IMG/VR virus record: IMGVR_UViG_2585427750_000024
Reading direction: 5' to 3' (one strand)
Source of the DNA: a virus
Taxonomy: Duplodnaviria; Heunggongvirae; Uroviricota; Caudoviricetes
DNA: 34,727 nucleotides
In this document: piece by piece, positions 1 to 34,727 of the stretch
How positions within the stretch are numbered: the stretch's first letter is position 1
How the letters are laid out: every line of letters begins with the position of its first letter
The notes under the pieces: model-generated
The model's input: the letters and a program-made list of their open reading frames with translations, nothing else
The model's database searches: none
Told to the model about the DNA's origin: nothing
Translations under genes and position numbers: made by a program

Positions 1-1002
1 TTACCCTCTATTGTCAAAAGGGTTCAATTCAACAGCAGCCTCTAAATGACCTGGAGCAAAATGCGCATAACGCATAGTCATTTTTATATCGCTATGCCCC
101 AGTATTTTTTGCAACACAAGAATATTTCCGCCCCGCATCATAAAATGACTGGCAAACGTGTGACGTAGCACATGAGTTAATTGCCCATCAGGAAGCTCGA
201 TCTTCGCTCTCTTAATTGCAGCGTCAAAAGCCTCATAACATGGTGAAAATAGCGCTCCTCGTTTTTGAGGAAGCATAGCCTGCAATTGAGGTGAAATCGG
301 TACAGTGCGGTTCTTCTTTCCTTTAGTTTTAACAAATGTGATTCGACCGGGCAGTACTTGAGATTGCTTTAATCCTTCAGCTTCACTCCACCGAGCACCA
401 GTCGCAAGCCCAATACGGACAACAACCCCCAAATCTTTATTCCGTGACTCATCACACGCAATCAGAAGGCGTTCAATCTCATCTACATACAGAAACGCCA
501 GTTCCTTTTCTTCCTCACGAAACTTGCGAATACCAGTCAGGGGGTTTTCACCAGACCACTCCCCAAGGCGCTTCAGTTCGGCAAAAACAGCATGTAGATA
601 TGACTGCTCGCGATTAACGGTTGCTTCACTAAGTTTTTTCTTCCCCTTGGGATTCCATTCTCCTGATAGCCTTCTTTCCCGATAAGTAGCAAACATATTT
701 TTGTCAAACTGAGAAGCAAATGGATCCCCCAGCCTGGAACAAATCGCCTCAAGTTTGACTTTGCGCTCTGCACCAGAGGACAAGGTTTTACCGTACATCT
801 CAAACCAACGAGCAATCAACTCAGAAAGACGAGGACCAGAACCATCTTGAAACTCGTCTCCAACTCTACTATTCATTAAACGGCGCTCATAAGAGAGCGC
901 CTCACTTTTTGTCGCAAACTGTTTACGAATGCGTTTTCCCGATGCCCCGTAGGGATAACATTCGCAAAGCCATTTACCTGATGGAATCTTACGAACCGAC
1001 AT
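1..1002 (-). CDS. int: Tyrosine recombinase / phage integrase, P2-type
   Basis: 333 aa; C-terminal catalytic region (HVLRHTFASHFMMRGGNILVLQKILGHSDIKMTMRYAHFAPGHLE) matches the R..HxxR..Y integrase signature and recalled P2 Int; stop codon TAA at 1-3 on minus strand; sits at prophage end next to the immunity region. Confidence 0.9.
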   Translation of the reverse strand: MSVRKIPSGKWLCECYPYGASGKRIRKQFATKSEALSYERRLMNSRVGDEFQDGSGPRLSELIARWFEMYGKTLSSGAERKVKLEAICSRLGDPFASQFDKNMFATYRERRLSGEWNPKGKKKLSEATVNREQSYLHAVFAELKRLGEWSGENPLTGIRKFREEEKELAFLYVDEIERLLIACDESRNKDLGVVVRIGLATGARWSEAEGLKQSQVLPGRITFVKTKGKKNRTVPISPQLQAMLPQKRGALFSPCYEAFDAAIKRAKIELPDGQLTHVLRHTFASHFMMRGGNILVLQKILGHSDIKMTMRYAHFAPGHLEAAVELNPFDNRG

Positions 1003-1007
1003 TTTAG

Positions 1008-1355
1008 TTACTTATCACATAAATCAAATGCAGCCTTAGTGACATCCCCCAGACTCTTTTTTAACCCTGGGGCGGCATCATTATCTAGCCAAAATGGATT
1101 ATTGTTATCTAACGGTAACGCACCAAATGTTTTACCTTTTATTCGAGCTAAACCTGTAAGCGCATATAACTTATTATCGTCAAAATTCATCACATAAGGA
1201 TTACCATCAAGACACTGTAATTGAACCTCATCAGTATTAAATGGCCATACCCCATTGAAACTCTCACGTTCAATAGTTTTAAAAGGCATTGCGACGGCGG
1301 AAAAAGAAAACATAGATAAAAAAGTAACTAATAGTTGAACCTTTTTTACTTTCAT
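1008..1355 (-). CDS. Small secreted/periplasmic protein of unknown function (cargo gene)
   Basis: 115 aa; N-terminal signal peptide (MKVKKVQLLVTFLSMFSFSAVA), two Cys; tightly packed between int and the upstream ORF; no P2 counterpart at this position. Confidence 0.5.
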   Translation of the reverse strand: MKVKKVQLLVTFLSMFSFSAVAMPFKTIERESFNGVWPFNTDEVQLQCLDGNPYVMNFDDNKLYALTGLARIKGKTFGALPLDNNNPFWLDNDAAPGLKKSLGDVTKAAFDLCDK

Positions 1356-1384
1356 ATCATTACCTCAATTTAGCTCAAGTAAGA

Positions 1385-2035
1385 TTACAAATTAAAAAAC
1401 ACCCTAGAAATGGCACCGCCTACCAAAACCCCTACGCAGATAAAGAATATTATTTCTTTTGGATAAAGTCGGATTAATTCTGAAGCACGAAGTCGAACTT
1501 CTGGTAAGGCCGAACTCTCTGTGTGACTTGATGCCGATTGTTGCTCTAACCACGACAATGCAGACTGTAACTGAGAACGAGTAAGATCGTTTAAACGTCC
1601 TGTACCGAAATTGATATGGCAATACCGCAGAAGTTTTTGTCGAAGTCCACAGTCTTCACTGTTACGTAGTAATAAACTTACAAGAGTCTTACAGGCATCA
1701 TGATCTTTACATCGCTCAAGCATTGCATGCAGAAAACTCTCCGCTGTTTTATATTGATTTACTGTCATATCATCAATACCAGCTACACCAATCTCCGCAT
1801 GTACTTTTTGCCAAATAATAAACGCTTCAGTATTGCTAGCTTCTGCAATAGCAGCAACCAAGCTATTTAGCTCCTTACGCTGAGCCTTAAGCAAAGGGCG
1901 ATCGTCATCATCATTATTCGAAGGGATTGCGATATTGACGGTATGAGAACCATCATATCGCTCTATCTGAATATTCTTTTCGTGAAAATCACGCCCAGCA
2001 ACGCGATTGTTTGAACCGTTTGAGTTGACGGCCAT
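1385..2035 (-). CDS. C-terminally membrane-anchored protein co-transcribed with the repressor; candidate superinfection-exclusion/abortive-infection factor
   Basis: 216 aa; strong SD (GGAGGTGAC) immediately before ATG, 15 nt after the repressor stop; single C-terminal TM helix (IIFFICVGVLVGGAISRVFF); N-terminus shares the motif SNNRVAGRDFHEK with the repressor C-terminus. Confidence 0.55.
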   Translation of the reverse strand: MAVNSNGSNNRVAGRDFHEKNIQIERYDGSHTVNIAIPSNNDDDDRPLLKAQRKELNSLVAAIAEASNTEAFIIWQKVHAEIGVAGIDDMTVNQYKTAESFLHAMLERCKDHDACKTLVSLLLRNSEDCGLRQKLLRYCHINFGTGRLNDLTRSQLQSALSWLEQQSASSHTESSALPEVRLRASELIRLYPKEIIFFICVGVLVGGAISRVFFNL

Positions 2036-2050
2036 GTCACCTCCCTACTA

Positions 2051-2455
2051 TCACCTACCCTTAGTTTCGTTATAGTCACGACCAGCGATACGGTTATTAC
2101 CACCAGAAATATTTAACTCACGTCCTGATGGCTGAGTTTCCTTTTCACTGATCGCACCTTTTAAAGCCCCGATCACCGCGTTTTTCACATCTAACGAAGC
2201 TGCTCGAAAGCGAGTAATCAACTCCTGCTCATCATCGTTATAAGTTTCAGGTGAGTGAATTCCCAACACAACATACTGAACATCAAGGCCAAAACGAGAC
2301 AGCGCTGCCAAATACGCAGCATCAGGAAAGCTATCTCCTTTCTCATATCTAAGCTGAGTTAGCTTTTTGACTCCACCAATGTCGCTCATGGCAACTTGAC
2401 TAAGTCCCAATCTTTCCCTTTCCTCACGCAACCGCTGACCAATATCATTTTTCAT
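2051..2455 (-). CDS. HTH (XRE-family) immunity repressor, P2 C-like
   Basis: 134 aa; N-terminal HTH (LGLSQVAMSDIGGVKKLTQLRYEKG); divergent from cox-like genes, adjacent to int as in P2; C-terminal tail GGNNRIAGRDYNETKGR. Confidence 0.75.
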   Translation of the reverse strand: MKNDIGQRLREERERLGLSQVAMSDIGGVKKLTQLRYEKGDSFPDAAYLAALSRFGLDVQYVVLGIHSPETYNDDEQELITRFRAASLDVKNAVIGALKGAISEKETQPSGRELNISGGNNRIAGRDYNETKGR

Positions 2456-2464
2456 ACAAAAACC

Positions 2465-2493
2465 TTGACAGGTATCTTTTTTGATACCAAAAT
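2465..2493 (+). promoter_or_regulatory. Candidate early promoter with operator palindrome (TTGACA, 17 bp, CAAAAT; GGTATC-N6-GATACC in the spacer)
   Basis: TTGACA at 2465-2470; perfect 6-bp inverted repeat GGTATC(2471-2476)/GATACC(2483-2488); weak -10 CAAAAT at 2488-2493; lies in the divergent repressor/cox intergenic region. Confidence 0.35.
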
Positions 2494-2530
2494 GATTTCA
2501 CGAGCTATTAGATGATCACAATATACCACT

Positions 2531-2737
2531 ATGAAACAAGTTCTTCACGATACCAGATCACGCATTCCGCGTAACACCGCCACAGGTCCAAGACTGGCAC
2601 TTCGGCTGTCCCTCGAGGAGCGAGCCGTCATTGATGAAATGGCAGCTAAAGAACAACGCTCATCCTCTAACATGGCGCGCATGATCTTCCTTCGCGGCCT
2701 AGAGCTAACCCAGAAAGAACAAAACAAATCTTCCTGA
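2531..2737 (+). CDS. Small ribbon-helix-helix-like DNA-binding protein
   Basis: 68 aa; pattern LALRLSLEERAVIDEMAAKEQRSSSNMARMIFLRGL resembles RHH/CopG/MobC-type regulators; first gene of the rightward early operon. Confidence 0.45.
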   Translation: MKQVLHDTRSRIPRNTATGPRLALRLSLEERAVIDEMAAKEQRSSSNMARMIFLRGLELTQKEQNKSS

Positions 2738-2753
2738 TCAGGAGGCTAGTGGG

Positions 2754-2957
2754 ATGTCAGGTATAACCATCAATATCAATGTGAATGCCCCCTATGTATC
2801 CCTGCAGAAATATGCAGAGATAACAGGTATCCCTCTTAATACATGCAAAAAGATGTTGGCTGACGGTCGAATTATTATCCGCCCCAAACGCGCCAAAATG
2901 GAAAAGCCTGAAGTAAACCTTGTGGCGATGTTAAAAGACGCTTTGGCTAACAGCTAA
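2754..2957 (+). CDS. Cox-like HTH excisionase / early-switch regulator
   Basis: 67 aa; segment YVSLQKYAEITGIPLNTCKKMLADGRI resembles the HTH of recalled P2 Cox (YQEFAKLIGKSTGAVRRMIDKGKLP); RBS GGAGG upstream. Confidence 0.5.
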   Translation: MSGITININVNAPYVSLQKYAEITGIPLNTCKKMLADGRIIIRPKRAKMEKPEVNLVAMLKDALANS

Positions 2958-2978
2958 AACAATGAACAGAGCATCATC

Positions 2979-3329
2979 ATGAAAAAAAACACTAATAATC
3001 CATACTCCAAATTTCGTAATGGCGTAGAACGCCATGTACACCACGTCGCTACCAGTGCATCACGTAGTAACAGCCGCTATAACCTGAACGAGACGCACGC
3101 AACACCAGATGGGCACGCTGTAAAACAAATCGGCGAACACACCTGGCTGATTGAGAAAGCTGGAATCGTGGTTCACAGATGCCCACACAATCCGTTTACC
3201 GGAAACCGCATTTTTGCATTAAGCAGCGGCGATAATCAGTTCGGGCAGGATTTCACATTGTACGAAGCACTACGCACAGTCGATCGTCTGCTTCGCGGGC
3301 AAAGTTTTATTAAACAGGCTGCTTTATAA
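2979..3329 (+). CDS. Hypothetical early protein
   Basis: 116 aa ORF in early operon, no recognisable family. Confidence 0.5.
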   Translation: MKKNTNNPYSKFRNGVERHVHHVATSASRSNSRYNLNETHATPDGHAVKQIGEHTWLIEKAGIVVHRCPHNPFTGNRIFALSSGDNQFGQDFTLYEALRTVDRLLRGQSFIKQAAL

Positions 3330-3339
3330 CAGGTGCTTT

Positions 3340-3618
3340 ATGACTAAAGACCATGCACAAGGTGTATTTATCCGCTTTATTGATTTTCGCGGTGAACTGT
3401 TATTACGCGCATCAGCTATTGACGGAGTAGTTCCATCTGAAAAAAACGCAGCTACCTACGTTTATCTGAACGGTACACGCCTGACTGTAGAGCTTCCGTA
3501 CCAGATCATTCGCGAAATAATTAGCGAAGCCGAAAAATCTCGTCAGGTTAATGGCGATGAACCCTATATCGAGATTATCTGCATGGATTCAGAAGCTGAA
3601 ATTCAGAAAGCAGATTAA
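3340..3618 (+). CDS. Hypothetical early protein
   Basis: 92 aa ORF, tightly spaced in the same operon. Confidence 0.5.
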   Translation: MTKDHAQGVFIRFIDFRGELLLRASAIDGVVPSEKNAATYVYLNGTRLTVELPYQIIREIISEAEKSRQVNGDEPYIEIICMDSEAEIQKAD

Positions 3619-3629
3619 AGGGTGTTGCG

Positions 3630-3872
3630 ATGGATAAAGAATATAAAACTCTCATCAACAAAGCACTTGAGCGTTTTTATTTTCGTTTAAGCGCATCCGG
3701 CGCTCATTCAGAACGTGCAGCCCGTGACTCATTGACTAGGGCTATCCGGAGTCTGTATGACGTAGCTTTTTACGCTGACGATCTGGATGCACTTAATGAA
3801 CTTTCTGAGCTTATCTGCGCCGCAGAATGCGGGGAGCATATTGAGCCGTACAAACTGGGAAATATCGCATGA
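3630..3872 (+). CDS. Hypothetical early protein
   Basis: 80 aa ORF; its stop overlaps the ATG of the next small ORF (ATGA). Confidence 0.5.
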   Translation: MDKEYKTLINKALERFYFRLSASGAHSERAARDSLTRAIRSLYDVAFYADDLDALNELSELICAAECGEHIEPYKLGNIA

Positions 3873-3982
3873 GTATATTTATATCCTGGATTGTTCTTAT
3901 TATTTCGGTGGTTTGTGCAATTGGTATTATGCGAATTATTAATTCAGTAAAAAAGATTGAACGCTTTTTCACTGGCGAATAA
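3869..3982 (+). CDS. Small hydrophobic membrane peptide (37 aa), not in the ORF track
   Basis: Hand translation: MSIFISWIVLIISVVCAIGIMRIINSVKKIERFFTGE; one TM helix plus charged tail; ATG overlaps upstream stop; lies in an AT-rich patch. Confidence 0.3.
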   Translation: MSIFISWIVLIISVVCAIGIMRIINSVKKIERFFTGE

Positions 3983-4017
3983 CCGCATAAATAAAACCCC
4001 AGCTTAAATAAAAAAAT

Positions 4018-4272
4018 GTGAACACAATCTGCATTCGCAGAGGTATTCACACACACCAAGGAGGCGTAATGGCAATTAAGCATTTTCCTGTCGTTCGTTT
4101 CACCTCCAGAGGACGTGAATACGAAGTCGACGAACGTCTGATTACCACAATCGACAAACACCGCTCAGAAAAGGATGCACACCACATCTATCTCACTGAC
4201 GGCACTTACTTTTGCGCCACTAATGTGGCGCGGGTGAATCTTATCCGACAGGTACAGGATCCACGCAAATGA
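4018..4272 (+). CDS. Hypothetical early protein (likely start at internal ATG ~4069)
   Basis: 84 aa in track; internal M (MAIKHFPV) gives ~68 aa. Confidence 0.45.
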   Translation: MNTICIRRGIHTHQGGVMAIKHFPVVRFTSRGREYEVDERLITTIDKHRSEKDAHHIYLTDGTYFCATNVARVNLIRQVQDPRK

Positions 4273-4487
4273 GTAGGAGAAGAATCACTCGCAGACATCA
4301 CCGAACACACCTGAGTTCCTCAGCAACGCTAAAGGCACTTATTCAAAGCGAGATCGGTGATTTCTTCGCGGGAGTTGGCTCACCAGGCGAACCAGAAACA
4401 CCAGAAGCGATGCAGCGTGAGCTCATGATACGCATAGATAACACTTTTGATTTCTTCTACAGCATGCACGGAATTAAACAGAAATGA
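4269..4487 (+). CDS. Hypothetical early protein
   Basis: 72 aa, start overlaps previous stop (ATGA). Confidence 0.45.
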   Translation: MSRRRITRRHHRTHLSSSATLKALIQSEIGDFFAGVGSPGEPETPEAMQRELMIRIDNTFDFFYSMHGIKQK

Positions 4488-4595
4488 ACCTCAAGCCAGC
4501 AATAACTACTCGTAGAACGTCAATTCCTGTAACCGACCGCTTCTGAGTTTTTTGGCAGGAAGCCTTCGCACATCTGTAGTAAAGAGAATTGCAGC

Positions 4596-4985
4596 ATGAT
4601 TGACGCTCATGACTTCACAAGATGGGTGCGCACACAGGACACCCGTCTGGCTCCCGTTCTTCAGGGATTATTTGATCTCTACATCCGTGGTCGTGACAAC
4701 AGAGCACGCACCACAAAACCGGAGAATGCAGACACCCTTTATTTCACAGTAGACGACTGCTACCGCGTGGACTTCACACCACACGGGCTGGCGTTGCACT
4801 GCCTGACACCACACGGCGAATCACTGCTGGCGTATTACGACTCCCCGGCCTCCATATTTGCGGCAATGCTGGCGCATCGCACTGCTGGCGGGTGTGCCTC
4901 GCTGATTGAATACTCCGCTGAATTTAACCGCCTTTCCGCCCTCTTCTCACAGGAGTGGCAGCGCGTGACGGGATACCAGCCATGA
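4596..4985 (+). CDS. Hypothetical protein translationally coupled to replication gene A
   Basis: 129 aa; stop TGA 4983-4985 overlaps the ATG 4982-4984 of A. Confidence 0.5.
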   Translation: MIDAHDFTRWVRTQDTRLAPVLQGLFDLYIRGRDNRARTTKPENADTLYFTVDDCYRVDFTPHGLALHCLTPHGESLLAYYDSPASIFAAMLAHRTAGGCASLIEYSAEFNRLSALFSQEWQRVTGYQP

Positions 4986-7822
4986 GTGCGTTTGCATGGA
5001 GCTGGAATGAACCACGGCCAGCCATTGATCCGGCCAGATTTACGGAGCGCAGGCAGGAAACTGAAACCGACCTGCAACGCGCCATCCGTTACTACCTTGA
5101 GGCAAACAAAAGGGCACAGGAAGAACAGGAAGCGAAGGAAGAAGCCTTTTTCGCACAATCCACCGTGGGTAAAAAACTCATGGCATCCCTTGAGGAAGCC
5201 GGACAGCGTGAAAAGCTGGCACAAAGCATCATCAGCAAGCGTCAGGCAACAGAACAAGACCCGGTGGCCCGTGCTTTTGCCACACTGAAGGTGCTTCCCG
5301 TTTATCTGCGTGAACCTCTGAGCCGCCACCTCTCTTTTCTGCGCAAGAAGCAGGAAGCCGATCGTCAGAAAGGCAAAAAGAGCTGGCAGGCTGAACGCTA
5401 CGCGCGCGGAACCCTGCGCAAAATATTCGAACGTCTGGACCGCACCGACAGCCGCTGGCTGACACCGGGCTATCGCTCCCTTGCCGGACGCGAACGCCTG
5501 GACGATTTGCTTTACCTGCCGCAGCTCAACAAACACCAGATACAGACGCTGGCCACCATGACGGCGGCGATGTTCAGTGGCACTTTTGAAAAACTCTGCG
5601 ATGGCTTTGGCGCGACCGATGGCGAGCTGACCATGGATGTAACGCTGAAGGCGTATCAGATGCTGGCCCGCATGGCGTTACACCTGCACGCTATGCCTCC
5701 ACATTATGACGCTCTGACAACAGACAAAGACCGGAGGAATGAACCGGACACGGAGCTGCTGCCGGGCGCAATCCTTCGCCTGACCTGTGCGGAATGGTGG
5801 AAACGCAAACTGTGGCTGTTACGTTGCGAGTGGAGAGAAGAACAACTCCGCGCCGCCTGTCTGGTTTCCAGAAAAACATCACCCTATCTGAGCCAGGACG
5901 CGTTAAGCGAGTTTCGCGCACAGCGCGAGAAAACACGCGATTTCCTGAAAAGTTTCATGCTGGAAAACGAAGACGGGTTCACGATTGATCTCGAGACAGT
6001 GTATTACGCGGGAGTAAGTAACCCGATTCACCGTAAGGCAGAAATGATGGCCACCATGAAGGGGCTGGAACTTCTGGCCGAAGCCCGTGGCGACAGAGCG
6101 GTGTTTCTGACTGTCACCTGCCCGTCAAAATACCACGCCACAACAGAGAACGGTCATCCGAATCCCAAATGGAACGGGGCCACCATGCGCGACTCCAGCG
6201 ATTACCTGGTTAACACGTTTTTTGCGGCGGTCCGCAAGAAACTGAACCGCGACGGCCTGCGCTGGTATGGCATCCGCACGGTGGAGCCTCACCATGACGG
6301 CACCGTGCACTGGCATATGATGGTCTTTGCTCATCCGGAAGAAATCGACACCATTGTGTCCCACACCCGCGATATTGCCATTCAGGAAGACCGCCACGAG
6401 CTGGGCAATGATATTACTCCGCGCTTTAAGGTGGAGTATGTCGACGGCTCAAAAGGCACGCCAACCAGCTACATCGCCACCTACATCGGAAAGAACCTGG
6501 ACAGCCGCGCCGTGGATGGCATCGACCCGAAAACGGGCAAGCCACGCGTTGACCACGAAACCGGAAAATCAATGGCCGAGAGCGTGGAACGCGCCATCGG
6601 CTGGGCACGCCTTCACCGGGTCCGCCAGTTCCAGTTCTTTGGCATCCCCTCCCGTCAGGTATGGCGTGAACTCCGCCGCCTTGCCAGCCAGATGGCACGC
6701 AACCCGGAAGGCCCACAACGGCTGAAGGATGATGCAATGGATGCGGTACTCGCTGCCGCTGATGCCGGGTGTTTTGCCACCTACATTGAGAAACAGGGCG
6801 GCGTACTTGTTCCACGCAAAGACTACCTGATTCGCACCGCCTACGACCTCGCAGATGAGCTGAACGATTACGGCGAACAGAGCGTACAGATTTACGGGAT
6901 CTGGTCACCACTCATCGGGGAATCCTCCCGTGTGTGCACGCACTCGGATAACTGGAAGCTGGTAAGACGTAAACCGGAAGCGGAAGACAGCACCCGCGAA
7001 AATGGTTTTGACCTTCAGGGCGGCCCTGCCGCCCCTTGGACTCGTGGCAATAACTGTCCCCGTGTACAGGAAACGGACAACAACGGGACAGAACAGCCGG
7101 AAGAAAGGCCAGCACCGTGGCCGCAGCTTCCTGACGGCGTTGACGTGAATGAATGGATGCGCTCACTGAAACGGCACGAACGCCGGGCGCTGATGCGTTC
7201 GCTGCGTGACAAACAGGCAAAAAACAGCAGTGATGAAATGCAGAACTGGACACAGAGCCGCAAACAGCCACGGCCTTTGCCTGATAACCACGAGTTACTC
7301 GCTAAAGAATGGCGGGAGTCTGCTGAATCTCTCGGCCTGCATATCGGTGAACAGCAGATGCAGCACCTGTTACGGGGCGGCAGTCTGTACGTTGACGGCA
7401 GCATCATTGCACCGCAGGGATTTGAAATTGTACGCAAACCAGATACCCGCCCGGACAGCCGAATCACGCAACTCTGGCAGCGCCTGAGCCGTAATCACGG
7501 CGTAAGCAGCACGGAGATCCGCCATAACCCGGTCGCCAGCTATCTGGAACAGCTGGGGGCATCAGACCCCGAAGCCGCCGCACACCTGGCATCCACACTT
7601 CAGCAGGACCAGAACACCATGAAAACCCCCGTTACCGTGCTTTCTGACATGCTGCGCGCCATCCGTGACGCAGTGCACGCACAGAGAATCAGTGAAACCA
7701 CTGAACGCGCCCACCGCAAAGCAGACCTGCTGCGGGGTAGCCTGACCAGTGGAAACAAAAAACAGACAGAAACGGGACTCACAAATCCCGTAAATGAGCA
7801 AAAAACGTGCCGCGATATATGA
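4955..7822 (+). CDS. A: Replication initiation protein A (rolling-circle HUH endonuclease), P2 gpA-like; probable true start 4982
   Basis: 955 aa; motifs TCPSKYH and EPHHDGTVHWHMMVF match recalled P2 A; ~200 aa longer than P2 A with a C-terminal extension. Confidence 0.9.
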   Translation: MAARDGIPAMSAFAWSWNEPRPAIDPARFTERRQETETDLQRAIRYYLEANKRAQEEQEAKEEAFFAQSTVGKKLMASLEEAGQREKLAQSIISKRQATEQDPVARAFATLKVLPVYLREPLSRHLSFLRKKQEADRQKGKKSWQAERYARGTLRKIFERLDRTDSRWLTPGYRSLAGRERLDDLLYLPQLNKHQIQTLATMTAAMFSGTFEKLCDGFGATDGELTMDVTLKAYQMLARMALHLHAMPPHYDALTTDKDRRNEPDTELLPGAILRLTCAEWWKRKLWLLRCEWREEQLRAACLVSRKTSPYLSQDALSEFRAQREKTRDFLKSFMLENEDGFTIDLETVYYAGVSNPIHRKAEMMATMKGLELLAEARGDRAVFLTVTCPSKYHATTENGHPNPKWNGATMRDSSDYLVNTFFAAVRKKLNRDGLRWYGIRTVEPHHDGTVHWHMMVFAHPEEIDTIVSHTRDIAIQEDRHELGNDITPRFKVEYVDGSKGTPTSYIATYIGKNLDSRAVDGIDPKTGKPRVDHETGKSMAESVERAIGWARLHRVRQFQFFGIPSRQVWRELRRLASQMARNPEGPQRLKDDAMDAVLAAADAGCFATYIEKQGGVLVPRKDYLIRTAYDLADELNDYGEQSVQIYGIWSPLIGESSRVCTHSDNWKLVRRKPEAEDSTRENGFDLQGGPAAPWTRGNNCPRVQETDNNGTEQPEERPAPWPQLPDGVDVNEWMRSLKRHERRALMRSLRDKQAKNSSDEMQNWTQSRKQPRPLPDNHELLAKEWRESAESLGLHIGEQQMQHLLRGGSLYVDGSIIAPQGFEIVRKPDTRPDSRITQLWQRLSRNHGVSSTEIRHNPVASYLEQLGASDPEAAAHLASTLQQDQNTMKTPVTVLSDMLRAIRDAVHAQRISETTERAHRKADLLRGSLTSGNKKQTETGLTNPVNEQKTCRDI

Positions 7823-7898
7823 AGCGCGCACAAAACAGGCAAAAGCGGGATTTAAAAATCCTGTAACCGATTAATTAATCAACACAAGGAAAAGCGAC

Positions 7899-8858
7899 AT
7901 GAAAATTTGTATCGACGACGGCTCCACCAACATCAAGCTGGCATGGACTGAGAACGGCGAACGCCGCAACGCCATCAGCCCGAACAGCTTCAAGTCGGAA
8001 TGGTCTGCGCCGTTCGGTGGCACGCAGCCCGCGAACTACATGCTTGATGGCGTGCGCTATGGTTTTGATCCGGTCAGCGATCGCTTTGTCCAGACGACCG
8101 ACACGCAATACCAGTACAGCGATGTGAATATAATTGCCATTCATCACGCGCTGGTCAAATCAGGCATCACACCACAGGAAGTGGATGTGGTTGTCACCCT
8201 GCCACTGAGCGAGTATTTCGATACAAACGCACAGCCGGACATGGCCAACATCAACCGCAAAAAAGCGAACGTCATGCGCCCGGTGGAGTACCAGAACGGC
8301 GAAGCATTCACTATCCGTAACGTACGGGTTATGCCTGAATCCATTCCGGCTGGCTTTAAGGCACTGGCTGACATGAGTCCGTTTGAATCCCTGCTGATTG
8401 TGGATTTGGGCGGAACCACTCTGGATGTGGCAAAGGTTCAGGGGCAACTGGCAGGTATCAGCCAGGTGTTTTGCGATCCACACGTGGGCGTTTCTCTGAT
8501 GGCCGATGCCGTACTGTCGGTGATGGCCACTAACGGTATGCGCACCAGTCACCACATCGCCAATACCATTATCGAACATCGCCATGATGAAGCCTGGCTG
8601 CGCCAGCACATCCACAATGACGCGCATTACGCCAGCCTGATGGCGGTTATTCGTGAAAAGGAAGAAACACTGAAACAACGCGTGATCCGCGCGCTGGCGG
8701 GTTTTTCGGGTTACGGGCGGGTGATGGTTGTCGGTGGAGGGGCGGAGATTGTGGCACCCGCTATCCGCGAAGCCTGCGGAGTTAATGCGACTTTCATCGC
8801 GGACGGGGTGCCACAGTTTGCTCTGGTTAATGGGCTGTACGCAATGGACAAGGAGTAA
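7899..8858 (+). CDS. parM: ParM/StbA-like actin-like segregation ATPase (type II partition)
   Basis: 319 aa; MKICIDDGSTNIKLAW, ISPNSFK.EW, VMPESIPAG, IVDLGGTTLD, VMVVGGGAE, ALVNGLY all align with recalled plasmid R1 ParM. Confidence 0.85.
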   Translation: MKICIDDGSTNIKLAWTENGERRNAISPNSFKSEWSAPFGGTQPANYMLDGVRYGFDPVSDRFVQTTDTQYQYSDVNIIAIHHALVKSGITPQEVDVVVTLPLSEYFDTNAQPDMANINRKKANVMRPVEYQNGEAFTIRNVRVMPESIPAGFKALADMSPFESLLIVDLGGTTLDVAKVQGQLAGISQVFCDPHVGVSLMADAVLSVMATNGMRTSHHIANTIIEHRHDEAWLRQHIHNDAHYASLMAVIREKEETLKQRVIRALAGFSGYGRVMVVGGGAEIVAPAIREACGVNATFIADGVPQFALVNGLYAMDKE

Positions 8859-8862
8859 ACCA

Positions 8863-9174
8863 ATGACGACTCCAACCAGACGGATAAGTTTCTATCTGAA
8901 GCCCACCGCCGTCAAGAACGAAGGAGAAGCATGCGCCTGGCTGGACAGCCTTACACCAGAAGCCCGCAAAAGCGGCCAACGCGTGGCTTTTCTGGCCGGG
9001 CTGGCACTTCTGAAAATGAATCCGGCAGAGGCTTATCGACTGGCTGCATGGGCTGGTGATGAAGCGTTATCAGTGACACAAACCAGGACAGAACGCCCCG
9101 CATCACAGCCAGTATCAACCGCACAGATAACCAGTCAGATGGCCGGAAATATCCGGGCGTTATTTCCTGAATAA
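8863..9174 (+). CDS. parR: ParR/StbB-like centromere-binding adaptor
   Basis: ATG at 8863, in frame with track ORF 8728..9174, 4 nt after the parM stop; RISFYLKP...LDSLTPEARKSGQRVAFLAGLAL and C-terminal IRALFPE resemble recalled R1 ParR. Confidence 0.7.
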   Translation: MTTPTRRISFYLKPTAVKNEGEACAWLDSLTPEARKSGQRVAFLAGLALLKMNPAEAYRLAAWAGDEALSVTQTRTERPASQPVSTAQITSQMAGNIRALFPE

Positions 9175-9182
9175 CACAACAT

Positions 9183-9200
9183 CAGGGCGAGTTCGCCCTG
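9183..9200. repeat. Palindromic element CAGGGCG-AGTT-CGCCCTG, copy 1, 3' of parR
   Basis: 7-bp perfect inverted repeat read directly; no T-tract; same arms recur at 9841-9866. Confidence 0.5.
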
Positions 9201-9237
9201 CTCTCCACCTCAGAACATAAACAAGGAGAACGACTTA

Positions 9238-9828
9238 ATGAGCGAAATCAACTATCAGGCATTACGTGAACGTTATTCACCTGTGCCAGTACCGAAATGC
9301 CCTATTTGCGGCGAGGAAATGTCAATTCAGCGAATATCTGGAGCACAGGTTGTTTATGCCTGCTCCGGTTATGGTGATGATGGAGATTTCAAAATTGGCC
9401 AAACTCTTGCCGACGAACATTATGAAAAATCACGCGTAACAGTGTTGGATGTCGGGGATCCTGAAGTATTGGCGCTACTTGATTGGCTGGAAACCAAAGA
9501 CAACCGAATCGCTGAACTGGAAAAAATCGCCACTGACTATGCACTTAAATTCCAGAAAGCACAGGACGCATTAAAGTATGCCGCTTTGCTGCATAGCAGG
9601 ACGGCGCAACAAACAAATAATTTTGCAGTATCGCTTCCGGACATAAGCGAATATTTCATTAATGACGTATTTCAGCCCTTGCGATACGAGCGGGATGTTG
9701 AAAGAGCCATCATAAAGGCTGGCGGAAAAGCATTGTGGCAGGAGAAACACGAGGACAGAACGCATCAGTCCTGCGATGTAAATCGTGGATGGTTTAGCCC
9801 ACTGACGACAGATAAAAATAACACCTGA
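9238..9828 (+). CDS. Hypothetical protein with N-terminal Zn-ribbon-like CxxC...C and central coiled-coil-like region
   Basis: 196 aa; CPICGEEM...YAC; RBS AAGGAG upstream; located in the hotspot between A and cos. Confidence 0.55.
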   Translation: MSEINYQALRERYSPVPVPKCPICGEEMSIQRISGAQVVYACSGYGDDGDFKIGQTLADEHYEKSRVTVLDVGDPEVLALLDWLETKDNRIAELEKIATDYALKFQKAQDALKYAALLHSRTAQQTNNFAVSLPDISEYFINDVFQPLRYERDVERAIIKAGGKALWQEKHEDRTHQSCDVNRGWFSPLTTDKNNT

Positions 9829-9840
9829 TCCCCCTCAAAC

Positions 9841-9866
9841 CAGGGCGATAATCGCGCATCGCCCTG
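9841..9866. repeat. Palindromic element CAGGGCGAT-N8-ATCGCCCTG, copy 2, 3' of the 196-aa ORF
   Basis: 9-bp inverted repeat with the same arm sequence as 9183-9200, followed by CTGC in both cases. Confidence 0.5.
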
Positions 9867-10266
9867 CTGCACAATAGTGCACAAGTTTGCACAATTTTTT
9901 TGAACGACTTTTTACCCTTCCGGCCCGCATGGCGGCTGGATCCGTCAAGGATCCGTGCGTGCACAAAAAAACGCGCTTTTTCTGCGCGCAGGTGACGGGG
10001 GAACAGCCCGCGTTTCAGGGGGTAAATAGCATCCCCTGAACGATGTCGCAGCGACACAACAGAATGGCTGTATTTCTCACGCTGAGCGTGAAAAAGACGT
10101 GAGGGCTTTTGATTTGATGGGTGGCAGATAAGGCCGTCAAAATCGCACTGAGGCGGCGAGAACATGCAGTCAACGCGGTGGGATTGCGTAAGAGTCTGAC
10201 CGCCGATGATGACAATAAGCAGAAAAGCGTCGTGAAATTATCTGATTGATACAGGAGCTGGAGAGT

Positions 10267-10291
10267 CGGGGCATAAATTTTTTATGCCCCG
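10267..10291 (-). terminator. Hairpin 3' of Q (CGGGGCATAAA-TTT-TTTATGCCCCG), candidate terminator
   Basis: 11-bp perfect inverted repeat with GC-rich base and A/T-rich loop, 27 bp downstream of the Q stop; no long U-tract after the stem. Confidence 0.4.
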
Positions 10292-10317
10292 GCGAAGCAG
10301 CAGACAAGCGAAGCGCG

Positions 10318-11364
10318 TCAGGATGTGGGCTGGGTATCTAGCAGTGCGTAAGGGTTAAAGCGGATCACCTCTTCGCCAAGCCAGTCATTGATGTGCTTCA
10401 TGGCCTCCATGACGGGCATCAGCTCGTTAATTGCGTAAACCCGCGCGGCCTTCTCCACATCACCAAACGCACTTTTTTCGCCCGGCATCGCCCCCATCAG
10501 TTGCGGCGGAACGCGGTGCGCAGCCAGCACATCATCACGGGATGCCGCCTTAACATTCATGAACTCATCCTTTGCAGTGATCTGCTGGAACGGCAAAATT
10601 TGCACACCTTCTTTGCCCCCGTTGGGCGCATGGATGAGTACGTTTTTAAACGCACCACCACCACGCGCGCCCTGTAACGTTTCTTTCAGGGAGTCCATGC
10701 TTTCGCGGTTTACCTGCGCTGCACCGATGTAGATGATGCACCCGGCGTGGGATCCGTTGTCGTAGTACAGTTTTCTGAACATGTCCGCCGAATGAGAAAG
10801 GCTGGCCGAGAGTAATGCGCCAAGATATTCCGGCATGCCGTAGATTTCCTGGTTAATATCCGGATTCATCAGGTGGCACACTTTGCCAGGGCGAAACTGG
10901 AACGCGTCCTTGCCATCCTGCACATACCACCATGATTCAAGATCGCTTCCGCGTCGCATGTATTTCGCCAGGGCGTGCCGTAATTTAAGCGGTTCGCCGA
11001 GCATATTGCTTCTAAGCTCAAGGAATGCGTTACCGAACACAAACCAGTCCAGCGCCAGCGCCGAGAAATCCTGCCGGGAAAGCAGCGGGTGCGGGATGTA
11101 GCAACCGAGTAATACATTGCGCTTAAAGTAAAGCGCAGACTGATGCCAGGACGTTTGCCGGGCTGCTCTTGCCAGACCGTACCAGTCCACCGGGGTTTCA
11201 TACCACCGTCCGTTATCAGCACAGTACATATTGTCCAGCAGGTCATGCCCGGTCAGGCGATAAGGACCATCAAATGTGAATGCACTGAGCGATGATTCTT
11301 TCCTGAGCGCATCAGCGAGATCAATGCGTGAACTCATGCGCACTTTTTTATTTTTTCTGCTCAT
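10318..11364 (-). CDS. Q: Portal protein, P2 gpQ-like
   Basis: 348 aa; size and position match P2 Q, adjacent to and co-oriented with the terminase gene. Confidence 0.85.
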   Translation of the reverse strand: MSRKNKKVRMSSRIDLADALRKESSLSAFTFDGPYRLTGHDLLDNMYCADNGRWYETPVDWYGLARAARQTSWHQSALYFKRNVLLGCYIPHPLLSRQDFSALALDWFVFGNAFLELRSNMLGEPLKLRHALAKYMRRGSDLESWWYVQDGKDAFQFRPGKVCHLMNPDINQEIYGMPEYLGALLSASLSHSADMFRKLYYDNGSHAGCIIYIGAAQVNRESMDSLKETLQGARGGGAFKNVLIHAPNGGKEGVQILPFQQITAKDEFMNVKAASRDDVLAAHRVPPQLMGAMPGEKSAFGDVEKAARVYAINELMPVMEAMKHINDWLGEEVIRFNPYALLDTQPTS

Positions 11365-13115
11365 CAGAACTCCATAACCGTGAAACGCTCGTTTTCTCCT
11401 TCGCCGCCAATCGGTTCGTTAATGACAGCAAGCATGGTTGCCCACGCAAGGTCGCCGTGGCTGATCCCCCTCGCGCGGTCCGTTTCGTAAGTGATAAAGC
11501 CGCCCGGTGTTTTCACCTTACGCACGGCGTTAAAGGCCGCGACCAGCTCGCGTTCGGCGCGATCGTATTCCCACCGCCCGGCACGCATTATTTGCAGCAT
11601 TTTCAGTACCAGCGACCGTTTTGATGACAGCGTGAAGGTGTACGGAATAGCAGCAGGGAAAAACCGTTTCACTATCTGATAAACAGCCTCCCCGTTCCCG
11701 CCCGTCACATCAATGCCGATGTGTTCCACGTTGTAGCGATACGTGAACTCTTCAATGACTCTGGCCTGTTCTTCAAACTCCAGCCCCTGAACGCGTCGCG
11801 TCTCCACCGTTCGAAAACGGCCACCAGGAACAGCCGGAGGAACCACCACGGACACAGCGCCGCTGTCGCCGTTGCCACTACTGCCGTTTGCGTCATACCC
11901 AATCCATACCGGACGATTCCCCATCGGGCGGGGAGCAAAAGGTTTCCAGTCTTTCCAGTCGTCGTATCCGTCAACACCGCAGCCAATCAGGATATTCAGG
12001 TTAAATGCCGATTCCCCTTCGCGGACAAACTCACACATATAGAGATTGAGGAACTCGTCTTCGGTGTTTTCATCACGAATTTCGTCGATATCGGTGTGTT
12101 TCCAGCCGTGATTGACCACATCTTCCAGCGTGACAATTTGCCGCCACGTCCGGTCAGGGCAGATAAGCCCGTTATGCAGCGTTTTCCAGTCCACAGAAAA
12201 ACGCTGGCGTTTATGCGTGGCCTTTTTCTCGTTCCAGCGGTCGCCGTTCCAGTAGGCGTATGCCTCGTGCGTTTCGGTGGATGGCGTGGAGAAGTAGGTG
12301 CGCCGCAGTCCGCTGAGGGTTGCCATAGCGCCAGCCACCTTGCGCAGTTCAGCAAAGCGACTGACCCAGAAAAATTCATCAAAATAAAAATTGCCCGTAT
12401 AGGACTGTGCCGACGCAGCAGAAGTGCCGAGAAAATGCAGCTCTGCGCCGTTGGAGAGGATGATTTTATCGCCCCCTTTCAGCTCCACATCAACTTCAGC
12501 CGCGGCCTTCTGAATAATGCTTTTAAACTGGAACGCCTGACGACGCGACGCAGACAAAAAAATCTGGTTACGCTGGTAAGGTTGCGCCACATCGTCACGC
12601 AGCGCCATCAGCAGAGCTTCCTGTGCAAAATACCAGGTCGCCCCAATCTGTCGGGATTTCAGGATCATCCTGTTACGTATCCCGGCTTCCCTGCAAAGGG
12701 TCAGGGAGTCAAACCAGCCCCGCTGATGCCACTCCAGCCTGCTGATGATTTTTTCCCGCAGTGCGGCAATCTGTTCCGGCGTGAAATGATTTTTGAGTTT
12801 TTTCGCCCGGCCTTTCTTTCCTGTGACCGTCGCATCCGGCTGGCCATCATGCAGTTTTTTAAGCTGCCGGGTCAGCAGGTCTATTTCCTTAAAGTCACCG
12901 CCTGTTTTATTCTGTTTTTCAGTAAGCTGGATGAGGCGCGCATCGATGGACTGCGTGACACGCTGCACGGGTGGCGTTTCATCCCACTGGTCGCGTTTTT
13001 TCCACGCATAAATCGTGTTCGGGTTTATTCCCATCAGACGTGATATTTCTGCGGGCGGATAACCCTGCCAGTAAAGTTGCCGCGCACGCTGGCGCACAAA
13101 AGCGTCCTGAATCAT
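11364..13115 (-). CDS. P: Terminase large (ATPase) subunit, P2 gpP-like
   Basis: 583 aa; N-terminal HTH-like MIQDAFVRQRARQLYWQGYPPAEISRLMGINPNTIYAWKKRDQWDE; P2 P-Q leftward operon arrangement. Confidence 0.9.
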   Translation of the reverse strand: MIQDAFVRQRARQLYWQGYPPAEISRLMGINPNTIYAWKKRDQWDETPPVQRVTQSIDARLIQLTEKQNKTGGDFKEIDLLTRQLKKLHDGQPDATVTGKKGRAKKLKNHFTPEQIAALREKIISRLEWHQRGWFDSLTLCREAGIRNRMILKSRQIGATWYFAQEALLMALRDDVAQPYQRNQIFLSASRRQAFQFKSIIQKAAAEVDVELKGGDKIILSNGAELHFLGTSAASAQSYTGNFYFDEFFWVSRFAELRKVAGAMATLSGLRRTYFSTPSTETHEAYAYWNGDRWNEKKATHKRQRFSVDWKTLHNGLICPDRTWRQIVTLEDVVNHGWKHTDIDEIRDENTEDEFLNLYMCEFVREGESAFNLNILIGCGVDGYDDWKDWKPFAPRPMGNRPVWIGYDANGSSGNGDSGAVSVVVPPAVPGGRFRTVETRRVQGLEFEEQARVIEEFTYRYNVEHIGIDVTGGNGEAVYQIVKRFFPAAIPYTFTLSSKRSLVLKMLQIMRAGRWEYDRAERELVAAFNAVRKVKTPGGFITYETDRARGISHGDLAWATMLAVINEPIGGEGENERFTVMEF

Positions 13116-13236
13116 TGCTCCCCCTGAGTAATTACAGGAAGATTACCCGCGCGCGAAACTGTTCTCCTTAACCCCCTGTTCTGGCCGTTTTCTTACAACA
13201 AAATCCCTTTGTATCAGCCTGTTACGCTTTGCCATC
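13116..13236. promoter_or_regulatory. Divergent late-promoter region between P and O
   Basis: Intergenic between divergently transcribed late operons; contains TAACCCCCT (13169-13177) and ACAACAAAA (13195-13203), both also present upstream of D; no TGT-N12-ACA found by eye. Confidence 0.4.
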
Positions 13237-14106
13237 ATGACTGAAGAACCAGTCAGAGGGGCAAAAACTATGGCTAATGAAAAAAAGACATCCCGCAAAA
13301 AGTTTCGCGTGGCTGTCTCCGGATCAACTGTTGATGGCCGCGAAATCAGCCCGGTACATCTGCATGAAGCCGCCGAGAACTTCAACCCGGATGTTTACGC
13401 TGCCCGCGTGAACGTTGAGCACTATCTCTCGCCATGCCCGTCAAGCGAATTTTCCGCAATGGGCGATGTCACCGCGCTGAGTACGGAAGATATTACGGAA
13501 GGCCCGCTGGCCGGACGTACTGCGCTGTATGCAGAAATCGAACCGACCGAGCGCATGAAGCAGCTTGTCGCTGACGGCAAGAAAATCTATTCCAGTATCG
13601 AACTGCACCCGCAGTTCTCCGTTAACGGGCGTGCCTATCTGGTCGGGCTGGCGATGACCGACACCCCGGCAAGCCTGGGCACTGAGCGCCTGAAATTCAC
13701 GGCACAGCAGCGTCAGGCGGTGATGACGTTCAACAGTATCCAGGGTGAAGCACCGCTTATCTCCGAAGCCATCGAGTCTGAAATCATCGAAATGGCAGAA
13801 CAACGCCAGGAAGAAGGCACCCAGTGGTTTAACCGCGTAATGGGGATTATTGGTCGTGGCCGCAAAGCGGATGACGCCAGTTTCTCCCGTATTCAGGAAG
13901 CGGTGGAAGGCGTTGCAACATCACAGGCCGACATTATCGACCGTTTTAATGTGCTGGAAACCCGCCATCAGCAGGACCGCCAGAAAATCACGTCACTGAC
14001 CACAGAGCTGACAGCACTGAAGGAAAAACTGCGCACGCAGGACGGCGATCCGCAGAACCGCTTCACCGCAACGGGCGCAGCCTCCGACCAGCTGGCTGAC
14101 TTCTGA
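13237..14106 (+). CDS. O: Capsid scaffolding protein, P2 gpO-like (possible true start ~13270)
   Basis: 289 aa; N-terminal FRVAVSGSTVDGREISPVHLHEAAENFNPDVYAARVNVEHY resembles recalled P2 O; precedes the major capsid gene. Confidence 0.85.
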   Translation: MTEEPVRGAKTMANEKKTSRKKFRVAVSGSTVDGREISPVHLHEAAENFNPDVYAARVNVEHYLSPCPSSEFSAMGDVTALSTEDITEGPLAGRTALYAEIEPTERMKQLVADGKKIYSSIELHPQFSVNGRAYLVGLAMTDTPASLGTERLKFTAQQRQAVMTFNSIQGEAPLISEAIESEIIEMAEQRQEEGTQWFNRVMGIIGRGRKADDASFSRIQEAVEGVATSQADIIDRFNVLETRHQQDRQKITSLTTELTALKEKLRTQDGDPQNRFTATGAASDQLADF

Positions 14107-14129
14107 TAAGACAAAGGAGCAAATTTTTT

Positions 14130-15182
14130 ATGAATCTGGTGATGTCAGATATTACCCGCAACAAGCTGGGTTGCTATATGGCGCAGCAGGCGTCGCTTAA
14201 CAATATCCCGGTATCTGCACTGGTATCGCGATTTACCGTGGAACCCGCGGTGCAGCAGCGTTTTGAAAACGCCTCAAAGGAAAGTACCGAATTTACGAAA
14301 AGAATTAACGTGATCGGCGTGACCGACCAGAAAGGCGAAAAAATCCTCCCGGACACCACCGGGCCAATTGCGCGCACGAATAGCAGTTATGACGGCATCA
14401 AACGCCGTAACCCGAATAACGTGATCGATATGAAGTCTCGTCAGTACCAGTGCGAACAGGTGAACTACGATACCTTTATTTCGTACCCACAGCTTGATAC
14501 CTGGGCGGCCCACAGCGATTTTCAGTCCCGTATCAGTACACAGATCGCCCGGCAGGTAGCGCTTGATCGCATCATGATTGGCTTTAACGGCACATCCCAC
14601 GCCTACGAGTCTGATTTTCACACCAACAAGCTGCTTCAGGACGTTAACGTGGGCTGGCTGGAGCACATCAGAACCGATGCCAGCGAGCGCGTAATGAATG
14701 ACGTGACGCTGACCTCCCGCAACATGGACAACACTGTGGCGCACGCGGGTAAGTATGCGAATGCCGATGCTCTGGTACAGGATGCGCGCTCATCCCTGCT
14801 GGATGAATGGCACAAGGAAGCTGACGACCTCGTGGTGATTATGGGGCGCAACCTGTTTAACTCGCTGCGTCTGCCCGTGCTGAACAGCATCAGCGGCCAG
14901 AATCCCAATGCGGAATTACTTGCCGGGCAGCTCATCCTGTCATCGCGCACCATTGGCGGGCTGGGCGTGTTCCTTGCGCCGTTCTTCCCGGATGCAACGA
15001 TGCTTATCACCTCGTTCAACAACCTGTCGATTTACTGGCAGAAAGGTTCAATGCGTCGTCTGATGAAAGACGAGCCGGAATACAACCGCATCGCCACCTA
15101 CCAGTCCATCAATGACGCTTATGTCGTTGAAGACTATGGCAAGTGCGCGATGGTCACTGGCCTGAAGTTCGCCGACAGCTAA
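14130..15182 (+). CDS. N: Major capsid protein, P2 gpN-like
   Basis: 350 aa; FTVEP...RINVIGVTDQKGEKI resembles P2 N; position O-N-M. Confidence 0.9.
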   Translation: MNLVMSDITRNKLGCYMAQQASLNNIPVSALVSRFTVEPAVQQRFENASKESTEFTKRINVIGVTDQKGEKILPDTTGPIARTNSSYDGIKRRNPNNVIDMKSRQYQCEQVNYDTFISYPQLDTWAAHSDFQSRISTQIARQVALDRIMIGFNGTSHAYESDFHTNKLLQDVNVGWLEHIRTDASERVMNDVTLTSRNMDNTVAHAGKYANADALVQDARSSLLDEWHKEADDLVVIMGRNLFNSLRLPVLNSISGQNPNAELLAGQLILSSRTIGGLGVFLAPFFPDATMLITSFNNLSIYWQKGSMRRLMKDEPEYNRIATYQSINDAYVVEDYGKCAMVTGLKFADS

Positions 15183-15191
15183 TCAACTCAC

Positions 15192-15210
15192 GGCGGGCAT
15201 CATGCCCGCC
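15192..15210 (+). other. Hairpin GGCGGGC-ATCAT-GCCCGCC between N and M
   Basis: 7-bp GC-rich inverted repeat read directly; no U-tract; possible processing/attenuation structure. Confidence 0.3.
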
Positions 15211-15227
15211 TGTAACGGAGAGAAAAA

Positions 15228-16028
15228 ATGATTACTCCTGCACAACAACACTGGCAGAACGTGATGGCACAGCGCGCAGGCCGGGCGAATGAAGGTGTGG
15301 ACCACGCCGCGTGTACCGCGCATGAAGAAGTGCTGTATCGTCTGCGTCTGGCACAGGCCAGGCTAAAGGCCATACAGGCCAGAAGCGCGAAAGCCGCCAT
15401 CAAAAAAGAGTTGTTGCCGGACTTTTCCGGCTGGATTGAGGGAACGCTGGAGGCTGACGGCGGGCAACAGGACGAAGTAATTGCCACGCTGATGGTGTGG
15501 GCGATTGACTGCGGCGATCTTCCACTGGCGCTGCGTATTGGTGCATATGTGGTCCGTCACAACCTCATCATGCCGGATAACTTTGGCCGTACTGCTGCCA
15601 CGGTACTGACCGAAGAAATCTGCAACCCGGTACTGACGCAGGCTGGGACGGATGCCGACGCGGATTTATCCGCCTTTATCGAACCACTGGACACACTTTG
15701 GGAAATTGTCGCCAACCAGGACATTCCGGACGAAGTGCGCGCCAAATTATGCAAGGCGTGTGCCTTTGCCCGTCGTGGCCTGACCGATGCAGACAACATG
15801 GCCTCATCACTGAAGCTGCTGCGCGAAGCGATGCACCTGAACCCGAACGCAGGTGTGAAACGCGAGATTGCAACCCTTTCCCGCGCCCTGAAAAAAGCCG
15901 ATTCCGCAGCCGAACCAGAAGACGCCAGCGCACAGCAGGCGCAGGACGAAAGCAGCAAAAATAAAAAGACAACGCGGAAGCCTGCAACACGAAAAACCAC
16001 CGCGACGCAGAAGGCAAAGCGCGGTTAA
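15228..16028 (+). CDS. M: Terminase small (endonuclease) subunit, P2 gpM-like
   Basis: 266 aa; position and sequence character match P2 M; basic C-terminal tail. Confidence 0.85.
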   Translation: MITPAQQHWQNVMAQRAGRANEGVDHAACTAHEEVLYRLRLAQARLKAIQARSAKAAIKKELLPDFSGWIEGTLEADGGQQDEVIATLMVWAIDCGDLPLALRIGAYVVRHNLIMPDNFGRTAATVLTEEICNPVLTQAGTDADADLSAFIEPLDTLWEIVANQDIPDEVRAKLCKACAFARRGLTDADNMASSLKLLREAMHLNPNAGVKREIATLSRALKKADSAAEPEDASAQQAQDESSKNKKTTRKPATRKTTATQKAKRG

Positions 16029-16044
16029 CGACTGACCCCGTCAG

Positions 16045-16115
16045 CGGGCGGCGTGCGCGGTGTTCCGGTTTGACTCCGTGACCGTTTACACCGCGCACCC
16101 ACCGCCCGATTTTTT
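16045..16115 (+). terminator. Long imperfect hairpin followed by T6 between M and L (intrinsic terminator/attenuator)
   Basis: Arms CGGGCGGCGTGCGCGGTG (16045-16062) and CACCGCGCACCCACCGCCCG (16089-16108), then TTTTTT (16110-16115), RBS and the L start. Confidence 0.5.
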
Positions 16116-16120
16116 CAGGA

Positions 16121-16624
16121 GTGAACCCCATGAGTATGGTTGCCAGAACTAACCCCGGCCCCGCAGAGGACGACATCACCGATACCGATGATGGCGACAC
16201 TCGCATTTCAGCGGGTGCATTCTGGCCGGATATTGTGCTGCGTGAGCTGCGTCTGGCGGTACGACTGCCGGGCCGCGTGACCACCTCCCGCCTGCTGCAT
16301 ACCGCCACCGGGGCCATAGCACACGTTACCCGCGAGCTGGAAGCATGGCAGCAGGAACAACAGGCGGCTGGCTATCAGACGCTGGCCGATGTTCCGGCCC
16401 CTGTAATTAACGGAGAAAGCGTCAATCTCTGGCACTGGCGCAATGCTGTTTATACCGCCACACGCGCCCTGATTCTGGAGCGTTACCGCGATGCGGACAC
16501 AACGGACAAGGGCGACCGCCGGGCGGACGCACTGGATATACAGACATCGGATTTGTGGCGCGATGTGAGCTGGGCCATCTCTGACATTCTGGGACGACCG
16601 CGAATGTTTGCGGAGCTGTGCTGA
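16121..16624 (+). CDS. L: Head completion/stabilisation protein, P2 gpL-like
   Basis: 167 aa; position after M and before X; size as P2 L. Confidence 0.8.
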   Translation: MNPMSMVARTNPGPAEDDITDTDDGDTRISAGAFWPDIVLRELRLAVRLPGRVTTSRLLHTATGAIAHVTRELEAWQQEQQAAGYQTLADVPAPVINGESVNLWHWRNAVYTATRALILERYRDADTTDKGDRRADALDIQTSDLWRDVSWAISDILGRPRMFAELC

Positions 16625-16824
16625 TGAAAGTGAAGGCACTGGAAGGCGACACCGTGGATTCGCTCTGTTTCCGGTACTACGGCACGACACGGGGCGTCAC
16701 CGAAAAGGTGCTGGATGCCAACCCCGGACTCTGTCAGCAGGTATTTCTGGACGCCGGGCAGGAAGTGGAGATGCCGGAGCCGGAGAAGAAGAAACGAGAA
16801 ATGATTCAGTTGTGGGGGGAGTAG
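16618..16824 (+). CDS. X: Tail protein X-like
   Basis: 68 aa; size and position match P2 X; overlaps the L stop. Confidence 0.65.
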   Translation: MLMKVKALEGDTVDSLCFRYYGTTRGVTEKVLDANPGLCQQVFLDAGQEVEMPEPEKKKREMIQLWGE

Positions 16825-16826
16825 CA

Positions 16827-17150
16827 GTGAGCACCATTCAAACAGGGATCACAGAGCAGGTTATTGCGTGGCTCTTTGACCACCTGCCAACGGTGTATGC
16901 AGTAGGCGCGGCTGTCAGCATTTCCGCGCTGATGAGTCTTTATGACGGACGAACACTGGTTCAGACCGTAACGGGATCGCTGGCGTGCGGCGTTCTTGCC
17001 ATGGCCGTGGCCGGGTCGCTGCGCTTCTTCGGGATCCCTGAGGATGCAGTGACGTTTTTTGGTGCCTCAATCGGTTTTATGGGCGCAGAGAAAGCACGCG
17101 ACAAGGTTATTGCAATATTTGATCGCAGGGTGAAGGAGAGGAACGAATGA
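16827..17150 (+). CDS. Holin (GTG start)
   Basis: 107 aa from GTG at 16827 preceded by GGGGGGAG; 2-3 predicted TM helices; first gene of the lysis cassette. Track ORF 16608..17150 is the same frame extended upstream. Confidence 0.6.
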   Translation: MSTIQTGITEQVIAWLFDHLPTVYAVGAAVSISALMSLYDGRTLVQTVTGSLACGVLAMAVAGSLRFFGIPEDAVTFFGASIGFMGAEKARDKVIAIFDRRVKERNE

Positions 17151-17539
17151 GCAACACATTTAAATTCAGCAGCCGAAGCGAAAAGAATTTGCAGGGTGTA
17201 AATCCTGATCTGGTGAAAGTGACCCGACGGGCGCTGGAAATCTCGGAAGTGGATTTTGGTATCACCGAAGGATTGCGCAGTCGTTATCGTCAGAAGCAGC
17301 TCGTGACCACAGGCAAGAGCCAGACCATGAACAGTCGCCATCTCAAAGGGCATGCCGTGGATGTTGTGGCTTATGTTGGCAGCCAGGTGTCATGGGAATG
17401 GCCGCTGTACGAAAAAATCGCAGCAGCATTCAGACAGGCCAGCCGGGAACTGAATATTCCGGTGGAATGGGGCGGCGACTGGAAGACCCTGAAAGACGGA
17501 CCGCATTTTCAGTTACCACACGGAGCCTATCCGGCATGA
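17147..17539 (+). CDS. Endolysin, peptidase M15-type (L-Ala-D-Glu/D-Ala-D-Ala metallopeptidase family)
   Basis: 130 aa; SRHLKGHAVDV and EWGGDW motifs typical of Zn-dependent M15/VanY-like peptidases; between holin and spanins. Confidence 0.7.
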   Translation: MSNTFKFSSRSEKNLQGVNPDLVKVTRRALEISEVDFGITEGLRSRYRQKQLVTTGKSQTMNSRHLKGHAVDVVAYVGSQVSWEWPLYEKIAAAFRQASRELNIPVEWGGDWKTLKDGPHFQLPHGAYPA

Positions 17540-17943
17540 AGCTCTGGCCCACGCTTGGCGTCGCTTTCCTTCTGATTGCCGCATGGGGAACATCCATGCG
17601 TCTGTCGTGGTCGCTGGGCCGGGAGAACGCCAGAAACGAAGCGCAGGCCAGCACCCTGAAAAGTACCGTCGACACACTGAATATCATCAGCGCCGGGGTA
17701 CAGGATATGCAGCAGGTGCTGGCTCAACTCCGCGCGGACAATCAGCAACGCAATCAGGACGGAGAGGTAAGACGTGAACAGCTACGCAACGATATTGCAA
17801 AAGATGAATGCGCCCACGCTTTGCCTGACGCTCGTTTTACTGACAGGTTGCGCAGGCACGCAGAACGCGCCACGGCCAGCGCCGTCAGTCCGGCTTATAC
17901 CGCAGACGCTGACCATGCCGGTAACGCCTCCCCCCTTCCCTGA
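17536..17943 (+). CDS. i-spanin (Rz/LysB-like)
   Basis: ATG 17536 overlaps the endolysin stop; N-terminal TM (MKLWPTLGVAFLLIAAWG) then charged coiled-coil-like region; o-spanin embedded in +1 frame. Confidence 0.6.
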   Translation: MKLWPTLGVAFLLIAAWGTSMRLSWSLGRENARNEAQASTLKSTVDTLNIISAGVQDMQQVLAQLRADNQQRNQDGEVRREQLRNDIAKDECAHALPDARFTDRLRRHAERATASAVSPAYTADADHAGNASPLP

Positions 17944-18085
17944 CCAACCCACATGGGGAAACCTCGGAATATGGGGCGACCGCCTTCTGGATGCACTGGA
18001 AACCTGTAACGCGGATAAACGGGCCATTGCTGAACTGGATAAGAGAATAGCCGAACTGACACACCAGACGGGAGTAACACAATGA
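17804..18085 (+). CDS. o-spanin lipoprotein (Rz1/LysC-like), embedded/overlapping the i-spanin
   Basis: Lipobox LVLLTGCAG, Pro-rich mature region; track start GTG 17774, ATG 17804 more likely. Confidence 0.55.
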   Translation: MNAPTLCLTLVLLTGCAGTQNAPRPAPSVRLIPQTLTMPVTPPPFPDQPTWGNLGIWGDRLLDALETCNADKRAIAELDKRIAELTHQTGVTQ

Positions 18086-19959
18086 CCAGTAAGAACTTTG
18101 CACTGATTACAGCCATGACACAGGCTGAACTGACTCAAAAGGTGAATGAACATCTTGCGAAAGGGTGGCATCTTCAGGGGGAGACGCGGGTTGCCTACGA
18201 ACCCGGCACCCCGTGGTATCTAATGCAGGCAATGGTGGCCGATGGCACTACAGACATCTCACCTGATTCCCCCCAGCACGGCAGCGTGCCGGAGTGGTAT
18301 TACGTGGTGGTACTTGCTGGTCAATCCAATGCCATGTCATATGGTGAGGGAATGCCGCTGCCGGATTCTTACGATGCGCCCCACCCACGCATTAAGCAAC
18401 TGGCCCGTCGCAACACAGTGACTCCCGGTGGTAAAGCATGCGCATTTAACGACATCATTCCGGCAGATCACTGCCTGCATGATGTTCAGGATATGAGCGC
18501 ACTGAATCACCCGAATGCAGACCTGAGCAAAGGGCAGTATGGCTGTGTCGGACAGGGCTTGCATATTGCCAAACGCCTGTTGCCTTACATTCCACAGAAT
18601 GCCGGGATTTTACTGGTTCCATGCTGTCGTGGTGGTTCGGCATTCACCCAGGGCGCGGAGGGGACATTCAGCGAGTCCACAGGAGCCAGTCAGGATTCGG
18701 CTCGCTGGGGGGTGGGTAAACCTTTATATCAGGACCTGATTTTGCGCACGAAGGCCGCATTGCAGAAAAACCCAAAAAACATGCTGCTGGCCGTATGCTG
18801 GATGCAGGGCGAATTTGACATGAGCGCCGCTACGTACTCACAGCAACCTCCGCTGTTTGCGGCCATGCTGAAACAGTTTCGTGCGGACATTACCGAGTTT
18901 AACACGCAGTGTCATGGAGGCAGAGCGGCAAGTGTGCCATGGATTTGTGGTGACACGACGTATTACTGGAAAAACACCTACGGCACGCAGTACGACACCA
19001 TTTACGGGGCGTACAAAAACAGGGAGAGCGACAACGTTTTCTTTGTGCCATTCCTGACCGATGGTAGTGGCAACAATACCTCCACCAACGCACCAACGGA
19101 AGATCCGGATGCTGCAAGTGAGGGATATTACGGTTCGGCATCCCGAACGAACAAAAACTGGGTATCATCAAATCGCCAGACGCATTTCAGTTCATGGGCG
19201 CGCAGGAGCATTATTCCGGATCGTATGGCAACCGCTATTCTGAACGTAGCCGGTCGCACCTTAGCCTTCATCAGTGGTAAGGCACCGGAAATCAAACCCT
19301 CGCCCGGCGGCAACACGCCATCGGGTCCGTCTGCAGATACGTCCGTTCGCACAATCTCCCTGCTGCCGGCAGCCGGAGAGGCTGCTGCGCAGGGCTGGAG
19401 CATTAAGGATGGCGGAATTCAGTTGTCAGATGGTGTATTTAAGATCACCAAGCAGAGCAATAAAACCTGGTCCCTGACGCATCCGGTGGATGACGCAATT
19501 ACCCTGCTGACACAGGGCGGCAGACTGACCTGTAAGTTCCGCCTGTCAGGCGCACTGACCAACAATCAGTTCGGGCTGGGGATTTATCTGTATACGGATG
19601 CTCCCGTTCCTGATGGTGTGGCGATGACGGGTACCGGTAATCCGTTCCTGATGTCGTACTTCACTCAGACCACTGACGGCAGAGTGAATCTGATGCATCA
19701 CAGGAAAGCCGGAAACACGAAGCTGGGGGAGTTCGGCGATTACGGTAACGACTGGCAGACGCTGGAGCTGGTGTTCACCGCCAGCAGTGCCACGGTTACT
19801 CCGAAACTGAATGGAGTGGCTGGCCCGGCATTCCAGGTCATAAAAGACAGTCTGACACTGGGGCTGAATGCACTGACGCTGACGGATATTACCAAAAATG
19901 CAACGTATGGCGTTGAGATAGAAAGTCTGGTGCTGGAAATAAATAGTCCTGCAGCGTAA
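18082..19959 (+). CDS. Prophage NanS-p-like sialate O-acetylesterase (DUF1737 N-domain + SASA/SGNH esterase domain)
   Basis: 625 aa; N-terminal MTSKNFALITAMTQAELTQKVNEHLAKGWHLQGE (DUF1737-like) then VVVLAGQSNAMSYGEG (GQSN motif); start overlaps o-spanin stop; no counterpart in P2. Confidence 0.65.
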   Translation: MTSKNFALITAMTQAELTQKVNEHLAKGWHLQGETRVAYEPGTPWYLMQAMVADGTTDISPDSPQHGSVPEWYYVVVLAGQSNAMSYGEGMPLPDSYDAPHPRIKQLARRNTVTPGGKACAFNDIIPADHCLHDVQDMSALNHPNADLSKGQYGCVGQGLHIAKRLLPYIPQNAGILLVPCCRGGSAFTQGAEGTFSESTGASQDSARWGVGKPLYQDLILRTKAALQKNPKNMLLAVCWMQGEFDMSAATYSQQPPLFAAMLKQFRADITEFNTQCHGGRAASVPWICGDTTYYWKNTYGTQYDTIYGAYKNRESDNVFFVPFLTDGSGNNTSTNAPTEDPDAASEGYYGSASRTNKNWVSSNRQTHFSSWARRSIIPDRMATAILNVAGRTLAFISGKAPEIKPSPGGNTPSGPSADTSVRTISLLPAAGEAAAQGWSIKDGGIQLSDGVFKITKQSNKTWSLTHPVDDAITLLTQGGRLTCKFRLSGALTNNQFGLGIYLYTDAPVPDGVAMTGTGNPFLMSYFTQTTDGRVNLMHHRKAGNTKLGEFGDYGNDWQTLELVFTASSATVTPKLNGVAGPAFQVIKDSLTLGLNALTLTDITKNATYGVEIESLVLEINSPAA

Positions 19960-19982
19960 GGAAGAACAGGAGAGCAAAACAG

Positions 19983-20450
19983 ATGCTTAAGACAAACAGC
20001 CTCCGGAAGGGCATGATTCATGGGTGTCGCTGGTGTCAGGCCAACCCGGAAAAATTCACCATTTTCGTGGAGAGCGGCAACATTGAAACGACCGGAGAAA
20101 CGCCCTCGTTTGTTTACCGCTATCAGATGGTGATGTTTGTCATGGATTACGCCGGGGAGCTGGACGACCTCACGCTGCCGCTACTGGCGTGGTTATCCGA
20201 AAATCAGCCGCAATTGTTGCTTAATCCGGAGCGTAATCAGGACATCAAATTCTCCGCCGTTATCAATGACGATGACAGCGCCGATCTCCTGTTTACGCTC
20301 CCTCTGCGGGAACGCGTTCGCATCACGCGCAGCAGTCAGGGGGCACCGCAGGCAGAACACCTGCAGGAGCCAAAACCCCGTCTGCCATCTTCCGAAGGCG
20401 ACTGGTCGCATGTATTCCAGGATGTGACGTGGGGTGAAAGCGATGGATAA
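19983..20450 (+). CDS. R: Tail completion protein, P2 gpR-like
   Basis: 155 aa; position before S and V; size as P2 R. Confidence 0.75.
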   Translation: MLKTNSLRKGMIHGCRWCQANPEKFTIFVESGNIETTGETPSFVYRYQMVMFVMDYAGELDDLTLPLLAWLSENQPQLLLNPERNQDIKFSAVINDDDSADLLFTLPLRERVRITRSSQGAPQAEHLQEPKPRLPSSEGDWSHVFQDVTWGESDG

Positions 20451-21078
20451 GGCATTCACCCGCGTGGATGAAACCTTTGAGGCTATCCGCGACAGCCTGA
20501 ATCAGCAGGCCATCAATAACATCGCCAGAAAGCTGGCACAGGATTTACGCCGCGCCCAGCAGGCGCGTATCCGGTCACAGAAAGCGCCGGACGGGACCGC
20601 GTGGACACCACGCAGACGCCGCGCAACCCGGATACAGGAGCGCATTCGCTTTATCTGGAATAACGAAGCACGCACGCTGAAAAACTGGCATCACGACACG
20701 GGGAAATACGGGCGAACCATTACCGGGTGGGATGAGGATAAAAACAATATCCGCACGTTTTACCGGGATGACATCGACCGCTTTCTGGAAATACGCACCC
20801 GGCGCATCAACCAGGACAGCACAAAGCGCGTCCCCATGTTCGTAAAACTGCGCACCGCCCGCTACCTGAAAGCCCGTGCAGATGCTTCCGGTGTGACGGT
20901 GGGTTACAGCGGCGTGGCCGCACGTATTGCCCGCGTTCATCAGTTCGGTGAGCGCGATCAGGTTGCGCCGGGCATTTTCACCGATTACCCGGTACGTGAG
21001 CTGTTGGGCATCAGTCAGGCAGATGAACGCCTGATTTATAACACGGTGCTGGGCCGGATTGCGGAGGCTGTACGGTGA
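20434..21078 (+). CDS. S: Tail completion / virion morphogenesis protein, P2 gpS-like with internal insertion
   Basis: 214 aa; ARIRSQKAPDGTAWTPRRR, MFVKLRTARYLKA, AARIARVHQFGERD, YPVRELLGISQADERLI match recalled P2 S; ~65 aa extra in the middle. Confidence 0.7.
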   Translation: MKAMDKAFTRVDETFEAIRDSLNQQAINNIARKLAQDLRRAQQARIRSQKAPDGTAWTPRRRRATRIQERIRFIWNNEARTLKNWHHDTGKYGRTITGWDEDKNNIRTFYRDDIDRFLEIRTRRINQDSTKRVPMFVKLRTARYLKARADASGVTVGYSGVAARIARVHQFGERDQVAPGIFTDYPVRELLGISQADERLIYNTVLGRIAEAVR

Positions 21079-21656
21079 GCGCAGAACTCATGCGACTGCT
21101 GAGCAACATCATCCGCACTGGGATCATCTCTGAAGTTGATGAGAAGTCCTGGTGCGTGCGCGTTCGCAGCGGCGAACTGGAAACAGGCTGGTTGCGCTGG
21201 AACACCACGCGCGCGGGAGCCTTCAATGTGTGGCTGCCGCCATCACCCGGCGAACAGGTGGTAATTGCCTGCATTGGCGGCAACCCGGAAACCGCCATGA
21301 TAATTGGCAGCCTGTGGAGTGATGCCAATCCGGCCCCCGGCAAAAGCCTGAAAGAAATCGTGGTCAGCGCGCCGGATGGCGCGGTGTTCCGCTACGACGC
21401 GGACGCAGGCGCACTGAGCGCCAGCGGCATGAAAACGGCCACCCTGCAGGCATCCGTCAGTGTGACACTGGACACGCCCGTCGTGGAATGCACAGACCTT
21501 CTGAGAACGGCGACGCTTGACGTCACAAAAGGGGGAAAGATGAGCGGCAATATCACGCACAGCGGCGGCAATTTCACCTCAAACGGCATCACAGTGCATA
21601 CGCATAAACACGGTGGCGTTAAAGGTGGCAGCGATTCGACAGGAGGCCCGCAGTGA
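21075..21656 (+). CDS. V: Baseplate central spike protein, P2 gpV-like
   Basis: 193 aa (GTG start); LDTPVVECTDLL, TKGGKMSGNITHSGGNFTSNGITVHTHKHGG match recalled P2 V. Confidence 0.85.
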   Translation: MSAELMRLLSNIIRTGIISEVDEKSWCVRVRSGELETGWLRWNTTRAGAFNVWLPPSPGEQVVIACIGGNPETAMIIGSLWSDANPAPGKSLKEIVVSAPDGAVFRYDADAGALSASGMKTATLQASVSVTLDTPVVECTDLLRTATLDVTKGGKMSGNITHSGGNFTSNGITVHTHKHGGVKGGSDSTGGPQ

Positions 21657-22003
21657 CAACCCGCTACACAGGAATGAACCCGGACGGAACGGGAAACCTG
21701 AACGATATGGAGCATCTGAAACAGTCAGTCAGGGACATCCTGACCACCCCGCTGGCAAGCCGGGTTATGCGACGGGAATATGGCAGCCTTGTGCCCGATT
21801 TAATTGACGAACCCATGAATAACACCACTCGTCTGCAATGCATGAGTGCTGCCGTGATTGCGCTGACACGATGGGAACCCCGCATTGCCCTGGACGCCAT
21901 CGACGTTGTCTGGAAGGCAGGAGGCCGCGCCGGGGTGACGCTGTCGGGCACTGTCATGCAGACCATGCAGAATGTTGAATTAACCATCACGCTGAGGGAG
22001 TAA
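21653..22003 (+). CDS. W: Baseplate wedge protein, P2 gpW-like (gp25/lysozyme-like fold family)
   Basis: 116 aa; position and size; GMNPDGTGNLNDMEHLKQSVRDILTTPLASRVMRREYGS typical. Confidence 0.8.
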   Translation: MTTRYTGMNPDGTGNLNDMEHLKQSVRDILTTPLASRVMRREYGSLVPDLIDEPMNNTTRLQCMSAAVIALTRWEPRIALDAIDVVWKAGGRAGVTLSGTVMQTMQNVELTITLRE

Positions 22004-22006
22004 ATC

Positions 22007-22903
22007 ATGCCTGCCGTTGACCTTTCCCAGTTACCGGAACCCGCCATCATCGCGGAGCCTGACTTTGAGGCAATTCTGGCTGACACAAAGGCCATGATGA
22101 TTGCGTCCTATCCTGCCGAACAGCGTGAAGCCGTCTCCGCCGCGCTGGAGCTGGAATCGGAACCCCTGAACGTTATCGCCCAGACAACAGCGTTTCGTGA
22201 AATGCTGTTACGCCAGCGGGTCAATGAGGGGGCACGCGCCTGCATGTTAAGCCACAGCGCCGGGACAGACCTGGACAACCTCGCGGGCAATATGAACACA
22301 AAGCGCCTGACCATCACTCCGGCAACGGATACCACCGACGCAGTGATGGAAAGTGACACCTCGCTGAGACTGCGGGCGCAGCGGGCGTACGATGGCCTGA
22401 GTGTTGCTGGCCCGTCAGGTGCATACGAGTATTTTGCCCGCAGCGCCAGCGGTCTGGTGCGTGATGCGCGGGCTATCAGTCCGTCTCCGGCAAATGTGAC
22501 GGTTTCCATCCTGTCCACTGAAGGCGACGGCACAGCAACGGAGGCGTTGCTTAATACCGTTCGCGCCGTTCTGAATGCAGAGGATACCCGCCCGGTGGCC
22601 GACCGCCTGACGGTACAGAGCGCCAGAATCGTGACATGGCGGCTGAATGCAAAACTGTACTTTTACCCCGGCCCGGAATCCGAACCTATTCTGGCGGCGG
22701 CTGAATCGTCGTTCAGGAAGTGGCTGGCTGAGCAGGGGCTTATCGGTCAGGACGTGGCGTTGTCCGCCATTGCTGCCGCACTGCATGTGCACGGTGTGCA
22801 ACGCGTGGAGATAATCGAACCCACACAGAATATGGCCATCAGCGACATACAGGCGGCGCGCTGTGAGTCGTTCACCATCAGCGAAGGTGGGCGCAATGAG
22901 TAA
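22007..22903 (+). CDS. J: Baseplate assembly protein, P2 gpJ-like
   Basis: 298 aa; position between W and I. Confidence 0.85.
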   Translation: MPAVDLSQLPEPAIIAEPDFEAILADTKAMMIASYPAEQREAVSAALELESEPLNVIAQTTAFREMLLRQRVNEGARACMLSHSAGTDLDNLAGNMNTKRLTITPATDTTDAVMESDTSLRLRAQRAYDGLSVAGPSGAYEYFARSASGLVRDARAISPSPANVTVSILSTEGDGTATEALLNTVRAVLNAEDTRPVADRLTVQSARIVTWRLNAKLYFYPGPESEPILAAAESSFRKWLAEQGLIGQDVALSAIAAALHVHGVQRVEIIEPTQNMAISDIQAARCESFTISEGGRNE

Positions 22904-23426
22904 TTCACTGTTACCACCATCAGCCAGCAGTTTCATGCGTTGTGCCGAAGCTGTCGGAACGCGCATTACAGACATCCCGGTAGACCTCAACACGCTGTGG
23001 TCGCCGGACACCTGCCCGGTGCACCTGCTGCCTTATCTCGCCTGGGCATTTTCCGTTGACCGCTGGGATCGCAACTGGCCGGAAGAGACAAAACGACAGG
23101 TGATTCGTGATGCATGGCTGATACACCGACACAAAGGGACCATCAGCGCACTGCGCAGGGCCATTGAGCCGCTGGGATACCTCATTCGCGTGTCTGAGTG
23201 GTGGGAGTTCGGCGGAGAACCGGGAACATTTACCGTTGAAGTCGGCACACTGGACAGTGGCGTGACGGAGGAAATGTATCTGGAAATGGAGCGGTTGATT
23301 GCTGATGCCCGTCCGGTCAGCCGCCACATGACAGGGCTGAATATCATTCAGGAAATTCCGGGGGATATTTTTGCAGCGGCGGCAACTCATGACGGTGAAG
23401 TTATTACCATTTATCCGGACGATTAA
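22896..23426 (+). CDS. I: Tail protein, P2 gpI-like
   Basis: ATG 22896 overlaps the J stop (ATGAGTAA); track gives 22863 in the same frame; size ~176 aa like P2 I. Confidence 0.75.
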
Positions 23427-23428
23427 GC

Positions 23429-25561
23429 ATGAGTACCACAACACGAAAATTTAAAACCGTTATCACCGATACAGGTGCCAAAAAATTAGCTCAGGCAGCC
23501 GCGCCAGATGGTAAGCCTGTCCGCCTGACTCATATGGCCGTGGGCGACGGTGGCGGCGCGTTGCCCACACCAGACAGTAAGCAGACCCGTCTGGTGCATG
23601 AGGTGTGGCGACACACTGTTAATCGCGTCATCCTGGACGCAACACATCAGAACCGCATTATTGCGGAGCTGGTTATTCCTCCAGAAACGGGCGGATTCTG
23701 GATCCGGGAAATTGGTGTGTTTGATGAGCACGGCGATTTAATCGCGGTGGGCAATACTGCCGAAAGTTACAAGCCAGCCGTTGCCGAAGGGTCCGGACGT
23801 GCACAAACATTTCGCACCATTCTGACCGTATCCAGCACTGCCACTGTGGCGCTTACCGTGGATAACACCATGGTGATGGCCACAGTGGATTACGTGGATA
23901 ACAAACTGAAAGAGCATGAACAGTCACGATGTCACCCGGATGCCTCGCTGACCGCAAAAGGCTTTGTTCAACTCAGTAGCGCCACTAACAGCGATTCTGA
24001 AACGCTGGCTGCAACGCCGAAAGCGGTTAAGGTCGCGTATGATCTTGCTAACGGAAAATATACAGCGCAGGATGCCACAACAGCGCGAAAAGGCCTTGTC
24101 CAGCTTAGTAGTGCAACCAACAGTACATCTGAAACGCTGGCGGCAACATCAAATGCAGTAAAAGCTGCCTATGACAATGCTGAAAAACGTCTGCAGAAAG
24201 CTAAGAATGGTGAGGATATCTCTGATAAAGACACCTTTACGAAAAATATCGGTGCCTGCCGTGCATATAGTGCAGAGCTGAATATTGGTGGAGATAGTGA
24301 AGCATGGACAACTGCGCAGTTGATTTTTTGGCTAGAGAGTCAGGGGGCATTTAACCATCCTTACTGGATGTGCAAAGGCTCATGGGCTTATGCAAATAAT
24401 AAGGTCATTACAGATACAGGTTGCGGAAGTATTTGTCTTGCAGGTGCTGTTGTGGAAGTTATTGGCACCCGCGGCGCAATGACCATACGCATTACCACAC
24501 CGAGTACATCCAGCGGTGAAGGCATCCCTAATGCTCAATTTACTTATATTAATCATGGTGATGCTTATGCTCCTGGCTGGCGAAGGGACTATAACTCCAG
24601 GAATAAGCCAACAGCATCAGAGATCGGGGCGTTACCGTCAGATGGGACAGCAGTATCGTCAGTTAATCTGGCTTCAAAAGGTCGGCTGACCGCCCTGACA
24701 GATAATATGCAGGGGGCCACAGGTCTGGAGTTATACGAGGCGTATAACAACGGATATCCAACAACGTATGGAAATATCATTCACCTGAAAGGGATGACAG
24801 CCGTTGGCGAAGGCGAATTACTCATCGGCTGGAGGGGTATAAGCGGTGCTCATGCTCCGGCATTTATTCGTTCACGACGGGATACGCCCGACGCAAACTG
24901 GTCGCCGTGGGCGCAGCTTTACACCTCGGCTCATCCTCCTGAAGAGTTTTATCCAGTCGGTGCACCGATTCCGTGGCCATCAGATACCGTTCCGTCTGGT
25001 TATGCCCTGATGCAGGGGCAGACTTTTGACAAATCTGCATACCCGAAACTTGCAGTCGCTTATCCGTCAGGCGTTATTCCTGATATGCGTGGCTGGACGA
25101 TTAAGGGCAAGCCCGGCAGTGGTCGTGCCGTATTGTCTCAGGAACAGGACGGCATTAAATCGCACACCCACAGCGCCAGCGCATCCAGTACGGATTTGGG
25201 GACGAAAACCACATCGTCGTTTGATTACGGTACTAAAACGACCAGTTCATTTGATTACGGCACAAAAACTACGAATAGCGCTGGAAATCATTCACACAAT
25301 ATACCTGTTGGTCACACTGGCGCGGGGAATGGTGTATCAGCCGGTTATAACGCTGCGTTAGGTACTGGTACCACGTCGAGCGCAGGCGAGCATGCTCACA
25401 ATGTATATATCGGTGCCCATAACCACACTATCGGCATTGGTGCTCATGCCCATTCTGTCATTATTGGTCCCCACGGACACACCATCACCGTTAACGCTAC
25501 GGGTAACGAAGAAAACACCGTAAAAAACATCGCATTTAACTATATTGTGAGGCTTGCATAA
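23429..25561 (+). CDS. H: Tail fibre protein, P2 gpH-like
   Basis: 710 aa; conserved N-terminus ([37 protein letters not shown]...[40 protein letters not shown]) matches recalled P2 H; divergent C-terminus with peptide repeats and His-x-His boxes. Confidence 0.85.
25199..25273 (+). repeat. Tandem 30-bp (10-aa [10 protein letters not shown]) repeat, ~2.5 copies, inside H
   Basis: Read directly; copies differ mainly at synonymous positions. Confidence 0.6.
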
Positions 25562-26139
25562 TGACATTCAGAATGAGTGAACACTCACGGACCATAAAAA
25601 TTTATAATCTACTGACCGGAACCAATGAGTTTATTGGTGAAGGTGATGCATACATTCCACCTCATACAGGTCTGCCTGCAAACAGTACCGATATTGCCCC
25701 GCCAGATATTCCGGCTGGCTTCGTGGCCGTTTTCAACAGTGATGAGGCATCGTGGCATCTCGTTGAAGACCATCGGGGTAAAACGGTTTATGACGTGGCA
25801 TCAGGGGACTCGTTATTTATTTCTGAACTCGGTCCATTACCGGAAAATGTTACCTGGTTGTCGCCGTATGGAGAGTATCAGAAGTGGAACGGCACATCCT
25901 GGGTGAAAGATGCAGAAGCAGAAAAACTGTTTCGGATAAGGGAGGCGGAAGAAACAAAAAACAGCCTGATGCAGGTAGCCAGCGAGCATATTGCGCCACT
26001 TCAGGATGCCGTAGATTTGGATATTGCAACGGAGGAAGAGGCATCGTTACTGGCTGCATGGAAGACATACCGGGTATTGTTGAATCGTGTTAATACAGCG
26101 GTAGCAGCGGATGTTGAGTGGCCAGTCGCCCCACAATAA
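25561..26139 (+). CDS. G: Tail fibre assembly chaperone, P2 gpG-like
   Basis: 192 aa; C-terminus ...[23 protein letters not shown] resembles the recalled P2 G end; start overlaps H stop (ATAATGA). Confidence 0.75.
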
Positions 26140-26145
26140 AGAGAA

Positions 26146-26175
26146 AAAGCCATCGATTGAAATATAGATGGCTTT
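26146..26175 (-). terminator. Hairpin AAAGCCATC-N12-GATGGCTTT between convergent G and acetyltransferase genes; intrinsic terminator on minus strand
   Basis: 9-bp perfect inverted repeat; on the minus strand the stem is followed by TTTTTCTC. Confidence 0.45.
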
Positions 26176-26182
26176 ATGTACT

Positions 26183-26788
26183 CTATTTATACAATACAAC
26201 ACCGCTCTTTTTAGTTATATATGTGCAGTTCGATGGTATATCTTTATTTATAAAAGACATTGCACCTATTTTTACATTATCCCCAATTTTACGTGATAAT
26301 CCAATGATGCAACAATTAGCTCCGATATCAACGTTACTACCAATTTTTACTCTTGAACCAGGCATGTCACCATCTATCTGTCCAATGGTAGTATTCTGTC
26401 GTAACACCAGATTTTCACCAGCATCAACAGCAAAATGAACAACAATTCCAGCATGATGGGGAATTGTTAACCCTTTTCCAATATTTGCGCCCAATCCAAT
26501 TTCACAACCAAATTTGTTAATTATTTTACTGTTTAACTTTTTGGCTGCTTTCTTATGTAATTTATTACCATTAATATACATTTCGTTAGCCAACCGCCAC
26601 CAGAAAAGGAAATTCCGGTTACGCTGTTTTTTCTCTCTTAAAAGCCTCCAGATATCCATACGTTTCCGCCGAATTACTTCATATTTCCAGAAGTTTTTTA
26701 AATTAGTAGAGTCCCCAAATAAAACAAAGTGAATTGCCATTAAGTAAGACAGCACGATAATCTCCTTAATTATTATTTCAGACCACAC
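26183..26788 (-). CDS. Hexapeptide-repeat acetyltransferase (serine-acetyltransferase/WcaB-like left-handed beta-helix), moron
   Basis: 201 aa (GTG start; ATG alternative at 26740); repeated [LIV]-G-x4 hexapeptides (GCEIGLGANIGKGLTIPHHAGIVV, IGSNVDIGANCCIIG, IGDNVKIGAMSFI); AT-rich island 26140-26911 at the P2 Z/fun position. Confidence 0.7.
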   Translation of the reverse strand: MWSEIIIKEIIVLSYLMAIHFVLFGDSTNLKNFWKYEVIRRKRMDIWRLLREKKQRNRNFLFWWRLANEMYINGNKLHKKAAKKLNSKIINKFGCEIGLGANIGKGLTIPHHAGIVVHFAVDAGENLVLRQNTTIGQIDGDMPGSRVKIGSNVDIGANCCIIGLSRKIGDNVKIGAMSFINKDIPSNCTYITKKSGVVLYK

Positions 26789-26911
26789 ATATTATAAGGT
26801 TAAGAGATTATAAAATCCTGTTGTTTGTTATTCAAAAACAATTTTCTGAGAAGGACATACAACAGCAAGTCGCCAGTCACCTTCATCAGGAAATTGGCGA
26901 CATACGTTAAA

Positions 26912-27406
26912 TCAGAGCAGCCCCTTAACTGAGCTGGTCGCGCTATTAAGGGATGATGTCACCTTATCTTTGAAGCCGGACAACATATCGCTGAACGATG
27001 AGGATTGCAGGCGCTCCCGCAAATCCTCATCACAGCGTTCAAGAGTCAGTGAAAATTCTATCTTTTTCGCCTTACCGTAGCGATCAAACTCGGAGCGGGT
27101 CGTATTCGTTTCGGTCAGGACATACATGCCGTAAATCTGCCCGACGCCATCAATCAGAGGCCAGGGCCGTCCTGTATACGCCTGCGTGGTCAGCAGAGAC
27201 AGCGACACTTCGCCACCTGTAATTTCAGGATAAAGCACACCAGAAAGAACGATGCGATCATCACCTGCACCGATATACTGCCAGCTTGCTGAACGGTTAA
27301 CGCGTTCATTTTTCACATGCCGCCAGCTTTTGTTTTGCTGTAACTGCTGATGCGGCAGCGTGCGCAGCTCAAAAACAAACATGCCATAGATCATCATCAT
27401 GGCCAT
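26912..27406 (-). CDS. U: Tail protein, P2 gpU-like
   Basis: 164 aa; WRHVKNERVNRSASWQYIGAGDDRIVLSGVLYPEITGG resembles recalled P2 U. Confidence 0.8.
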   Translation of the reverse strand: MAMMMIYGMFVFELRTLPHQQLQQNKSWRHVKNERVNRSASWQYIGAGDDRIVLSGVLYPEITGGEVSLSLLTTQAYTGRPWPLIDGVGQIYGMYVLTETNTTRSEFDRYGKAKKIEFSLTLERCDEDLRERLQSSSFSDMLSGFKDKVTSSLNSATSSVKGLL

Positions 27407-27412
27407 GACTCC

Positions 27413-30256
27413 TCAATCTTTATCGTAAAAACTGCCACGCCCGGCACGGGCGCGCCGTTCCATTTCTGCCCTGACCATTTCACCGACCAGTTTCGCCAGT
27501 TCGCGGGGATTCTGCGTAACAACGTTATGCAGATGAACATGAATTTCACCGCCAAATCTGGAGACAGCAGGCTCCCGATTACGGGAAGCTGCAGGAACTG
27601 ATGCCACTGGCGATCGTATGGCCTCCGCCACCGGGCGGGAGCTGGCCGCAACAACAGGGACCAGCGCCGGAGGCAGCGGAGCCGGGACTACGGGTGTGAT
27701 ATTAATTGCGGGGGCAGGCTTACTGACCTGCGCAATCTTCCGCTCCTGCCACTCCCCACGAACAGCAAGTGCGCGGGGCAGGTTCTTAAAGACAATATCG
27801 CCAGGGCCAATGCGTTTTTTCGTCTCATCAACCAGCTTACCTGTGTTATCAGCAATTTTGCTGAGTCTGCGTAGCGTCCCGGTATTGCTGTCTGTGAGCG
27901 GTTTGTTGTCTTTGGGTTTATCACCTCCGGTGCCATTGCCATTTTCCACAGGCTTCGGCGGATTGATTTTCGCCAGGTCCCCCTGAAGTAAGGCAACCTT
28001 ATCCTGAAGAATGGCCGCACGCTGTGCGTCTTCGATTTTCTTGCGCGCCCTTTCCGCTTCATCCGGAAGGACGCCAAGTTTTTCAAGTATCCACGCCAGC
28101 GTATCCAGTAGCATTTTTGCAGGTGTCAGAACAAGTTGTAACGCACCGCCAAGAACGTTACCGAATATCTCGCCAGCACTGGTACATTTATCCAGCGTTT
28201 CCTTGCTGGACTCCATCGGTGACAGCAGCGATTTAAACCAGTTAAACACCTGGCTGATCCCGCTTCCGATTGCGTCAAAAACAGGGCCAAACCGTTCAAA
28301 GGTTTCACGCAACGGGTTCAGCCTTTCCATAATCCCGCTGAACACCCCGGCAAAAAATGCCCTGATGGGATCCCAGTATTTCCAGATAAGGACGGCAGCT
28401 CCGGCAAGCGCAGCCACGATAAGACCAACCGGACTGAACAGCGCCCCGATAGCGCCTCCCAGTAAAGAAACGGAACCCGTCACCATTCCCCATAGTGCTG
28501 GCAGGCCCCTGACAGCATTCATTGATCCGGTCAGGAGAGAAAAACCAAGACGCAGTTTTGCCAGCGGACCAGCAAGCACACCAATAGCCAGCGACAACGA
28601 GCCAACCGTTGCAGTCATTGCCAGCAACGCACCGCCTGCTATCAGTAGCTGGCGCGTCAGTGCCGGATGGGCCTGCGCCAGCGCCGTCACCCTTGATACC
28701 ACCCGCGTGAGCCACTGCGTGACAGAACGCAGCGGACCGTCAATCAGATCTGCAATGCGGATGCGCAACCCTTCCCATGCACTGCCGAGTGATTTCAGAT
28801 CGCCGTCAAGGTTGTTGGCCATAACCTTTGCTGTGCGTTCAGCCTCACCGCGCGCGCCTTCAAGTTCTTTTCTCAGTTTGGGTAAGGAACCGTCACCCAC
28901 TGCATCAACGAGCGCCATAAACGATGTGAAAGCCTCTTCTCCGGCAATGTCCTTAAAGAACGATACCCGGTCAACTTCCCCGTATTTGCGGGTGGCTTTA
29001 TAAAGGTCGGCCAGCACATCCTCCATCGGGCGCATTTTACCCCCGGCATCCGAGACGGACACGCCCAGCTCTTTCAGAGCTTCTGCCGCCGCCTTTGGCG
29101 GTGATGCCAGACGAGCCAGGCTGGCACGCATTGCCGTCCCGGCATCACTCCCTCTGATGCCCATATTCGCCAGCACACCAGCCATCGCTGCGGCCTGCTC
29201 CAGCGATATTCCCAGCTTACCCGCCACCGGACCTGCATATTTCATGGTTTCGCCCAGTGCGCGAAGGTCAGTGTTGGTACGGGTAAACGCTGCGGTGAGT
29301 GTGTCACCGACCCGGTCCATCTGGTCAGCAGAAAGGCCGAACTGCGTCAGGATATTTGAGCCAATATCTGCCGTCTCGCCGAGATCCATACCGCCAGCCG
29401 TTGCCATGCTCAGCACTCCGGGAAGCGCAGCCTGAATGGCCTGCGGTGTGAAGCCTGCCATTGCAAGAAATGCCTGCCCATTGGCGGCATCGCCTGCGGT
29501 GAACTGCGTTTCAGAGCCAAGTTTTAACGCCTGCTCACGCAGCGCCTTAAACTGCGGGCTGTTCTGGTCGATTCGCGTCAGCGCCTGAACGCGGGACATC
29601 TCTTTGCCGAACCCGATCGCGGGCTGCAAAAAACGCCCGGCAGCATAGCCGCCCGCCGCTGCCGCACCAATTGCCAGCGCACCACCTGTTTTCAGTTTTC
29701 CCGCGGTTTCCTGCGCGCGCGAATACCACTCACGCGCCCGCGTTACACGCGCAAGCGCCTGCCGTTCGCGTTCAAGCTGGTTGTTGTACTGTTCGGTGCG
29801 TCTGATGGCCTGCTGGATGGTGTTATCGCTGCCTGTCAGGGAAATGCCGTGGCGTTTCAGCTCTCCGCCAAGCTCCCGCATTTTCTGAATTTCCCGTGTG
29901 CGCGATTCATTCAGGCGTTCAAGCCGGGTGCTTAACTGCTGCATCAGCTTTTGTTGTTTTTCGCTGAGCACTGTACCCGTGCGTTGTAACTGATTAAGGG
30001 CGTTAAGCTGGCGTCGTGCTTTCACGATACCCGCATCCGCTTTACTGACAGCGTCGCGGGCGCGCTCAAATGAACGAGCCTGACGCTCGAGATTTTTAAT
30101 CGCCCCCTGCGTTCGCTGGATGGAGTCACCAAACTGCCCCATCAGGCGGCGGGCGTTTTCGGCAGGCCGGGTCAGCCTGTCAACGGCGCTGAAAGCGACC
30201 CGGATATCAAGAGTCTTCATTGTCTGCATTCCCGCTGCGAAGTGCCGCCCGCTCAC
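27413..30256 (-). CDS. T: Tail tape measure protein, P2 gpT-like
   Basis: 947 aa; long coiled-coil N-region, Gly/Ala-rich TM-like central segments; immediately downstream of E/E'. Confidence 0.85.
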   Translation of the reverse strand: MSGRHFAAGMQTMKTLDIRVAFSAVDRLTRPAENARRLMGQFGDSIQRTQGAIKNLERQARSFERARDAVSKADAGIVKARRQLNALNQLQRTGTVLSEKQQKLMQQLSTRLERLNESRTREIQKMRELGGELKRHGISLTGSDNTIQQAIRRTEQYNNQLERERQALARVTRAREWYSRAQETAGKLKTGGALAIGAAAAGGYAAGRFLQPAIGFGKEMSRVQALTRIDQNSPQFKALREQALKLGSETQFTAGDAANGQAFLAMAGFTPQAIQAALPGVLSMATAGGMDLGETADIGSNILTQFGLSADQMDRVGDTLTAAFTRTNTDLRALGETMKYAGPVAGKLGISLEQAAAMAGVLANMGIRGSDAGTAMRASLARLASPPKAAAEALKELGVSVSDAGGKMRPMEDVLADLYKATRKYGEVDRVSFFKDIAGEEAFTSFMALVDAVGDGSLPKLRKELEGARGEAERTAKVMANNLDGDLKSLGSAWEGLRIRIADLIDGPLRSVTQWLTRVVSRVTALAQAHPALTRQLLIAGGALLAMTATVGSLSLAIGVLAGPLAKLRLGFSLLTGSMNAVRGLPALWGMVTGSVSLLGGAIGALFSPVGLIVAALAGAAVLIWKYWDPIRAFFAGVFSGIMERLNPLRETFERFGPVFDAIGSGISQVFNWFKSLLSPMESSKETLDKCTSAGEIFGNVLGGALQLVLTPAKMLLDTLAWILEKLGVLPDEAERARKKIEDAQRAAILQDKVALLQGDLAKINPPKPVENGNGTGGDKPKDNKPLTDSNTGTLRRLSKIADNTGKLVDETKKRIGPGDIVFKNLPRALAVRGEWQERKIAQVSKPAPAINITPVVPAPLPPALVPVVAASSRPVAEAIRSPVASVPAASRNREPAVSRFGGEIHVHLHNVVTQNPRELAKLVGEMVRAEMERRARAGRGSFYDKD

Positions 30257-30736
30257 GCCAGCTAACCACTTCGCCGGGCGTCATCATGAAGATTTCGGCG
30301 GGCGACCAGTTAAAAATAACGGCAATATCTGCCACAAAGTCTTCTATGTGCTCAAAGCACACAACCGTGATCAGGCTTCCGTCGCCTGTTCGTTCTTCCC
30401 GCCAGAGTCCGCACCGCTCAAAAAATTTACGGCAACCACACATAACTGAATAAAGTCACGGGATGCCATTTTTTTGATCGTCACTTCATCCAGTCGCGGT
30501 GATGTCACGCGTGACAGCAGCGTAAACATGGATTCCGCTTTCAGATTCAGCACATCAGACAGCGACAAATCTCGCAGAGATCCAGCCTGCTCAATAGCCC
30601 CGGTGATCTCCACATACGTGATTTTTTCGCCGCCTCGCTCAATTGGTTGGGTAAGTTTTACACCACGCTCACTGGTTTCTTTCACAGTGTCAGCAACTAC
30701 CGTGTTTTCGGTATCGATGTTTTTCGTCTCTTTCAT
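30207..30736 (-). CDS. E+E' fusion produced by programmed -1 translational frameshift
   Basis: -1 frame is open from 30455 to stop 30207 and overlaps the E 3' end; heptamer T_TTT_TTG at 30425-30419 is in the correct phase. Confidence 0.6.
30371..30736 (-). CDS. E: Tail assembly chaperone E (P2 gpE-like)
   Basis: 121 aa; between FII and T; contains slippery heptamer T TTT TTG near its 3' end. Confidence 0.75.
   Translation of the reverse strand: MKETKNIDTENTVVADTVKETSERGVKLTQPIERGGEKITYVEITGAIEQAGSLRDLSLSDVLNLKAESMFTLLSRVTSPRLDEVTIKKMASRDFIQLCVVAVNFLSGADSGGKNEQATEA
30419..30425 (-). other. Programmed -1 ribosomal frameshift slippery site T_TTT_TTG
   Basis: Plus strand CAAAAAA (30419-30425); minus-strand codons AAT|TTT|TTG in E frame; same heptamer as reported for P2 E/E' (recalled). 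Confidence 0.6.
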
Positions 30737-30790
30737 CAGGAAACTCCTTTCAGTCAGAGGCGACGCACTGCGCCGCCTGCATATTACTTA

Positions 30791-31303
30791 TCAGCCAAGC
30801 CCGAGCGCGGAACGGATGCGATCGGGCACAATGTCCTTGCCGTCCTTCCGGTAAATGAAGTTCAGCAGGTCAATCTCCCACAACGGGCGATCGTTAACAC
30901 TCAGCTTGTAGTAGGTGTTTTTAATGGCGTAAGTGTGTGATGTGGCTTCGCCCTGTTTGGCTTCCCCCATATCAATTTCCGTCACACGTCCGCGCATTTC
31001 GACTTCATACAGGTCGCTTTCTGCATCGGTGTAATATTCACCCGCAAAACGCAGCAGCGTGCCGTCAATCGTGCCGCCATACTTAAGGAACAGCTCACGA
31101 ACTGCGCCCCCCATGACAAAGCTCGCATCAAGCGCGGAGTCGTCCAGACCGAGATCAATACTTACCGCACCCATCATGCCACCACCCCGGTAGCTGTCGG
31201 TTTTGCGCGTCAGCTTAGGCAGAGTGACGGACGTCACCTTACCCACTTCGTTTTCACCATCCACAAACAGCGTAAAAAAGCGAAGATGTTTTGGTACAGC
31301 CAT
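30791..31303 (-). CDS. FII: Tail tube protein, P2 gpFII-like
   Basis: 170 aa; VTLPKLTRK.DSYRGGGMMGA..IDLGLDD and RFAG.Y match recalled P2 FII. Confidence 0.85.
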   Translation of the reverse strand: MAVPKHLRFFTLFVDGENEVGKVTSVTLPKLTRKTDSYRGGGMMGAVSIDLGLDDSALDASFVMGGAVRELFLKYGGTIDGTLLRFAGEYYTDAESDLYEVEMRGRVTEIDMGEAKQGEATSHTYAIKNTYYKLSVNDRPLWEIDLLNFIYRKDGKDIVPDRIRSALGLG

Positions 31304-32487
31304 CAGGCACCTCCCAGCACCGCAAATGCGGGTTCAAAGTATTCATCAGTAAACGTCTGGTAAAGCTCCATGTCTTCCAGTGGCGGAACGGGCGTATATT
31401 TGTAGCGAATACGCACACGCCCCTGACGTAAATCCGTGGTGCTGTTATCCACCACGTCATACCAGCACTCCGCGCCAATCAGTTTCCCGGCAGTAACCAG
31501 CGAATCCAGTTTTGCCCTGATGGCACTGATAACATCCTTCACGTTCGCAGGCGTCAGTGGACTGTCGATGGTTTCAAACTGCGCTTCCGCAATTGAATCA
31601 GCCAGCACCTGTGCGGTTCGGGTATACACCTCAAAGATGTAGGCGTTCGTTTCCGGTGTGCGGTTGCCCCAGAAGCGGAACCCGTTGCGACGAATAATGG
31701 TCGTGATTTCTTTGTTGTTGAGGCTGTTGGCATCACTGTCTTCGGCCTGCAACGACCAGAAAACATGCCTGGACATCCCCAGCACATTTTTAACAGGAAC
31801 GTTGGACAGCGATTTGTGCCAGCCCTGCTCATGGTCAATGTACGCACGAAGGCCGCACGCATAGGCAGGCGCGGGGAACGTTTCGTTTTTGCCACTTTTC
31901 GGGTTGTAGGCGATGAAGTCCGGCCATAAGAGCATCACCTCACGTTCGTTGAATTTCTGGCGGTAGGTAATTGCCTCAGCCATCGTGTTACAGTCATGAC
32001 ATGAGGCATACACAAACGCGCGCAGTTTACCCGCAATCACGCACAGGGATTTTGTCACCGCCTCCGTGTCCAGCTCCGGCGCGGCCAGAATACGCGGACG
32101 GTATCCGATGCTTTCATCCTGCTCTGCAACAAGCAGCGCATACATCCCCGTATAGCTGCCGTCAGATTCAGAACCACCGATAACCAGTTGATCCTGCGTC
32201 TTACCGCCTTCTTCTTTGTGTTCAGCCACGCGAACGACGATCACTTTTGTGCTCACCTGGTCTGCAATAGCCTTAAGCGCACGATAAAGCGTCCCCGTAG
32301 TCCCGCATTTTCCCAGCACGTCATTGACGCGGGTCAGCAGTGTGGGCTTGTTCAGCGGGAACAGCTCCGCGTCCGCATCATCCGCCGTTGCCACGATACC
32401 GATAACACTGGAATCAACATCATTAATCGCTGTTACCAGGTCGGTACTTTCCGTAACACGGGCACCATGAAAACGAGTTTCACTCAT
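31303..32487 (-). CDS. FI: Contractile tail sheath protein, P2 gpFI-like
   Basis: 394 aa; DADAELFPLNKP, KLRAF, WPDF, EQGWHK.LSNV, IRRNGFRFWGNRT, YTPVPPLE match recalled P2 FI. Confidence 0.9.
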   Translation of the reverse strand: MSETRFHGARVTESTDLVTAINDVDSSVIGIVATADDADAELFPLNKPTLLTRVNDVLGKCGTTGTLYRALKAIADQVSTKVIVVRVAEHKEEGGKTQDQLVIGGSESDGSYTGMYALLVAEQDESIGYRPRILAAPELDTEAVTKSLCVIAGKLRAFVYASCHDCNTMAEAITYRQKFNEREVMLLWPDFIAYNPKSGKNETFPAPAYACGLRAYIDHEQGWHKSLSNVPVKNVLGMSRHVFWSLQAEDSDANSLNNKEITTIIRRNGFRFWGNRTPETNAYIFEVYTRTAQVLADSIAEAQFETIDSPLTPANVKDVISAIRAKLDSLVTAGKLIGAECWYDVVDNSTTDLRQGRVRIRYKYTPVPPLEDMELYQTFTDEYFEPAFAVLGGA

Positions 32488-32644
32488 AGCTTCAGCCCCT
32501 TGTATCCGTTAAATGATTCGGCAACAATCATCACCCACCACGCGCGTAATCTCACCCCTGCGCCGTTCTCCCGCCACGGCGACAACAAAAAGCAGTAACC
32601 CCCTATGCACGCACATGCGACCATGCCGCACAGGGAGGGAACAG
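32488..32644. promoter_or_regulatory. Divergent promoter region between FI (leftward) and D (rightward)
   Basis: 157-bp intergenic; contains ACAACAAAA (32582-32590) and TAACCCCCT (32596-32604), both shared with the P/O region; RBS GGGAGGG before D ATG 32645. Confidence 0.35.
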
Positions 32645-33745
32645 ATGACCGATACCACCATGCAATTGCTCAGTCAGAGCACAGACCCCGTGAAAATGCC
32701 GGATTTTGATATTCTCGCGGAGGGGGAAACACTGTCCGGCGTGGCAGAGCGCCTGATGAGCCTGTCACTGACCGACAACCGGGGATTTGAAGCGGACCTG
32801 CTCACCATCACGCTGGATGATGCGGATGGTCAGTTGCAGCTACCGCCACGGGGCGCGCGCCTGACGGTTCTCATTGGCTGGAAAGGAGAACCGCTGACAG
32901 AAAAAGGCACTTACATTGTTGATGAAATCGCTCACGAAGGACCGCCGGACAGGCTGACTGTTTCAGCCAGAAGCGCAGATTTTCGGGATGAATTTAACGT
33001 TAAACGTGAGGTGTCCTGGCATGATGTGACCGTTGAGCGCGTGGTATCCGCCATCGCTCATCGGTACGGTCTGAAACCACAAATCAGCGAAATGCTGATG
33101 GATATTGAAATCGACCACGCCGACCAGACCGAAGAAAGCGACATGTCCTTCCTTACGCGCATGGCGGAAATGCTGGGCGCAATCACTACGGTAAAAAGCA
33201 GTAATCTGTTATTCATCATGCCAGGCGGTGGCGTGAACGCACAGGGCCAGCCGTTGCCATCGTTCGCCATCACGCGCAGCAGTGGCGATCGCCATCAGTT
33301 CCGCATTGCTGACCGCGAAGCGTATACGGGGGTACGTGCTTACTGGCTTGATCTTAATTACGGGAAAAAGAAAAAAGTCAGCGTGAAACGCCGCAAACCG
33401 AAAAAGGAGAAAAGCAGCAGCCGTGAAGGTGACTATATGGAAGGTGCGGAAGGCAACGTGTTTGTGTTACGCAAGACTTATCAGAACGAGCAGGCAGCAA
33501 GACGTGCAGCGGCGGCAAAGTGGCAGCAGCTACAACGCGGAGCCGCATCATTCTCCATCACGCTGGCGCGTGGACGCGCAGAACTCTATCCCGAAATGCA
33601 TGGCACGGTGACAGGCTTCAAAAGTGACATCGATAATCAGGACTGGATTATTGCAAAAGCCGAGCACACCATTGATAACAGCGGCTTTACCACACAGCTT
33701 GAGCTTGAAGCAAAAATCCCGGAATGGATAGCAGAAACAGAATGA
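32513..33745 (+). CDS. D: Tail protein D (P2 gpD-like); probable true start ATG 32645
   Basis: Track ORF 410 aa; from 32645 (MTDTTMQLL...) 366 aa; SLSLTDNRGFEADLLTITLDDADG...SARSADF resembles recalled P2 D. Confidence 0.85.
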   Translation: MIRQQSSPTTRVISPLRRSPATATTKSSNPLCTHMRPCRTGREQMTDTTMQLLSQSTDPVKMPDFDILAEGETLSGVAERLMSLSLTDNRGFEADLLTITLDDADGQLQLPPRGARLTVLIGWKGEPLTEKGTYIVDEIAHEGPPDRLTVSARSADFRDEFNVKREVSWHDVTVERVVSAIAHRYGLKPQISEMLMDIEIDHADQTEESDMSFLTRMAEMLGAITTVKSSNLLFIMPGGGVNAQGQPLPSFAITRSSGDRHQFRIADREAYTGVRAYWLDLNYGKKKKVSVKRRKPKKEKSSSREGDYMEGAEGNVFVLRKTYQNEQAARRAAAAKWQQLQRGAASFSITLARGRAELYPEMHGTVTGFKSDIDNQDWIIAKAEHTIDNSGFTTQLELEAKIPEWIAETE

Positions 33746-34144
33746 GCAAATTAGATGTATTGACTCAAACCAGAACTGACACACTCACAGCACAGTGCCA
33801 GACCCAATCTGGCAGCCCGCTTTGTGCCTAGAGCAGGTGTTGCTTATGTAACAGTTAATCCACGGATAGTGGTCATGAATGCTGGTTGAAGTTGTATTGC
33901 CATGAGTGGTCAATTAGGGACTCACTTATTATCGCGTGCTCACCATTGATGGGTAAGATCATGCATTTCGGCTACTGTACTTCGCGAATCCTCCGCACAC
34001 AGGCAACACCTGATTTAAGAACAGAGGGAGATGATGACGCAAGGAAGATTTATTATCGTGCATGTGGCAGATGATCTTTTAGCTGCCGGAGTGATAAATT
34101 ACACCTATTTTCGATAAGTGTTTTTGTTATAGAACATTAATTTC

Positions 34145-34419
34145 GTGGGAAACAATAAAGTGAAATTAGGAAGAAATGATAAGTGCTGGTGTAATTCAGG
34201 ACTTAAGTATAAAAAGTGCCATCTTGGTCGAGATCGTGAAACTCCGGTATCCAAAGCCGAGGCACTGAAATTTTCAAAGTCTCTCTCGCAGAGAAAGGCA
34301 TGTTATGCGCCAGCATCCATGCACGAAGATTGTGATAAACGCATCGTTCAGGCGCATACGATATCTAAGAGCAGTAGCCTTAAGGCGATCGCCGACTCCA
34401 GCAATCACGTCATGGGGGT
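34145..34419 (+). pseudogene. SEC-C-motif protein gene truncated by IS insertion
   Basis: GTG start; N-terminal KCWCNSGLKYKKCH (SEC-C-like metal-binding motif); reading frame runs into the IS terminus at ~34420, so track ORF 34145..34597 is chimeric. Confidence 0.4.
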
Positions 34420-34727
34420 TGGATTTGCCCCTATATTTCCAGACACCTGTTATCACTTAACCCATTACTGGCCTGCTGCCGCAGATATTCCCGTGGCGAG
34501 CGATAACCCAGTGCACTATGCGGATGCCATTCGTTATAATGCTCGAACGCCTCTGCAAGGTTCTTTGCTGCCGTTAACCCGTCTGGTTTGGGCATGATAC
34601 TGATGTAGTCACGCTTTATCGTTTTCACGAAGCTCTCTGCTATGCCGTTACTCTCCGGACTCCGCACCGCCGTGTTCTTCGGTTCAAGCCCCAACATCCG
34701 GGCAAACTGCCGTGTTTCATTAGCCCG
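34420..34727 (-). mobile_element. IS3-family insertion sequence (IS2-like), partial: terminal inverted repeat and 3' end of transposase orfB; continues beyond window
   Basis: Element terminus begins TGGATTTGCCCC at 34420; minus-strand ORF 34431..34697 encodes ...[24 protein letters not shown]..., typical IS3-family (IS2 InsD-like) C-terminus; truncated by window end. Confidence 0.7.

What the first reader, a model, noticed from the sequence alone, without database searches (positions are those of the whole stretch)
1008..2455. Repressor-linked cargo module: HTH repressor, membrane-anchored protein and secreted protein sharing a peptide motif
P2 has nothing between C and int. Here the repressor is followed by a translationally coupled 216-aa protein with one C-terminal TM helix and then a 115-aa signal-peptide protein. 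The repressor C-terminus (GGNNRIAGRDYNETK) and the next protein's N-terminus (GSNNRVAGRDFHEKN) share a 15-residue motif encoded by different codons, so it is conserved at protein level rather than a recent DNA duplication. Expression from the lysogenic promoter with a membrane effector is the rexAB/sieB pattern for prophage-encoded exclusion or abortive infection. The shared Ala-Gly-containing tail may be a common partner or protease recognition tag; that part is speculation.
Basis: partly seen in the sequence, partly recalled or inferred. Interest (0 to 1): 0.7.

Follow-up and report, generated by a model that had tools for sequence, protein, structure and literature searches.

The report
Prophage repressor paired with membrane partner
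The prophage's master repressor ends in a short peptide that is repeated at the start of the membrane-anchored protein encoded right after it, and this matched pair recurs in many unrelated prophages, which suggests a so far undescribed way of coupling the lysogeny switch to the cell membrane.

Summary
On the minus strand lie an Xre-type repressor (2051-2455), a 216-aa protein (1385-2035) and a 115-aa signal-peptide protein (1008-1355), then int. The repressor tail and the 216-aa N-terminus share a 17-20 residue motif (BLASTP E 2e-5; 0 of 2000 shuffles). It is conserved at protein level, not as DNA.

The three genes are not one cargo module. The repressor and its partner form a conserved two-gene unit in P2-like and Mu-like prophages of Gamma- and Betaproteobacteria, including BcepMu gp17/gp18 and phiE202 gp21/gp22. 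The motif type changes between lineages but stays matched within each pair (cognate score 46.3 against 28.6±2.1; 0 of 20000 permutations). All 80 viral contigs with the partner have a motif-tailed upstream ORF.

The partner has a disordered N-terminal motif, a helical Flk_N domain and a C-terminal membrane anchor. The third gene (DUF2511/YebY-like) sits in a slot holding at least 9 unrelated cargo families.

Most likely the two disordered motifs pair directly, tethering or regulating the repressor at the inner membrane. This is inferred, not shown. No homology supports a Rex/Sie reading. Closest analogies are SinR/SinI mimicry and amyloid-signalling gene pairs (Bab/Agp).

The parts
2051..2455 (-). 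Immunity repressor, 134 aa. Xre-type HTH (residues 5-64), two helices (74-105), disordered tail (105-134).
   Evidence: Pfam HTH_31/HTH_3 below cut-off and PHROG 8 at E 2.5e-14. The family profile hits the P22 C2 and ICEBs1 ImmR HTH domains. AF2 model. It lies divergent from the Arc-like/Cox-like early genes and upstream of int.
2066..2116 (-). Repressor tail motif LNISGGNNRIAGRDYNE (residues 114-130), followed by the basic end TKGR.
   Evidence: The motif is conserved in most repressor homologues. pLDDT is about 40. A basic C-terminal end is general: mean net charge +2.2 over the last 8 residues in 29 loci.
2036..2050 (-). Intergenic 15 nt: TGA TAG TAG GGA GGT GAC. Three in-frame stops and a GGAGG ribosome-binding site.
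   Evidence: Read directly from the sequence.
1385..2035 (-). Partner protein, 216 aa: N-terminal motif, Flk_N helical domain, C-terminal membrane anchor.
   Evidence: phrog_5825 at E 4e-102. NCBIfam Flk at E 9e-16, far below the equivalog cut-off. PF27202 Flk_N is recorded for its homologues. AF2 model.
1979..2029 (-). Partner N-terminal motif VNSNGSNNRVAGRDFHE (residues 3-19), inside a conserved but disordered 40-residue N-terminus.
   Evidence: The motif is present at the N-terminus of nearly all 120 listed homologues. G7, N10, R11, D16 and E19 are invariant. pLDDT is below 50 for residues 1-40.
1526..1903 (-). Flk_N helical domain (residues 45-170), two similar helical half-repeats.
1391..1462 (-). 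C-terminal transmembrane tail anchor (residues 192-215).
   Evidence: Hydrophobicity scan and AF2 helix 192-215.
1008..1355 (-). Exchangeable cargo gene: 115-aa secreted DUF2511/YebY-like protein. The signal peptide is residues 1-22, nt 1290-1355.
   Evidence: Pfam PF10709 at 28.4 bits, cut-off 21. phrog_2950. Distant match to the YebY structure 7N0J at E 0.003. This slot holds at least 9 unrelated families in relatives.
1..1002 (-). Tyrosine integrase, last gene of the block.
   Evidence: Pfam Int_N and Phage_integrase. It lies next to yecA in E. coli O26:H11 11368.
2456..2957 (+). Switch region and first early genes: 75-bp intergenic region with a promoter-like site (2465-2493), Arc-like RHH (2531-2737), Cox-like protein (2754-2957).

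Best explanation
The region holds a conserved two-gene immunity unit plus one independent cargo gene.

The two-gene unit is (i) an Xre-type prophage repressor with a disordered C-terminal tail and (ii) a co-transcribed protein anchored in the inner membrane by its C-terminus, whose disordered cytoplasmic N-terminus carries the same roughly 20-residue motif.

Most likely mechanism (inferred). The motif is a homotypic association element, a short Gly/Asn-rich stretch that could form beta-strands.
- The repressor tails can pair with each other and with the partner's N-terminus.
- This places part of the repressor pool at the membrane and makes repressor activity or stability depend on the partner.
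- The partner would then act as a membrane-linked modulator or sensor of the lysogeny switch.

The logic resembles SinI mimicking the oligomerisation region of SinR, and in gene layout resembles amyloid-signalling pairs.

The DUF2511 gene is a separate periplasmic moron in a variable slot between the partner gene and int.

What is shown: the gene layout, the motif match, its conservation and co-occurrence, lineage-level covariation, predicted disorder of both motifs, and membrane anchoring. What is inferred: direct pairing, and the effect on repression.
For: 1. The motif match is significant.

2. The pair recurs with matched motifs in distant lineages and two phage types.
- Klebsiella and other E. 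coli P2-like prophages.
- Pectobacterium and Gilliamella Mu-like prophages.
- Pseudomonas, Aeromonas, Bordetella, Burkholderia, Jeongeupia and others.
- BcepMu gp17/gp18 and phiE202 gp21/gp22.

3. The motif type differs between lineages but matches within a locus.
- Examples: NRxAGRD[YF]xE in enterics; FNGxxxGQFxxxxIIN in Pectobacterium; QQF.G.V..V..GD..N in Pseudomonas.
- Over 28 dereplicated loci the cognate Smith-Waterman score is 46.3, against 28.6±2.1 for permuted pairs (0 of 20000). The cognate ranks first in 9 of 28, mean rank 4.25.

4. Co-occurrence is tight.
- In 80 of 80 IMG/VR loci with a Flk_N partner, the upstream ORF ends in the motif; one of them carries an R-to-C change.
- HTH homologues without the tail have no such partner.

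5. The partner's central domain varies: full Flk_N, half Flk_N plus a periplasmic domain, or none. The N-terminal motif is always kept and a TM segment is found in most. So the motif and membrane anchoring are the constant features.

6. Both motifs are strongly conserved yet predicted disordered in the monomer models. This is typical of segments that fold on binding.

7. A few repressors keep the tail without a partner (Komp_PAO1_1, L030, L039, L041). This fits a tail with its own self-association role that the partner copies.
Against: - No physical interaction was tested.
- Within the enteric group the motif is too conserved to show residue-level covariation. The covariation signal therefore rests on differences between lineages, which are not fully independent of shared ancestry of the whole module.
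- A partner made in equal amounts with the repressor cannot simply be an antagonist, so the direction of the effect is open.
- The enteric motif is rich in charged residues (R, D, E), which is less typical of cross-beta motifs.
- No Pfam family, including RHIM and HET-s types, matches the motif peptides.
Confidence: 0.45

Rival explanations
1. Shared recognition tag. Both motifs are bound by a third factor rather than by each other. The factor could be a host protease or adaptor (ClpXP, FtsH, Lon) or a phage-encoded antirepressor. The membrane protein would then act as a decoy or co-substrate that tunes repressor turnover.
For: Both motifs lie in long disordered termini. Repressor tails end in a basic cluster. 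From my own knowledge, this recalls the basic C-terminal ClpX tag of MuA and the tail-controlled ClpXP degradation of Mu repressor, and FtsH needs free unstructured termini. Some repressors keep the tail without a partner.
Against: The motif type differs between phages of related hosts yet stays matched within each pair. This is hard to reconcile with one conserved host factor. No candidate phage-encoded third factor was identified. Ala-Gly is not conserved across lineages.
Confidence: 0.2
2. Toxin-antitoxin-like or abortive-infection unit. The membrane protein is a latent effector held inactive by the repressor tail. Loss of repressor, through induction or an attack by another phage, frees it to act on the membrane.
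For: The layout matches type II TA systems: an HTH protein with a disordered C-terminal tail upstream, a short gap or 4-nt overlap, and the second gene downstream. In Mu-like relatives the pair lies just upstream of the holin-endolysin genes.
Against: There is no match to any PADLOC model or to a known toxin family. The partner has only a single tail anchor and a soluble helical domain similar to the non-toxic host protein Flk. Truncated variants are rare among homologues, so there is no sign of counter-selection.
Confidence: 0.15
3. Flagellar or type III secretion moron. The Flk_N protein mimics host Flk and alters flagellar export or T3SS switching in the lysogen. The shared motif is then incidental to that role.
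For: There is homology to Flk over 124 aa and the same tail-anchored topology. Flk inhibits the flagellar secretion switch (PMC13344023). This variant is common in EHEC O26 and O103.
Against: The family is abundant in Klebsiella prophages; Klebsiella is normally non-flagellate (own knowledge). Partners without any Flk_N domain keep the motif. The score is 58 bits against an equivalog cut-off of 353.
Confidence: 0.08
4. Evolutionary leftover. The repeat is a relic of a duplication, or a linker used for recombination between immunity modules, and has no function as a peptide.
For: The last 13 repressor residues and the intergenic DNA are nearly identical between the window and L008, although their HTH domains are very different. 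This indicates that recombination breakpoints fall near the tail.
Against: The peptide is conserved through synonymous change. It is maintained on both genes across two classes of Proteobacteria, with lineage-specific matched variants.
Confidence: 0.05

Closest known systems
SinR/SinI (and SlrR/SlrA) of Bacillus subtilis
   Same: In both, an Xre-type repressor's C-terminal association region is copied in a neighbouring gene product, which can co-assemble with it. This is from my own knowledge.
   Different: There is no sequence relation. The shared element here is a disordered Gly/Asn-rich tail rather than a helical hook. The second protein is membrane-anchored and co-transcribed downstream of the repressor, not separately regulated.
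Amyloid-signalling gene pairs: fungal HET-S/NWD2, bacterial Bell/NLR BASS pairs, E. coli Bab/Agp (BASS11)
   Same: Adjacent genes whose products share a motif of about 20-30 residues at the C-terminus of one and the N-terminus of the next, with the motif matched within pairs. Bab/Agp lies in E. coli prophage hotspots (bioRxiv 10.1101/2020.01.06.895854 and 10.1101/2024.11.07.622273).
   Different: The partners here are a DNA-binding repressor and a tail-anchored Flk_N protein, not a pore-forming effector and an NLR/TGP sensor. Fibril formation is untested. There is no match to the RHIM, HET-s or Ses_B Pfam models. The enteric motif is highly charged.
Flk (Fluke/RflH), flagellar secretion-switch inhibitor
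   Same: [quoted passage not shown]
   Different: Flk is 331 aa, a chromosomal housekeeping gene, and has no AGRD-type N-terminal motif. It has no adjacent repressor. The phage protein scores far below the Flk equivalog cut-off.
Vibrio phage K139 lysogenic operon cI-orf2-glo-int
   Same: A P2-family phage with extra genes between repressor and int, transcribed from the lysogenic promoter. The last of them (Glo) is periplasmic and annotated as involved in exclusion. BRCT proteins like K139 orf2 occupy the same slot in relatives of this window.
   Different: K139 cI is a different, larger repressor without the tail. Glo is unrelated to DUF2511. K139 has no Flk_N partner.
Lambda rexAB / P22 sieB
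   Same: Accessory genes expressed with the repressor in the lysogen, including a membrane protein.
   Different: There is no homology. Here the membrane protein is tied to the repressor by a shared peptide and travels with it between phage types, unlike optional exclusion cargo.

Membership tests
Xre/cI-type phage immunity repressor | N-terminal helix-turn-helix domain of the HTH_3/HTH_31 type | tested here: met
   Pfam HTH_31 is at 23.2 bits, just under the cut-off of 27. PHROG 8 is at E 2.5e-14. The family profile hits the P22 C2 repressor at E 2e-5. AF2 gives a five-helix HTH.
Xre/cI-type phage immunity repressor | Position at the switch, divergent from the early (cox) operon and upstream of int | tested here: met
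   The same position is seen in Klebsiella, E. coli, BcepMu and phiE202.
Xre/cI-type phage immunity repressor | Binds operators and confers immunity | not testable with these tools
   Needs genetics or DNA-binding assays.
Flk (NCBIfam NF007987 equivalog) | Full-length match above the curated cut-off | tested here: not met
   58.1 bits against a cut-off of 353. Only profile positions 20-149 of 339 are matched.
Flk_N domain proteins (PF27202) | Flk_N helical domain | tested here: met
   PF27202 is precomputed for nearly all homologues and named Flk_N. BLASTP to K-12 Flk gives E 2e-10. PF27202 is not in the local Pfam copy, so the window protein itself was not scored against it.
Flk_N domain proteins (PF27202) | C-terminal tail anchor with the bulk of the protein in the cytoplasm | tested here: met
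   A single hydrophobic helix at 192-215, with 6 residues or fewer after it. Orientation is inferred.
DUF2511 / YebY family | Pfam PF10709 above the gathering score | tested here: met
   28.4 bits against a cut-off of 21. Distant match to the YebY structure 7N0J at E 0.003.
Amyloid-signalling motif pair (FASS/BASS) | Shared short motif at the C-terminus of one protein and the N-terminus of the product of the adjacent gene | tested here: met
Amyloid-signalling motif pair (FASS/BASS) | Partners are a cell-death effector (HeLo/Bell and similar) and an NLR/STAND or TGP sensor | tested here: not met
   The partners here are an HTH repressor and a Flk_N membrane protein.
Amyloid-signalling motif pair (FASS/BASS) | Sequence match to a described motif family (RHIM/PP/BASS/HET-s) | tested here: inconclusive
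   Eight motif peptides gave no Pfam hit at E up to 10. BASS1-11 profiles are not available in these tools.
Amyloid-signalling motif pair (FASS/BASS) | Motif forms cross-beta fibrils or templates its partner | not testable with these tools
   Needs peptide fibrillation assays (ThT, EM) or in-cell aggregation assays.
RexAB / SieB-type exclusion or Abi system | Homology to known exclusion or defence proteins | tested here: not met
   No PADLOC hit for the 216-aa or the 115-aa protein. The PHROG families are of unknown function.
RexAB / SieB-type exclusion or Abi system | Protects the lysogen against other phages | not testable with these tools
   Needs a phage challenge.
Type II toxin-antitoxin | Downstream protein belongs to a toxin family and is neutralised by the upstream HTH protein's tail | tested here: inconclusive
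   The gene layout fits. There is no toxin homology. Toxicity was not tested.

The most novel reading that the evidence does not exclude
The matched motifs form a cross-beta (amyloid-like) templating pair. The membrane-anchored partner senses an envelope or infection cue, clusters, and nucleates conversion of the repressor tails. This takes the repressor out of action in a switch-like, self-propagating way, so that prophage induction (or its prevention) is controlled by a prion-like mechanism shared by P2-like and Mu-like phages.
Probability: 0.12. Interest if true: 0.92.

Novelty: new variant of a known kind. Interest (0 to 1): 0.72.

Why it matters
P2-family switches are taught as two types: P2 C and 186 CI. 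A 2011 survey left other types as 'heterogeneous' and found no C/cox or cI/apl analogues in phiE202 (PMC3448106).

This region defines a third, widespread immunity type. It is present in about 10% of complete E. coli genomes (521 of 5426), in Klebsiella, Salmonella, Pseudomonas and Burkholderia prophages, and in Mu-like phages such as BcepMu.

The repressor has no protease domain, and how these prophages are induced is unknown. A membrane protein tied to the repressor by a matched peptide gives a concrete, testable route by which membrane or envelope state could reach the lysogeny switch.

It would also give the Flk_N domain a second biological context. If the pairing is cross-beta, it would extend amyloid signalling from defence systems to phage gene regulation.

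Tried and rejected
- **Complex model:** I tried to model the complex by reading through the in-frame stops or by fusing the two proteins with a linker.
- **AFDB fold search:** the library was not available.
- **Profile search:** the partner family has no relative of known structure in the PDB.
- **Motif peptides against Pfam:** no hits.
- **PADLOC on the three proteins:** only weak HTH-level hits for the repressor.
- **K139 Glo against the DUF2511 protein:** unrelated.
- **Residue-level covariation within the enteric group:** none beyond chance, because the motif is almost invariant there.
- **Charge complementarity:** the basic repressor end is general, but an acidic patch after the partner motif is seen in only 13 of 29 loci, so I dropped this argument.
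- **Read-through fusion of the two ORFs:** rejected. There are three consecutive stops here, and relatives use other frames or overlaps.
- **Literature searches:** four searches found no description of this pair.
Full report
**What is there**

The window is a complete P2-family prophage of about 34.7 kb, of the P88-like genus Xuanwuvirus. The first 3.4 kb are 97% identical to Escherichia phage 520873. The 1.5-kb region of the finding is 100% identical to a prophage next to yecA in E. coli O26:H11 11368. This region occurs in 521 of 5426 complete E. coli genomes.

On the minus strand lie, in order:
- a 134-aa HTH protein (2051-2455);
- a 216-aa protein (1385-2035);
- a 115-aa protein (1008-1355);
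- the integrase (1-1002).

Across a 75-bp switch region, an Arc-like gene and a Cox-like gene start the early operon. No terminator-like site lies between 900 and 2800.

**The motif**

Repressor residues 114-130 (LNISGGNNRIAGRDYNE) align with residues 3-19 of the next protein (VNSNGSNNRVAGRDFHE).
- BLASTP gives 10/17 identical and 15/17 positive, E 2e-5.
- The best 15-residue score is 56, against 23.3±3.3 in 2000 shuffles, none as high.
- At DNA level 30/45 bases match. Five of the nine identical residues use different codons. Conservation is therefore at the peptide level.

The two ORFs are in the same frame but separated by TGA TAG TAG GGA GGT GAC. Read-through is not plausible, and the second gene has its own GGAGG.

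**The three proteins**

The repressor is an Xre-type HTH protein. Its family profile finds the DNA-binding domains of P22 C2 and ICEBs1 ImmR. The AF2 model shows a five-helix HTH (residues 5-64), two further helices (74-105) and a tail (105-134) with pLDDT near 40.

The 216-aa protein belongs to phrog_5825, of unknown function. Its centre is an Flk_N domain:
- NCBIfam Flk matches at E 9e-16, at 58 bits against an equivalog cut-off of 353.
- PF27202 Flk_N is recorded for its homologues.
- It is 28% identical to E. coli K-12 Flk over 124 residues.

Flk is a cytoplasmic, C-terminally anchored inhibitor of the flagellar secretion switch (PMC13344023). Host Flk lacks the motif.

AF2 gives a confident helical domain (residues 45-172, pLDDT above 90), a C-terminal TM helix (192-215) and a disordered N-terminal 40 residues. 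Fold searches found only weak three-helix-bundle similarities.

The 115-aa protein has a signal peptide and matches DUF2511/YebY.

**The pair is a conserved unit and the third gene is not**

Nearly all 120 listed homologues of the 216-aa protein carry the N-terminal motif. G7, N10, R11, D16 and E19 are invariant. Most repressor homologues end in the motif.

In Klebsiella and other E. coli P2-like prophages the same pair is present, with very different HTH domains and a different third gene.

The pair also occurs in Mu-like transposable prophages of Pectobacterium and Gilliamella. A genome-wide scan found it in Pseudomonas, Aeromonas, Bordetella, Burkholderia, Jeongeupia, Cellvibrio and others. 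Among characterised phages it is BcepMu gp17/gp18 and phiE202 gp21/gp22.

In 80 of 80 IMG/VR loci that encode an Flk_N partner, the upstream ORF ends in the motif; one carries an R-to-C change.

HTH homologues that lack the tail do not have such a neighbour. This applies to a Pseudomonas chromosomal gene upstream of a response regulator and to the E. coli repressor P0224.

The slot between the partner gene and int holds at least 9 unrelated families:
- DUF2511;
- an 85-aa protein that carries a DUF8087 mark;
- two kinds of roughly 290-aa BRCT proteins with weak matches to a PADLOC candidate;
- several secreted or membrane proteins;
- or nothing.

K139, another P2-family phage, has cI-orf2(BRCT)-glo-int, with periplasmic Glo annotated as an exclusion factor. 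This is a precedent for that slot. Glo is unrelated to DUF2511.

**Covariation**

The motif is not one universal sequence.

| Lineage | Repressor tail | Partner N-terminus |
|---|---|---|
| Enterics | [IV]N[VS]SGxGNR[IV]AGRDYNE | VNSxGxxNRxAGRDFxE |
| Pectobacterium | IFNGDISGQFAGNQIIN | EFNGTAQGQFSSRDIIN |
| Jeongeupia | TVDYGNAQIGQASAGDIVN | TVSFGGAQIDQAAAGDINN |
| BcepMu | QVFHGSVGQAVKVEGN | QEFNKPVGQAIQAGEAN |

Over 28 dereplicated loci, the Smith-Waterman score of a tail against its own partner averages 46.3. Permuted pairs average 28.6±2.1, and 0 of 20000 permutations reach the observed value. The cognate ranks first in 9 of 28, with a mean rank of 4.25 where 14.5 is expected.

There is a caveat. 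Inside the enteric group the motif is nearly invariant and shows no residue-level covariation. The signal is therefore between lineages and is partly confounded by co-inheritance of the whole module.

Four loci that at first seemed to lack a partner have a matching peptide downstream (L037, L067, L080, L087). Three do not (L030, L039, L041). Neither does phage Komp_PAO1_1.

**What stays constant in partners**

Partners fall into three types:
- motif, full Flk_N and a tail anchor;
- motif, half Flk_N, a TM and a periplasmic domain of about 60 residues (Burkholderia, Aeromonas); in BcepMu gp18 and phiE202 gp22 that domain contains cysteines;
- motif and TM segment(s) without Flk_N.

The N-terminal motif is kept in all. 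A TM segment was found in most; eight partners fell below the hydrophobicity threshold used. On the repressor side, the constant part is a conserved helix (…FRxAPLAVKAAALAALTAG), a variable linker, the motif and a basic end.

**Interpretation**

The data fit best with a direct, motif-mediated association between the repressor tail and the partner's cytoplasmic N-terminus. Several observations point to a homotypic association element that the partner copies:
- both segments are conserved yet disordered in isolation;
- they match within pairs across lineages;
- a few repressors keep the tail without a partner.

The closest known logic is SinI mimicking SinR's oligomerisation region (own knowledge). 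In gene layout, the closest are the amyloid-signalling pairs, in which the C-terminus of one protein and the N-terminus of the neighbour share a motif. One such pair, Bab/Agp, lies in E. coli prophage hotspots.

Membership of that class is not established. The partner domains differ, no known motif model matches, and fibril formation is untested.

The functional outcome is also open. The candidates are sequestration, stabilisation, sensing, or restraint of a membrane effector.

Rivals are listed separately with their odds: a common third-factor tag, a TA/Abi-like unit, a flagellar moron, and a recombination relic.

The 'cargo module' and rexAB/sieB framing is not supported. The first two genes are core immunity genes that move together between phage types, and only the third is cargo. 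No defence homology was found.

**Novelty**

Four literature searches found no description of this pair. The 2011 survey of P2-like regulatory regions recognised only the P2 and 186 types and left phiE202-like regions unassigned.

I rate it a new variant of known kinds, namely phage immunity modules and matched-terminus gene pairs. It has a testable and potentially important mechanism.

Noticed in passing
window 2036-2050 (minus strand): The repressor and partner ORFs are in the same reading frame. They are separated by three consecutive stop codons (TGA TAG TAG) and then GGAGGTGAC-ATG. The same DNA is found in a prophage with a very different HTH domain (L008), which suggests a recombination boundary inside the repressor tail.
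   Followed up: partly
between the partner gene and int; window 1008-1355; loci L106-L185: This position is a cargo hotspot with at least 9 unrelated gene families in 80 viral contigs. They include two kinds of roughly 290-aa BRCT proteins (one with a WYL-like region) that weakly match the PADLOC candidate PDC-S48, and several secreted or lipoproteins.
   Followed up: partly
L100:767-2801 (Salmonella enterica subsp. salamae): Three tandem repressor paralogues precede one Flk_N partner. Two have an intact tail motif and the third has a degenerate tail. A motif-like remnant (AVGRDYH) lies in the intergenic DNA.
   Followed up: no
window 7899-8858 and 9238-9828 (+): A full-length ParM/StbA-type actin-like protein (319 aa) and an Ead/Ea22-like protein sit between the replication gene and the ORFs at 10318-13115 that I take to be the packaging genes (not scored). 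This is where P2 carries old/tin (own knowledge). Neither has a PADLOC match.
   Followed up: partly
window 18082-19959 (+): A 625-aa protein with DUF1737, SASA (sialate O-acetylesterase) and DUF6645 domains is inserted among what appear to be late genes (flanking ORFs not scored). From my own knowledge it resembles the NanS-p esterases of EHEC prophages.
   Followed up: no
window 34145-34597 (+): A 150-aa ORF with a SEC-C zinc-binding motif lies near the far end of the prophage. It has weak PADLOC hits to E2-like models.
   Followed up: no
window 2531-2737 (+); L003:5543-5680: RefSeq for O26:H11 11368 annotates a 45-aa minus-strand ORF here. The plus-strand 68-aa Arc-like gene (phrog_3431, E 1e-28) is annotated in phage 520873 instead. 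This looks like an annotation discrepancy. This phage has both an Arc-like and a short Cox-like gene where P88 has one 141-aa Cox.
   Followed up: no
L001 (Escherichia phage 520873, NC_049344.1): In this deposited 'phage' record the partner gene is unannotated and matches in three pieces, and the integrase is split into two CDS. This points to frameshifts from decay or sequencing error.
   Followed up: no
L012, L014-L016, L097 (Mu-like prophages): In Mu-like relatives the repressor-partner pair is transcribed toward, and lies just upstream of, the holin-endolysin genes. The gene after the partner usually encodes a lipoprotein or membrane protein.
   Followed up: no

Follow-up and report, generated by a model that had tools for sequence, protein, structure and literature searches.

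The region 7752-9174 of the analyzed window (the whole stretch of 34,727 nucleotides) is best read, although tentatively, as a complete and selectively maintained type II (ParMRC-like) segregation module that would act on a transient phage circle. The window is a P88-like (Xuanwuvirus, P2-family) Escherichia coli prophage integrated beside yecA, and parMR is a fixed backbone component of the P88-like phages, linked to the P88-type gene A. As the preliminary description had proposed, the prophage is of the P2 type and the cassette is situated between gpA and cos/gpQ, the site of tin/old in P2; both points were confirmed by int, gpA, portal Q, and terminase P. The relevant features are:

1-1002, int, P2-type context
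4955..7822, plus strand, gene A, encoding the P88-type replication endonuclease gpA (Pfam Phage_GPA, 8.9e-130 over aa 194-518)
7756..7793, plus strand, block 1 of the candidate centromere: an A-rich tract and the imperfect palindrome CGGGACTCACAAATCCCG (7773-7790), overlapping the last codons of gene A
7794..7828, plus strand, core between the blocks, as read from the sequence: the stop codon of gene A and a GC-rich GCGC..GCGC stretch around CGATATATGA
7829..7866, plus strand, block 2 of the candidate centromere: an A-rich tract and the palindrome CGGGATTTAAAAATCCTG (7846-7863)
7899..8858, plus strand, parM, actin-fold segregation ATPase of 319 aa (Pfam StbA_N and ParM C-terminal domain)
8863..9174, plus strand, parR, putative centromere-binding adaptor of 103 aa (PF10784, PHROG 2515)
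9175..10317, variable hotspot and cos region, with different cargo classes across related loci
9183..9200, plus strand, GC-rich hairpin CAGGGCGAGTTCGCCCTG marking the right-hand border of the conserved module, with no T-run on the plus strand
9238-9828, plus strand, Ead/Ea22-like ORF (PF13935, 2.4e-31)
9877-9892, plus strand, terminator-like site
9989-9971, minus strand, terminator-like site
10318-11364, minus strand, portal gene Q, P2-type context
11364-13115, minus strand, terminase gene P, P2-type context

The cassette is a genuine plasmid-type ParM/ParR (type II) system, as demonstrated by its Pfam domains, its match to R1, and its motifs. The parM product contains the StbA_N (3.7e-82) and ParM C-terminal (1.3e-68) domains, and the full-length similarity of this 319-aa protein to R1 ParM, proposed in the preliminary description, was recovered with PDB entry 1mwk (E 1.2e-92, residues 2-316, 46% identity). 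The nucleotide-binding motifs, whose loss would have spoken against the assignment, are all intact: DDGSTNIK, DLGGTTLD, GGGA, and the catalytic Glu of PES are invariant in the alignment with the R1-type, IncF-type, and D6 ParM proteins. Thus, parM encodes an actin-fold ATPase with the phosphate-1, phosphate-2, and adenosine motifs that define type II systems. The ORF is intact in all 88 related loci, its variable sites comprise 186 third codon positions versus 42 first and 27 second ones, and dN/dS is 0.016-0.17; judging from these substitution patterns, parM is under strong purifying selection. No plasmid ParM exceeds 52% identity to the protein (at least 5000 compared), and its sole other homologue among 50,697 phage records belongs to the plasmid-prophage D6 (47.5% identity); hence, parMR is not a recent acquisition from a plasmid. 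No ParM was found in other records of Peduoviridae.

Only 4 nt separate the parM stop codon from the start of parR, which is preceded by the ribosome-binding site AAGGAG 7 nt upstream. The ParR product matches PF10784 Plasmid_stab_B (ParR/StbB) with 3.1e-23 over residues 6-76 and PHROG 2515 with 1.7e-57, the PHROG families of parM and parR both being named "partition protein"; a ParR-family adaptor gene directly downstream of parM is likewise characteristic of type II systems. The ParR identity of the downstream protein therefore stands, but its length is 103 aa rather than the 104 aa initially given. The protein seems to consist of an N-terminal RHH-type region, with the invariant RRISFYLKP strand and helices, a linker at approximately 64-92, and a C-terminal NIRALFPE helix. 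ParR has no match among the PDB sequences, and the low-confidence AF2 monomer (pLDDT 57) shows helical segments (20-61, 86-100) together with a linker that is disordered. Among alleles with 52-97% identity, the RRISFYLKP strand, the helices, and NIRALFPE are kept, with N96, I97, and P102 invariant and L100 and F101 nearly so, while the linker is hypervariable. The parR ORF is intact in 87 of the 88 loci, and its dN/dS is 0.15-0.36.

Of 5426 complete E. coli genomes, 1308 (~24%) contain the same DNA; at a coverage of at least 80%, gene A is present in 1320 genomes and parMR in 1278. All 14 P88-like phage records share both the P88-type A and parMR. Such a module had been described as not expected in an integrase-encoding P2-like phage, which is wrong given these frequencies. 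It is also countered by existing knowledge. The cassette is already routinely annotated, with the ATPase called ParM and the partition system named by PGAP and PHROGs, and a putative partitioning system that might permit plasmid maintenance has been mentioned for about a quarter of P2-like phages (Rousset et al., 2022; PMC9122126). Thus, the ParM/ParR module in these phages is not new, and our literature search revealed no functional study of the P88-like parMR. The additions made here are the backbone linkage to gene A, the divergence of and selection on ParM, the pattern of ParR conservation, and the palindromes as a parC candidate.

No promoter or terminator was found by scanning the plus strand between A and parM, and no sigma-70 promoter passes in the core between the blocks, whereas the same scan, as a positive control, detects the consensus par promoter between the iteron sets of the R1-type system. 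parMR probably lacks a strong promoter and is transcribed together with gene A from the early operon. The absence of a consensus promoter is also compatible with a weak ParR-regulated promoter, and hence parMR may be expressed in lysogens.

Our analysis points to segregation or positioning of a transient circular phage genome as the most likely role of the module, comparable to srpMRC in SXT/R391 elements or AlpAC in prophage CGP3. ParR dimers would bind both CGGGAT-N6-ATCCCG palindromes, which closely precede parM at a spacing of 73 bp (~7 helical turns); the ends of ATP-ParM filaments would be captured by the conserved C-terminal ParR helix, and filament growth would drive paired circular phage genomes apart. 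Because the element is normally integrated, the substrate would be a transient extrachromosomal circle, either after infection and before lysogeny, or after excision, when several gpA-made copies are present. Both daughter cells would then retain a copy until integration or packaging, by the same logic as for srpMRC in SXT/R391. Since the module is probably read with gene A, its expression would accompany the episomal state, and the repressed lysogen would not express it. As P2-family phages without parMR lysogenize well, the benefit might be slight, or might come in lytic growth instead.

A purely lytic function is possible but less probable: ParMR made together with gpA would spread or position the monomeric circular products of replication within the cell, making replication or packaging more efficient, with no role in inheritance. 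P2-type phages package monomeric circles, the products of their rolling-circle replication. To a ParMRC machine, these would be plasmid-like substrates, and the location of parMR immediately after A, uninterrupted by a promoter or terminator, fits this role as well. A similar case is provided by AlpA/AlpC of the Corynebacterium prophage CGP3, an actin-like filament and a DNA-binding adaptor acting on circular phage DNA; both are induced early, the adaptor binds in front of the operon that encodes the pair, and efficient replication of the phage requires them (PMC4446434). AlpA/AlpC differ from ParMR in the actin-like family, host phylum, and phage type, and their known role is in replication efficiency, not inheritance. 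Most P2-family phages, however, have no parMR, and the sequence is compatible with the lytic and the inheritance roles alike, which may also coexist.

The best candidate for the centromere (parC) of the module is the pair of CGGGAT-N6-ATCCCG palindromes, to which ParR may bind. Blocks 1 and 2 are copies of a 38-nt direct repeat, 79% identical and 73 bp apart, with 35 nt between the end of block 2 and the parM ATG. Across the 34.7 kb of the window, the pattern CGGGA-N8-TCCYG occurs only twice, once in each block (expectation 0.1; none of 100 shuffles reaches this count). The shorter palindrome GGATTT-AA-AAATCC (7848-7861) noted in the preliminary description is present within the longer imperfect one in block 2. 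The A-rich repeats noted there were found as exact copies of CAMAAAACRKR at 7756, 7799, and 7829, but this motif, derived from these very sites, occurs in the window 15 times versus 10.9 expected, which is not above chance, so only the local clustering is notable. The suggestion of a parC-like site overlapping the 3' end of A is nevertheless reasonable, and the first repeat copy does overlap the end of that gene (stop codon 7820-7822; product of 955 aa by the ORF versus 946 aa in the PGAP call).

Both palindromes are present in 84 of the 88 related loci, the exact 73-bp spacing being kept in 81 of these 84. In the Hafnia P88-like phage, homology starts at block 1, which is conserved; A ends inside the palindrome, and A upstream of it no longer aligns. 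Identity to this relative is 58% in the 3' region of A versus 72% in the block region and 70% at parM third positions, and two compensating 1-nt indels preserve the palindrome spacing. Among loci of shallow divergence, conservation of the upstream region does not exceed that of synonymous sites (pi 0.050 versus 0.056).

It is rather unlikely that the blocks are instead tandem Rho-independent terminators or RNA hairpins for leftward transcription, with the real ParR site elsewhere or absent. On the minus strand, each block reads as a hairpin followed by a T-rich run, and in most alleles both blocks resemble intrinsic terminators; the terminator scan flags 7791..7772 in the window and both counterparts in Hafnia, and block 1 has a folding energy of -10.2 kcal/mol (z -2.4). 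However, block 2 as it occurs in this window gives no minus-strand fold (z +0.96), and the blocks do not follow any leftward gene, since what lies on their right is antisense parM. The CGGGAT/ATCCCG stems are identical in both copies and both lineages with no compensatory changes, and the four variant loci simply break the pairing. Preservation of the exact 73-bp spacing and the lack of any alternative repeat array found near parMR also favor the centromere.

Among the closest known systems is ParMRC (parA/stb) of R1/NR1, with the same order of upstream repeats, parM, and parR, the same nucleotide-binding motifs in ParM, a ParR of the same family PF10784, and an upstream region that is A-rich on the sense strand. 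The phage ParR is only 27% identical to the R1-type ParR and differs in its C-terminus NIRALFPE, and the R1 parC consists of two sets of five 11-bp iterons, whereas the phage candidate is two 18-bp palindromes. The carriers differ as well. Type II systems are those of low-copy plasmids, such as R1/NR1, whereas the P88-like module is carried by a chromosomally integrated phage, with 1454 chromosomal places versus two on plasmids in complete E. coli genomes. The P1-like D6 also has a ParR-family gene (StbB) downstream of its ParM (StbA), but its upstream repeats are TTCTCA-type iterons, unlike the P88-like palindromes, and it is a 91-kb extrachromosomal plasmid prophage, whereas P88-like phages integrate. 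Another example is srpMRC of SXT/R391, a type II-like partition system of a normally chromosomal element with a toxin-antitoxin stabilizer alongside, which stabilizes the excised, rolling-circle-replicating ICE R391 and whose small centromere, srpC, comprises just four 13-bp repeats, arranged as two pairs ahead of the motor gene (PMC4489591). SrpM and SrpR are probably no more than distant relatives of ParM and ParR, and SXT/R391 is conjugative and not a phage; the likeness is one of logic, not of family.

Extrachromosomal maintenance, raised in the preliminary description and in the literature (PMC9122126), is improbable as the explanation; in this reading, the module would enable P88-like phages to be maintained as low-copy plasmids, as an alternative or in addition to integration. 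The partition cassette is complete, the plasmid-prophage D6 employs a homologous ParM, and pZ1323PEC0009-2 is a clean circular record of 34,461 bp that comprises the whole phage and no host genes. This is, however, the only stand-alone P88-like circle among 72,556 plasmid records, and phage-sized "plasmid" records also exist for P2-like phages without a PGAP-annotated partition gene; one of these was inspected and, carrying host genes, is an assembly artefact. The Hok/Gef killer gene, also found in many P88-like phages, is equally common in integrating Stx phages. The distribution of the cassette argues against this lifestyle, as do the integrase and the location beside yecA. No plasmid-type Rep gene or replicon is present in the PGAP annotation of the identical prophage, where gpA, a Phage_GPA rolling-circle endonuclease by Pfam, is the only replication gene. 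Thus, a stable plasmid lifestyle is not supported, and the phage does not belong with phage-plasmids of the P1, D6, N15, and SSU5 kind, which are kept extrachromosomally and have a plasmid-type initiator and origin.

A repurposed defence, exclusion, or incompatibility function against incoming plasmids, satellites, or phages is very improbable: the same hotspot carries old/tin and many defence systems (PMC9122126; PMC13586616), but PADLOC has no family matching ParM, ParR, or the Ead-like ORF (E up to 0.1), the cassette is invariant rather than variable, and its ParR DNA-reading strand and upstream repeats differ from the R1-type, IncF-type, and D6 systems, giving no reason to expect cross-binding at known plasmid centromeres.

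The cassette had also been placed in the defence hotspot itself. We rejected parMR as gpA-gpQ cargo: all 88 related loci and all 14 P88-type records have it, without variation in its presence, whereas P2 old/tin and the other cargo that maps there, between A and cos/Q, consist of accessory defence genes that vary (PMC9122126). The true variable hotspot starts after parR. Homology ends at 9200 in comparison with P88 and PhiR44_2 and at the parR stop codon in comparison with 520873, the related loci show at least 24 classes of unrelated sequence in the first 300 nt past parR, and the distance from parR to Q ranges from 485 to more than 3600 nt. Different cargo is carried by P88, 569R5, pZ1323PEC0009-2, and L012, and none by Hafnia L013. 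A phage identical to pZ1323PEC0009-2 sits integrated in a sister isolate.

The window is a P2-family prophage. An identical copy lies next to yecA on the E. coli O103 RM8385 chromosome; the window begins at the integrase stop. Early genes lead up to gpA (gene A, the replication endonuclease), which is followed by the partition module, the cos region, and the late genes. The principal features are as follows.

1-1002, minus strand, integrase
2051-2455, minus strand, HTH repressor
4955-7822, plus strand, gpA, 955 aa (Phage_GPA, 8.9e-130)
7756-7793 and 7829-7866, 38-nt direct repeat 5' of parM (blocks 1 and 2), copies 79% identical and 73 bp apart
7773-7790 and 7846-7863, imperfect palindromes, one per repeat copy, 3' of the A-rich tract
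7899-8858, plus strand, parM, 319-aa ORF
8863-9174, plus strand, parR, 103-aa ORF
9238-9828, plus strand, Ead/Ea22-like ORF, the single ORF between parR and the cos region
9877-9892, plus strand, terminator-like site 3' of the Ead-like ORF
10318-11364, minus strand, portal Q, beyond the cos region
11364-13115, minus strand, terminase P, followed by late genes

The Phage_GPA match of gpA is confined to aa 194-518; its N- and C-terminal thirds, both lacking an assigned function, are peculiar to the P88 lineage.

The preliminary description correctly recognized a ParM/ParR pair in this region. The parM product contains the StbA_N (3.7e-82) and ParM C-terminal (1.3e-68) domains and, as had been claimed, matches R1 ParM over its full length (structures, residues 2-316, E 1.2e-92). 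The nucleotide-binding motifs DDGSTNIK, MPES, DLGGTTLD, and GGGA are unchanged relative to R1-type, IncF-type, and phage D6 ParM. The assignment of the second protein to the ParR family also holds (PF10784, Plasmid_stab_B, ParR/StbB, 3.1e-23), with its length corrected from 104 to 103 aa; a comparison of ParR with solved structures gave no match. The module is a genuine, conserved, and already recognized ParMR(C) system of P88-like phages.

Its placement among the cargo of the defense hotspot has to be revised. Intact ORFs are found in 88/88 (parM) and 87/88 (parR) of the related loci compared, and the same 14 phage records carry both parMR and the P88-type A gene, to which other P2-family A genes align only in the catalytic core (nt 831-2133 of the query, ~64% identity). 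In E. coli genomes, the P88-type A gene is present in 1320 and parMR in 1278 (coverage of at least 80%). Past parR the sequence is variable: at least 24 unrelated classes can be distinguished in the first 300 nt after its stop, the distance from parR to Q ranges from 485 to more than 3600 nt, and the cargo differs between P88, 569R5, pZ1323PEC0009-2, and the retrieved locus L012. A Hafnia relative retains parMR and has no cargo. Thus, the variable hotspot of the lineage starts 3' of parR (~9175-9200), and parMR is backbone, forming the left border of the P2-family defense hotspot in P88-like phages; mining of the hotspot in this lineage should count it accordingly. In two IMG/VR loci (L071 and L088, ~3460-3880), a parM fragment starting at about residue 97 lies directly 3' of a divergent parR allele, an arrangement that looks like the remnant of a recombination event joining two par modules at the border of the hotspot.

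Matches to the 1455-bp cassette (94-99.7% identity) came from 14 phage records, every one of them P88-like (genus Xuanwuvirus, Peduoviridae), including P88, P884B11, PhiR44_2, phiSM, Chuche, 520873, and 503458. The module occurs in 1308 of 5426 complete E. coli genomes, and its carriers include many EHEC O26, O103, and O111 strains. PGAP labels the products "plasmid segregation protein ParM" and "plasmid partitioning/stability family protein," and the corresponding PHROGs, 691 and 2515, are annotated "partition protein." Rousset et al. (2022; PMC9122126), who analyzed the gpA-gpQ locus, mentioned a putative partitioning system in around one-quarter of P2-like phages and raised plasmid maintenance as a possible consequence, and the gene was entered as a "fitness" factor in the phiSM paper (PMC6456863). 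Given these records, both the observation and the main interpretation of the preliminary description are already in print and novelty is low. We found no functional study of the P88-like parMR module in the literature; the functional question is worthwhile and easily testable. A scan of genome contigs yielded three loci only. One of them is a P88-like prophage with a 98% identical ParM on a 226-kb contig labeled Vagococcus sp. (NZ_JBQPOM010000071.1), where an enterobacterial phage is implausible; the label is probably due to contamination or mislabeling.

ParMR is an old, constrained phage lineage under strong purifying selection, with dN/dS of 0.016-0.17 for parM and 0.15-0.36 for parR. Among the 5000 best-scoring plasmid records, plasmid ParMs are at most 52% identical, and all matches of at least 95% are prophages inside "plasmid" records; the sole other phage with a ParM homolog is the plasmid-prophage D6 (47.5% identity). 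Identity among ParR alleles spans 97% to 52%, and three parts are retained throughout: the presumed DNA-reading strand R6-P14 (RRISFYLKP), the helices as far as residue ~63, and NIRALFPE at the C-terminus. Residues ~64-92 are hypervariable. The low-confidence AF2 monomer (pLDDT 57), too poor to be used for a fold search, has helices at 20-61 and another at 86-100, joined by a disordered linker. This is the layout expected of ParR, with a head that binds DNA, a flexible linker, and a tail that presumably binds ParM. Because RRISFYLKP is invariant and the differences between alleles are confined to the linker, covariation between ParR alleles and upstream sites was uninformative.

The two blocks upstream of parM are a candidate centromere, parC, for which we consider the chances about even. 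Both palindromes are found in 84 of the 88 loci, with a spacing of exactly 73 bp in 81 of these 84; their constant part is the half-site CGGGAT/ATCCCG, and the pattern CGGGA-N8-TCCYG has no further occurrence in the window (0.1 expected). Of two comparisons of upstream conservation, only the more distant one, with the Hafnia phage, is informative; in 58 unique close relatives, whose divergence is shallow, the upstream region had no excess conservation over synonymous sites. The Hafnia ParM is 94% identical to that of the window, and parM third positions are 70% identical. Homology starts at block 1, the 3' region of A further upstream being only 58% identical; the A stop falls within palindrome 1, and two compensating indels leave the 73-bp spacing intact. 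Hence, block 1 travels with parMR rather than with A. In layout, the blocks resemble srpC of the SXT/R391 elements, which has two pairs of 13-bp repeats, four in all (PMC4489591), more closely than they do the R1-type locus with ten 11-bp iterons. On the minus strand the blocks resemble intrinsic terminators, yet no leftward gene ends at them and the stems lack compensatory changes. We consider it unlikely that the blocks are terminators instead of parC.

A plus-strand scan of the A-parM interval gave neither a sigma-70 promoter nor a terminator, in the window or in the Hafnia phage; the same scan detected the R1-type par promoter, located between its iterons. The simplest reading is that parMR is co-read with A from the early operon, in which case infection or induction would switch it on, and repression in the lysogen would keep it off. 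Two hand-picked promoter candidates were rejected, one in the core (TGAGCA-15-TATATG) and one 3' of block 2 (TTTAAA-17-ATTAAT): neither is conserved, and they agree with the consensus at only 7-8 of 12 positions. A minus-strand promoter-like site (8158..8130), considered for an antisense RNA ending at the blocks, was dropped as well: it needs an allele-specific Ile codon, and about two such sites are expected by chance.

The proposed phage-plasmid maintenance was not borne out. In complete E. coli genomes, 1454 locations of the module are chromosomal vs. 2 on plasmids. Of seven matches in PLSDB, five are large replicons or mislabeled fragments, and a sixth is linear and riddled with IS1; the single clean whole-phage record is pZ1323PEC0009-2 (NZ_CP148288.1; 34,461 bp, circular), for which the plasmid record alone was covered, and a sister isolate carries the identical phage in integrated form. 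We discarded as episomal evidence NZ_CP049283.1 (the linear, IS1-riddled fragment), CP061244, CP054248, and similar records (megabase or large replicons), and NZ_CP019275.1, a 37-kb circular "plasmid" consisting of a P2-like prophage and the host genes smpB, ratA, and bamE. P2-like phages without a PGAP-annotated partition gene also occur as phage-sized "plasmid" records; the one that we inspected is this last record with its host genes, which illustrates that a plasmid record of phage size may be an assembly artefact. A Hok/Gef gene near ogr is common on the P88-like backbone, which, with parMR, therefore holds homologs of the two stability loci of R1 (parMRC and hok/sok). Hok was rejected as a sign of a plasmid lifestyle, being non-specific: ~190 lambdoid and Stx phage records have it, and its frequency is alike in integrating Stx phages. 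Taken together, these data leave a stable plasmid-prophage lifestyle unsupported. In the RM8385 prophage, the toxin gene adjoins ogr and attR just past the window's right end (3552-3692 of the RM8385 locus L098; also 1291-1431 of locus L097), and the same Hok (at least 95% identity) is present in P88, P884B11, PhiR44_2, Chuche, and phiSM.

As for function, the best explanation, which we hold tentatively and by analogy with srpMRC of SXT/R391, is that the module would segregate a transient circular phage genome. If so, the blurring of integrative elements and plasmids seen for SXT/R391 extends to phages, with a bearing on prophage gain, retention, and curing. A role in lytic replication, as for AlpAC of the Corynebacterium prophage CGP3, is doubtful; facultative plasmid maintenance, given the replicon records, is quite improbable, and defense or incompatibility hardly credible. 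In a broader reading, possible although we lean against it, ParMRC with its minimal two-palindrome centromere would be a phage cytoskeleton for monomeric circular genomes, giving an integrating rolling-circle coliphage, together with the backbone hok, a regulated plasmid-like phase (carrier state, improved lysogenization, or resistance to curing after excision). If true, P88-like phages would supply the first example of this kind from a Gram-negative temperate phage, one that bears on roughly a quarter of E. coli genomes. The interest of the question lies in the presence of such a module, under strong purifying selection and in an integrating phage, in about one in four complete E. coli genomes.

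Several other genes of the prophage deserve mention. Two small genes between the integrase and the repressor (1008-2035, minus strand), encoding a DUF2511 protein and a 215-aa "membrane protein," make up a second accessory slot, and both are without a PADLOC match. Between the lysis and tail genes, a 625-aa protein (18082-19959, plus strand) combines DUF1737, a SASA sialate-O-acetylesterase-like domain, and DUF6645; it has no PADLOC match and presumably resembles the NanS-p esterases of Stx prophages, here within a P2-family prophage. In the tail-fiber assembly region, an Rfam IS009 small-RNA match (25904-26102, plus strand, 192 bits) adjoins a hexapeptide-repeat transferase moron (26183-26788, minus strand). 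Finally, the ORF with a SEC-C motif (34145-34597) corresponds to the first part of a 380-aa "YecA family" cargo gene of RM8385 and is shortened in the window, and 34431-34697 (minus strand; within 34145-34727) resembles the C-terminus of an IS3-family transposase, which suggests an IS insertion in the window copy.

Follow-up and report, generated by a model that had tools for sequence, protein, structure and literature searches.

The cargo gene that lies between parR and the cos-proximal repeats of a P88-like prophage is enclosed by two GC-rich stem-loops, H1 and H2, which share the arms CAGGGCG and CGCCCTG; judged from the sequences of this locus and of its relatives, the chances are about even (a probability of roughly 0.5) that both are copies of one conserved stem-loop of the phage backbone, duplicated, kept for its structure and acting on RNA, with no dedicated recombinase site. 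The hairpins most probably act on RNA, and they look like duplicated transcript-end structures of the backbone and not like a new kind of mobile cassette. The locus provides borders at base-pair resolution for the P88-like hotspot, namely the stem-loop after parR on the left and the TGCACAA repeats on the right, which are of practical use for automatic delimitation of cargos, and it adds two alleles, an empty site with one stem-loop and a cargo with a stem-loop on both sides.

The prophage and its cos-proximal hotspot

The window (the whole stretch of DNA analysed, 34,727 nucleotides) is a P2-family E. coli prophage of the P88-like type (Xuanwuvirus), with the gene order gpA-like, parMR, cargo, portal. 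The gpA-like replication gene (4955-7822) is followed by the backbone gene parM (7899-8858, + strand), which encodes an actin-like plasmid-segregation ATPase (PF06406 StbA_N, E 3.7e-82; PF21523, E 1.3e-68), and by the gene of a parR/StbB-like partition adaptor (8863-9174, + strand; PF10784 Plasmid_stab_B, E 3.1e-23; phrog_2515, E 1.7e-57), the final conserved gene ahead of the variable region, whose stop codon TAA occupies 9172-9174. The first conserved gene past the cos-proximal region is the gpQ-like portal gene (10318-11364, - strand), for which P88 and identical E. coli records carry this annotation; between gpA and the portal gene there is nothing but parM, parR and the cargo gene. The same prophage is carried, for instance, by E. 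coli O26:H11 11368 and by O103 RM8385, the latter with 100% identity. The conserved right border (9868-9901, + strand), at which all relatives converge, consists of three TGCACAA repeats in 10-bp phase followed by seven T (GCACAA stands at 9869, 9879, 9889 and 9961) and contains a weak terminator-like site on the + strand (GTGCACAAGTTTGCAC+AATTTTTTTG). From parR to these three conserved repeats the sequence is hypervariable, with 27 cargo arrangements among 94 loci; the species-wide ParR scan of genomes amounted to three loci, and distant relatives were reached by protein search and contig look-ups.

The interval between gpA and gpQ, proximal to cos in P2, is a recognised reservoir of anti-phage systems (PMC9122126); both features of the definition given there, the gpA-gpQ interval and a content that varies among relatives, are found in this prophage, and the initial annotation was right, by position, to place the cargo in this published hotspot. 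The cos site itself has been left unassigned, because the alignment with P2 gave just a 20-nt patch next to P2 cosL and nothing more.

H1 and H2 in the window and among relatives

H1 (9183-9200; CAGGGCG-AGTT-CGCCCTG), which belongs to the backbone and sits at the 3' end of parR, starts 8 nt past the parR stop codon and ends 37 nt ahead of the cargo ATG (9238); H2 (9841-9866; CAGGGCGAT-AATCGCGC-ATCGCCCTG), which abuts the conserved right border, starts 12 nt past the cargo stop codon (TGA, 9826-9828) and stops 1 nt short of the first TGCACAA (9868). Neither element is assigned to a strand. The initial annotation had located both palindromes correctly; the CTGC which it had reported after each follows H2 but not H1, where CTCT is found, and the common part is reduced to CT. 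The geometry is 7+4+7 for H1 and 9+8+9 for H2, with unrelated spacers. Each hairpin is the dominant structure of its own folded segment (76 nt with H1, -18.1 kcal/mol, z about -2.8; 86 nt with H2, -22.5 kcal/mol, z about -2.9), and both are stable GC-rich stem-loops directly downstream of a gene, as intrinsic terminators are; the U-rich tract that in a terminator immediately follows the stem on the strand being transcribed is absent from both on the + strand, as had been noted from the outset (the tails are CUCUCCAC after H1 and CUGCACAA after H2). Read on the - strand, H1 has the tail AUGUUGUGUU and is terminator-like in the scan, the sole reading of either hairpin to pass it, while for H2 neither strand offers a convincing U-tail. 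Rfam covariance models gave no match at E <= 1 on either strand of 7700-10400.

Two unrelated GC-rich hairpins might have come to carry the same arms by coincidence, since the heptamer CAGGGCG is mildly enriched in the phage (16 sites against 5.7 expected) and 18-mers of the same type arise by chance elsewhere in GC-rich phage coding sequences; however, the pattern CAGGGCG-N(1-12)-CGCCCTG occurs in the whole window at H1 and H2 alone and in 0 of 100 dinucleotide-preserving shuffles of it, many relatives keep both copies at these two sites, and the single copy of the empty site (see below) links H1 with H2, so that coincidence is barely conceivable and effectively refuted. The other CAGGGCG sites of the window, including two in gpA, have neither a palindrome nor a common context. 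Nor is the palindrome a ubiquitous host repeat of the REP/BIME kind, against which the initial annotation had warned: just two copies are present in the window, confined to these positions and their homologues, and in IMG/VR the H2-type pattern is found at the Xuanwuvirus right border and otherwise in unrelated chance matches, while H1-type matches elsewhere look like chance in GC-rich viral sequence.

Among the 27 arrangements, the left hairpin stands alone in 15 and the right one alone in 2, both are present in 5 and neither in 5; none has a copy between genes, cargos of three to six genes carrying hairpins at their outer ends alone. H1 lies 8 nt past the parR stop in 20 of the 27, regardless of the identity or strand of the cargo, and its stem is kept while the loop varies (AGTT, CATC, TATT, TATC, AACT, GGTT). 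In the relatives H2 is always directly ahead of TGCACAA, mostly after Ea22-like genes and also after an unrelated two-gene cargo (locus L102), in which both hairpins surround the genes of a 124-aa protein of unknown function and of a winged-helix protein. The initial annotation had taken the palindromes for cassette boundaries and had proposed searching relatives for them around different cargo genes: they do mark the exact edges of the hypervariable region, and one of the five arrangements with both copies has an unrelated cargo, but with only 5 of 27 arrangements carrying both the pattern is not general. Most + strand cargos have a hairpin or a canonical terminator at the exact H2 slot; the distance from H1 to the end of a - strand gene is 17-38 nt in the types L032 and L074. 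At loci where ParR identity falls to 56-64% the hairpin is degenerate or missing; loci without the CAGGGCG hairpin after parR often have a different stable hairpin in its place (L254, L066, L002). As an isolated case, the left flank of L102 resembles the upstream flank of H2 (1 of 500 shuffles).

Compensatory changes in the relatives point to selection on the hairpin structure. Pairing is kept in the double changes of L094 (CAGGGCA/TGCCCTG) and of the L066 type (CGGGGTG/CGCCCCG), and L257, whose ParR is 68% identical, has two compensated pairs (arms CAGAGCGAG/CTCGCTCTG); the one-sided changes that are neutral for pairing, giving G.U, are so on the + strand only (CGTCCTG in L121, TAGGGCG in H2 variants). 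Overall, 88.8% of the cells are paired and 3 pairs have changed on both sides, a covariation signal that is modest because most of the sequences are close relatives; singleton variants that break a pair occur in L029, L075 and L076.

The stems are nearly invariant in sequence within E. coli, and near-constant across the E. coli, Salmonella and Hafnia relatives while loop and flanks vary; in H2 the stem core is invariant, changes being limited to the loop and the terminal pair, and the stem is identical in Hafnia despite a ParR identity of about 72%. Such near-invariance would also fit sequence-specific recognition and, together with the position of both copies next to partition genes and cos-proximal repeats, speaks for double-stranded DNA operators of one phage or host protein, e.g. 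one regulating the partition or the packaging region. This we consider very unlikely: the half-sites are spaced unequally (the centre-to-centre distance is about 11 bp for H1, 17 bp for H2 and 12 bp for L257), which argues against a dimeric DNA binder, and with it against the initial suggestion of binding sites for one factor, whereas a hairpin tolerates such spacing; moreover, the compensatory arm changes preserve pairing and not sequence, and the parM promoter region contains no further copy of the palindrome.

The empty hotspot and the history of the hairpins

In the Hafnia-type loci L247 and L248 the hotspot is empty and a single hairpin is found (parR-TAA-AACATTGT-CAGGGCGAT-AATCATGT-ATCGCCCTG-C-TGCACGATAG), with the 8-nt offset from parR seen in H1 and the repeat junction seen in H2; the simplest view of H1 and H2 is therefore that one backbone element is present in two copies. 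Their identical arms would reflect common descent: the cargo-less state has one hairpin between the parR stop and the cos-proximal TGCACAA repeats, and this hairpin would have been duplicated when the cargo recombined in; in this prophage an Ead/Ea22-like gene lies between two copies, of which H1 retains the parR-side flank and H2 the cos-side flank. The initial annotation had spoken of recombination or insertion scars; given a cargo-less relative with one copy, it is fair to call them an "insertion scar or duplicated boundary", but no excision junction was found in 5,426 E. coli genomes and no recombinase gene between gpA and the portal gene. In L116-type cargos the Ea22 gene is 5'-truncated, suggesting descent of some single-hairpin types from the double-hairpin type and not the reverse. 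Beyond the arms, local alignment of the H1 and H2 flanks is not significant, and a more extended flank homology was dropped, the common 8-mer AATAACAC at 9170 and 9817 being too weak (three occurrences in the window against about one expected, equalled in 8 of 100 shuffles, with too few cargo classes).

It is also possible, although unlikely, that the palindromes are themselves recombination sites, the cargo entering or leaving the hotspot at the hairpin and one copy being left per side; the possible routes include a tyrosine-recombinase-type core, a hairpin folded from single-stranded DNA, as in integron attC sites and CTX phage, and hairpin-induced breaks with template switching. An empty site with one copy, and two direct copies around the cargo, each with one original flank, is the pattern of integration at a palindromic site, and the 9+8+9 geometry of H2 resembles that of recombinase core sites such as loxP, FRT and dif. 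Further points in favour are L069, in which a P88-type loop is joined to a window-type downstream flank, the exact flip between the loop AGTT of the window and AACT of L074, and E. coli TUM9757, in which the sequence between 11-bp direct repeats CATCAGGGCGC has been lost, the 5' arm of H1 being one of these repeats; the literature's statement that it is not known how P2 hotspots exchange their cargo (PMC9122126, PMC13586616) was also counted on this side. Against these stands the absence of the predicted H1xH2 junction, a single hybrid hairpin, from 5,426 complete E. coli genomes and from IMG/VR, so that no empty site formed by H1xH2 recombination was found there; three IMG/VR matches to the junction search are of the L032 type, with TGCACAA after H1 by coincidence or old homology, and this type's likeness to the border was equalled in 38 of 1000 shuffles and is not significant. 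A scan of JGI metagenomes for the junction likewise gave nothing, but its pattern, which asks for 4 nt or more from AATAA to the hairpin, passes over a junction with the predicted spacing of 3 nt. The spacers of the two copies are unlike in length and sequence (4 nt and 8 nt) and are therefore a poor fit to recent conservative site-specific exchange; they differ among the relatives too, whereas a tyrosine-recombinase core has a spacer of 6-8 bp identical in the partners. An integron, with an attC site at the end of every cassette, would not lack the right copy in 15 of 27 arrangements, where the left stands alone, nor internal copies in multi-gene cargos; no recombinase gene is present from gpA to the portal gene (4955-11364), and neither an adjacent integrase among these genes nor an H1xH2 junction in the 5,426 E. 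coli genomes was found. Ordinary homologous or microhomology recombination, acting on the last conserved bases beside a variable region, would be just as likely to leave such footprints at the hairpin.

It is decidedly improbable that the hairpin by the cos-proximal repeats is the actual entry point of P88-like cargos, capture taking place at the folded or cruciform hairpin and duplicating it; the agent might be the phage's own gpA, an HUH-type replication nuclease that would work on single-stranded rolling-circle intermediates, or else a tyrosine recombinase or a hairpin-induced break followed by template switching. If true, this would be a concrete mechanism for the reloading of defence hotspots in the P2 family.

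The cargo gene and comparison with known systems

By its sequence, the cargo (9238-9828, + strand, 196 aa) is an ordinary Ead/Ea22-like phage gene and not a novel one: PF13935 matches residues 2-140 (E 2.4e-31; 109.6 bits, the Pfam gathering cut-off being 27), the RefSeq name of the protein is ead/Ea22-like, and among its 531 homologues all of the 120 listed carry PF13935, those with a name being almost all ead/Ea22-like. The protein begins with an N-terminal Cys/His module (conserved residues C21, C24, C42 and H61), continues as a long coiled coil and ends in a small C-terminal domain; in the alignment of homologues the N-terminus and the coiled coil are common and the C-termini occur in several alternatives, and the central coiled coil and modular C-terminal domain of the PF13935 family are both found. 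The 196-aa frame and the motif CPICGEEM...YAC, described initially as zinc-ribbon-like, are present as reported, but the profile resembles zinc ribbons only weakly (E 0.01-0.1, all below threshold). The structural and remote-homology check proposed at that stage led, through the sequence profile, to PF13935, but the structure search returned nothing: with an AlphaFold model of mediocre quality (mean pLDDT 64, a long helix at 75-122) Foldseek found nothing in the PDB below E = 2. A PDB search with the protein sequence gave no match. The PADLOC defence models gave no match at E <= 1, and no defence role was assigned. For ea22 of lambda and Phi24B, a pro-lysogenic function has been shown (PMC7093339).

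The leader of the cargo gene (9201-9237, + strand), with the Shine-Dalgarno sequence AAGGAGA at 9223-9229, contains GAACATAAACAAGG, which is common to P88-type cargos, and CUCUCC (9201-9206) is able to pair with the Shine-Dalgarno sequence. No sigma-70-like promoter was found on the + strand across 7700-10400, the gap between parR and the cargo ATG included. If, as we prefer, the hairpins are transcript-end structures, H1 would mark and protect the 3' end of the parMR message and H2 that of the cargo message, insulating both; lacking a U-tract on the + strand, the hairpins would leak rightward, with partial read-through from parMR into the promoter-less cargo, and H1 could stop antisense transcription coming from opposite-strand cargos because a U-rich tail follows it on the - strand. 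Expression of a promoter-less cargo by parMR read-through and recombination at the border are small leads; if the hairpins are merely transcript-end structures, which is the most likely view, the finding is one of routine phage anatomy.

Like the P2 hotspot of Rousset et al. 2022 (PMC9122126), the region extends from a gpA-like gene to gpQ, is adjacent to cos and is highly variable among close relatives; unlike it, parMR is interposed between gpA and the hotspot in P88-like phages, and the cargo found here matches no defence model. The cargo belongs to the same Pfam family (Ead_Ea22) as the Ea22 proteins of the exo-xis region of lambda and Stx phages (PMC7093339, PMC10834534), and it has the N-terminal beta-strand domain and subsequent coiled coil described for the Stx-phage proteins, with a variable, modular C-terminus; it differs from them in being carried by a P2-family phage beside cos and not in the exo-xis region, in a C-terminal domain unrelated to the solved C-terminal domain of lambda Ea22, as judged by the PDB sequence search, and in lacking the terminal K/RGE motif.

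With integron attC sites and the pdif (XerC/D) modules, the locus shares an exchangeable gene with a palindrome on either side and an empty site with one copy; it departs from both in that multi-gene cargos have no intergenic sites and the stretch from gpA to the portal gene has no integron integrase or other recombinase gene. The two spacers are, moreover, of unequal length, the genome search yielded no excision product, and in most arrangements only one copy is present. The likeness to stem-loops at the ends of operons, i.e. intrinsic terminators and 3' stabilising hairpins, examples of which are the terminators around phage "morons" and P2's annotated tQ terminator, lies in a GC-rich stem a few nucleotides past a stop codon; H1 and H2 fill the slot that canonical terminators occupy in sister cargos, and H1 has a U-rich tail on the - strand. 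In contrast to terminators, neither has a U-tract on the strand of the preceding genes, and, compared with operon-end stem-loops in general, the same arm sequence is used twice here and the stem sequence is unusually conserved.

The paired palindromes and their locus

The window belongs to a P88-like prophage (genus Xuanwuvirus, Peduoviridae, P2 family), and the 2.5 kb around the left palindrome (H1), the cargo ORF and the right palindrome (H2) are found at 100% identity in many STEC O26, O103 and O111 chromosomes; in this comparison phage P88 and its relatives match both cargo flanks, not across the cargo. The gene order runs from a gpA-like replication nuclease (4955-7822) through parM (7899-8858), parR/StbB (8863-9174), H1, the cargo ORF (9238-9828) and H2 to three TGCACAA repeats in 10-bp phase (9868-9894), followed by a cos-proximal non-coding stretch and, on the opposite strand, the portal gene (10318-11364). 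By position, the locus agrees with the cos-proximal hotspot of P2-like phages defined between gpA and gpQ by Rousset et al. (PMC9122126), as the initial annotation had proposed; similarity to the P2 cos region is confined to a 20-nt patch beside P2 cosL.

H1 (9183-9200; CAGGGCG-AGTT-CGCCCTG) starts 8 nt past the parR stop codon, while H2 (9841-9866; CAGGGCGAT-AATCGCGC-ATCGCCCTG) starts 12 nt past the stop codon that closes the 196-aa ORF and stops 1 nt short of a TGCACAA repeat. The pair is real and non-random, at the positions first reported: in the 34.7-kb window the pattern CAGGGCG-N(1-12)-CGCCCTG occurs at these two positions only, and a chance match is very hard to credit, given that none of 100 dinucleotide-preserving shuffles produces the palindrome. 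Each hairpin is the dominant predicted local fold (-18.1 kcal/mol for a 76-nt segment with H1, -22.5 kcal/mol for an 86-nt segment with H2, z near -2.9 for both). The reported lack of a U-tract after either palindrome holds on the + strand; the CTGC said to follow both is found after H2, H1 being followed by CTCT. A REP-like dispersed repeat was rejected (in IMG/VR the H2-type pattern occurs at this border only, plus unrelated matches, and the 18-mer H1 pattern elsewhere appears to be chance in GC-rich viral sequence), as was a curated RNA family, for which no match was obtained.

Several other elements were observed in the surrounding DNA. The TGCACAA array with its T7 spans 9868-9901, a fourth TGCACAA lies about 70 bp further (9960-9966), and in every relative, the Hafnia type included, the variable region invariably ends on the right at this array; it might serve for terminase recognition (cosB-like) or as a ParR centromere. 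A perfect palindrome (GGATTT-AA-AAATCC, 7848-7861) within the 76-nt gpA-parM gap may serve the parMR promoter as an operator. Inside the cos-proximal region, at 9971-9989, the - strand has a canonical terminator (GCGCGCAGAAAAAGCGCGT+T7), and a perfect palindrome with 11-bp arms (CGGGGCATAAA/TTTATGCCCCG, 10267-10291), itself without a U-tail on the portal strand, lies 27 nt past the portal stop. Salmonella enterica CP191473.1 carries an additional 187-aa ORF (6468-7031) in the interval separating the cos-proximal region from the portal gene, which is non-coding throughout in the window; this marks a second, small variable spot across cos from the first.

A single hairpin in the empty site

Two Hafnia-type loci (L247/L248; ParR 72% identical) have an empty hotspot with a single hairpin, and offer a natural empty-site reference for P88-like phages; in the about 200 nt after the parR stop, CAGGGCGAT-N8-ATCGCCCTG sits immediately between parR and repeats of the TGCACAA type, in the order parR-TAA-AACATTGT-CAGGGCGAT-AATCATGT-ATCGCCCTG-C-TGCACGATAGCGCACAA. 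Its arms and loop length are those of H2, its 8-nt offset from parR is that of H1 and its junction to the repeats is that of H2. Since this hairpin joins both flanks, H1 of the window keeps the left flank and H2 the right one; as judged from these sequences, the simplest reading is that H1 and H2 would be one backbone element present twice, on either side of the cargo.

Among relatives the H1 loop exists in at least six versions on a conserved stem. Arm changes come in pairs (CAGGGCA/TGCCCTG in L094, CGGGGTG/CGCCCCG in the L066 type), and a locus with ParR at 68% carries CAGAGCGAG-AGT-CTCGCTCTG, in which two pairs are compensated when compared with CAGGGCGAT/ATCGCCCTG; one-sided changes that preserve pairing do so as G.U on the + strand. 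Taken together, these substitutions are evidence for a stem-loop that would be under selection on structure; the proposal that the palindromes are sites for one factor, a duplex operator, is improbable. The formal pair count (88.8% paired, three pairs changed on both sides) gives a modest signal because most sequences are close relatives; pair-breaking variants are present as singletons, and in ParR relatives at 56-64% identity the hairpin is degenerate or absent.

ParR served to gather loci in IMG/VR, annotated phage records, genomes and assemblies, the interval from the parR stop to the TGCACAA repeats being taken for each; among the 94 loci (a few contigs are represented twice) there are 27 cargo arrangements, which measure 0.5 to 3.7 kb and can lie on either strand. 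The expectation that the palindrome would flank different cargos is borne out in part: both copies are present in 5 of the 27, including unrelated, non-Ea22 cargo (L102 type: a 124-aa protein without family and a 125-aa winged-helix HVO_A0114/MarR-like protein), the left copy only in 15, the right only in 2 and neither in 5. This two-gene cargo, which might be a toxin-antitoxin-like or regulatory pair, has a compensated H1 (CAGGGCA..TGCCCTG) on the left and H2 on the right in L102, L094, L045 and L048. Ea22 genes of L116-type cargos are 5'-truncated, which suggests a possible double-hairpin origin for some of the single-hairpin types. An integron-like array was rejected: no copies were found between the genes of multi-gene cargos (up to six ORFs), and double-bracketed arrangements are few.

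Some footprints at the border fit a recombinogenic palindrome. In L069 a P88-type loop is joined to a window-type downstream flank; the H1 loop of L074, AACT, is the exact reverse complement of AGTT in the window (9190-9193), the kind of flip that template switching within a strand or recombination across a palindrome typically leaves; and in E. coli TUM9757 (NZ_CP128931.1, 2572339-2573258) the hotspot has been almost emptied by a deletion that ran exactly from one 11-bp direct repeat (CATCAGGGCGC) to another, the H1 5' arm forming one of the two and a stretch within a cargo gene the other. Such footprints are, however, equally expected where ordinary homologous or microhomology recombination acts on the outermost conserved bases next to variable DNA. 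H1 and H2 have unlike spacers, the stretch from gpA to the portal gene contains no recombinase gene, and the single hybrid hairpin predicted from H1xH2 recombination occurs in 0 of 5,426 E. coli genomes and was not found in IMG/VR (a JGI metagenome scan was also empty, but its pattern misses the 3-nt spacing of that junction). A recombination site is therefore unlikely; of the cassette boundaries or insertion scars initially suggested, boundary elements and a plausible duplication scar stand, general cassette sites do not.

The Ead/Ea22-like cargo

The cargo protein belongs to a known family with a partly understood function, as follows from its match to Pfam Ead_Ea22 (PF13935; E 2.4e-31, residues 2-140), its 531 homologues and its Ea22-type modular layout; RefSeq names it ead/Ea22-like. 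PF13935 is present in all 120 homologues listed of the 531, and nearly every one named by its source is called ead/Ea22-like. In the alignment a common N-terminal module (about residues 10-72) is followed by a coiled coil and one of several alternative C-terminal domains, a layout like that of Ea22 of lambda and Stx phages, whose gene favours lysogeny (PMC7093339, PMC10834534). C21, C24, C42 and H61 are kept in every homologue possessing the module; to the zinc-ribbon-like N-terminus noted initially, zinc-ribbon profiles match weakly, below threshold (E 0.01-0.1). The remote-homology check thus yielded a family and no structural relative: the AlphaFold model is mediocre (mean pLDDT 64), Foldseek returned nothing significant with it and no sequence relative was found in PDB. 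The suggestion of a new or anti-phage gene is not upheld, the family being known and no defence-model match being found.

Two further proteins of the hotspot were observed. An Ea22-like variant (P0021, 199 aa) has lost its stop codon, and translation continues through H2 and the TGCACAA repeats (tail ...NNTCSPSNQGDNRASPFCTIVHKFAQFF); the product of the first P88-type cargo gene (phage P88, 1689-2021) has a C4 zinc finger of the ClpX type (PF06689, E 8e-18) but not the ATPase, and may act as a decoy or adaptor for ClpX substrates.

A proposed transcript-level role and known systems

Where the CAGGGCG hairpin is missing after parR, another stable hairpin is often found there (L254, L066, L002), and at the H2 position a hairpin almost always closes the + strand cargo operons; these substitutions point to a transcript-level need at both places, which would be met by one hairpin in the empty site and by two in cargo-bearing sites. 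H2 in relatives always lies directly against TGCACAA, and other + strand cargos carry canonical terminators at its spot (e.g. AAAGCGCC-TCAG-GGCGCTTTTTG; in P88-type cargos, AAACGCCCT-CTTCC-AGGGCGTTT-ATTT). The best explanation, to which we assign a probability of about 0.5, is a duplicated backbone transcript stem-loop.

No promoter-like site was found in the 63 nt from parR to the cargo ATG and H1 lacks a U-tract, so the cargo is probably transcribed by read-through from parMR across H1; a leader with a Shine-Dalgarno is common to different first cargo genes. The predicted fold allows CUCUCC (9201-9206), which directly adjoins H1, to base-pair with GGAGA (9225-9229) of the cargo Shine-Dalgarno; this pairing, which P88-type leaders do not share, could mask the start of translation to a small degree. 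Read on the - strand, H1 has the tail AUGUUGUGUU and passed the terminator scan; 17-38 nt separate it from the end of a - strand cargo gene in the L032 and L074 types. On these grounds H1 looks like a one-way barrier that would shield parMR from antisense transcripts. H2, which lacks a convincing U-tail whichever way it is read and is closely followed by a weak backbone terminator (GTGCACAAGTTTGCAC+A2T7), is best described as a 3' stem-loop.

The exchange mechanism of P2 hotspot content is stated to be unknown, and hairpins, palindromes or terminators at the hotspot borders are not mentioned in the P2-hotspot literature searched (PMC9122126, PMC13586616); the finding defines the hotspot borders precisely and offers a testable lead, while being itself probably routine phage anatomy. 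The bracket resembles attC or pdif-type cassette sites in architecture, but H1 and H2 depart from them in the defining features examined (a site per cassette, equal spacers, an excision product), and the lack of a + strand U-tract sets them apart from classical intrinsic terminators; in function they come closest to the stem-loops at operon ends and between cistrons, and to terminators bounding phage morons.

Follow-up and report, generated by a model that had tools for sequence, protein, structure and literature searches.

Candidate Ogr/Delta-type operators between the divergent late operons of a P88-type prophage of the P2 family

Ogr, B and Delta are the established activators of late transcription in P2- and 186-type systems, and it is by analogy with them that mechanism is discussed here. 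The textbook Ogr-type dyad of P2-like late promoters is TGT-N12-ACA, and an Ogr/Delta-dependent late promoter has the centre of this dyad about 55 bp upstream of the transcription start, together with a weak core that lacks a -35 consensus. Such promoters precede the structural operons (P/Q, O to S, tail) and depend on a phage-encoded C4 zinc-finger activator of the Ogr/Delta family, which binds the dyad and acts via the alpha subunit of RNA polymerase. We took the sites and starts of P2 and 186 from their GenBank annotation (NC_001895 and NC_001317, respectively). The annotated sites read TGTTGT-N12-CCA at P2 PO/PP, GGTTGT-N12-CCA at P2 PF, TGTTGT-N12-CCA at 186 p12/pV and AGTTGT-N12-CCA at 186 pJ, and none of the annotated sites of either phage is an exact TGT-N12-ACA: four are one mismatch away from it, and P2 PV is two mismatches away. 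In both P2 and 186, a single site lies between the divergent terminase and scaffold promoters, at a distance of 55.5-56.5 bp from each annotated start.

The DNA analysed here, referred to as the window, is the whole 34,727-nucleotide stretch of IMG/VR record IMGVR_UViG_2585427750_000024, and its sequence identifies it as a P88-type prophage (genus Xuanwuvirus, Peduoviridae) within the P2 family. Its gene order begins at the left end with int (1-1002, minus strand), continues through a repressor, Arc-like and Cox-like genes, replication gene A and ParM/ParR, and reaches portal gene Q and then terminase gene P (11364-13115, minus strand). A rightward late operon from O to G, encoding scaffold to tail fibre (13270-26139, plus strand), is followed by an inverted tail module U-T-E-FII-FI (26912-32487, minus strand), in which the sheath gene FI occupies 31303-32487, and by gene D (32645-33745, plus strand). 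The two late regions considered here are the divergent intergenic regions P/O (region 1) and FI/D (region 2), the latter lying between the start codons of FI at 32487 and D at 32645. The P88 RefSeq annotation and an alignment to P2 gpO indicate that scaffold gene O most likely starts at 13270 rather than 13237, which makes region 1 extend from 13116 to 13269. Both late regions are 94-99% identical to those of P88, 520873, 503458, Chuche, PhiR44_2 and Citrobacter Shae_phiSM; the papers on P88 and PhiSM contain nothing on late promoters. In the Shae_phiSM record (OR565851.1), product names are displaced by one gene, with D labelled as ogr and the sheath gene labelled as D.

The earlier note on this DNA reported no recognisable TGT-N12-ACA dyad in either late region, and proposed that two 9-mers common to both, TAACCCCCT and ACAACAAAA, bind a late activator that differs from the P2 Ogr paradigm. 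A scan of the whole window agrees that exact TGT-N12-ACA is absent from both regions. The window holds two exact matches (10044 and 34119, against a mean of 8.4 in shuffled sequence), and both are probably due to chance: that at 10044-10061 lies between an Ead-like gene and the presumed cos/portal end, and that at 34119-34136 is 9 bp upstream of the start of a cargo gene (TGTTTTTGTTATAGAACA), and so is too close to it to be a -55 site. The statement that there is no recognisable dyad holds for exact matches only, however, as the scan located one dyad with a single mismatch in each late region, TCT-N12-ACA on the plus strand at 13180-13197 and 32567-32584. The minus strand of each region contains TTTTGTTGT-N12-AGAAC, that is TGT-N12-AGA, and ACAACAAAA is simply the reverse complement of TTTTGTTGT, which holds the TGTTGT half and a T-run. 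Operator 1 (13178-13203, minus strand; TTTTGTTGT AAGAAAACGGCC AGAAC, dyad centre 13188.5) is placed where the P operon (terminase/portal) and the O operon (scaffold to tail fibre) diverge, with its ACAACAAAA half at 13195-13203 on the plus strand and its second half-site, GTTCT, at 13178-13182 on the same strand, this being the reverse complement of AGAAC with G replacing the C of the textbook ACA. Operator 2 (32565-32590, minus strand; TTTTGTTGT CGCCGTGGCGGG AGAAC, dyad centre 32575.5) is placed between gene D on the plus strand and the tail operon (FI, FII, E, T, U) that diverges from it on the minus strand, with its ACAACAAAA half at 32582-32590 on the plus strand. As the P2 and 186 sites are equally inexact, the missing exact match is uninformative, and the sites in the window are as good as those of the paradigm itself. 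We consider it highly likely that each late region contains one Ogr/Delta-type operator midway between the divergent operons, of which ACAACAAAA would be the better-conserved half-site. The apparent departure from the P2 paradigm vanishes once the other strand is read and the comparison is made with actual P2 and 186 sites. Searches for exact TGT-N12-ACA miss genuine sites, even those of P2, and a better key is TGTTGT-N12-NNA combined with position.

The resemblance to P2 extends beyond the TGTTGT half, the N12 spacing and a partial dyad that departs from TGT-N12-ACA at a single position. In P2 too the site is common to the divergent P and O promoters, a -10-like hexamer lies 44-50 nt from the dyad centre without a -35 consensus, and ogr is encoded downstream of D, as it is in the lineage of the window. 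The differences are that the right half is AGA(A/C)C in the clade of the window and CCA(T/A)C in P2, and that the P-O operator is flipped, with TGTTGT adjoining O in the window but P in P2. P2 also has D as the last gene of the F operon, whereas in the window the tail operon is inverted, so that FI and D diverge and operator 2 is common to both. Phage 186 likewise has one B site between the divergent p12 and pV promoters, at the distances that are predicted for the window, with TGTTGT or AGTTGT as its half-site, but its right half is CCAG rather than AGAAC, its tail operon has the P2-type orientation, and it has an additional promoter, p32. P2 has a separate PV promoter, in contrast to the window, where S and V overlap and where we found no third late promoter equivalent to PV or p32 and no motif match in the 16-21 kb interval; the overlap of S and V is consistent with this result. 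The right half may also be read in another register, with a GCCA located 2 bp nearer to TGTTGT than in P2, and the exact contacts may therefore differ.

One-mismatch dyads carry no weight alone, since a scan for them is non-specific (147 matches to TGT-N12-ACA in the window against 161 expected), and the case is made by the extended half-site, position and conservation. The 24-bp pattern of the clade, TTGTTGT-N8-GGNNAGANC, is matched by operator 1 with no mismatches and by operator 2 with one, the next best match in the window having two. Only three matches to GTTGT-N12-[AC][CG]A are present in the window, namely both operators and one site within gene T. An independent matrix, trained on the P2, 186, 3LV2017 and KSP20 sites with no P88-clade sequence included, ranked the operators joint second and third of about 69,000 window positions, at 13.5 bits, a score within the 12.9-16.8 bits that the P2 and 186 training sites obtain on the same matrix. 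The top match of this matrix, at 9181-9159, was rejected as a late site, as it is an inverted repeat (GTTATT...AATAAC) at the stop codon of the parR-like gene, followed by a hairpin.

Among close relatives, the operators are almost invariant. Protein-based locus searches of IMG/VR returned 159 relatives, 80 for F-D and 79 for P-O, all of them 97-100% identical and as such useful for shallow polymorphism rather than depth. In this set, ACAACAAAA is invariant (80/80 at F-D and 79/79 at P-O) and TTCT-N12-ACAACAAAA is retained in all 80 F-D sequences and in 78 of the 79 P-O sequences, the latter figure applying equally to the longer GTTCT-N12-ACAACAAAA at P-O, whereas no other stretch of either region is as polymorphic as the N12 spacer. 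Depth is provided by phiT5282H (Enterobacter) and ST16-OXA48phi5.4 (Klebsiella; hereafter ST16), which have 68-73% DNA identity and have the inverted tail module in common with the window. Both carry TTTTGTTGT-N8-GG(C/G)CAGACC, again TGT-N12-AGA, in both late regions, so that in these phages, as in the window, operators of the form TTTTGTTGT-N8-GG(C/G)CAGA(A/C)C occur in P-O and F-D with the same -10 offsets, and the phage's own two late regions share ACAACAAAA; both phages have ogr downstream of D. They differ from the window in having AGACC instead of AGAAC and in lacking TAACCCCCT, and their sites are likewise unannotated. Klebsiella 3LV2017 and Serratia KSP20 have the same gene arrangement and operator position as the window, and at this place have the perfect dyad GTTGT-N12-ACAAC, an exact TGT-N12-ACA, which shows that the AGA of the window is a single-base variant of the same element. 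Operator 1 is conserved in phiT5282H, ST16 and 3LV2017, and operator 2 in these three and additionally in KSP20. An exact search of IMG/VR with TTTTGTTGT-N8-GGCCAGA matched at least 120 contigs; among the matches listed there are 20 sequence clusters, of which about half (some ten) are P2-like late regions of distinct lineages, and the rest are coincidences within coding sequence. The sites in the window are very probably ordinary, unannotated members of the family of Ogr-dependent late promoters, with a one-base-variant right half that is common to their clade.

The observation from which the proposal of a different activator arose is itself sound. TAACCCCCT is present at 13169-13177 and 32596-32604, both on the plus strand, and has exactly these two exact copies in the window. 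ACAACAAAA is present in exact copies at 13195-13203 and 32582-32590, also on the plus strand, with a third copy on the minus strand at 29949-29957, within tape-measure gene T. With two and three copies respectively, neither 9-mer is common throughout the genome. Of the two outcomes that the note named as refuting its proposal, the discovery of overlooked Ogr-type dyads by a scan did occur, and genome-wide commonness of the 9-mers did not. Random pieces of the window of 121 bp and 157 bp have at least one same-strand 9-mer in common in 8.1% of cases and at least two in 0.27%, and shuffled copies of the two regions give 5.8% and 0.16%. The pair of shared 9-mers is thus beyond chance, as had been suspected (p about 0.003), and a single shared 9-mer would not be. 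This improbability, the missing exact TGT-N12-ACA in both late regions, and the missing Ogr-like zinc-finger ORF in the window would all fit a phage without Ogr-type dyads in which TAACCCCCT and ACAACAAAA are two elements for a non-Ogr late activator. We nevertheless regard this explanation as very improbable. ACAACAAAA is the TGTTGT half of a one-mismatch dyad at canonical spacing and position, the P2 and 186 sites are no more exact than those in the window, and TAACCCCCT is not conserved. In addition, TAACCCCCT precedes ACAACAAAA by 26 nt in region 1 but follows it by 14 nt in region 2, and such a change in order and spacing is incompatible with a composite site.

The remaining argument for another activator is the composition of the window itself, in which neither a six-frame scan for CxxC...CxxxxC nor Pfam and PHROGs searches of ten small early ORFs revealed an Ogr-like ORF. 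The inference of a non-Ogr activator from an ogr-less window was rejected, as ogr is located past the position of the window's end in P88, 500465-2 and an O26:H11 prophage. In P88, an unannotated ORF of 86 aa (MFRCPLCG...CNNLEC) lies downstream of D at 34476-34736, and the same gene is present in 500465-2. The matching prophage of E. coli O26:H11 11368 shows 100% identity to the window from D to a point within the cargo gene, and its genes here run from D through an intact cargo gene of the YecA family to one annotated as an ogr/Delta-like zinc finger, with hok after it. The protein of this lineage matches Pfam Ogr_Delta (PF04606) with E = 5e-14 and shares 42% identity with P2 Ogr across the finger, in which it has a two-residue insertion (CX2C-X24-CX4C); it is 86 aa in length, compared with 72 aa and an X22 finger in P2. 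In the window, the interval 34145-34727 downstream of D comprises a SEC-C/YecA-family cargo gene, cut at about 34420, and the IS that cuts it, of which the transposase C-terminus (rve_3) occupies 34431-34697 on the minus strand. The right end of the window falls within this IS, before the position at which ogr is expected, and this accounts for the window's lack of an Ogr-like ORF; by comparison with its relatives, the Ogr/Delta zinc-finger gene of this lineage would lie just beyond that end. Together with the TGTTGT half at N12 from AGAAC, the presence of this gene in the lineage largely refutes the claim that the late activator differs from the P2 Ogr paradigm.

The proposal that both 9-mers are elements for a late activator divides accordingly in its outcome. 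ACAACAAAA, as a half-site, very probably belongs to the binding element of the late activator. TAACCCCCT, which is polymorphic, absent from deeper relatives and inconsistently placed, does not share this support, and for the same reasons we take it as most likely a coincidental, lineage-specific C-run that flanks both operators and stands outside the Ogr mechanism. Copy 1 (13169-13177, plus strand) abuts the AGAAC half-site on its P side, at about -44 to -36 of the predicted PP and antisense to it; 68 of 79 relatives retain this copy intact, and TAACCCTCT is the common variant. Copy 2 (32596-32604, plus strand) flanks operator 2 towards D, in the sense orientation and at about -35 to -27 relative to the predicted PD, and is intact in 61 of 80 relatives, the variants including TAACCCACT, TAACCCCGC and TAACCCCTT among others. 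The late regions of phiT5282H, ST16-OXA48phi5.4 and 3LV2017 contain no TAACCCCCT with up to one mismatch, and copy 2 has no counterpart at the equivalent position in these three phages or in KSP20. Two other readings, TAACCCCCT as a -35 element and TAACCCCCT as a continuation of the right half-site, were rejected because its offsets and orientations are inconsistent.

A different role for TAACCCCCT would be that of a real auxiliary promoter element beside the Ogr operator, for example as a C/G-run at -35 to -45 of PD and PP that tunes contacts of RNA polymerase or its alpha subunit, or that binds a host factor. Even with ACAACAAAA explained, one further shared 9-mer is expected by chance in only 6-8% of cases, and GCAGTAACC is invariant in 80 relatives at F-D. 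C/G-runs are also found near similar positions in other phages (AAAGGGGG at PP of phiT5282H, CCCC at PD of KSP20 and ST16, and CCGGGA at PO and PF of P2), and region 2 has a second C-run, CACCCCTG, which adjoins GTTCT in a mirror image of region 1. Against an auxiliary function, the last three bases of TAACCCCCT are free to vary, being altered in 19 of 80 and 11 of 79 close relatives, the sequence is absent at up to one mismatch from the late regions of the three deeper phages named above, and its two copies are on opposite sides of the dyad and differ in both offset and orientation. On balance an auxiliary element seems unlikely, and coincidence remains our preferred reading of TAACCCCCT. We note that CTGTTCT occurs as a direct repeat in region 1, with copies 17 bp apart at 13159-13165 and 13176-13182. 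TAACCCCCT bridges the gap of this repeat and overlaps the start of its second copy, which contains the GTTCT half-site of operator 1; no TGTTGT accompanies the first copy, and the base ahead of its GTTCT (13160) is polymorphic, C or T, in relatives. GTTCTCC is common to both late regions.

The geometry of the surrounding sequence fits that of Ogr-dependent promoters. On a positional reading, each of the four flanks of the two operators has a -10-like hexamer at 44-50 nt from the dyad centre, and when the comparison was carried outward to 24 promoters in seven phages, 20 of them from the six others, a hexamer was found at 44-50 nt in every case. The -10 elements and start sites of the four window promoters were placed by position, by analogy with these phages, and are therefore given as predictions. 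PP would have its -10, TAATCT, at 13140-13145 (minus strand; 44-49 nt from the centre) and start near 13133; this offset equals that of the P2 PP hexamer TAGCCT, and in P2 the PP start is annotated at 55.5 nt from the dyad centre. PO would have CATCAT at 13233-13238 (plus strand; 45-50 nt) and start near 13245, ahead of the O start codon (13270), and CATCAT or GATGAT is found at an equal offset in phiT5282H, ST16 and 3LV2017. PF would have GATGAT at 32527-32532 (minus strand; 44-49 nt) and start near 32520; GAnnAT is found at an equal offset in phiT5282H, ST16, 3LV2017 and KSP20, as well as in P2 PF and 186 pJ, the annotated starts of which are 57-58 nt from the dyad centre. PD would have GACCAT at 32619-32624 (plus strand; 44-49 nt) and start near 32631, with AACCAT, AATCAT or GATCCT at an equal offset in 3LV2017, KSP20, ST16 and phiT5282H, and its hexamer appears to be the weakest of the four predicted -10 elements. 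A scan for consensus sigma-70 promoters gave no match in either late region, as is expected for activator-dependent promoters. A further feature of the predicted PP is a GC block, CCCGCGCGCG, at 13146-13155, where CGCGCGCG directly precedes the -10 element (AGATTACCCGCGCGCG). The CGCGCGCG block is retained at PP in phiT5282H, ST16 and 3LV2017 and is found at PD in phiT5282H, ST16, 3LV2017 and KSP20, P2 PP has CGCGGGGCGCG at a similar place, and in region 2 the same GC words occur inverted (CGCGCGTAATCT) at 32541-32552 on the PF side, as an alternating GC tract in the promoter spacer.

What is observed is the sequence of the sites, their position and conservation, and the occurrence of ogr in the lineage; binding, start sites and activation are predicted here from the P2/186 paradigm, and the following sequence of events would be expected. 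Ogr would be produced once the lytic programme and replication are underway, and this zinc-finger protein would bind each dyad, centred about 55-57 bp upstream of the promoter on each side. From a position of about -55, it would contact or recruit host RNA polymerase at weak promoters that possess a -10 element only. One operator could in this way fire two promoters, operator 1 serving PP and PO and operator 2 serving PF and PD, and the two operators would drive four late units, namely P-Q, O to G, FI to U, and a unit that begins with D and has the cargo gene and ogr further downstream. For Xuanwuvirus-type prophages, this is the first explicit outline of how the late promoters are likely to be arranged, with two bidirectional operators and four promoters, and prophages of this type are common in pathogenic E. 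coli, including O26 and O103.

Within this layout, the P88/phiT5282H/ST16 clade has a consistently asymmetric operator, TTTTGTTGT-N8-GGCCAGA(A/C)C, in which the right half is AGA as against ACA or CCA elsewhere. The Ogr proteins of the same clade are longer, with the two-residue insertion in the zinc-finger loop found in the P88 lineage. It is possible, although we put it forward only tentatively and think it the less probable outcome, that the AGA operator and longer Ogr of this clade reflect a shifted DNA specificity, and that operator 2 forms a feedback loop with the ogr gene downstream of it. If so, the shift in specificity would divide P2-like helpers and P4-like satellites into separate groups for cross-activation. 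In addition, a single operator common to D and the inverted tail operon, with ogr lying past D, could create a positive-feedback loop that is absent from P2.

Two further departures from P88 were observed within the late part of the window. Between the tail-fibre genes and the tail module, an ORF of 201 aa (26183-26788, minus strand) has a weak, sub-threshold match to hexapeptide transferases and occupies the position at which P88 has alternative fibre genes and a DNA invertase, such that the fibre-switch region appears to have been replaced in this prophage. An ORF of 625 aa (18082-19959, plus strand), which is missing from P88, lies within the late O operon, flanked by the lysis genes and tail gene R, and contains DUF1737, SASA (sialate O-acetylesterase, NanS-like) and DUF6645 domains. 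This NanS-like esterase gene would be a moron carried in an Ogr-driven operon, and its expression upon induction would follow.

Follow-up and report, generated by a model that had tools for sequence, protein, structure and literature searches.

Discussion of NanS-p enzymes has been confined almost entirely to Stx-converting lambdoid prophages, where they count as accessory factors. What, then, does a gene of this kind do between the lysis and tail-completion genes of a P2-type prophage, and how did it come to be there? The window analysed here is a whole stretch of 34,727 nucleotides of caudovirus DNA (IMG/VR record IMGVR_UViG_2585427750_000024), of which a sequence-only reading had proposed that a NanS-p-like sialate O-acetylesterase is appended to a P2-like lysis cassette and released at lysis. 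The gene proves to be real, common and largely known already, and only its N-terminal domain, which is P2-specific, sets it apart. Our main reading, to which we assign a probability of roughly 0.8, is that it encodes a NanS-p-family sialate 9-O-acetylesterase forming an accessory module of a P2-type (P88-like, Xuanwuvirus) subgroup, expressed late, with a DUF1737 domain that is probably a capsid tether and a body recombined with lambdoid copies.

The esterase gene lies within a P2-type late operon

The host prophage comes from a gut E. coli and is of the P88-like P2 type (Peduoviridae, Xuanwuvirus). Pfam searches of the window ORFs recovered the P2 gene order (Q-P / O-N-M-L-X-holin-endolysin-lysB/C-R-S-V-W-J-I-H-G), together with a P2-family capsid protein, a gpA replication protein and an integrase, and the late region is 96% identical in nucleotide sequence to P88 and related phages. 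Upstream of the esterase ORF (625 aa, ATG start) lie gpL, gpX, the holin, the M15 endolysin, the DUF2570 i-spanin and the LysC o-spanin, and downstream of it gpR, gpS and gpV (Table 1). The GC content of the gene is about that of its neighbors.

As had been noted from the sequence alone, the esterase ATG (18082-18084) overlaps the LysC stop codon TGA (18083-18085) in an ATGA arrangement; the placement of the gene at the end of the operon did not hold, as it sits mid-operon, with 23 nt between its end and gpR. This spacer carries a GGAGAG ribosome-binding site. No + strand terminator was found between the esterase and gpR, and the hairpin seen 3′ of lambdoid copies is absent after the P2-type gene. 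Promoter-like matches were no commoner than in shuffled sequence (3 observed vs. 4.5 expected), and a candidate promoter at 18056-18083, the only one of them close to the gene, was rejected, being a 9/12 match with its –10 element ending within the start codon. The esterase is part of the late head/lysis/tail-completion operon, lacks a promoter signal of its own that exceeds chance, and is read through to gpR.

The same prophage also carries, at 26183-26788, a moron of low GC content encoding a hexapeptide O-acetyltransferase-like protein. We considered and rejected this protein as a NeuO/NeuD-type sialic-acid O-acetyltransferase partner, as its best matches (EpsC, CysE and WcaB) fall far below cut-offs, and it scores 30 bits against the NeuD model (cut-off 161).

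Table 1. Features of the esterase locus and its surroundings, in window positions.
Feature	Position	Strand	Basis
Major capsid protein gpN, P2 family	14130..15182	+	Pfam Phage_cap_P2, E=1e-115
Holin (Phage_holin_3_1)	16827..17150	+	Pfam, PHROG; start mapped from L005 annotation
M15 peptidase endolysin	17147..17539	+	Pfam Peptidase_M15_4, phrog_465 endolysin
LysB-like i-spanin (DUF2570)	17536..17943	+	phrog_214 Rz-like spanin, E=1.5e-40; coordinates mapped from L001 and L005 RefSeq annotation
LysC / Rz1-like o-spanin, lipobox LLTGC	17774..18085	+	Pfam LysC, 52.3 bits; sequence
Exchangeable module relative to esterase-free P88	18030..20030	+	Pairwise alignments with the P88 empty site
NanS-p-type sialate O-acetylesterase gene, DUF1737 - SGNH/SASA - DUF6645	18082..19959	+	ORF, Pfam, PHROG, PDB 3pt5 and 6yp6
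P2-type DUF1737 domain, aa 1-55	18082..18246	+	Pfam, AF2 model, identities to other alleles
Linker 1, aa 56-68, Ser/Pro-rich (TDISPDSPQHGS)	18247..18285	+	Predicted disordered; hypervariable across alleles
SGNH/SASA esterase domain, aa 69-390	18286..19251	+	3pt5 match, invariant residues
Linker 2, aa 391-432, Pro/Ser-rich	19252..19377	+	Alignment, per-domain identity
Tract of 520 bp identical to lambdoid phage 434	19263..19782	+	Sliding-window and run-length analysis of alignment
C-terminal lectin-like jelly-roll domain, DUF6645	19378..19956	+	Pfam, PDB 6yp6
gpR tail completion protein, next gene of the operon	19983..20450	+	Pfam P2_Phage_GpR, E=1e-37

Catalytic and lectin domains

Profile searches of the protein gave three Pfam matches, all above gathering cut-offs: DUF1737 (aa 4-53, 28.8 bits vs. 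a cut-off of 24), SASA (aa 75-271, 44.3 bits vs. 24.8) and DUF6645 (aa 476-586, 66.4 bits). The sequence-only reading had named the first two, the second with its GQSN motif, and both were found; the third was absent from it. A match to phrog_143 extends over the full length of the protein (E=0, 1077 bits), and the proposed membership of the NanS-p family is confirmed by matches to NanS/YjhS 3pt5 (aa 69-388, E=2e-124) and to PDB 6yp6, designated ‘NanS-p’ (aa 430-622, E=4.5e-31).

Both the catalytic and the lectin domain are intact and close to solved homologs. The catalytic residues of NanS are, we assume, Ser19 and His301; the candidate catalytic residues of the prophage enzyme are Ser82 (nt 18325-18327) of the GQSN motif (aa 80-83) and His368 (nt 19183-19185) of a THFSS motif. 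An alignment of 8 homologs shows Ser82, the GQSN serine on which the earlier assignment had leaned, to be invariant, along with Asn83, Gln242-Gly243-Glu244, Asp246 and His368. Every copy examined has an intact reading frame and all of the catalytic motifs. Identity of the esterase domain is 84-85% with the 434 type and 67% with the phi24B type, and the DUF6645 domain shares 97% of its amino acids with those of phages 434 and YYZ-2008.

By homology, the enzyme would be expected to act on Neu5,9Ac2 and O-acetylated mucin sialic acids. The EDL933 NanS-p enzymes and five enzymes of O104:H4 C227-11 phi-cu are reported to be active on Neu5,9Ac2 and mucin (PMC8065619), and C227-11 also holds the P2-type copy (WP_000202135.1). 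The de-O-acetylation of mucin sialic acids named as a possibility in the sequence-only reading is thus an activity demonstrated for the family, and one already known rather than new. The protein is leaderless, having no signal peptide in its sequence, so that its substrate would be reached only upon cell lysis.

The P2-type N-terminal domain

The AF2 model of the DUF1737 domain (pLDDT about 90) comprises a strand at residues 5-11, a helix at 14-26 and strands at 29-40 and 43-53. This predicted fold of one helix and three strands agrees with the description of phi24B gp84 (bioRxiv 10.64898/2026.04.10.717836), and the YEPGTPWY tip of its hairpin lines up with the anchor loop of phi24B. The folds nearest to the model are other DUF1737 proteins. 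A Foldseek search with the N-terminal model found nothing significant in a PDB set that does not include the phi24B coordinates (9XLP and others), and when the 69-aa N-terminal domain was searched by itself against a protein database, the only matches were truncated fragments of the same allele. Giant viruses also have DUF1737-like folds, indicating that binding to HK97-type hexons is not the only role of the domain. A scan of genome contigs with the N-terminal domain gave a single weak match, in a Hyphomicrobiaceae MAG.

DUF1737 identity is 94-100% among close P2-type copies, 56% to the copy of the divergent P2-type phage L036 and 20-31% to lambdoid alleles, and the hairpin EPG[TV]PWYLMQAMV is the best-conserved segment between the P2-type lineages. 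Adjoining the domain, linker 1 is predicted with pLDDT below 50 (aa 56-69) and has 0-22% identity between non-identical alleles. The nucleotide allele of the domain was found in 376 genomes, a count equal to that of the lysC junction described below; in 367 of them its conservation is 99% or more, and it was seen only with P2-type capsids.

Insertion site and spread

Relative to P88, the esterase belongs to an exchangeable module made up of an alternative lysC 3′ end (18 codons), the esterase, the spacer and an alternative gpR 5′ end (about 16 codons). That P2-like phages leave this slot empty, as had been claimed, is borne out for P88 and its close esterase-free relatives, in which the lysC-gpR site holds no esterase gene; where a genome lacks the gene, the match to a junction query likewise stops near 18029. 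The survey of P2-like prophages suggested in the sequence-only reading yielded the lysC-esterase junction in 376 of 5,426 complete E. coli genomes, O104:H4 and ST131 included, with carriers across many serotypes (among them O104, O25b, O26 and O111). The P88-like phage vB_EcoM-705R2 is another carrier. Of the prophages that have this lysC type, about 64% have no esterase, and P88, 503458 and Chuche are viable phages without it.

All 26 IMG/VR loci of this allele group have the junction, scored by the lysC/ATG pattern; exact matching to gpR DNA proved too stringent, with many of the loci truncated. A DUF1737-SASA-DUF6645 gene occupies the same slot in L036, whose capsid protein is 62% identical to gpN of the window (vs. 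94% for P88 gpN). No close relative of L036 was found at the DNA level in the phage collection, and its protein-cluster name suggests E. coli as its host. The genome count and the recurrence of the slot in a second P2-type lineage show that the esterase is a common, conserved module and not a one-off addition.

Exchange with lambdoid copies

Alignments between loci divide the module into two kinds of sequence. The lysC 3′ end, DUF1737 and the gpR 5′ end are P2-specific, whereas the esterase-lectin body is exchanged with lambdoid copies and is common to a P2-type myovirus and a lambda-like siphovirus at 84-97% identity. Each phage family has its own N-terminus: a P2-type DUF1737, a lambdoid DUF1737, or an unrelated module in Mu-like prophages. 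P2-type copies differ from each other in patches, and the 520-bp tract identical to phage 434 is, judging by the alignment, a recent recombination (gene-conversion) patch. This pattern indicates that the enzyme body is renewed by homologous recombination with the nanS-p genes of lambdoid prophages resident in the same cell, and that the P2-specific 5′ end is left unchanged. The exclusive link of the P2-type allele with lysC can be explained mechanically, which weakens it as an argument for a capsid anchor: nucleotide homology with lambdoid copies is lacking 5′ of the body, so that only the body can be exchanged.

Relation to known esterases

The lambdoid/Stx NanS-p set (933W L0105/Z1466, phi24B vb_24B_21/gp84, VT1-Sakai H0032, 434 CPT_434_71 and YYZ-2008 gp42) shares with the P2-type protein its DUF1737 - SASA/SGNH - DUF6645 architecture and its character as a late-gene product without a leader. 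These enzymes have been demonstrated to remove O-acetyl groups from Neu5,9Ac2 and from mucin sialic acids (PMC8065619). Besides the low DUF1737 identity, they differ in setting: lambdoid copies occupy a Q-stx-(nanS-p)-S region with its own 3′ hairpin, whereas the P2-type copy sits in the lysC-gpR slot with ATGA coupling and is transcribed through into tail-completion genes.

phi24B gp84 has an N-terminus of one helix and three strands followed by a disordered Ser/Pro-rich linker, as is predicted for the P2-type protein. Its Tyr42 and SSP motifs, however, do not recur position for position in the P2-type protein (YEPGTPWY, ISPDSP), and the capsid protein of phi24B (Phage_capsid_3, T=9) and P2 gpN belong to unrelated families. 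Capsid binding was seen for gp84 and is a proposal for the P2-type protein.

E. coli chromosomal NanS (YjhS, 3pt5) has the SGNH/SASA domain with conserved GQSN and HFSS motifs, but its solved 337-residue chain corresponds to aa 69-388 only and has no DUF1737 or DUF6645 counterpart. NanS belongs to the nan regulon and acts in the periplasm. The Mu-like E. coli prophages P0070 and P0107 encode a 689-aa SASA-DUF6645 esterase whose body is about 62% identical over 89% of the L036 protein; its N-terminal module of about 110 aa is unrelated, with no DUF1737 and no PHROG match, and the gene lies 3′ of the tail-fibre/Gin-type invertase region, away from the lysis genes. The proposed linkage of the esterase to lysis cassettes across unrelated phages consequently holds for P2-type and lambdoid lineages, where the lambdoid genes do adjoin lysis genes as stated, but is not universal.

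Possible capsid display and alternative roles

The reading that we prefer is that of a late-expressed, leaderless sialate O-acetylesterase, possibly displayed on the capsid. Its production would be confined to lytic growth, alongside the virion and lysis proteins. By analogy with phi24B gp84, DUF1737 would most likely hold the enzyme on the gpN hexons of the phage head, making gpN a hypothetical binding partner; the virion would then display a mucin-modifying enzyme, which may later be shed through proteolysis in the linkers. The centers of gpN hexamers can take an accessory decoration protein, P4 Psu, which decorates gpN hexamers on small T=4 P4-type capsids and is non-enzymatic and unrelated to the esterase. 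P2 heads are T=7 and have no flat face-centre hexon, which counts against capsid display. In phi24B, as a 2026 cryo-EM preprint describes, gp84 is a virion protein, and a major virion band, whose DUF1737 forms a hexamer in capsid hexon pores; it occupies only the flat face-centre hexons of the T=9 capsid (bioRxiv 10.64898/2026.04.10.717836).

Lambdoid phages allow the pairing of domain and capsid to be compared. The bodies of phi24B and VT1-Sakai are 96-99% identical, their capsid families differ, and their DUF1737 domains are 64% identical, with a differing loop. Phages 434 (gpE family) and YYZ-2008 (HK97-type, fused protease) have DUF1737 domains that are 86% identical and capsids without detectable similarity, so DUF1737 is not strictly tied to capsid type among lambdoids. 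The 94% identity between carrier and non-carrier capsid proteins likewise reveals no obvious capsid adaptation alongside the gene. We put forward tentatively, with the odds leaning against it, that P2-type phages have their own DUF1737 anchor lineage that shows the esterase-lectin on a gpN (T=7) capsid, the warhead being swapped freely with lambdoid and Mu-like prophages of the same cell while each family keeps its own attachment module.

A soluble public-good enzyme, in essence what the sequence-only reading proposed and to which we give a substantial chance just short of even, would instead be non-virion cytoplasmic cargo, freed when some lysogens lyse and converting Neu5,9Ac2 from mucus to Neu5Ac as food for the sibling lysogens that survive, with DUF1737 having another role (folding, oligomerisation) or none in P2-type phages. 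The T=7 head geometry and the nearly alike capsid proteins of carriers and non-carriers fit such an enzyme, as do the common DUF1737 allele of 434 and YYZ-2008 on unrelated capsids and the missing signal peptide, by which release requires lysis. In EDL933 and O104:H4, NanS-p alleles also favor growth on Neu5,9Ac2, to a degree that depends on their copy number (PMC8065619, PMC5923452). Yet the sole direct structural evidence on DUF1737 is of capsid binding, and the domain is kept across two P2-type lineages with a divergence about that of the capsid protein, which argues for a function. The two readings overlap, since a capsid-bound enzyme shed later would be a public good too. Release at lysis had originally been deduced from gene position; the leaderless protein does need lysis to exit, but position is a weak guide given that the phi24B homolog is capsid-bound.

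It is improbable that the enzyme modifies or destroys receptors by de-O-acetylating O-antigen, K-capsule (e.g. O-acetylated polysialic acid) or colanic acid, aiding adsorption or keeping progeny from being trapped on debris in the manner of animal-virus haemagglutinin-esterases. A review raises this possibility and leaves it open (PMC8065619), display on the virion would bring an esterase into a suitable position, and the O-acetyltransferase-like moron could modify surface polysaccharide; however, the core is very near NanS, which is known to act on 9-O-acetyl sialic acid, free or bound in glycans, and activity on bacterial glycans is unreported. A body so similar in phages with wholly different tails and receptors also fits poorly with a receptor-specific role, as does the range of carrier serotypes, which extends beyond those named above. 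Least probable, and in our view very unlikely, is a passive hitch-hiker with no role for the P2-type phage, persisting through its place in an essential operon and repair by lambdoid gene conversion. The many esterase-free prophages of the same lysC type, viable phages among them, and the frequent patchwork recombination with lambdoid alleles would be compatible with this, but a neutral 1.9-kb insert would quickly vanish from a size-limited P2-type genome, and frame, catalytic motifs and DUF1737 allele are all conserved, with the architecture kept even in the L036 lineage.

Implications

Some 7% of complete E. coli genomes, the O104:H4 outbreak lineage and ST131 among them, hold a further nanS-p copy in a P2-type prophage, and this copy is relevant to counts of nanS-p dosage and to the construction of clean deletions. 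Its domain mosaic is a concrete case of gene conversion between unrelated co-resident prophages. If the N-terminus anchors the enzyme to the capsid as in phi24B, P2-type virions would bear a mucus-modifying enzyme, with a bearing on phage persistence and movement in gut mucus. Were P2-type phages to have their own anchor lineage, capsid-displayed mucin-editing enzymes would be a modular trait that temperate gut coliphages have in common, rather than one peculiar to Stx phages.

A NanS-p esterase within a P2-type late operon

Pfam searches place three domains in the intact esterase reading frame (table), and phrog_143 matches the full length of the protein (E = 0). The structure of NanS/YjhS, the E. 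coli 9-O-acetyl-N-acetylneuraminate esterase (3pt5), aligns with residues 69-388 (E = 2e-124), and a 'NanS-p' C-terminal domain structure (6yp6) with residues 430-622 (E = 4.5e-31). Ser82 (GQSN), the QGE.D block and His368 (HFSS) do not vary among eight homologs of P2-type and lambdoid phages. At the level of sequence the protein thus has all that identifies a member of the NanS-p family, which upholds the assignment (DUF1737 plus SASA) made in the sequence-only reading. The substrate proposed there, 9-O-acetyl groups on mucin sialic acids, corresponds to an activity already established for the family: NanS-p enzymes remove O-acetyl groups from Neu5,9Ac2 and from mucin sialic acids, and in EDL933 and O104:H4 they support growth on Neu5,9Ac2 (PMC8065619, PMC5923452, PMC10462455). 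Five nanS-p alleles of O104:H4 have each been reported active (PMC8065619), and the O104:H4 strain C227-11 contains a P2-type copy, so the P2-type variant has very probably already been assayed there.

Esterase gene, its domains and other genes of the prophage
Feature	Location	Strand	Description
Esterase ORF	18082-19959	+	intact, 625 aa
DUF1737	aa 4-53		Pfam, above curated cut-off
SASA	aa 75-271		Pfam, above curated cut-off
DUF6645	aa 476-586		Pfam, above curated cut-off
Segregation ATPase	7899-8858	+	ParM/StbA-type, actin-like; directly after the gpA replication gene of the integrated prophage
Acyltransferase	26183-26788	-	201 aa, hexapeptide repeat
gpD	32513-33745		intact, 410 aa
SEC-C ORF	34145-34597	+	150 aa, N-terminal SEC-C metal-binding motif; prophage right edge, past gpD

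The gene follows gpL, gpX, the holin, an M15 endolysin, a DUF2570 i-spanin and the o-spanin LysC, and precedes gpR, gpS and gpV. Its start codon overlaps the lysC stop in an ATGA at 18082-18085. Its presence and its position beside LysC in the late operon, as read earlier, are real and correctly placed, but it does not end the operon: gpR begins 23 nt downstream, and no + strand terminator was found between the two. The GC-rich hairpin found 3' of lambdoid copies is absent after the window esterase, which fits read-through into gpR. Promoter-like hits at the gene do not exceed chance (3 observed vs 4.5 expected), the single nearby match ends within the start codon, and the GC content is in line with that of the adjoining genes, suggesting that the esterase would be a translationally coupled member of the late operon, produced alongside head, lysis and tail-completion proteins. 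Its N-terminus is predicted to fold into a hydrophilic domain and is no signal peptide, which argues that the enzyme could exit the cell only through lysis, either free or attached to the virion. Both the coupling and the lysis-only exit are predictions that follow from the sequence, and we have high confidence that the protein is a late-expressed, lysis-dependent NanS-p esterase.

The argument first used for release at lysis, recurrent linkage of the esterase to lysis cassettes, is weaker than it looks. The adjacency does hold in lambdoid and P2-type phages, the lambdoid nanS-p being simply part of the Q-dependent late transcript. However, Mu-like E. coli prophages carry 689-aa SASA-DUF6645 esterases without DUF1737 (L041 9001-11070, and L042 and L043; P0107, P0070) that lie 3' of baseplate, tail-fibre and Gin-type invertase genes; lysis genes are not among their neighbours. 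The ~110-aa N-terminus of these proteins is unrelated to DUF1737 and has no PHROG match; small DUF1378 and DUF826 ORFs come next after their genes, and the same families follow nanS-p in phi24B. The best direct evidence, that on phi24B gp84, now favours virion association.

An exchangeable module shared among P2-type prophages

A complete P2-type prophage makes up the remainder of the window (integrase, gpA, portal, terminase, P2-family capsid protein, tail fibre, gpD). Its late region shows ~96% identity to Escherichia phage P88 and related phages (Xuanwuvirus, Peduoviridae), which align to the window in two pieces because the esterase gene is missing from them. In base-level alignment, near-identity to P88 stops at ~18029, 18 codons 5' of the lysC stop, and resumes from ~20030, ~16 codons into gpR; the exchangeable unit therefore brings its own lysC 3' end and its own gpR 5' end. 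Boundaries of this kind mark homologous recombination among P2-type phages as the route of exchange, rather than a fresh insertion.

Of 5,426 complete E. coli genomes, 376 contain the lysC-esterase junction and 663 others have the same lysC type without the esterase; ~36% of prophages with this lysC type carry the esterase. Carriers include O104:H4 (2009EL-2050, C227-11), O25b:H4-ST131, O26 and O111, and the gene's RefSeq annotation is 'DUF6645 domain-containing protein'. An exact copy of the junction also occurs in 26 IMG/VR contigs (L010-L035), whose allele is either that of the window or a variant 86% identical to it. The lysC/gpR slot of a much more divergent E. coli P2-type phage, L036 (capsid protein only 62% identical), likewise holds a gene for a DUF1737-SASA-DUF6645 protein, of 656 aa, so the association with P2-type phages is old and conserved. 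Esterase and gpR are ~400 nt apart in L036 (9972-10372), with a 90-aa opposite-strand ORF between them (10050-10322), vs the short spacer of the window. In a one-genome-per-species collection, the P2-type DUF1737 has a single match, 28 residues at 54% identity, on the alphaproteobacterial (Hyphomicrobiaceae) MAG contig CAYOEI010000309.1 (L009 8001-8084).

Several other genes of the prophage were noted. The ParM/StbA-type gene and a small partner beyond it (to ~9174; annotated as a partitioning/stability protein in L001) hint at a plasmid-like maintenance option or its remnant. In L001, the closest E. coli relative (strain PS1Thumoskin9), the gpD-like region (34820-36934) is shortened and adjoins an opposite-strand DUF3800 gene. 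The acyltransferase gene lies in a low-GC island (~0.38 vs ~0.55 around) at the site where P2 phages classically carry a moron, flanked by the tail-fibre assembly gene and gpU. It most resembles EpsC, CysE and WcaB-type O-acetyltransferases, with scores well short of every family cut-off, and RefSeq names a homolog 'serine O-acetyltransferase'; the prophage thus contains a putative O-acetyltransferase together with the O-acetylesterase.

Mosaic structure of the esterase gene

The DUF1737 domain is 94-100% identical among close P2-type copies (window, O104:H4, L033), 56% identical to L036 and 20-31% to lambdoid alleles. Identity in the esterase domain is 84-85% with the 434/YYZ-2008 type and 67% with the phi24B type; in the lectin domain it is 97% with the 434 type, 85% with other P2-type copies and 33% with L036. 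A 520-bp run (19263-19782) has perfect nucleotide identity to the lambdoid phage 434, a Paris sewage isolate of the late 1950s; the esterase core (18288-19250) reaches only ~83%. The tract is a patch left by very recent recombination across phage families that are not related. Window and O104:H4 P2-type copies are identical from 18030 to ~18467 and ~80-88% identical thereafter, and differences from another P2-type copy (PS1) are confined to a patch at ~19575-19745. The P2-type DUF1737 nucleotide allele was found in exactly the genomes with the lysC junction, and 367 of these 376 keep it at 99% conservation or more. None was found in a lambdoid setting, although an esterase body of some form is present in 2,246 genomes. 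Co-occurrence of allele and junction, the per-domain identities and the patchwork of nucleotide identity show that the 5' end stays with its phage family and that the body is repeatedly patched by recombination with co-resident lambdoid prophage copies.

A possible capsid anchor

The homolog gp84 is among the strongest virion bands of phi24B. Its DUF1737 (residues 2-57) forms a hexamer that plugs the capsid hexon pore through a loop 'tooth' (Tyr42), only at the flat face-centre hexons of a T=9 shell, and its esterase and lectin parts are later cut off in Ser/Pro-rich linkers (bioRxiv 10.64898/2026.04.10.717836, a 2026 preprint). The high-confidence model of the window DUF1737 (pLDDT ~90) consists of strand 5-11, helix 14-26 and strands 29-40 and 43-53, after which comes a disordered linker rich in Ser and Pro. 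This predicted topology is the one described for gp84; in a fold search with aa 1-69, its nearest structural neighbours are other DUF1737 proteins. The hairpin EPG[TV]PWYLMQAMV aligns with the phi24B anchor loop and is the best-conserved segment across the two P2-type lineages. The N-terminal module varies by phage family and the body is portable: P2-type phages have one DUF1737, lambdoid phages another, and Mu-like prophages the unrelated N-terminus. Between phi24B and VT1-Sakai the bodies are 96-99% identical, the capsid families differ and so do the DUF1737 loops. The predicted fold, the conserved hairpin and the family-specific N-termini all fit an N-terminal virion-attachment module.

Even so, we put the chance that P2-type phages display the enzyme on the capsid, by analogy with gp84, at about one in three to one in two, an estimate that reflects the following. 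Phages 434 (lambda gpE capsid) and YYZ-2008 (HK97-type capsid, fused protease) have unrelated capsid proteins, yet their DUF1737 domains are 86% identical. That the P2-type allele occurs only with lysC is also predicted by simple mechanics, since homology is absent upstream of the esterase body. The P2 head is T=7 and lacks flat face-centre hexons, and capsid proteins are 94% identical between esterase carriers and non-carriers. The fold search also returned many single-domain phage proteins, and DUF1737-like folds in giant viruses (Yasminevirus, Harvfovirus, Edafosvirus, Terrestrivirus, Hyperionvirus), so the domain is not limited to tailed phages.

Significance

The esterase belongs to a known, experimentally characterised family; in the searchable open literature, we found no description of a NanS-p from a P2-type phage. 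The gene itself is common in public genomes, annotated, and probably already assayed in O104:H4. What is new are the exact module boundaries, the P2-specific DUF1737 lineage, a second P2-type lineage with the gene in the same slot, and clear evidence for gene conversion with lambdoid alleles. As an enzyme it is ordinary, and it is of modest interest as an instance of modules exchanged by prophages that are not related; that interest would rise only if the P2-type DUF1737 is indeed an anchor to the gpN capsid.

Follow-up and report, generated by a model that had tools for sequence, protein, structure and literature searches.

A low-G+C prophage gene of Escherichia coli named as a serine O-acetyltransferase most likely encodes a WcaB-like sugar acetyltransferase and moves with a tail fibre tip cassette

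We describe here an acetyltransferase gene of a P2-like Escherichia coli prophage, the product of which, with a probability that we put at about 60%, is expressed in the lysogen and O-acetylates a precursor of an envelope glycan, so that an altered cell surface would be expected. Judging from its predicted structure, the protein is best explained as a soluble acetyl-CoA-dependent enzyme of the WcaB/serine-acetyltransferase-like branch. The database label, which makes it a cysteine-pathway enzyme, appears to be wrong in substance, and a WcaB-like sugar acetyltransferase is most likely the better description.

The window, by which we mean the whole stretch of DNA that was analysed (34,727 nucleotides), represents a P2-like E. 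coli prophage, extending from an integrase gene at position 1 past the late-control D gene, and a tested part of 2.1 kb was identical to prophages of E. coli O103 strain RM8385 and of many O26, O111 and O157 strains. The features that surround the acetyltransferase gene are listed in Table 1. The G/tfa gene is convergent with the acetyltransferase gene and, beyond gpU, the minus strand carries the genes for the tape measure protein, E/E', FII and FI in this order. As the whole FI-FII-E-T-U block is inverted, with D divergent from FI, the island that harbours the acetyltransferase gene is bounded by gpU and co-oriented with the F block. The D gene was located at about 32645-33745 (+), divergent from FI, which differs from P2, and the inverted arrangement of the FI-U block was common to at least 494 E. 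coli genomes and P0007-type prophages. Site-specific inversion was considered as the origin of this arrangement and was rejected, as no inverted repeats flanking the FI-U block were found, the best pairs being chance-level matches of 14-28 nt inside genes.

Several other features of the prophage were observed. A gene for a 625-aa DUF6645 protein was present at 18082-19959 (+), between the lysis genes (LysC) and the tail completion gene R, which is an unusual cargo site for a P2-like phage. The interval between the replication gene A and the portal gene Q contained genes for ParM, a partition/stability protein and an Ea22-like protein (7899-9828, +); this interval is a hotspot of P2, at which about a quarter of P2-like phages have a partition system (PMC9122126). 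A second patch of low G+C content (about 37-39%) at 1008-2035 (-), situated between a repressor-like HTH gene and the integrase gene, encoded a DUF2511 protein and a membrane protein, which may be further cargo for lysogenic conversion or exclusion. Within tfa, there was a full-length match to the Rfam family IS009 (RF02111) at 25904-26102 (+), scoring 192 bits against a gathering score of 117, and a candidate E. coli sRNA family thus overlaps the 3' part of tfa.

Table 1. Positions of the acetyltransferase gene, its putative expression signals and its neighbours in the window
Feature	Position	Strand	Basis
Tail fibre protein H, 710 aa	23429..25561	+	Pfam Phage_tail_fib, Phage_fiber_2, Collar
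Mobile cassette: fibre C-terminal tip, tfa and acetyltransferase CDS up to the start codon	24948..26747	.	Shared with P1-like phage-plasmids
Tail fibre assembly protein, P2 G/lambda Tfa type	25561..26139	+	Pfam Caudo_TAP (E 1.2e-39), annotation
Putative intrinsic terminator hairpin of the acetyltransferase gene	26146..26175	-	RNA fold; T-run at 26133-26145
Acetyltransferase CDS, 190 aa, GTG start, TAG stop	26183..26755	-	ORF; RefSeq WP_000954196.1 at the same coordinates
Shine-Dalgarno sequence AAGGAG, 6 nt upstream of GTG	26762..26767	-	Read from the sequence
Putative sigma-70-like promoter, TTGAAT-17 nt-TATAAT, 10/12 matches	26807..26835	-	Promoter scan, conservation
Hairpin just past the gpU stop codon	26869..26901	-	Fold -22.3 kcal/mol, z -3.5
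gpU, immediate neighbour of the acetyltransferase island	26912..27406	-	Pfam GpU, RefSeq annotation
FI-FII-E/E'-T-U tail block, inverted relative to P2	26912..32487	-	ORFs, Pfam GpU, RefSeq annotation, P2 gene order

The G+C content of the island (26140-26911) was 34.1% and that of the coding sequence 34.6%, compared with 52.5% for the whole window, and the island had the lowest G+C content among all 772-nt windows (mean 52.6%, SD 5.4). The composition unlike that of the flanking genes (34.1% vs 52.6% G+C) and the patchy presence, P2 having fun(Z) at this place and about 530 of 5426 E. coli genomes carrying the gene, are those of a moron in the sense of Juhala and Hendrix. The single real gene of the island lies within an open frame on the minus strand (26183-26788), in which the start codon is likely the GTG at 26755, in agreement with the 190-aa RefSeq protein, the N-termini of homologues and the upstream AAGGAG. 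The gene is real and constrained: there were 336 homologues of its product at E ≤ 1e-5, and the dN/dS was 0.19 in comparison with the copy in P1-like phages and 0.14 in comparison with an allele of 70% identity, which is comparable to the values of 0.15-0.16 for the neighbouring tfa. An Rfam scan of the island returned just sub-threshold chance matches (E 0.3-0.5).

With regard to its expression, the promoter scan detected a total of 5 sites against a shuffle expectation of 3.7 ± 1.6, indicating no enrichment, and the promoter call therefore rests on conservation. When the region upstream of the gene (26756-26865) was compared with positions 4900-5000 of the locus in the diverged P0007-type prophage, the 112 columns containing the -35, -10 and Shine-Dalgarno sequences were 94% identical, with AAGGAG being invariant, whereas the acetyltransferase coding sequence of that prophage was just 70% identical at the DNA level and the gpU-proximal 51 columns were 35% identical. 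Within the coding sequence, the ends of the two alleles were 88-100% identical and the centre (nt 300-480) 45-60%, the most divergent part being aa 100-160, around the predicted acceptor loop. The pattern indicates that mosaic alleles have probably been recombined into a conserved expression slot.

Downstream of the gene, the minus strand can fold into a hairpin with a stem of 9 bp (26175-26167/26154-26146) and a loop of 12 nt, followed by TTTTTCTCTTTATT, with a dG of -16.6 kcal/mol and a z of -3.9, and none of 200 shuffles folded as well. It makes a convincing candidate for the terminator of the acetyltransferase gene, and it was missed by a simple terminator scan because of the 12-nt loop. 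The same hairpin also folds on the plus strand, after G (-14.3 kcal/mol, z -4.1). The hairpin just past gpU is likely another terminator, which would shield the acetyltransferase gene from read-through of the late F operon; at the same post-gpU place, the P0007-type prophage has a different GC-rich hairpin. The preliminary description of this DNA, which had been made from the sequence by itself, had claimed an AT-rich island at the P2 Z/fun site with a gene on the strand opposite to H-G and a terminator hairpin of its own. The composition agreed, strand and hairpin were exactly as described, and the site is the positional equivalent of that in P2, i.e., after G on the opposite strand. It had also placed the island at a junction of the G and F blocks, which was right for the G side; the other side is gpU, not FI, owing to the inversion of the F block.

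The protein was modelled by AlphaFold2 as a monomer with a pLDDT of 96.1, and the model consisted of a helical N-terminal region of 82 aa followed by a left-handed beta-helix, which places the protein in the hexapeptide/left-handed beta-helix superfamily, the enzymes of which form trimers that have the sites for acetyl-CoA and the acceptor between neighbouring subunits. The Pfam Hexapep match (E 2.6e-5) was under the gathering score. The best NCBIfam models were EpsC with 75.5 bits (cut-off 150), CysE TIGR01172 with 61.8 bits (cut-off 210.65) and WcaB with about 54 bits (cut-off about 195), and the CysE model NF008349 gave 36.9 bits against a cut-off of 397; all the curated cut-offs being missed, the protein belongs to none of EpsC, CysE and WcaB at the curated level. 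It matched PHROG 2154, labelled 'unknown function', with an E of 1.4e-87 (protein residues 13-190, profile positions 3-181 of 185), and its RefSeq name is serine O-acetyltransferase. Relatives at E ≤ 1e-30 formed 69 clusters among 1.84 billion representatives, inside a superfamily of thousands. The putative catalytic pair was almost invariant, with His100 in 66 and the acidic Asp/Glu85 in all of 67 family members.

To evaluate the name serine O-acetyltransferase, we compared the protein with CysE (PDB 1T3D, 6WYE and 4N69), of which the catalytic His158 and Asp143 align with His100 and Glu85. In CysE, Asp157, Arg192 and His193 bind serine or cysteine (1T3D/1SSQ). The corresponding positions in the prophage protein are Pro99, Ser134 and Arg135, and these columns were variable in 67 relatives, with D, R and H being absent from the six commonest residues of the respective columns. 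The N-terminal domain of CysE has roughly 140 aa, compared with 82 helical aa in the prophage protein, in which no Pfam match to SATase_N was found. Furthermore, CysE ends in an Ile tail that binds CysK, whereas the prophage protein ends in ...VVLYK and the C-termini of its family vary. It is thus most likely that the acceptor pocket differs and that the protein is not a serine acetyltransferase.

The comparison with WcaB gave a closer match. Alignment by hhalign with E. coli WcaB resulted in an E of 1.4e-23 with 36% identity over 104 columns, and that with CysE in an E of 1.4e-17 with 27% identity; WcaF was a much weaker match. WcaB and the prophage protein share the G-x-E-I motif with the acidic residue and the catalytic I-H-H-G motif, and both are without the D-R-H-P loop of CysE. 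However, the scores for the WcaB models TIGR04016 and NF007564 (53.9 and 54.8 bits, respectively, vs about 195) are far under the cut-off, indicating that the protein is not an orthologue of WcaB. In addition, its first 80 residues do not align with the N-terminus of WcaB, and WcaB is encoded in the wca cluster, whereas the acetyltransferase gene resides in a prophage. WcaB itself is small and soluble and works in the cytoplasm, where its substrate is a lipid-linked sugar, and the wca gene names derived from EcoCyc are in line with WcaB-like acetylation of a lipid-linked polysaccharide unit. The preliminary description had assigned the protein to the hexapeptide-repeat acetyltransferases close to serine acetyltransferase and WcaB, an assignment with which the Pfam and NCBIfam matches agree, and had regarded a housekeeping CysE with conserved serine-binding residues as the finding that would speak against it; these residues proved not to be conserved, and the profile match was better to WcaB than to CysE. 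The nearest solved structures, by contrast, were all true serine acetyltransferases of the CysE type.

The island was found in 530 of 5426 complete E. coli genomes (about 10%), at 534 chromosomal places, with the same context of G, acetyltransferase gene, U and T in 494 genomes, and at 66 plasmid places, the plasmid copies being in P1-like phage-plasmids. The same allele was present in O26, O103, O111 and O157 strains. The segment that is shared with the P1-like phage-plasmids comprises more than the acetyltransferase gene (Table 1), with an identity of 94.2% over 1800 bp to JL22 and of 94.8% over 1798 bp to vB_EcoM-Ro157c2YLVW. Thus, the acetyltransferase gene travels between P2-like and P1-like phages together with the fibre tip and tfa, which is a new finding. 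The cassette of JL22 is located between inverted repeats of 602 nt, with cin just outside (JL22 4492-9955), and therefore lies inside the invertible C segment. In one orientation of that segment, the acetyltransferase gene is antisense to Stf-Tfa and, in the other, it would follow S'-U' on the same strand.

In unrelated myoviruses and prophages, homologues of 35-70% identity were also found next to the fibre-chaperone gene, on its far side and mostly in convergent orientation, for example in Hafnia phage yong2, Citrobacter phiNP, E. coli 613R2, a Salmonella tail remnant, a Gilliamella prophage and a Buttiauxella P2-like prophage. The last of these has the canonical order, that is, G, the acetyltransferase gene on the opposite strand and FI, and its homologue, being antisense to the late operons on either side, must have a transcript of its own. 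The view of the gene as cargo of the P2 site needs correction in this respect, as the gene appears to be tied to the fibre-tip/tfa cassette as much as to that site. Obligatory coupling of the acetyltransferase to the fibre type was rejected: the tfa type was matched in 4503 E. coli genomes, using a 2.1-kb query of which tfa was one part, compared with about 530 genomes with the acetyltransferase gene, and was mostly without it, and some P2-like phages (ev040-type) have a homologue next to int and not by the fibre genes. Other homologues, of 50-57% identity, were encoded on EPEC EAF plasmids, where they follow the bfp pilus operon, and at one end of an HP1-like prophage, the latter beside hok/gef and copA and indexed in 594 blocks of an assembly collection.

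As for chromosomal homologues, 12 of 80 species loci were linked to LPS genes, the homologues in these having an identity of 41-51%. Seven of the 12 adjoin a gene for a Kdo/WaaP-family kinase, mostly together with genes for HldE and NeuB and an ABC transporter gene at the place expected for MsbA, and the other five have a GT9 heptosyltransferase gene within two genes. The kinase-adjoining homologues (41-46% identity), found in six Halopseudomonas/Pseudomonas loci and in Dechloromonas, come directly after the kinase gene; in the Halopseudomonas/Pseudomonas loci, HldE and the ABC transporter are upstream, and NeuB is downstream in five of the six, mostly with a GNAT gene and a PseG-like gene. 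The kinase, HldE and NeuB neighbours place these homologues in loci for the LPS core and nonulosonic acids. About seven of the 80 loci were prophage tail contexts, and the rest were orphan insertions among unrelated genes, e.g., beside a POT transporter/GGDEF in Rahnella, TonB receptors, EF-G and BON/SIS. A uniform glycan context for the homologues was therefore rejected.

Several known systems resemble the acetyltransferase gene in one respect or another. VpsG of Vibrio cholerae, which has been termed WcaB-like, was found to O-acetylate VPS by NMR of the mutant polysaccharide (PMC13463779). It supports the chemistry proposed for the WcaB-like branch, and the prophage protein is likened to it through that branch rather than by direct comparison; the VpsG gene lies in a polysaccharide cluster with a known polymer, whereas the acetyltransferase gene is prophage cargo. 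NeuO of prophage CUS-3 (PDB 3JQY), likewise an O-acetyltransferase of the hexapeptide-repeat type from a prophage, modifies a surface polysaccharide, which makes it a functional analogue, but it is only a distant superfamily relative. Membership in the NeuO type, for which a close relation to NeuO/NeuD and, at the 5' end, a heptanucleotide tract subject to phase variation would be expected, was not borne out, and NeuO-like phase variation was rejected, as no tandem repeats were found.

Two further systems resemble the gene in position. P2 fun(Z) is a non-essential gene placed between G and FI, in the orientation opposite to that of the late genes; it thus occupies the same slot and has the same relation to G, but Fun(Z) is an unrelated protein of 528 aa that blocks T5. 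The far neighbour of fun(Z) is FI, whereas that of the acetyltransferase gene is gpU, which results from the inversion of the FI-U block. NeaT of a CFT073 prophage is encoded by a single low-GC gene (30%), which follows the G homologue (moron position 2) in the opposite orientation, and is, like the protein described here, an acyl/acetyl-transferase for which an effect on the cell surface is predicted; among the cargo of the post-G site, it alone has a tested host phenotype. NeaT is an integral-membrane protein of the Acyl_transf_3 family (PF01757), whereas the acetyltransferase is a soluble beta-helix protein, so that the folds are unrelated and the compartments are probably different.

Based on these results, the following sequence of events may be possible. 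The acetyltransferase gene would have a sigma-70 promoter of its own that is active in the lysogen, and the hairpins on both sides would insulate it from the late tail operons. With His100 as the general base and Glu85 as its acidic partner, the enzyme would O-acetylate a sugar of an envelope glycan precursor at the cytoplasmic face of the inner membrane, as with WcaB and VpsG, the precursor possibly being a lipid-linked repeat unit or an LPS core that is still under synthesis. For the lysogen, the outcome could be masking of a receptor against other phages or an antigenic change. The presence of the same allele in several O serogroups makes a serotype-independent acceptor more likely than the O-unit; candidate acceptors are the LPS core, ECA and colanic acid, and the LPS-core neighbourhoods of the distant homologues point in the same direction. 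Against a glycan acceptor, there are no glycan genes beside the acetyltransferase gene in the phage, most of the chromosomal homologues are orphans, and the nearest solved structures are serine acetyltransferases. No functional study of the gene was found in the literature, and the papers on P2 hotspots do not mention it; the role of the acetyltransferase is given as unknown in the paper on JL22, and the gene is simply listed as 'fitness' cargo in that on C. rodentium.

Among the alternatives, the one that fares best, though we consider it unlikely, is that the target of the enzyme lies inside the cell and is not a glycan but, e.g., a small molecule, a xenobiotic similar to an antibiotic or part of an incoming phage, and that the gene serves defence or fitness. 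Moron sites of P2-like phages often hold anti-phage genes, of which fun(Z), situated at the same site, is an example, and hotspot surveys agree with this; many homologues are orphans without glycan neighbours, and some were found on the EPEC EAF plasmid or, at a prophage end, next to Hok/Gef. However, none of the defence models in PADLOC-DB 2.0 was matched at E ≤ 0.1, xenobiotic and aminoglycoside acetyltransferases scored far below the serine acetyltransferase/WcaB-like matches, and the link to LPS-core loci recurs in other genera.

The glycan reading could also be extended to the fibre itself. In this model of binding and then masking, the acetyltransferase would modify the very envelope glycan, e.g., the LPS core, that is recognised by the linked fibre tip/Tfa, so that the 1.8-kb cassette would represent a portable unit of host range and self-exclusion exchanged between P2-like and P1-like phages, in which Cin inversion would switch the gene from being antisense to being co-transcribed with the alternative fibre, and back. 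We regard such coupling as a rather improbable, speculative refinement.

A role in the lytic cycle, which we hold to be distinctly improbable, would require late read-through, from the inverted F operon or, in P1-like phages, from the S'-U' operon, and the enzyme would then either take part in fibre maturation or acetylate the receptor glycan on the dying cell so that the progeny do not stick to debris. The position is in keeping with such a role, as the gene follows gpU in the same direction, which makes some late read-through possible despite the hairpin, and the JL22 gene likewise follows S'-U' in the same direction, within an invertible segment; the physical link to the fibre tip and tfa in many phages also fits. 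On the other hand, the post-gpU hairpin is strong, and a different one is kept at that place in the diverged relative; the Buttiauxella homologue is antisense to both late operons; and the sigma-70-like promoter is conserved. Protein substrates are, moreover, unusual for the left-handed beta-helix fold. Finally, a genuine small serine O-acetyltransferase, i.e., a feedback-insensitive CysE paralogue that boosts cysteine supply or induces the CysB regulon, as the RefSeq name would have it, is very unlikely in view of the low CysE profile scores, the replacement of the D157/R192/H193 equivalents by P, S and R, the short N-terminus, the lack of a conserved C-terminal Ile tail and the better profile match to WcaB.

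The gene itself had already been catalogued in RefSeq and PHROG, and prophage-borne glycan acetyltransferases are a known kind, so that the acetyltransferase is an ordinary kind of phage cargo that would not surprise a phage biologist. What is new is that the annotation is most likely wrong in substance, that the gene moves with a cassette and that mosaic alleles appear to occupy a conserved expression slot. The gain is, thus, a corrected annotation, a defined promoter-to-terminator unit and the recognition of its movement together with the fibre tip and tfa. The gene is carried by about a tenth of the complete E. coli genomes, among them those of the main Shiga-toxin-producing serogroups O157, O26, O103 and O111, and hence represents a common gene under a misleading metabolic name. 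If LPS or another common envelope glycan is acetylated by its product, this would be a widespread and unrecognised source of surface variation, which would affect phage susceptibility, with relevance to phage therapy and typing, and possibly recognition by antibodies.

Follow-up and report, generated by a model that had tools for sequence, protein, structure and literature searches.

The window, i.e. the whole 34,727-nucleotide stretch analysed here (IMG/VR record IMGVR_UViG_2585427750_000024), raises the question of how a tail operon that is a single rightward unit in phage P2 came to be split between two strands. In the P2 record, FI, FII, E, E', T, U and D have one transcription start on one strand, as the preliminary description had stated, and the seven products lie on one rightward transcript that continues through ogr (pF-FI-FII-E/E'-T-U-D-ogr). 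The window possessed the same genes and the same E/E' frameshift site, but FI to U were inverted and D stood as a separate unit. Pfam identified a P2-type sheath, tube, tape measure, U and D, the matches for FI, FII, T, U and D all exceeding the curated cut-offs, and the D protein was ~50% identical to that of P2. The tail region comprised the following features:

26912-27406, minus strand: gpU, tail protein and final gene of the inverted block (PF06995, 5.5e-39; P88 gp44 has the same position and strand)
27413-30256, minus strand: gpT tape measure, longest open reading frame (PF10145, 2.4e-58)
30207-30443, minus strand: E', open reading frame in the -1 frame with a GpE domain (PF06528, 1.7e-12)
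30371-30736, minus strand: gpE-type tail chaperone (weak PF10109 match; position as P88 gp47)
30791-31303, minus strand: gpFII tail tube protein (PF04985, 7.5e-47)
31303-32487, minus strand: gpFI tail sheath, leading gene of the leftward operon (PF04984, PF22671, PF17482)
32488-32644, no strand: divergent FI/D control region, 157 bp (mostly 150-157 bp across related loci)
32645-33745, plus strand: gpD, baseplate hub or "late control D" (PF05954 GPD; open reading frame 32513-33745)

According to its RefSeq homologue, gpT likely starts at the ATG at 30220 rather than at 30256, where the longest open reading frame begins. A P2-type slippery heptamer, T-TTT-TTG, was read in frame within gpE at 30425-30419 on the minus strand, and gpE and E' are a predicted -1 frameshift chaperone pair in which E' extends to 30207. 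In RefSeq, D begins at 32645, with an ATG that lies downstream of GGGAGGG, and with this start the FI/D spacer measures exactly 157 bp (32488-32644). Pfam, the strands and the RefSeq start of D thus confirmed the divergent layout reported previously, with FI, FII, E/E', T and U on the minus strand, D on the plus strand and 157 bp between them. The co-orientation of FI to D under a single pF that marks the P2 F operon was absent, FI to U being on the minus strand and D on the plus strand. By gene strands, the block has the opposite orientation to that in P2, and D, cut off from FI-U, heads a separate rightward unit; the need of the block for a leftward promoter of its own was also judged correct. 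This layout is a fact of gene order, so a test against chance does not apply.

The window belongs to a prophage of the P2 family and is P88-like (Xuanwuvirus-type). It was 99.9% identical over 34,419 bp to a prophage of E. coli O26:H11 11368 that has yecA on one side and the leuZ tRNA cluster on the other. From U to D, phage P88 agreed with the window in gene order and strand, with 97.1% identity over window positions 26906-33755. When the whole window was compared with P88, 71.5% aligned at 95.8%, giving 68.5% for a window that is an incomplete prophage and includes an IS2; this value lies at the ICTV genus threshold of ~70% nucleotide similarity. The window matched the Xuanwuvirus order int-C...A-parM...Q P / O...H G / cargo / U T E FII FI / D, with ogr past the window end. 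It differed from P88 in having an extra gene for a 625-aa esterase, another immunity region, the IS2 and, between D and ogr, a gene of the YecA family.

Three origins had been offered for the arrangement: a lineage-specific rearrangement, an inversion in this host, or a misassembly. The FI/D junction was contiguous at ≥95% identity in 1,358 of 5,426 complete E. coli genomes (a quarter), and the junction between U and the adjoining acetyltransferase gene was contiguous in 495. The window was collinear with NC_013361.1 over 34,419 bp, and the same order recurred in phages that were sequenced independently and are plaque-forming or were induced (P88, phiSM, SEN4/5, 3LV2017, phiT5282H, ST16-OXA48phi5.4). 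An assembler could in principle flip a 5.7-kb block lying between short spacers; against this, no inverted repeats with arms near 26.9 and 32.5 kb, which might have misled it, were found, and the contiguous junctions and the independent genomes agree on the order. An assembly artefact of the contig has, in our view, practically no chance of being the explanation.

The distribution of the order extended well beyond E. coli. Among related loci, taken as the best 80 matches from each of two collections (of ~430 matches in species-representative genomes and at least 585 in viral contigs), the <FI D> order was found in 141 of 160, and these inverted-order loci spanned ~27 genera of Enterobacterales. 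The break was clean: loci whose D had ≥60% identity to that of the window were always inverted, and those with ≤53% always had U>D>. Orientation did not vary in any of the 141-147 clade loci, with D identity down to 60%. In the phage collection, U and D were adjacent in 395 of 517 records. The inverted order was also annotated in P88, Citrobacter phiSM, phiT5282H, SEN5, 3LV2017, ST16-OXA48phi5.4 and E. coli O26:H11 11368 (the 'ogr' and 'late control D' labels of the phiSM record are off by one gene and were disregarded). Novemvirus phiT5282H, Senquatrovirus SEN4/SEN5, Reginaelenavirus 3LV2017, Reipivirus ST16-OXA48phi5.4 and Serratia KSP20 all had <U T E FII FI / D> followed by ogr, with D proteins 62-76% identical to that of the window, although their hosts differ.

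The inverted order is therefore standard in at least five ICTV genera, and the novelty that the preliminary description had implied is unsupported since a described P2-like subgroup already has this order. It is the fixed, inherited gene order of a P2-like branch of enteric phages. We found no explicit published description of it, and the papers on P88, SEN4/5, phiSM, Serratia PP4 and the kosakonicin are silent on which way the tail block points. For annotation, the order should be treated as normal for P88-like and related Peduoviridae, and not as a flag for rearrangement or assembly error. As a synteny marker, the presence of FI or of U beside D separates a large Enterobacterales-infecting clade, comprising phages and tailocin-like loci, from the rest.

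On the U side, the block adjoins a variable cargo locus:

26146-26175, no strand: hairpin, recognized by fold energy, between the convergent G (stop 26139) and acetyltransferase gene (stop 26183)
26183-26788, minus strand: cargo gene (moron), hexapeptide-repeat serine O-acetyltransferase-like (weak Hexapep match)
26869-26901, minus strand: strong hairpin just past the U stop codon (-20.8 kcal/mol, z-score -5.1)

RefSeq calls the cargo gene a serine O-acetyltransferase at window positions 26183-26755. Its GC content was 0.38, and a sigma-70-like promoter for it was found at 26835->26807. The locus between G and U held this gene in the window, a DNA invertase with an alternative tail-fibre segment in P88, and fun(Z) in P2. 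P88 homology near U began only at 26906, and the hairpin at 26869-26901, which is followed by UUGCUGUUG, belongs to the cargo module, outside the sequence common to P88; it is a candidate terminator of the leftward FI-U operon. For the hairpin at 26146-26175, the fold energies of the two strands were -14.3 and -14.6 kcal/mol, with z-scores of -4.4 and -5.6, and on the minus strand UUUUUCUCUUU follows it. It is likely a terminator in both directions, stopping the rightward H-G transcript as well as the leftward one. The leftward unit would end at the hairpins past U (26901-26869, 26175-26146), beside the variable cargo locus.

The neighbours of U bear on a further reading, in which the inversion happened recently in the host or the block is a programmed segment flipped by a Gin/Cin/Hin-type invertase. 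P88, phiSM and P884B11 all carry a DNA invertase adjoining U, and it is conceivable that such an enzyme acted illegitimately when the clade arose. In the window, the acetyltransferase gene fills this locus and there is no invertase. The borders of the block are without inverted repeats, a single orientation was seen across all clade loci, and the spacer has evolved its own conserved architecture. The block, with no flanking repeats and one orientation among the clade loci, is not a switchable segment, and a recent or programmed flip is highly improbable. Given the 1,358 contiguous junctions, the independent phages and the invariant orientation of the clade, misassembly and host inversion were both dismissed, and of the three origins proposed earlier the lineage-specific rearrangement stood.

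The number of inversion events was addressed with neighbour-joining trees built on tblastn-extracted segments from the same best 80 matches per collection. Trees were used for this purpose because the ranges of pairwise p-distances, tried as a single-origin test, overlapped. In the trees of D, FI, U and FII, the inverted-order loci all fell on one side of a single split, with bootstrap values of 100, 100, 99 and 80, respectively, and the outgroups phiCTX, Ralstonia RsoM1USA and Mannheimia phiMhaA1 keep the P2 order. Several independent inversions, or recombination of tail modules between unrelated P2-like backbones, would fit the mosaic nature of P2-like genomes, the early regions and cargo loci that differ among the compared phages, and the FII bootstrap of only 80%. 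However, D, which lies outside the block, and FI, U and FII, which lie inside it, yielded an identical split, and the spacer is homologous throughout the clade; repeated origins or module transfer are quite improbable. The tree splits and the P2 order of the outgroups point to one ancient, fixed inversion and not to a misassembly or a host-specific event.

Under a single ancient inversion, the pF-FI-FII-E/E'-T-U segment would have turned around once, in the ancestor shared by a large branch of the family that infects Enterobacterales, with breakpoints between the G-proximal cargo locus and pF on one side and between U and D on the other. The arrangement would then have been passed on unchanged ever since, the inverted block keeping its own Ogr-dependent pF. 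The spacer between FI and D, for which a conservation profile was built from 115 distinct FI/D spacers, contained the following elements:

32527-32532, minus strand: predicted -10 of the leftward FI promoter, GATGAT (clade consensus GATTAT), at a conservation peak
32565-32586, no strand: Ogr/Delta-type activator dyad GTTCT-N12-ACAAC, aligning with the annotated P2 pF activator site
32607-32624, plus strand: conserved D-side block, clade consensus GCGCGCGCATG..ACCAT, at a conservation peak

The core of the dyad, TCT-N12-ACA (32567-32584), has one mismatch to the canonical TGT-N12-ACA, and a second one-mismatch TCT-N12-ACA site was present at 13180-13197 in the P/O spacer. An exact TGT-N12-ACA scan of the window returned no match in either late spacer; it gave two matches overall, none upstream of a late operon, compared with 8.4 expected by chance. 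The idea of an Ogr-less phage, drawn from this exact-motif scan, was dropped, as the relaxed and extended motifs and the relatives argue otherwise. The dyad was found in 137 of 141 related spacers, 61 of these with a perfect TGT-N12-ACA; relatives that encode Ogr share the TCT variant of the window, and the right arm of P2 pF is itself imperfect. In Novemvirus, Senquatrovirus, Reginaelenavirus, Reipivirus and KSP20, the dyad occupied the same place in the spacer, with SEN5 and 3LV2017 having a perfect TGT-N12-ACA, unlike the TCT core of the window. On the plus strand, zero-mismatch matches to the extended motif GTTSTN12ACAAC occurred solely in the P/O (13178-13199) and FI/D spacers, the P/O spacer bearing the same GTTCT-N12-ACAAC. 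On the minus strand, a third zero-mismatch copy lay inside gene T (28135), with an estimated ~0.13 copies expected by chance; because of this copy, the extended motif alone is no proof of function. Relaxed and extended motif scans detected no second dyad in the FI/D spacer, and no dyad with up to one mismatch was found in the 140 nt upstream of V. Beyond the dyad, homology between the FI/D and P/O spacers was marginal (z = 2.3) and was not counted as evidence.

The geometry of the spacer resembled that of known late promoters. P2 pF has an activator dyad of the same kind at a similar distance upstream of FI; the P2 record puts the centre of this dyad 58 nt from the transcription start and 83 nt from the ATG of FI. 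In the window, the dyad centre was 88.5 nt from the start codon of FI and 69.5 nt from that of D; across related spacers, the distance to the FI ATG was 76-88 nt, and the distance to the D ATG was 66-70 nt in 110 of 136 loci. Conserved -10-like blocks flank the dyad ~45-50 nt to each side, the D-side block ending in a weak -10-like GACCAT at 32619-32624. A start site for FI is predicted near 32520 and one for D near 32630, each ~55 nt from the dyad centre, which would leave D a leader of only ~14 nt. Comparable spacing is annotated in P2 pP/pO, where one palindromic Ogr site is given for both promoters and the starts lie 56 and 55 nt from its centre. The P2 pP/pO starts were mapped experimentally, whereas those of the FI/D spacer are predictions from position and conservation.

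We propose that a single dyad serves the two divergent late promoters. After the inversion, the palindromic pF activator site (32565-32586) would have come to face D, and the FI/D spacer would now act like P2 pP/pO, with one Ogr-type site ~55 nt from two divergent starts. The start near 32520 would drive FI-U leftward and the one near 32630 would drive D and, in relatives, the ogr behind it rightward, so that the shared site would keep every tail gene under late control despite the split. Taken as a whole, one ancient fixed inversion in a P88-like phage, with pF kept and its site, as proposed, shared with D, is very probably the correct explanation. Its more specific form, in which a second promoter evolved on the other face of the Ogr site of pF, making the spacer a second pP/pO-like bidirectional late region and placing ogr under late positive feedback, stands at even odds.

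Alternatively, the inversion may be ancient and fixed with D transcribed from an independent promoter (weak constitutive, or dependent on another factor), or with the dyad serving FI only. The poor D-side -10 and the very short leader would fit such a promoter, as would the dyad lying nearer to the D ATG than to the FI ATG and the conserved GC-rich block at 32607-32618, which has no assigned role. On the other hand, neither a sigma-70 consensus promoter nor a second dyad was found in the FI/D spacer, the distance from dyad to D is tightly kept, P2 runs two divergent late promoters from one site at +/-55, and D is a structural baseplate protein required alongside FI-U. This alternative is unlikely, though it deserves some weight. 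Should the shared site prove true, the inversion would have required no new regulatory input, and the locus would offer a datable, clade-conserved case of a promoter born when a broken operon re-used a symmetric activator site. The wider interest of the locus is limited to this idea of one symmetric Ogr site driving both halves of a split operon.

Rearranged late operons are also known from Stenotrophomonas phage Smp131, in which they are reshuffled while TGT-N12-ACA-type promoters and an Ogr-like activator are kept, and in which a single activator site is likewise common to pO and pP (PMC3931495). The Smp131 rearrangement differs from that of the window in that members of the V and F operons have been exchanged and U and D are still adjacent.

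Downstream of D, the window ended in two incomplete features:

34145-34419, plus strand: 5' part of a YecA-family (SEC-C motif) cargo gene lying between D and ogr (PF02810)
34420-34727, no strand: end of an IS2 copy (97-99% matches to the IS2 transposase InsD in many records)

The YecA-family gene is cut by the IS2 at 34420, and the alignment with O26:H11 11368 was identical until 34419. A tblastn search with the Ogr of P2 and of two relatives, together with a Cys-motif scan, detected no ogr in the window because the window ends inside the IS2; the gene is not lost. In O26:H11 11368, the order was D, YecA-family gene, ogr and hok/gef, with ogr 1.3 kb downstream of D and encoding a protein of the Cys4 zinc-finger type (MFRCPLCG...CNNLEC). 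From this identical prophage, we infer that the phage of the window also possesses ogr. In the relatives, ogr followed D by ~40-50 nt on the same strand, and a copy is also present, though unannotated, in P88.

The window was a P2-family prophage, in which int, the immunity region and the early genes were accompanied by A, parM, the leftward Q and P genes, the rightward O to G genes and the tail region. It was 99.9% identical over 34,419 bp to a prophage of E. coli O26:H11 11368 located between yecA and the leuZ-cysT-glyW tRNA cluster, and 95.8% identical over 71.5% of its length to phage P88 (genus Xuanwuvirus, Peduoviridae). The tail genes FI to U were found on the minus strand, opposite to D, as the preliminary description had stated; this was borne out by the Pfam gene identities and strands:

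26912-27406, minus strand: U (GpU, Pfam)
27413-30256, minus strand: tape measure protein (Pfam)
30371-30736, minus strand: gpE
30425-30419, minus strand: in-frame slippery heptamer T-TTT-TTG of the P2 type
30791-31303, minus strand: tube protein FII (Pfam)
31303-32487, minus strand: sheath protein FI (Pfam)
ORF end at 33745, plus strand: D (GPD, Pfam)

The -1 frame ORF of gpE possessed a GpE domain (Pfam). As the RefSeq start of D is the ATG at 32645, preceded by GGGAGGG, the spacer between FI and D measured 157 bp, the length originally proposed. The P2 record likewise agreed with the description of its FI, FII, E, E', T, U and D genes as a single rightward operon, with one annotated start site. 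The tail genes themselves were of the normal P2 type, and they departed from the defining features of the P2 F operon in one respect only: they are not co-oriented under a single promoter.

This inverted order, with the same strands, was also annotated in P88, Citrobacter phage phiSM, Enterobacter phage phiT5282H (Novemvirus), Salmonella phage SEN5 (Senquatrovirus), and Klebsiella phages 3LV2017 (Reginaelenavirus) and ST16-OXA48phi5.4 (Reipivirus), and the FI/D junction was spanned by the Serratia KSP20 fragment too. A 651-bp probe recovered a contiguous junction in 1,358 of 5,426 complete E. coli genomes (≥95% identity). With a fused U+D protein as query, 395 of 517 phage records proved to have U and D adjacent as in P2; about 49 had the two genes at separate places. 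The distribution was further assessed at the locus level, using D-protein alignment to sample the 80 best loci from species-representative genomes and the 80 best from viral contigs, and tblastn with U, T, FII, FI and D to classify them. The inverted order was present in 141 of the 160 loci, including all those whose D was at least 60% identical to that of the window, and the P2 order in the remaining 19, including all those at or below 53%. The two orders were cleanly separated by D identity. The inverted loci came from about 27 genera of Enterobacterales, including Salmonella, Klebsiella, Enterobacter, Citrobacter, Serratia, Erwinia, Pantoea, Pectobacterium, Brenneria, Kosakonia, Edwardsiella, Providencia, Morganella, Xenorhabdus, Photorhabdus, Hafnia and Yersinia. 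The novelty implied by the preliminary description was therefore not sustained: at least five named genera and a quarter of complete E. coli genomes have this order as their standard layout, an outcome which the preliminary description had itself named as one that would refute it, and annotated public records already show the feature. No comment on it was found in the literature searched.

Nine of the inverted loci were from Xenorhabdus or Photorhabdus and four from Kosakonia, genera with P2-derived R-type tailocins (xenorhabdicin, photorhabdicin, kosakonicin); these loci may be tailocin clusters or full prophages. A 226-kb contig labelled as the Gram-positive Vagococcus sp. WN89Y (NZ_JBQPOM010000071.1) also carried a prophage of this type, its D being 98% identical to that of the window, which most likely reflects contamination or mislabelling of the assembly.

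Neighbour-joining trees were built for one gene beyond the block, D, and for three within it, FI, U and FII; in each of the four, a single split set all inverted-order loci apart (bootstrap 100, 100, 99 and 80 of 100, respectively). Because the distant relatives phiCTX, Ralstonia RsoM1USA and Mannheimia phiMhaA1 carry the P2 order, as do Burkholderia, Stenotrophomonas and Wolbachia phages, this order is the ancestral one, and a single inversion at the root of the clade accounts for the data. Three origins had been put forward for the rearrangement, and this interpretation was partly supported. A lineage-specific event was retained, the trees indicating that it is ancient and fixed; a misassembly was excluded by the junction and order shared among the 1,358 complete E. 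coli genomes and independent phage records, and an inversion specific to this host by an orientation constant across about 27 genera. Nor is the block a switchable segment, since there were no inverted repeats at either border, no invertase gene in the window and no variation of orientation across the clade loci.

On the U side, homology to P88 started six bases beyond the stop codon of U, at position 26906, and the region to the left was a variable cargo locus with the following features:

26901-26869: strong hairpin after U
26835 to 26807, minus strand: predicted sigma-70-like promoter of the acetyltransferase gene itself
26146-26175: second hairpin, between the convergent G and acetyltransferase genes

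The window possessed an acetyltransferase gene at this locus, whereas P88 and phiSM carried an invertase and an alternative fibre segment, ST16-OXA48phi5.4 a DUF262 gene, and P2 fun(Z). Its U/acetyltransferase junction occurred in only 495 E. coli genomes. The gene (26183-26788, minus strand; GC 0.38) was hexapeptide serine O-acetyltransferase-like, and similar genes adjoined tail-fibre assembly genes in the unrelated E. coli phages JL22 and Ro157c2YLVW; it could be a surface-modifying lysogenic-conversion gene.

On the other side, the inversion left D immediately adjoining the region upstream of FI. The clade spacers were mostly 150-157 bp long, and a conservation profile of 115 distinct ones showed three peaks, the second being a dyad, a candidate site for the late activator Ogr, with its A-rich extension:

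32532-32527: FI-side peak, -10-like GATTAT/GATGAT
32565-32586: dyad GTTCT-N12-ACAAC, core TCT-N12-ACA, the only one in the spacer
32607-32624: D-side peak, GCGCGCGCATG..ACCAT

The dyad was one mismatch from the P2 late-promoter consensus TGT-N12-ACA (PMC3931495), which the homologous sites of SEN5 and 3LV2017 matched perfectly, and it aligned with the annotated activator site of pF, the P2 F-operon late promoter. Its centre was 88.5 nt from the FI ATG, compared to 83 nt in pF, where the start site is 58 nt from the centre. A dyad was present in 137 of the 141 clade spacers, its centre being 76-88 nt from the FI ATG; the distance from this centre to the D ATG was 66-70 nt at 110 of 136 loci. 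The three peaks predict start sites around 32520 and 32630, both some 55 nt away from the dyad centre. The same architecture is annotated for the divergent P2 late promoters pP/pO, with one activator site (3057-3087) and start sites at 3016 and 3127. On the plus strand of the window, GTTSTN12ACAAC matched without mismatch only in the P/O (13178) and FI/D (32565) spacers, and a simple scan detected no sigma-70 promoter in the latter. Taken together, this geometry, the pP/pO architecture, the placement of the extended motif and the lack of a sigma-70 promoter suggest that the split operon is probably transcribed from a shared Ogr site: FI to U would have retained pF, and D would have gained a promoter on the opposite face, with a short predicted leader. 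This model is a modest, testable addition with a direct precedent within P2. It is qualified by the single mismatch of the dyad, the short D leader, the position of ogr outside the window and a third exact motif copy (28135-28156, minus strand) within T. This copy, oriented with the operon, may be due to chance (about 0.13 expected in the window by our own estimate) or be an internal late promoter. S and V were about 11 bp apart (20434-21090), and no Ogr-type dyad with up to one mismatch was detected in the 140 nt upstream of V, so that pV is possibly absent or elsewhere; O to G may form one long transcript in this lineage.

In relatives, ogr begins some 40-50 nt after D, and the rightward unit would then hold this gene, too, under late control, a role played in P2 by read-through of the F operon. 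No Ogr homologue was encoded in the window. The window matched the O26:H11 11368 prophage up to 34419, where IS2 interrupts a YecA-family cargo gene, and ended inside IS2, which places ogr outside it. In O26:H11 11368, the order is D, the YecA-family gene, ogr, hok/gef and attR, and its Ogr showed a Cys4 pattern. At 34145-34727, the cargo gene (SEC-C motif), located between D and ogr, was broken by IS2 at 34420, and this junction was absent from the E. coli genomes among the matches listed. If IS2 is polar on the downstream ogr, this prophage copy could be defective in late activation. The P88 reference record (NC_026014.1) annotates no late activator; tblastn with the phiT5282H Ogr revealed an unannotated ogr directly after D (34476-34724, plus strand; E = 6e-19). 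The phiSM record (OR565851.1) gives the name 'late control gene D' to the sheath gene and 'ogr' to D.

Elsewhere, the immunity region (1008-2455, minus strand; GC 0.38-0.44) encoded a DUF2511 protein, a 216-aa membrane protein and a 134-aa HTH protein, where P88 has a short C repressor. Downstream of the replication gene A, the window, like P88, encoded ParM (PF06406/PF21523, 3.7e-82) and a small partition protein (7899-9174, plus strand); here, a P2-like phage that integrates carries an actin-like system for plasmid segregation. A 625-aa gene absent from P88 (18082-19959, plus strand) was located in the late operon, where it separates the lysis genes from R; it combined DUF1737, a SASA carbohydrate (sialate O-acetyl) esterase domain and DUF6645, a set that resembles that of the NanS-p esterases of EHEC Stx prophages. 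Its occurrence in O26/O103 strains as part of a P2-like prophage may merit attention.
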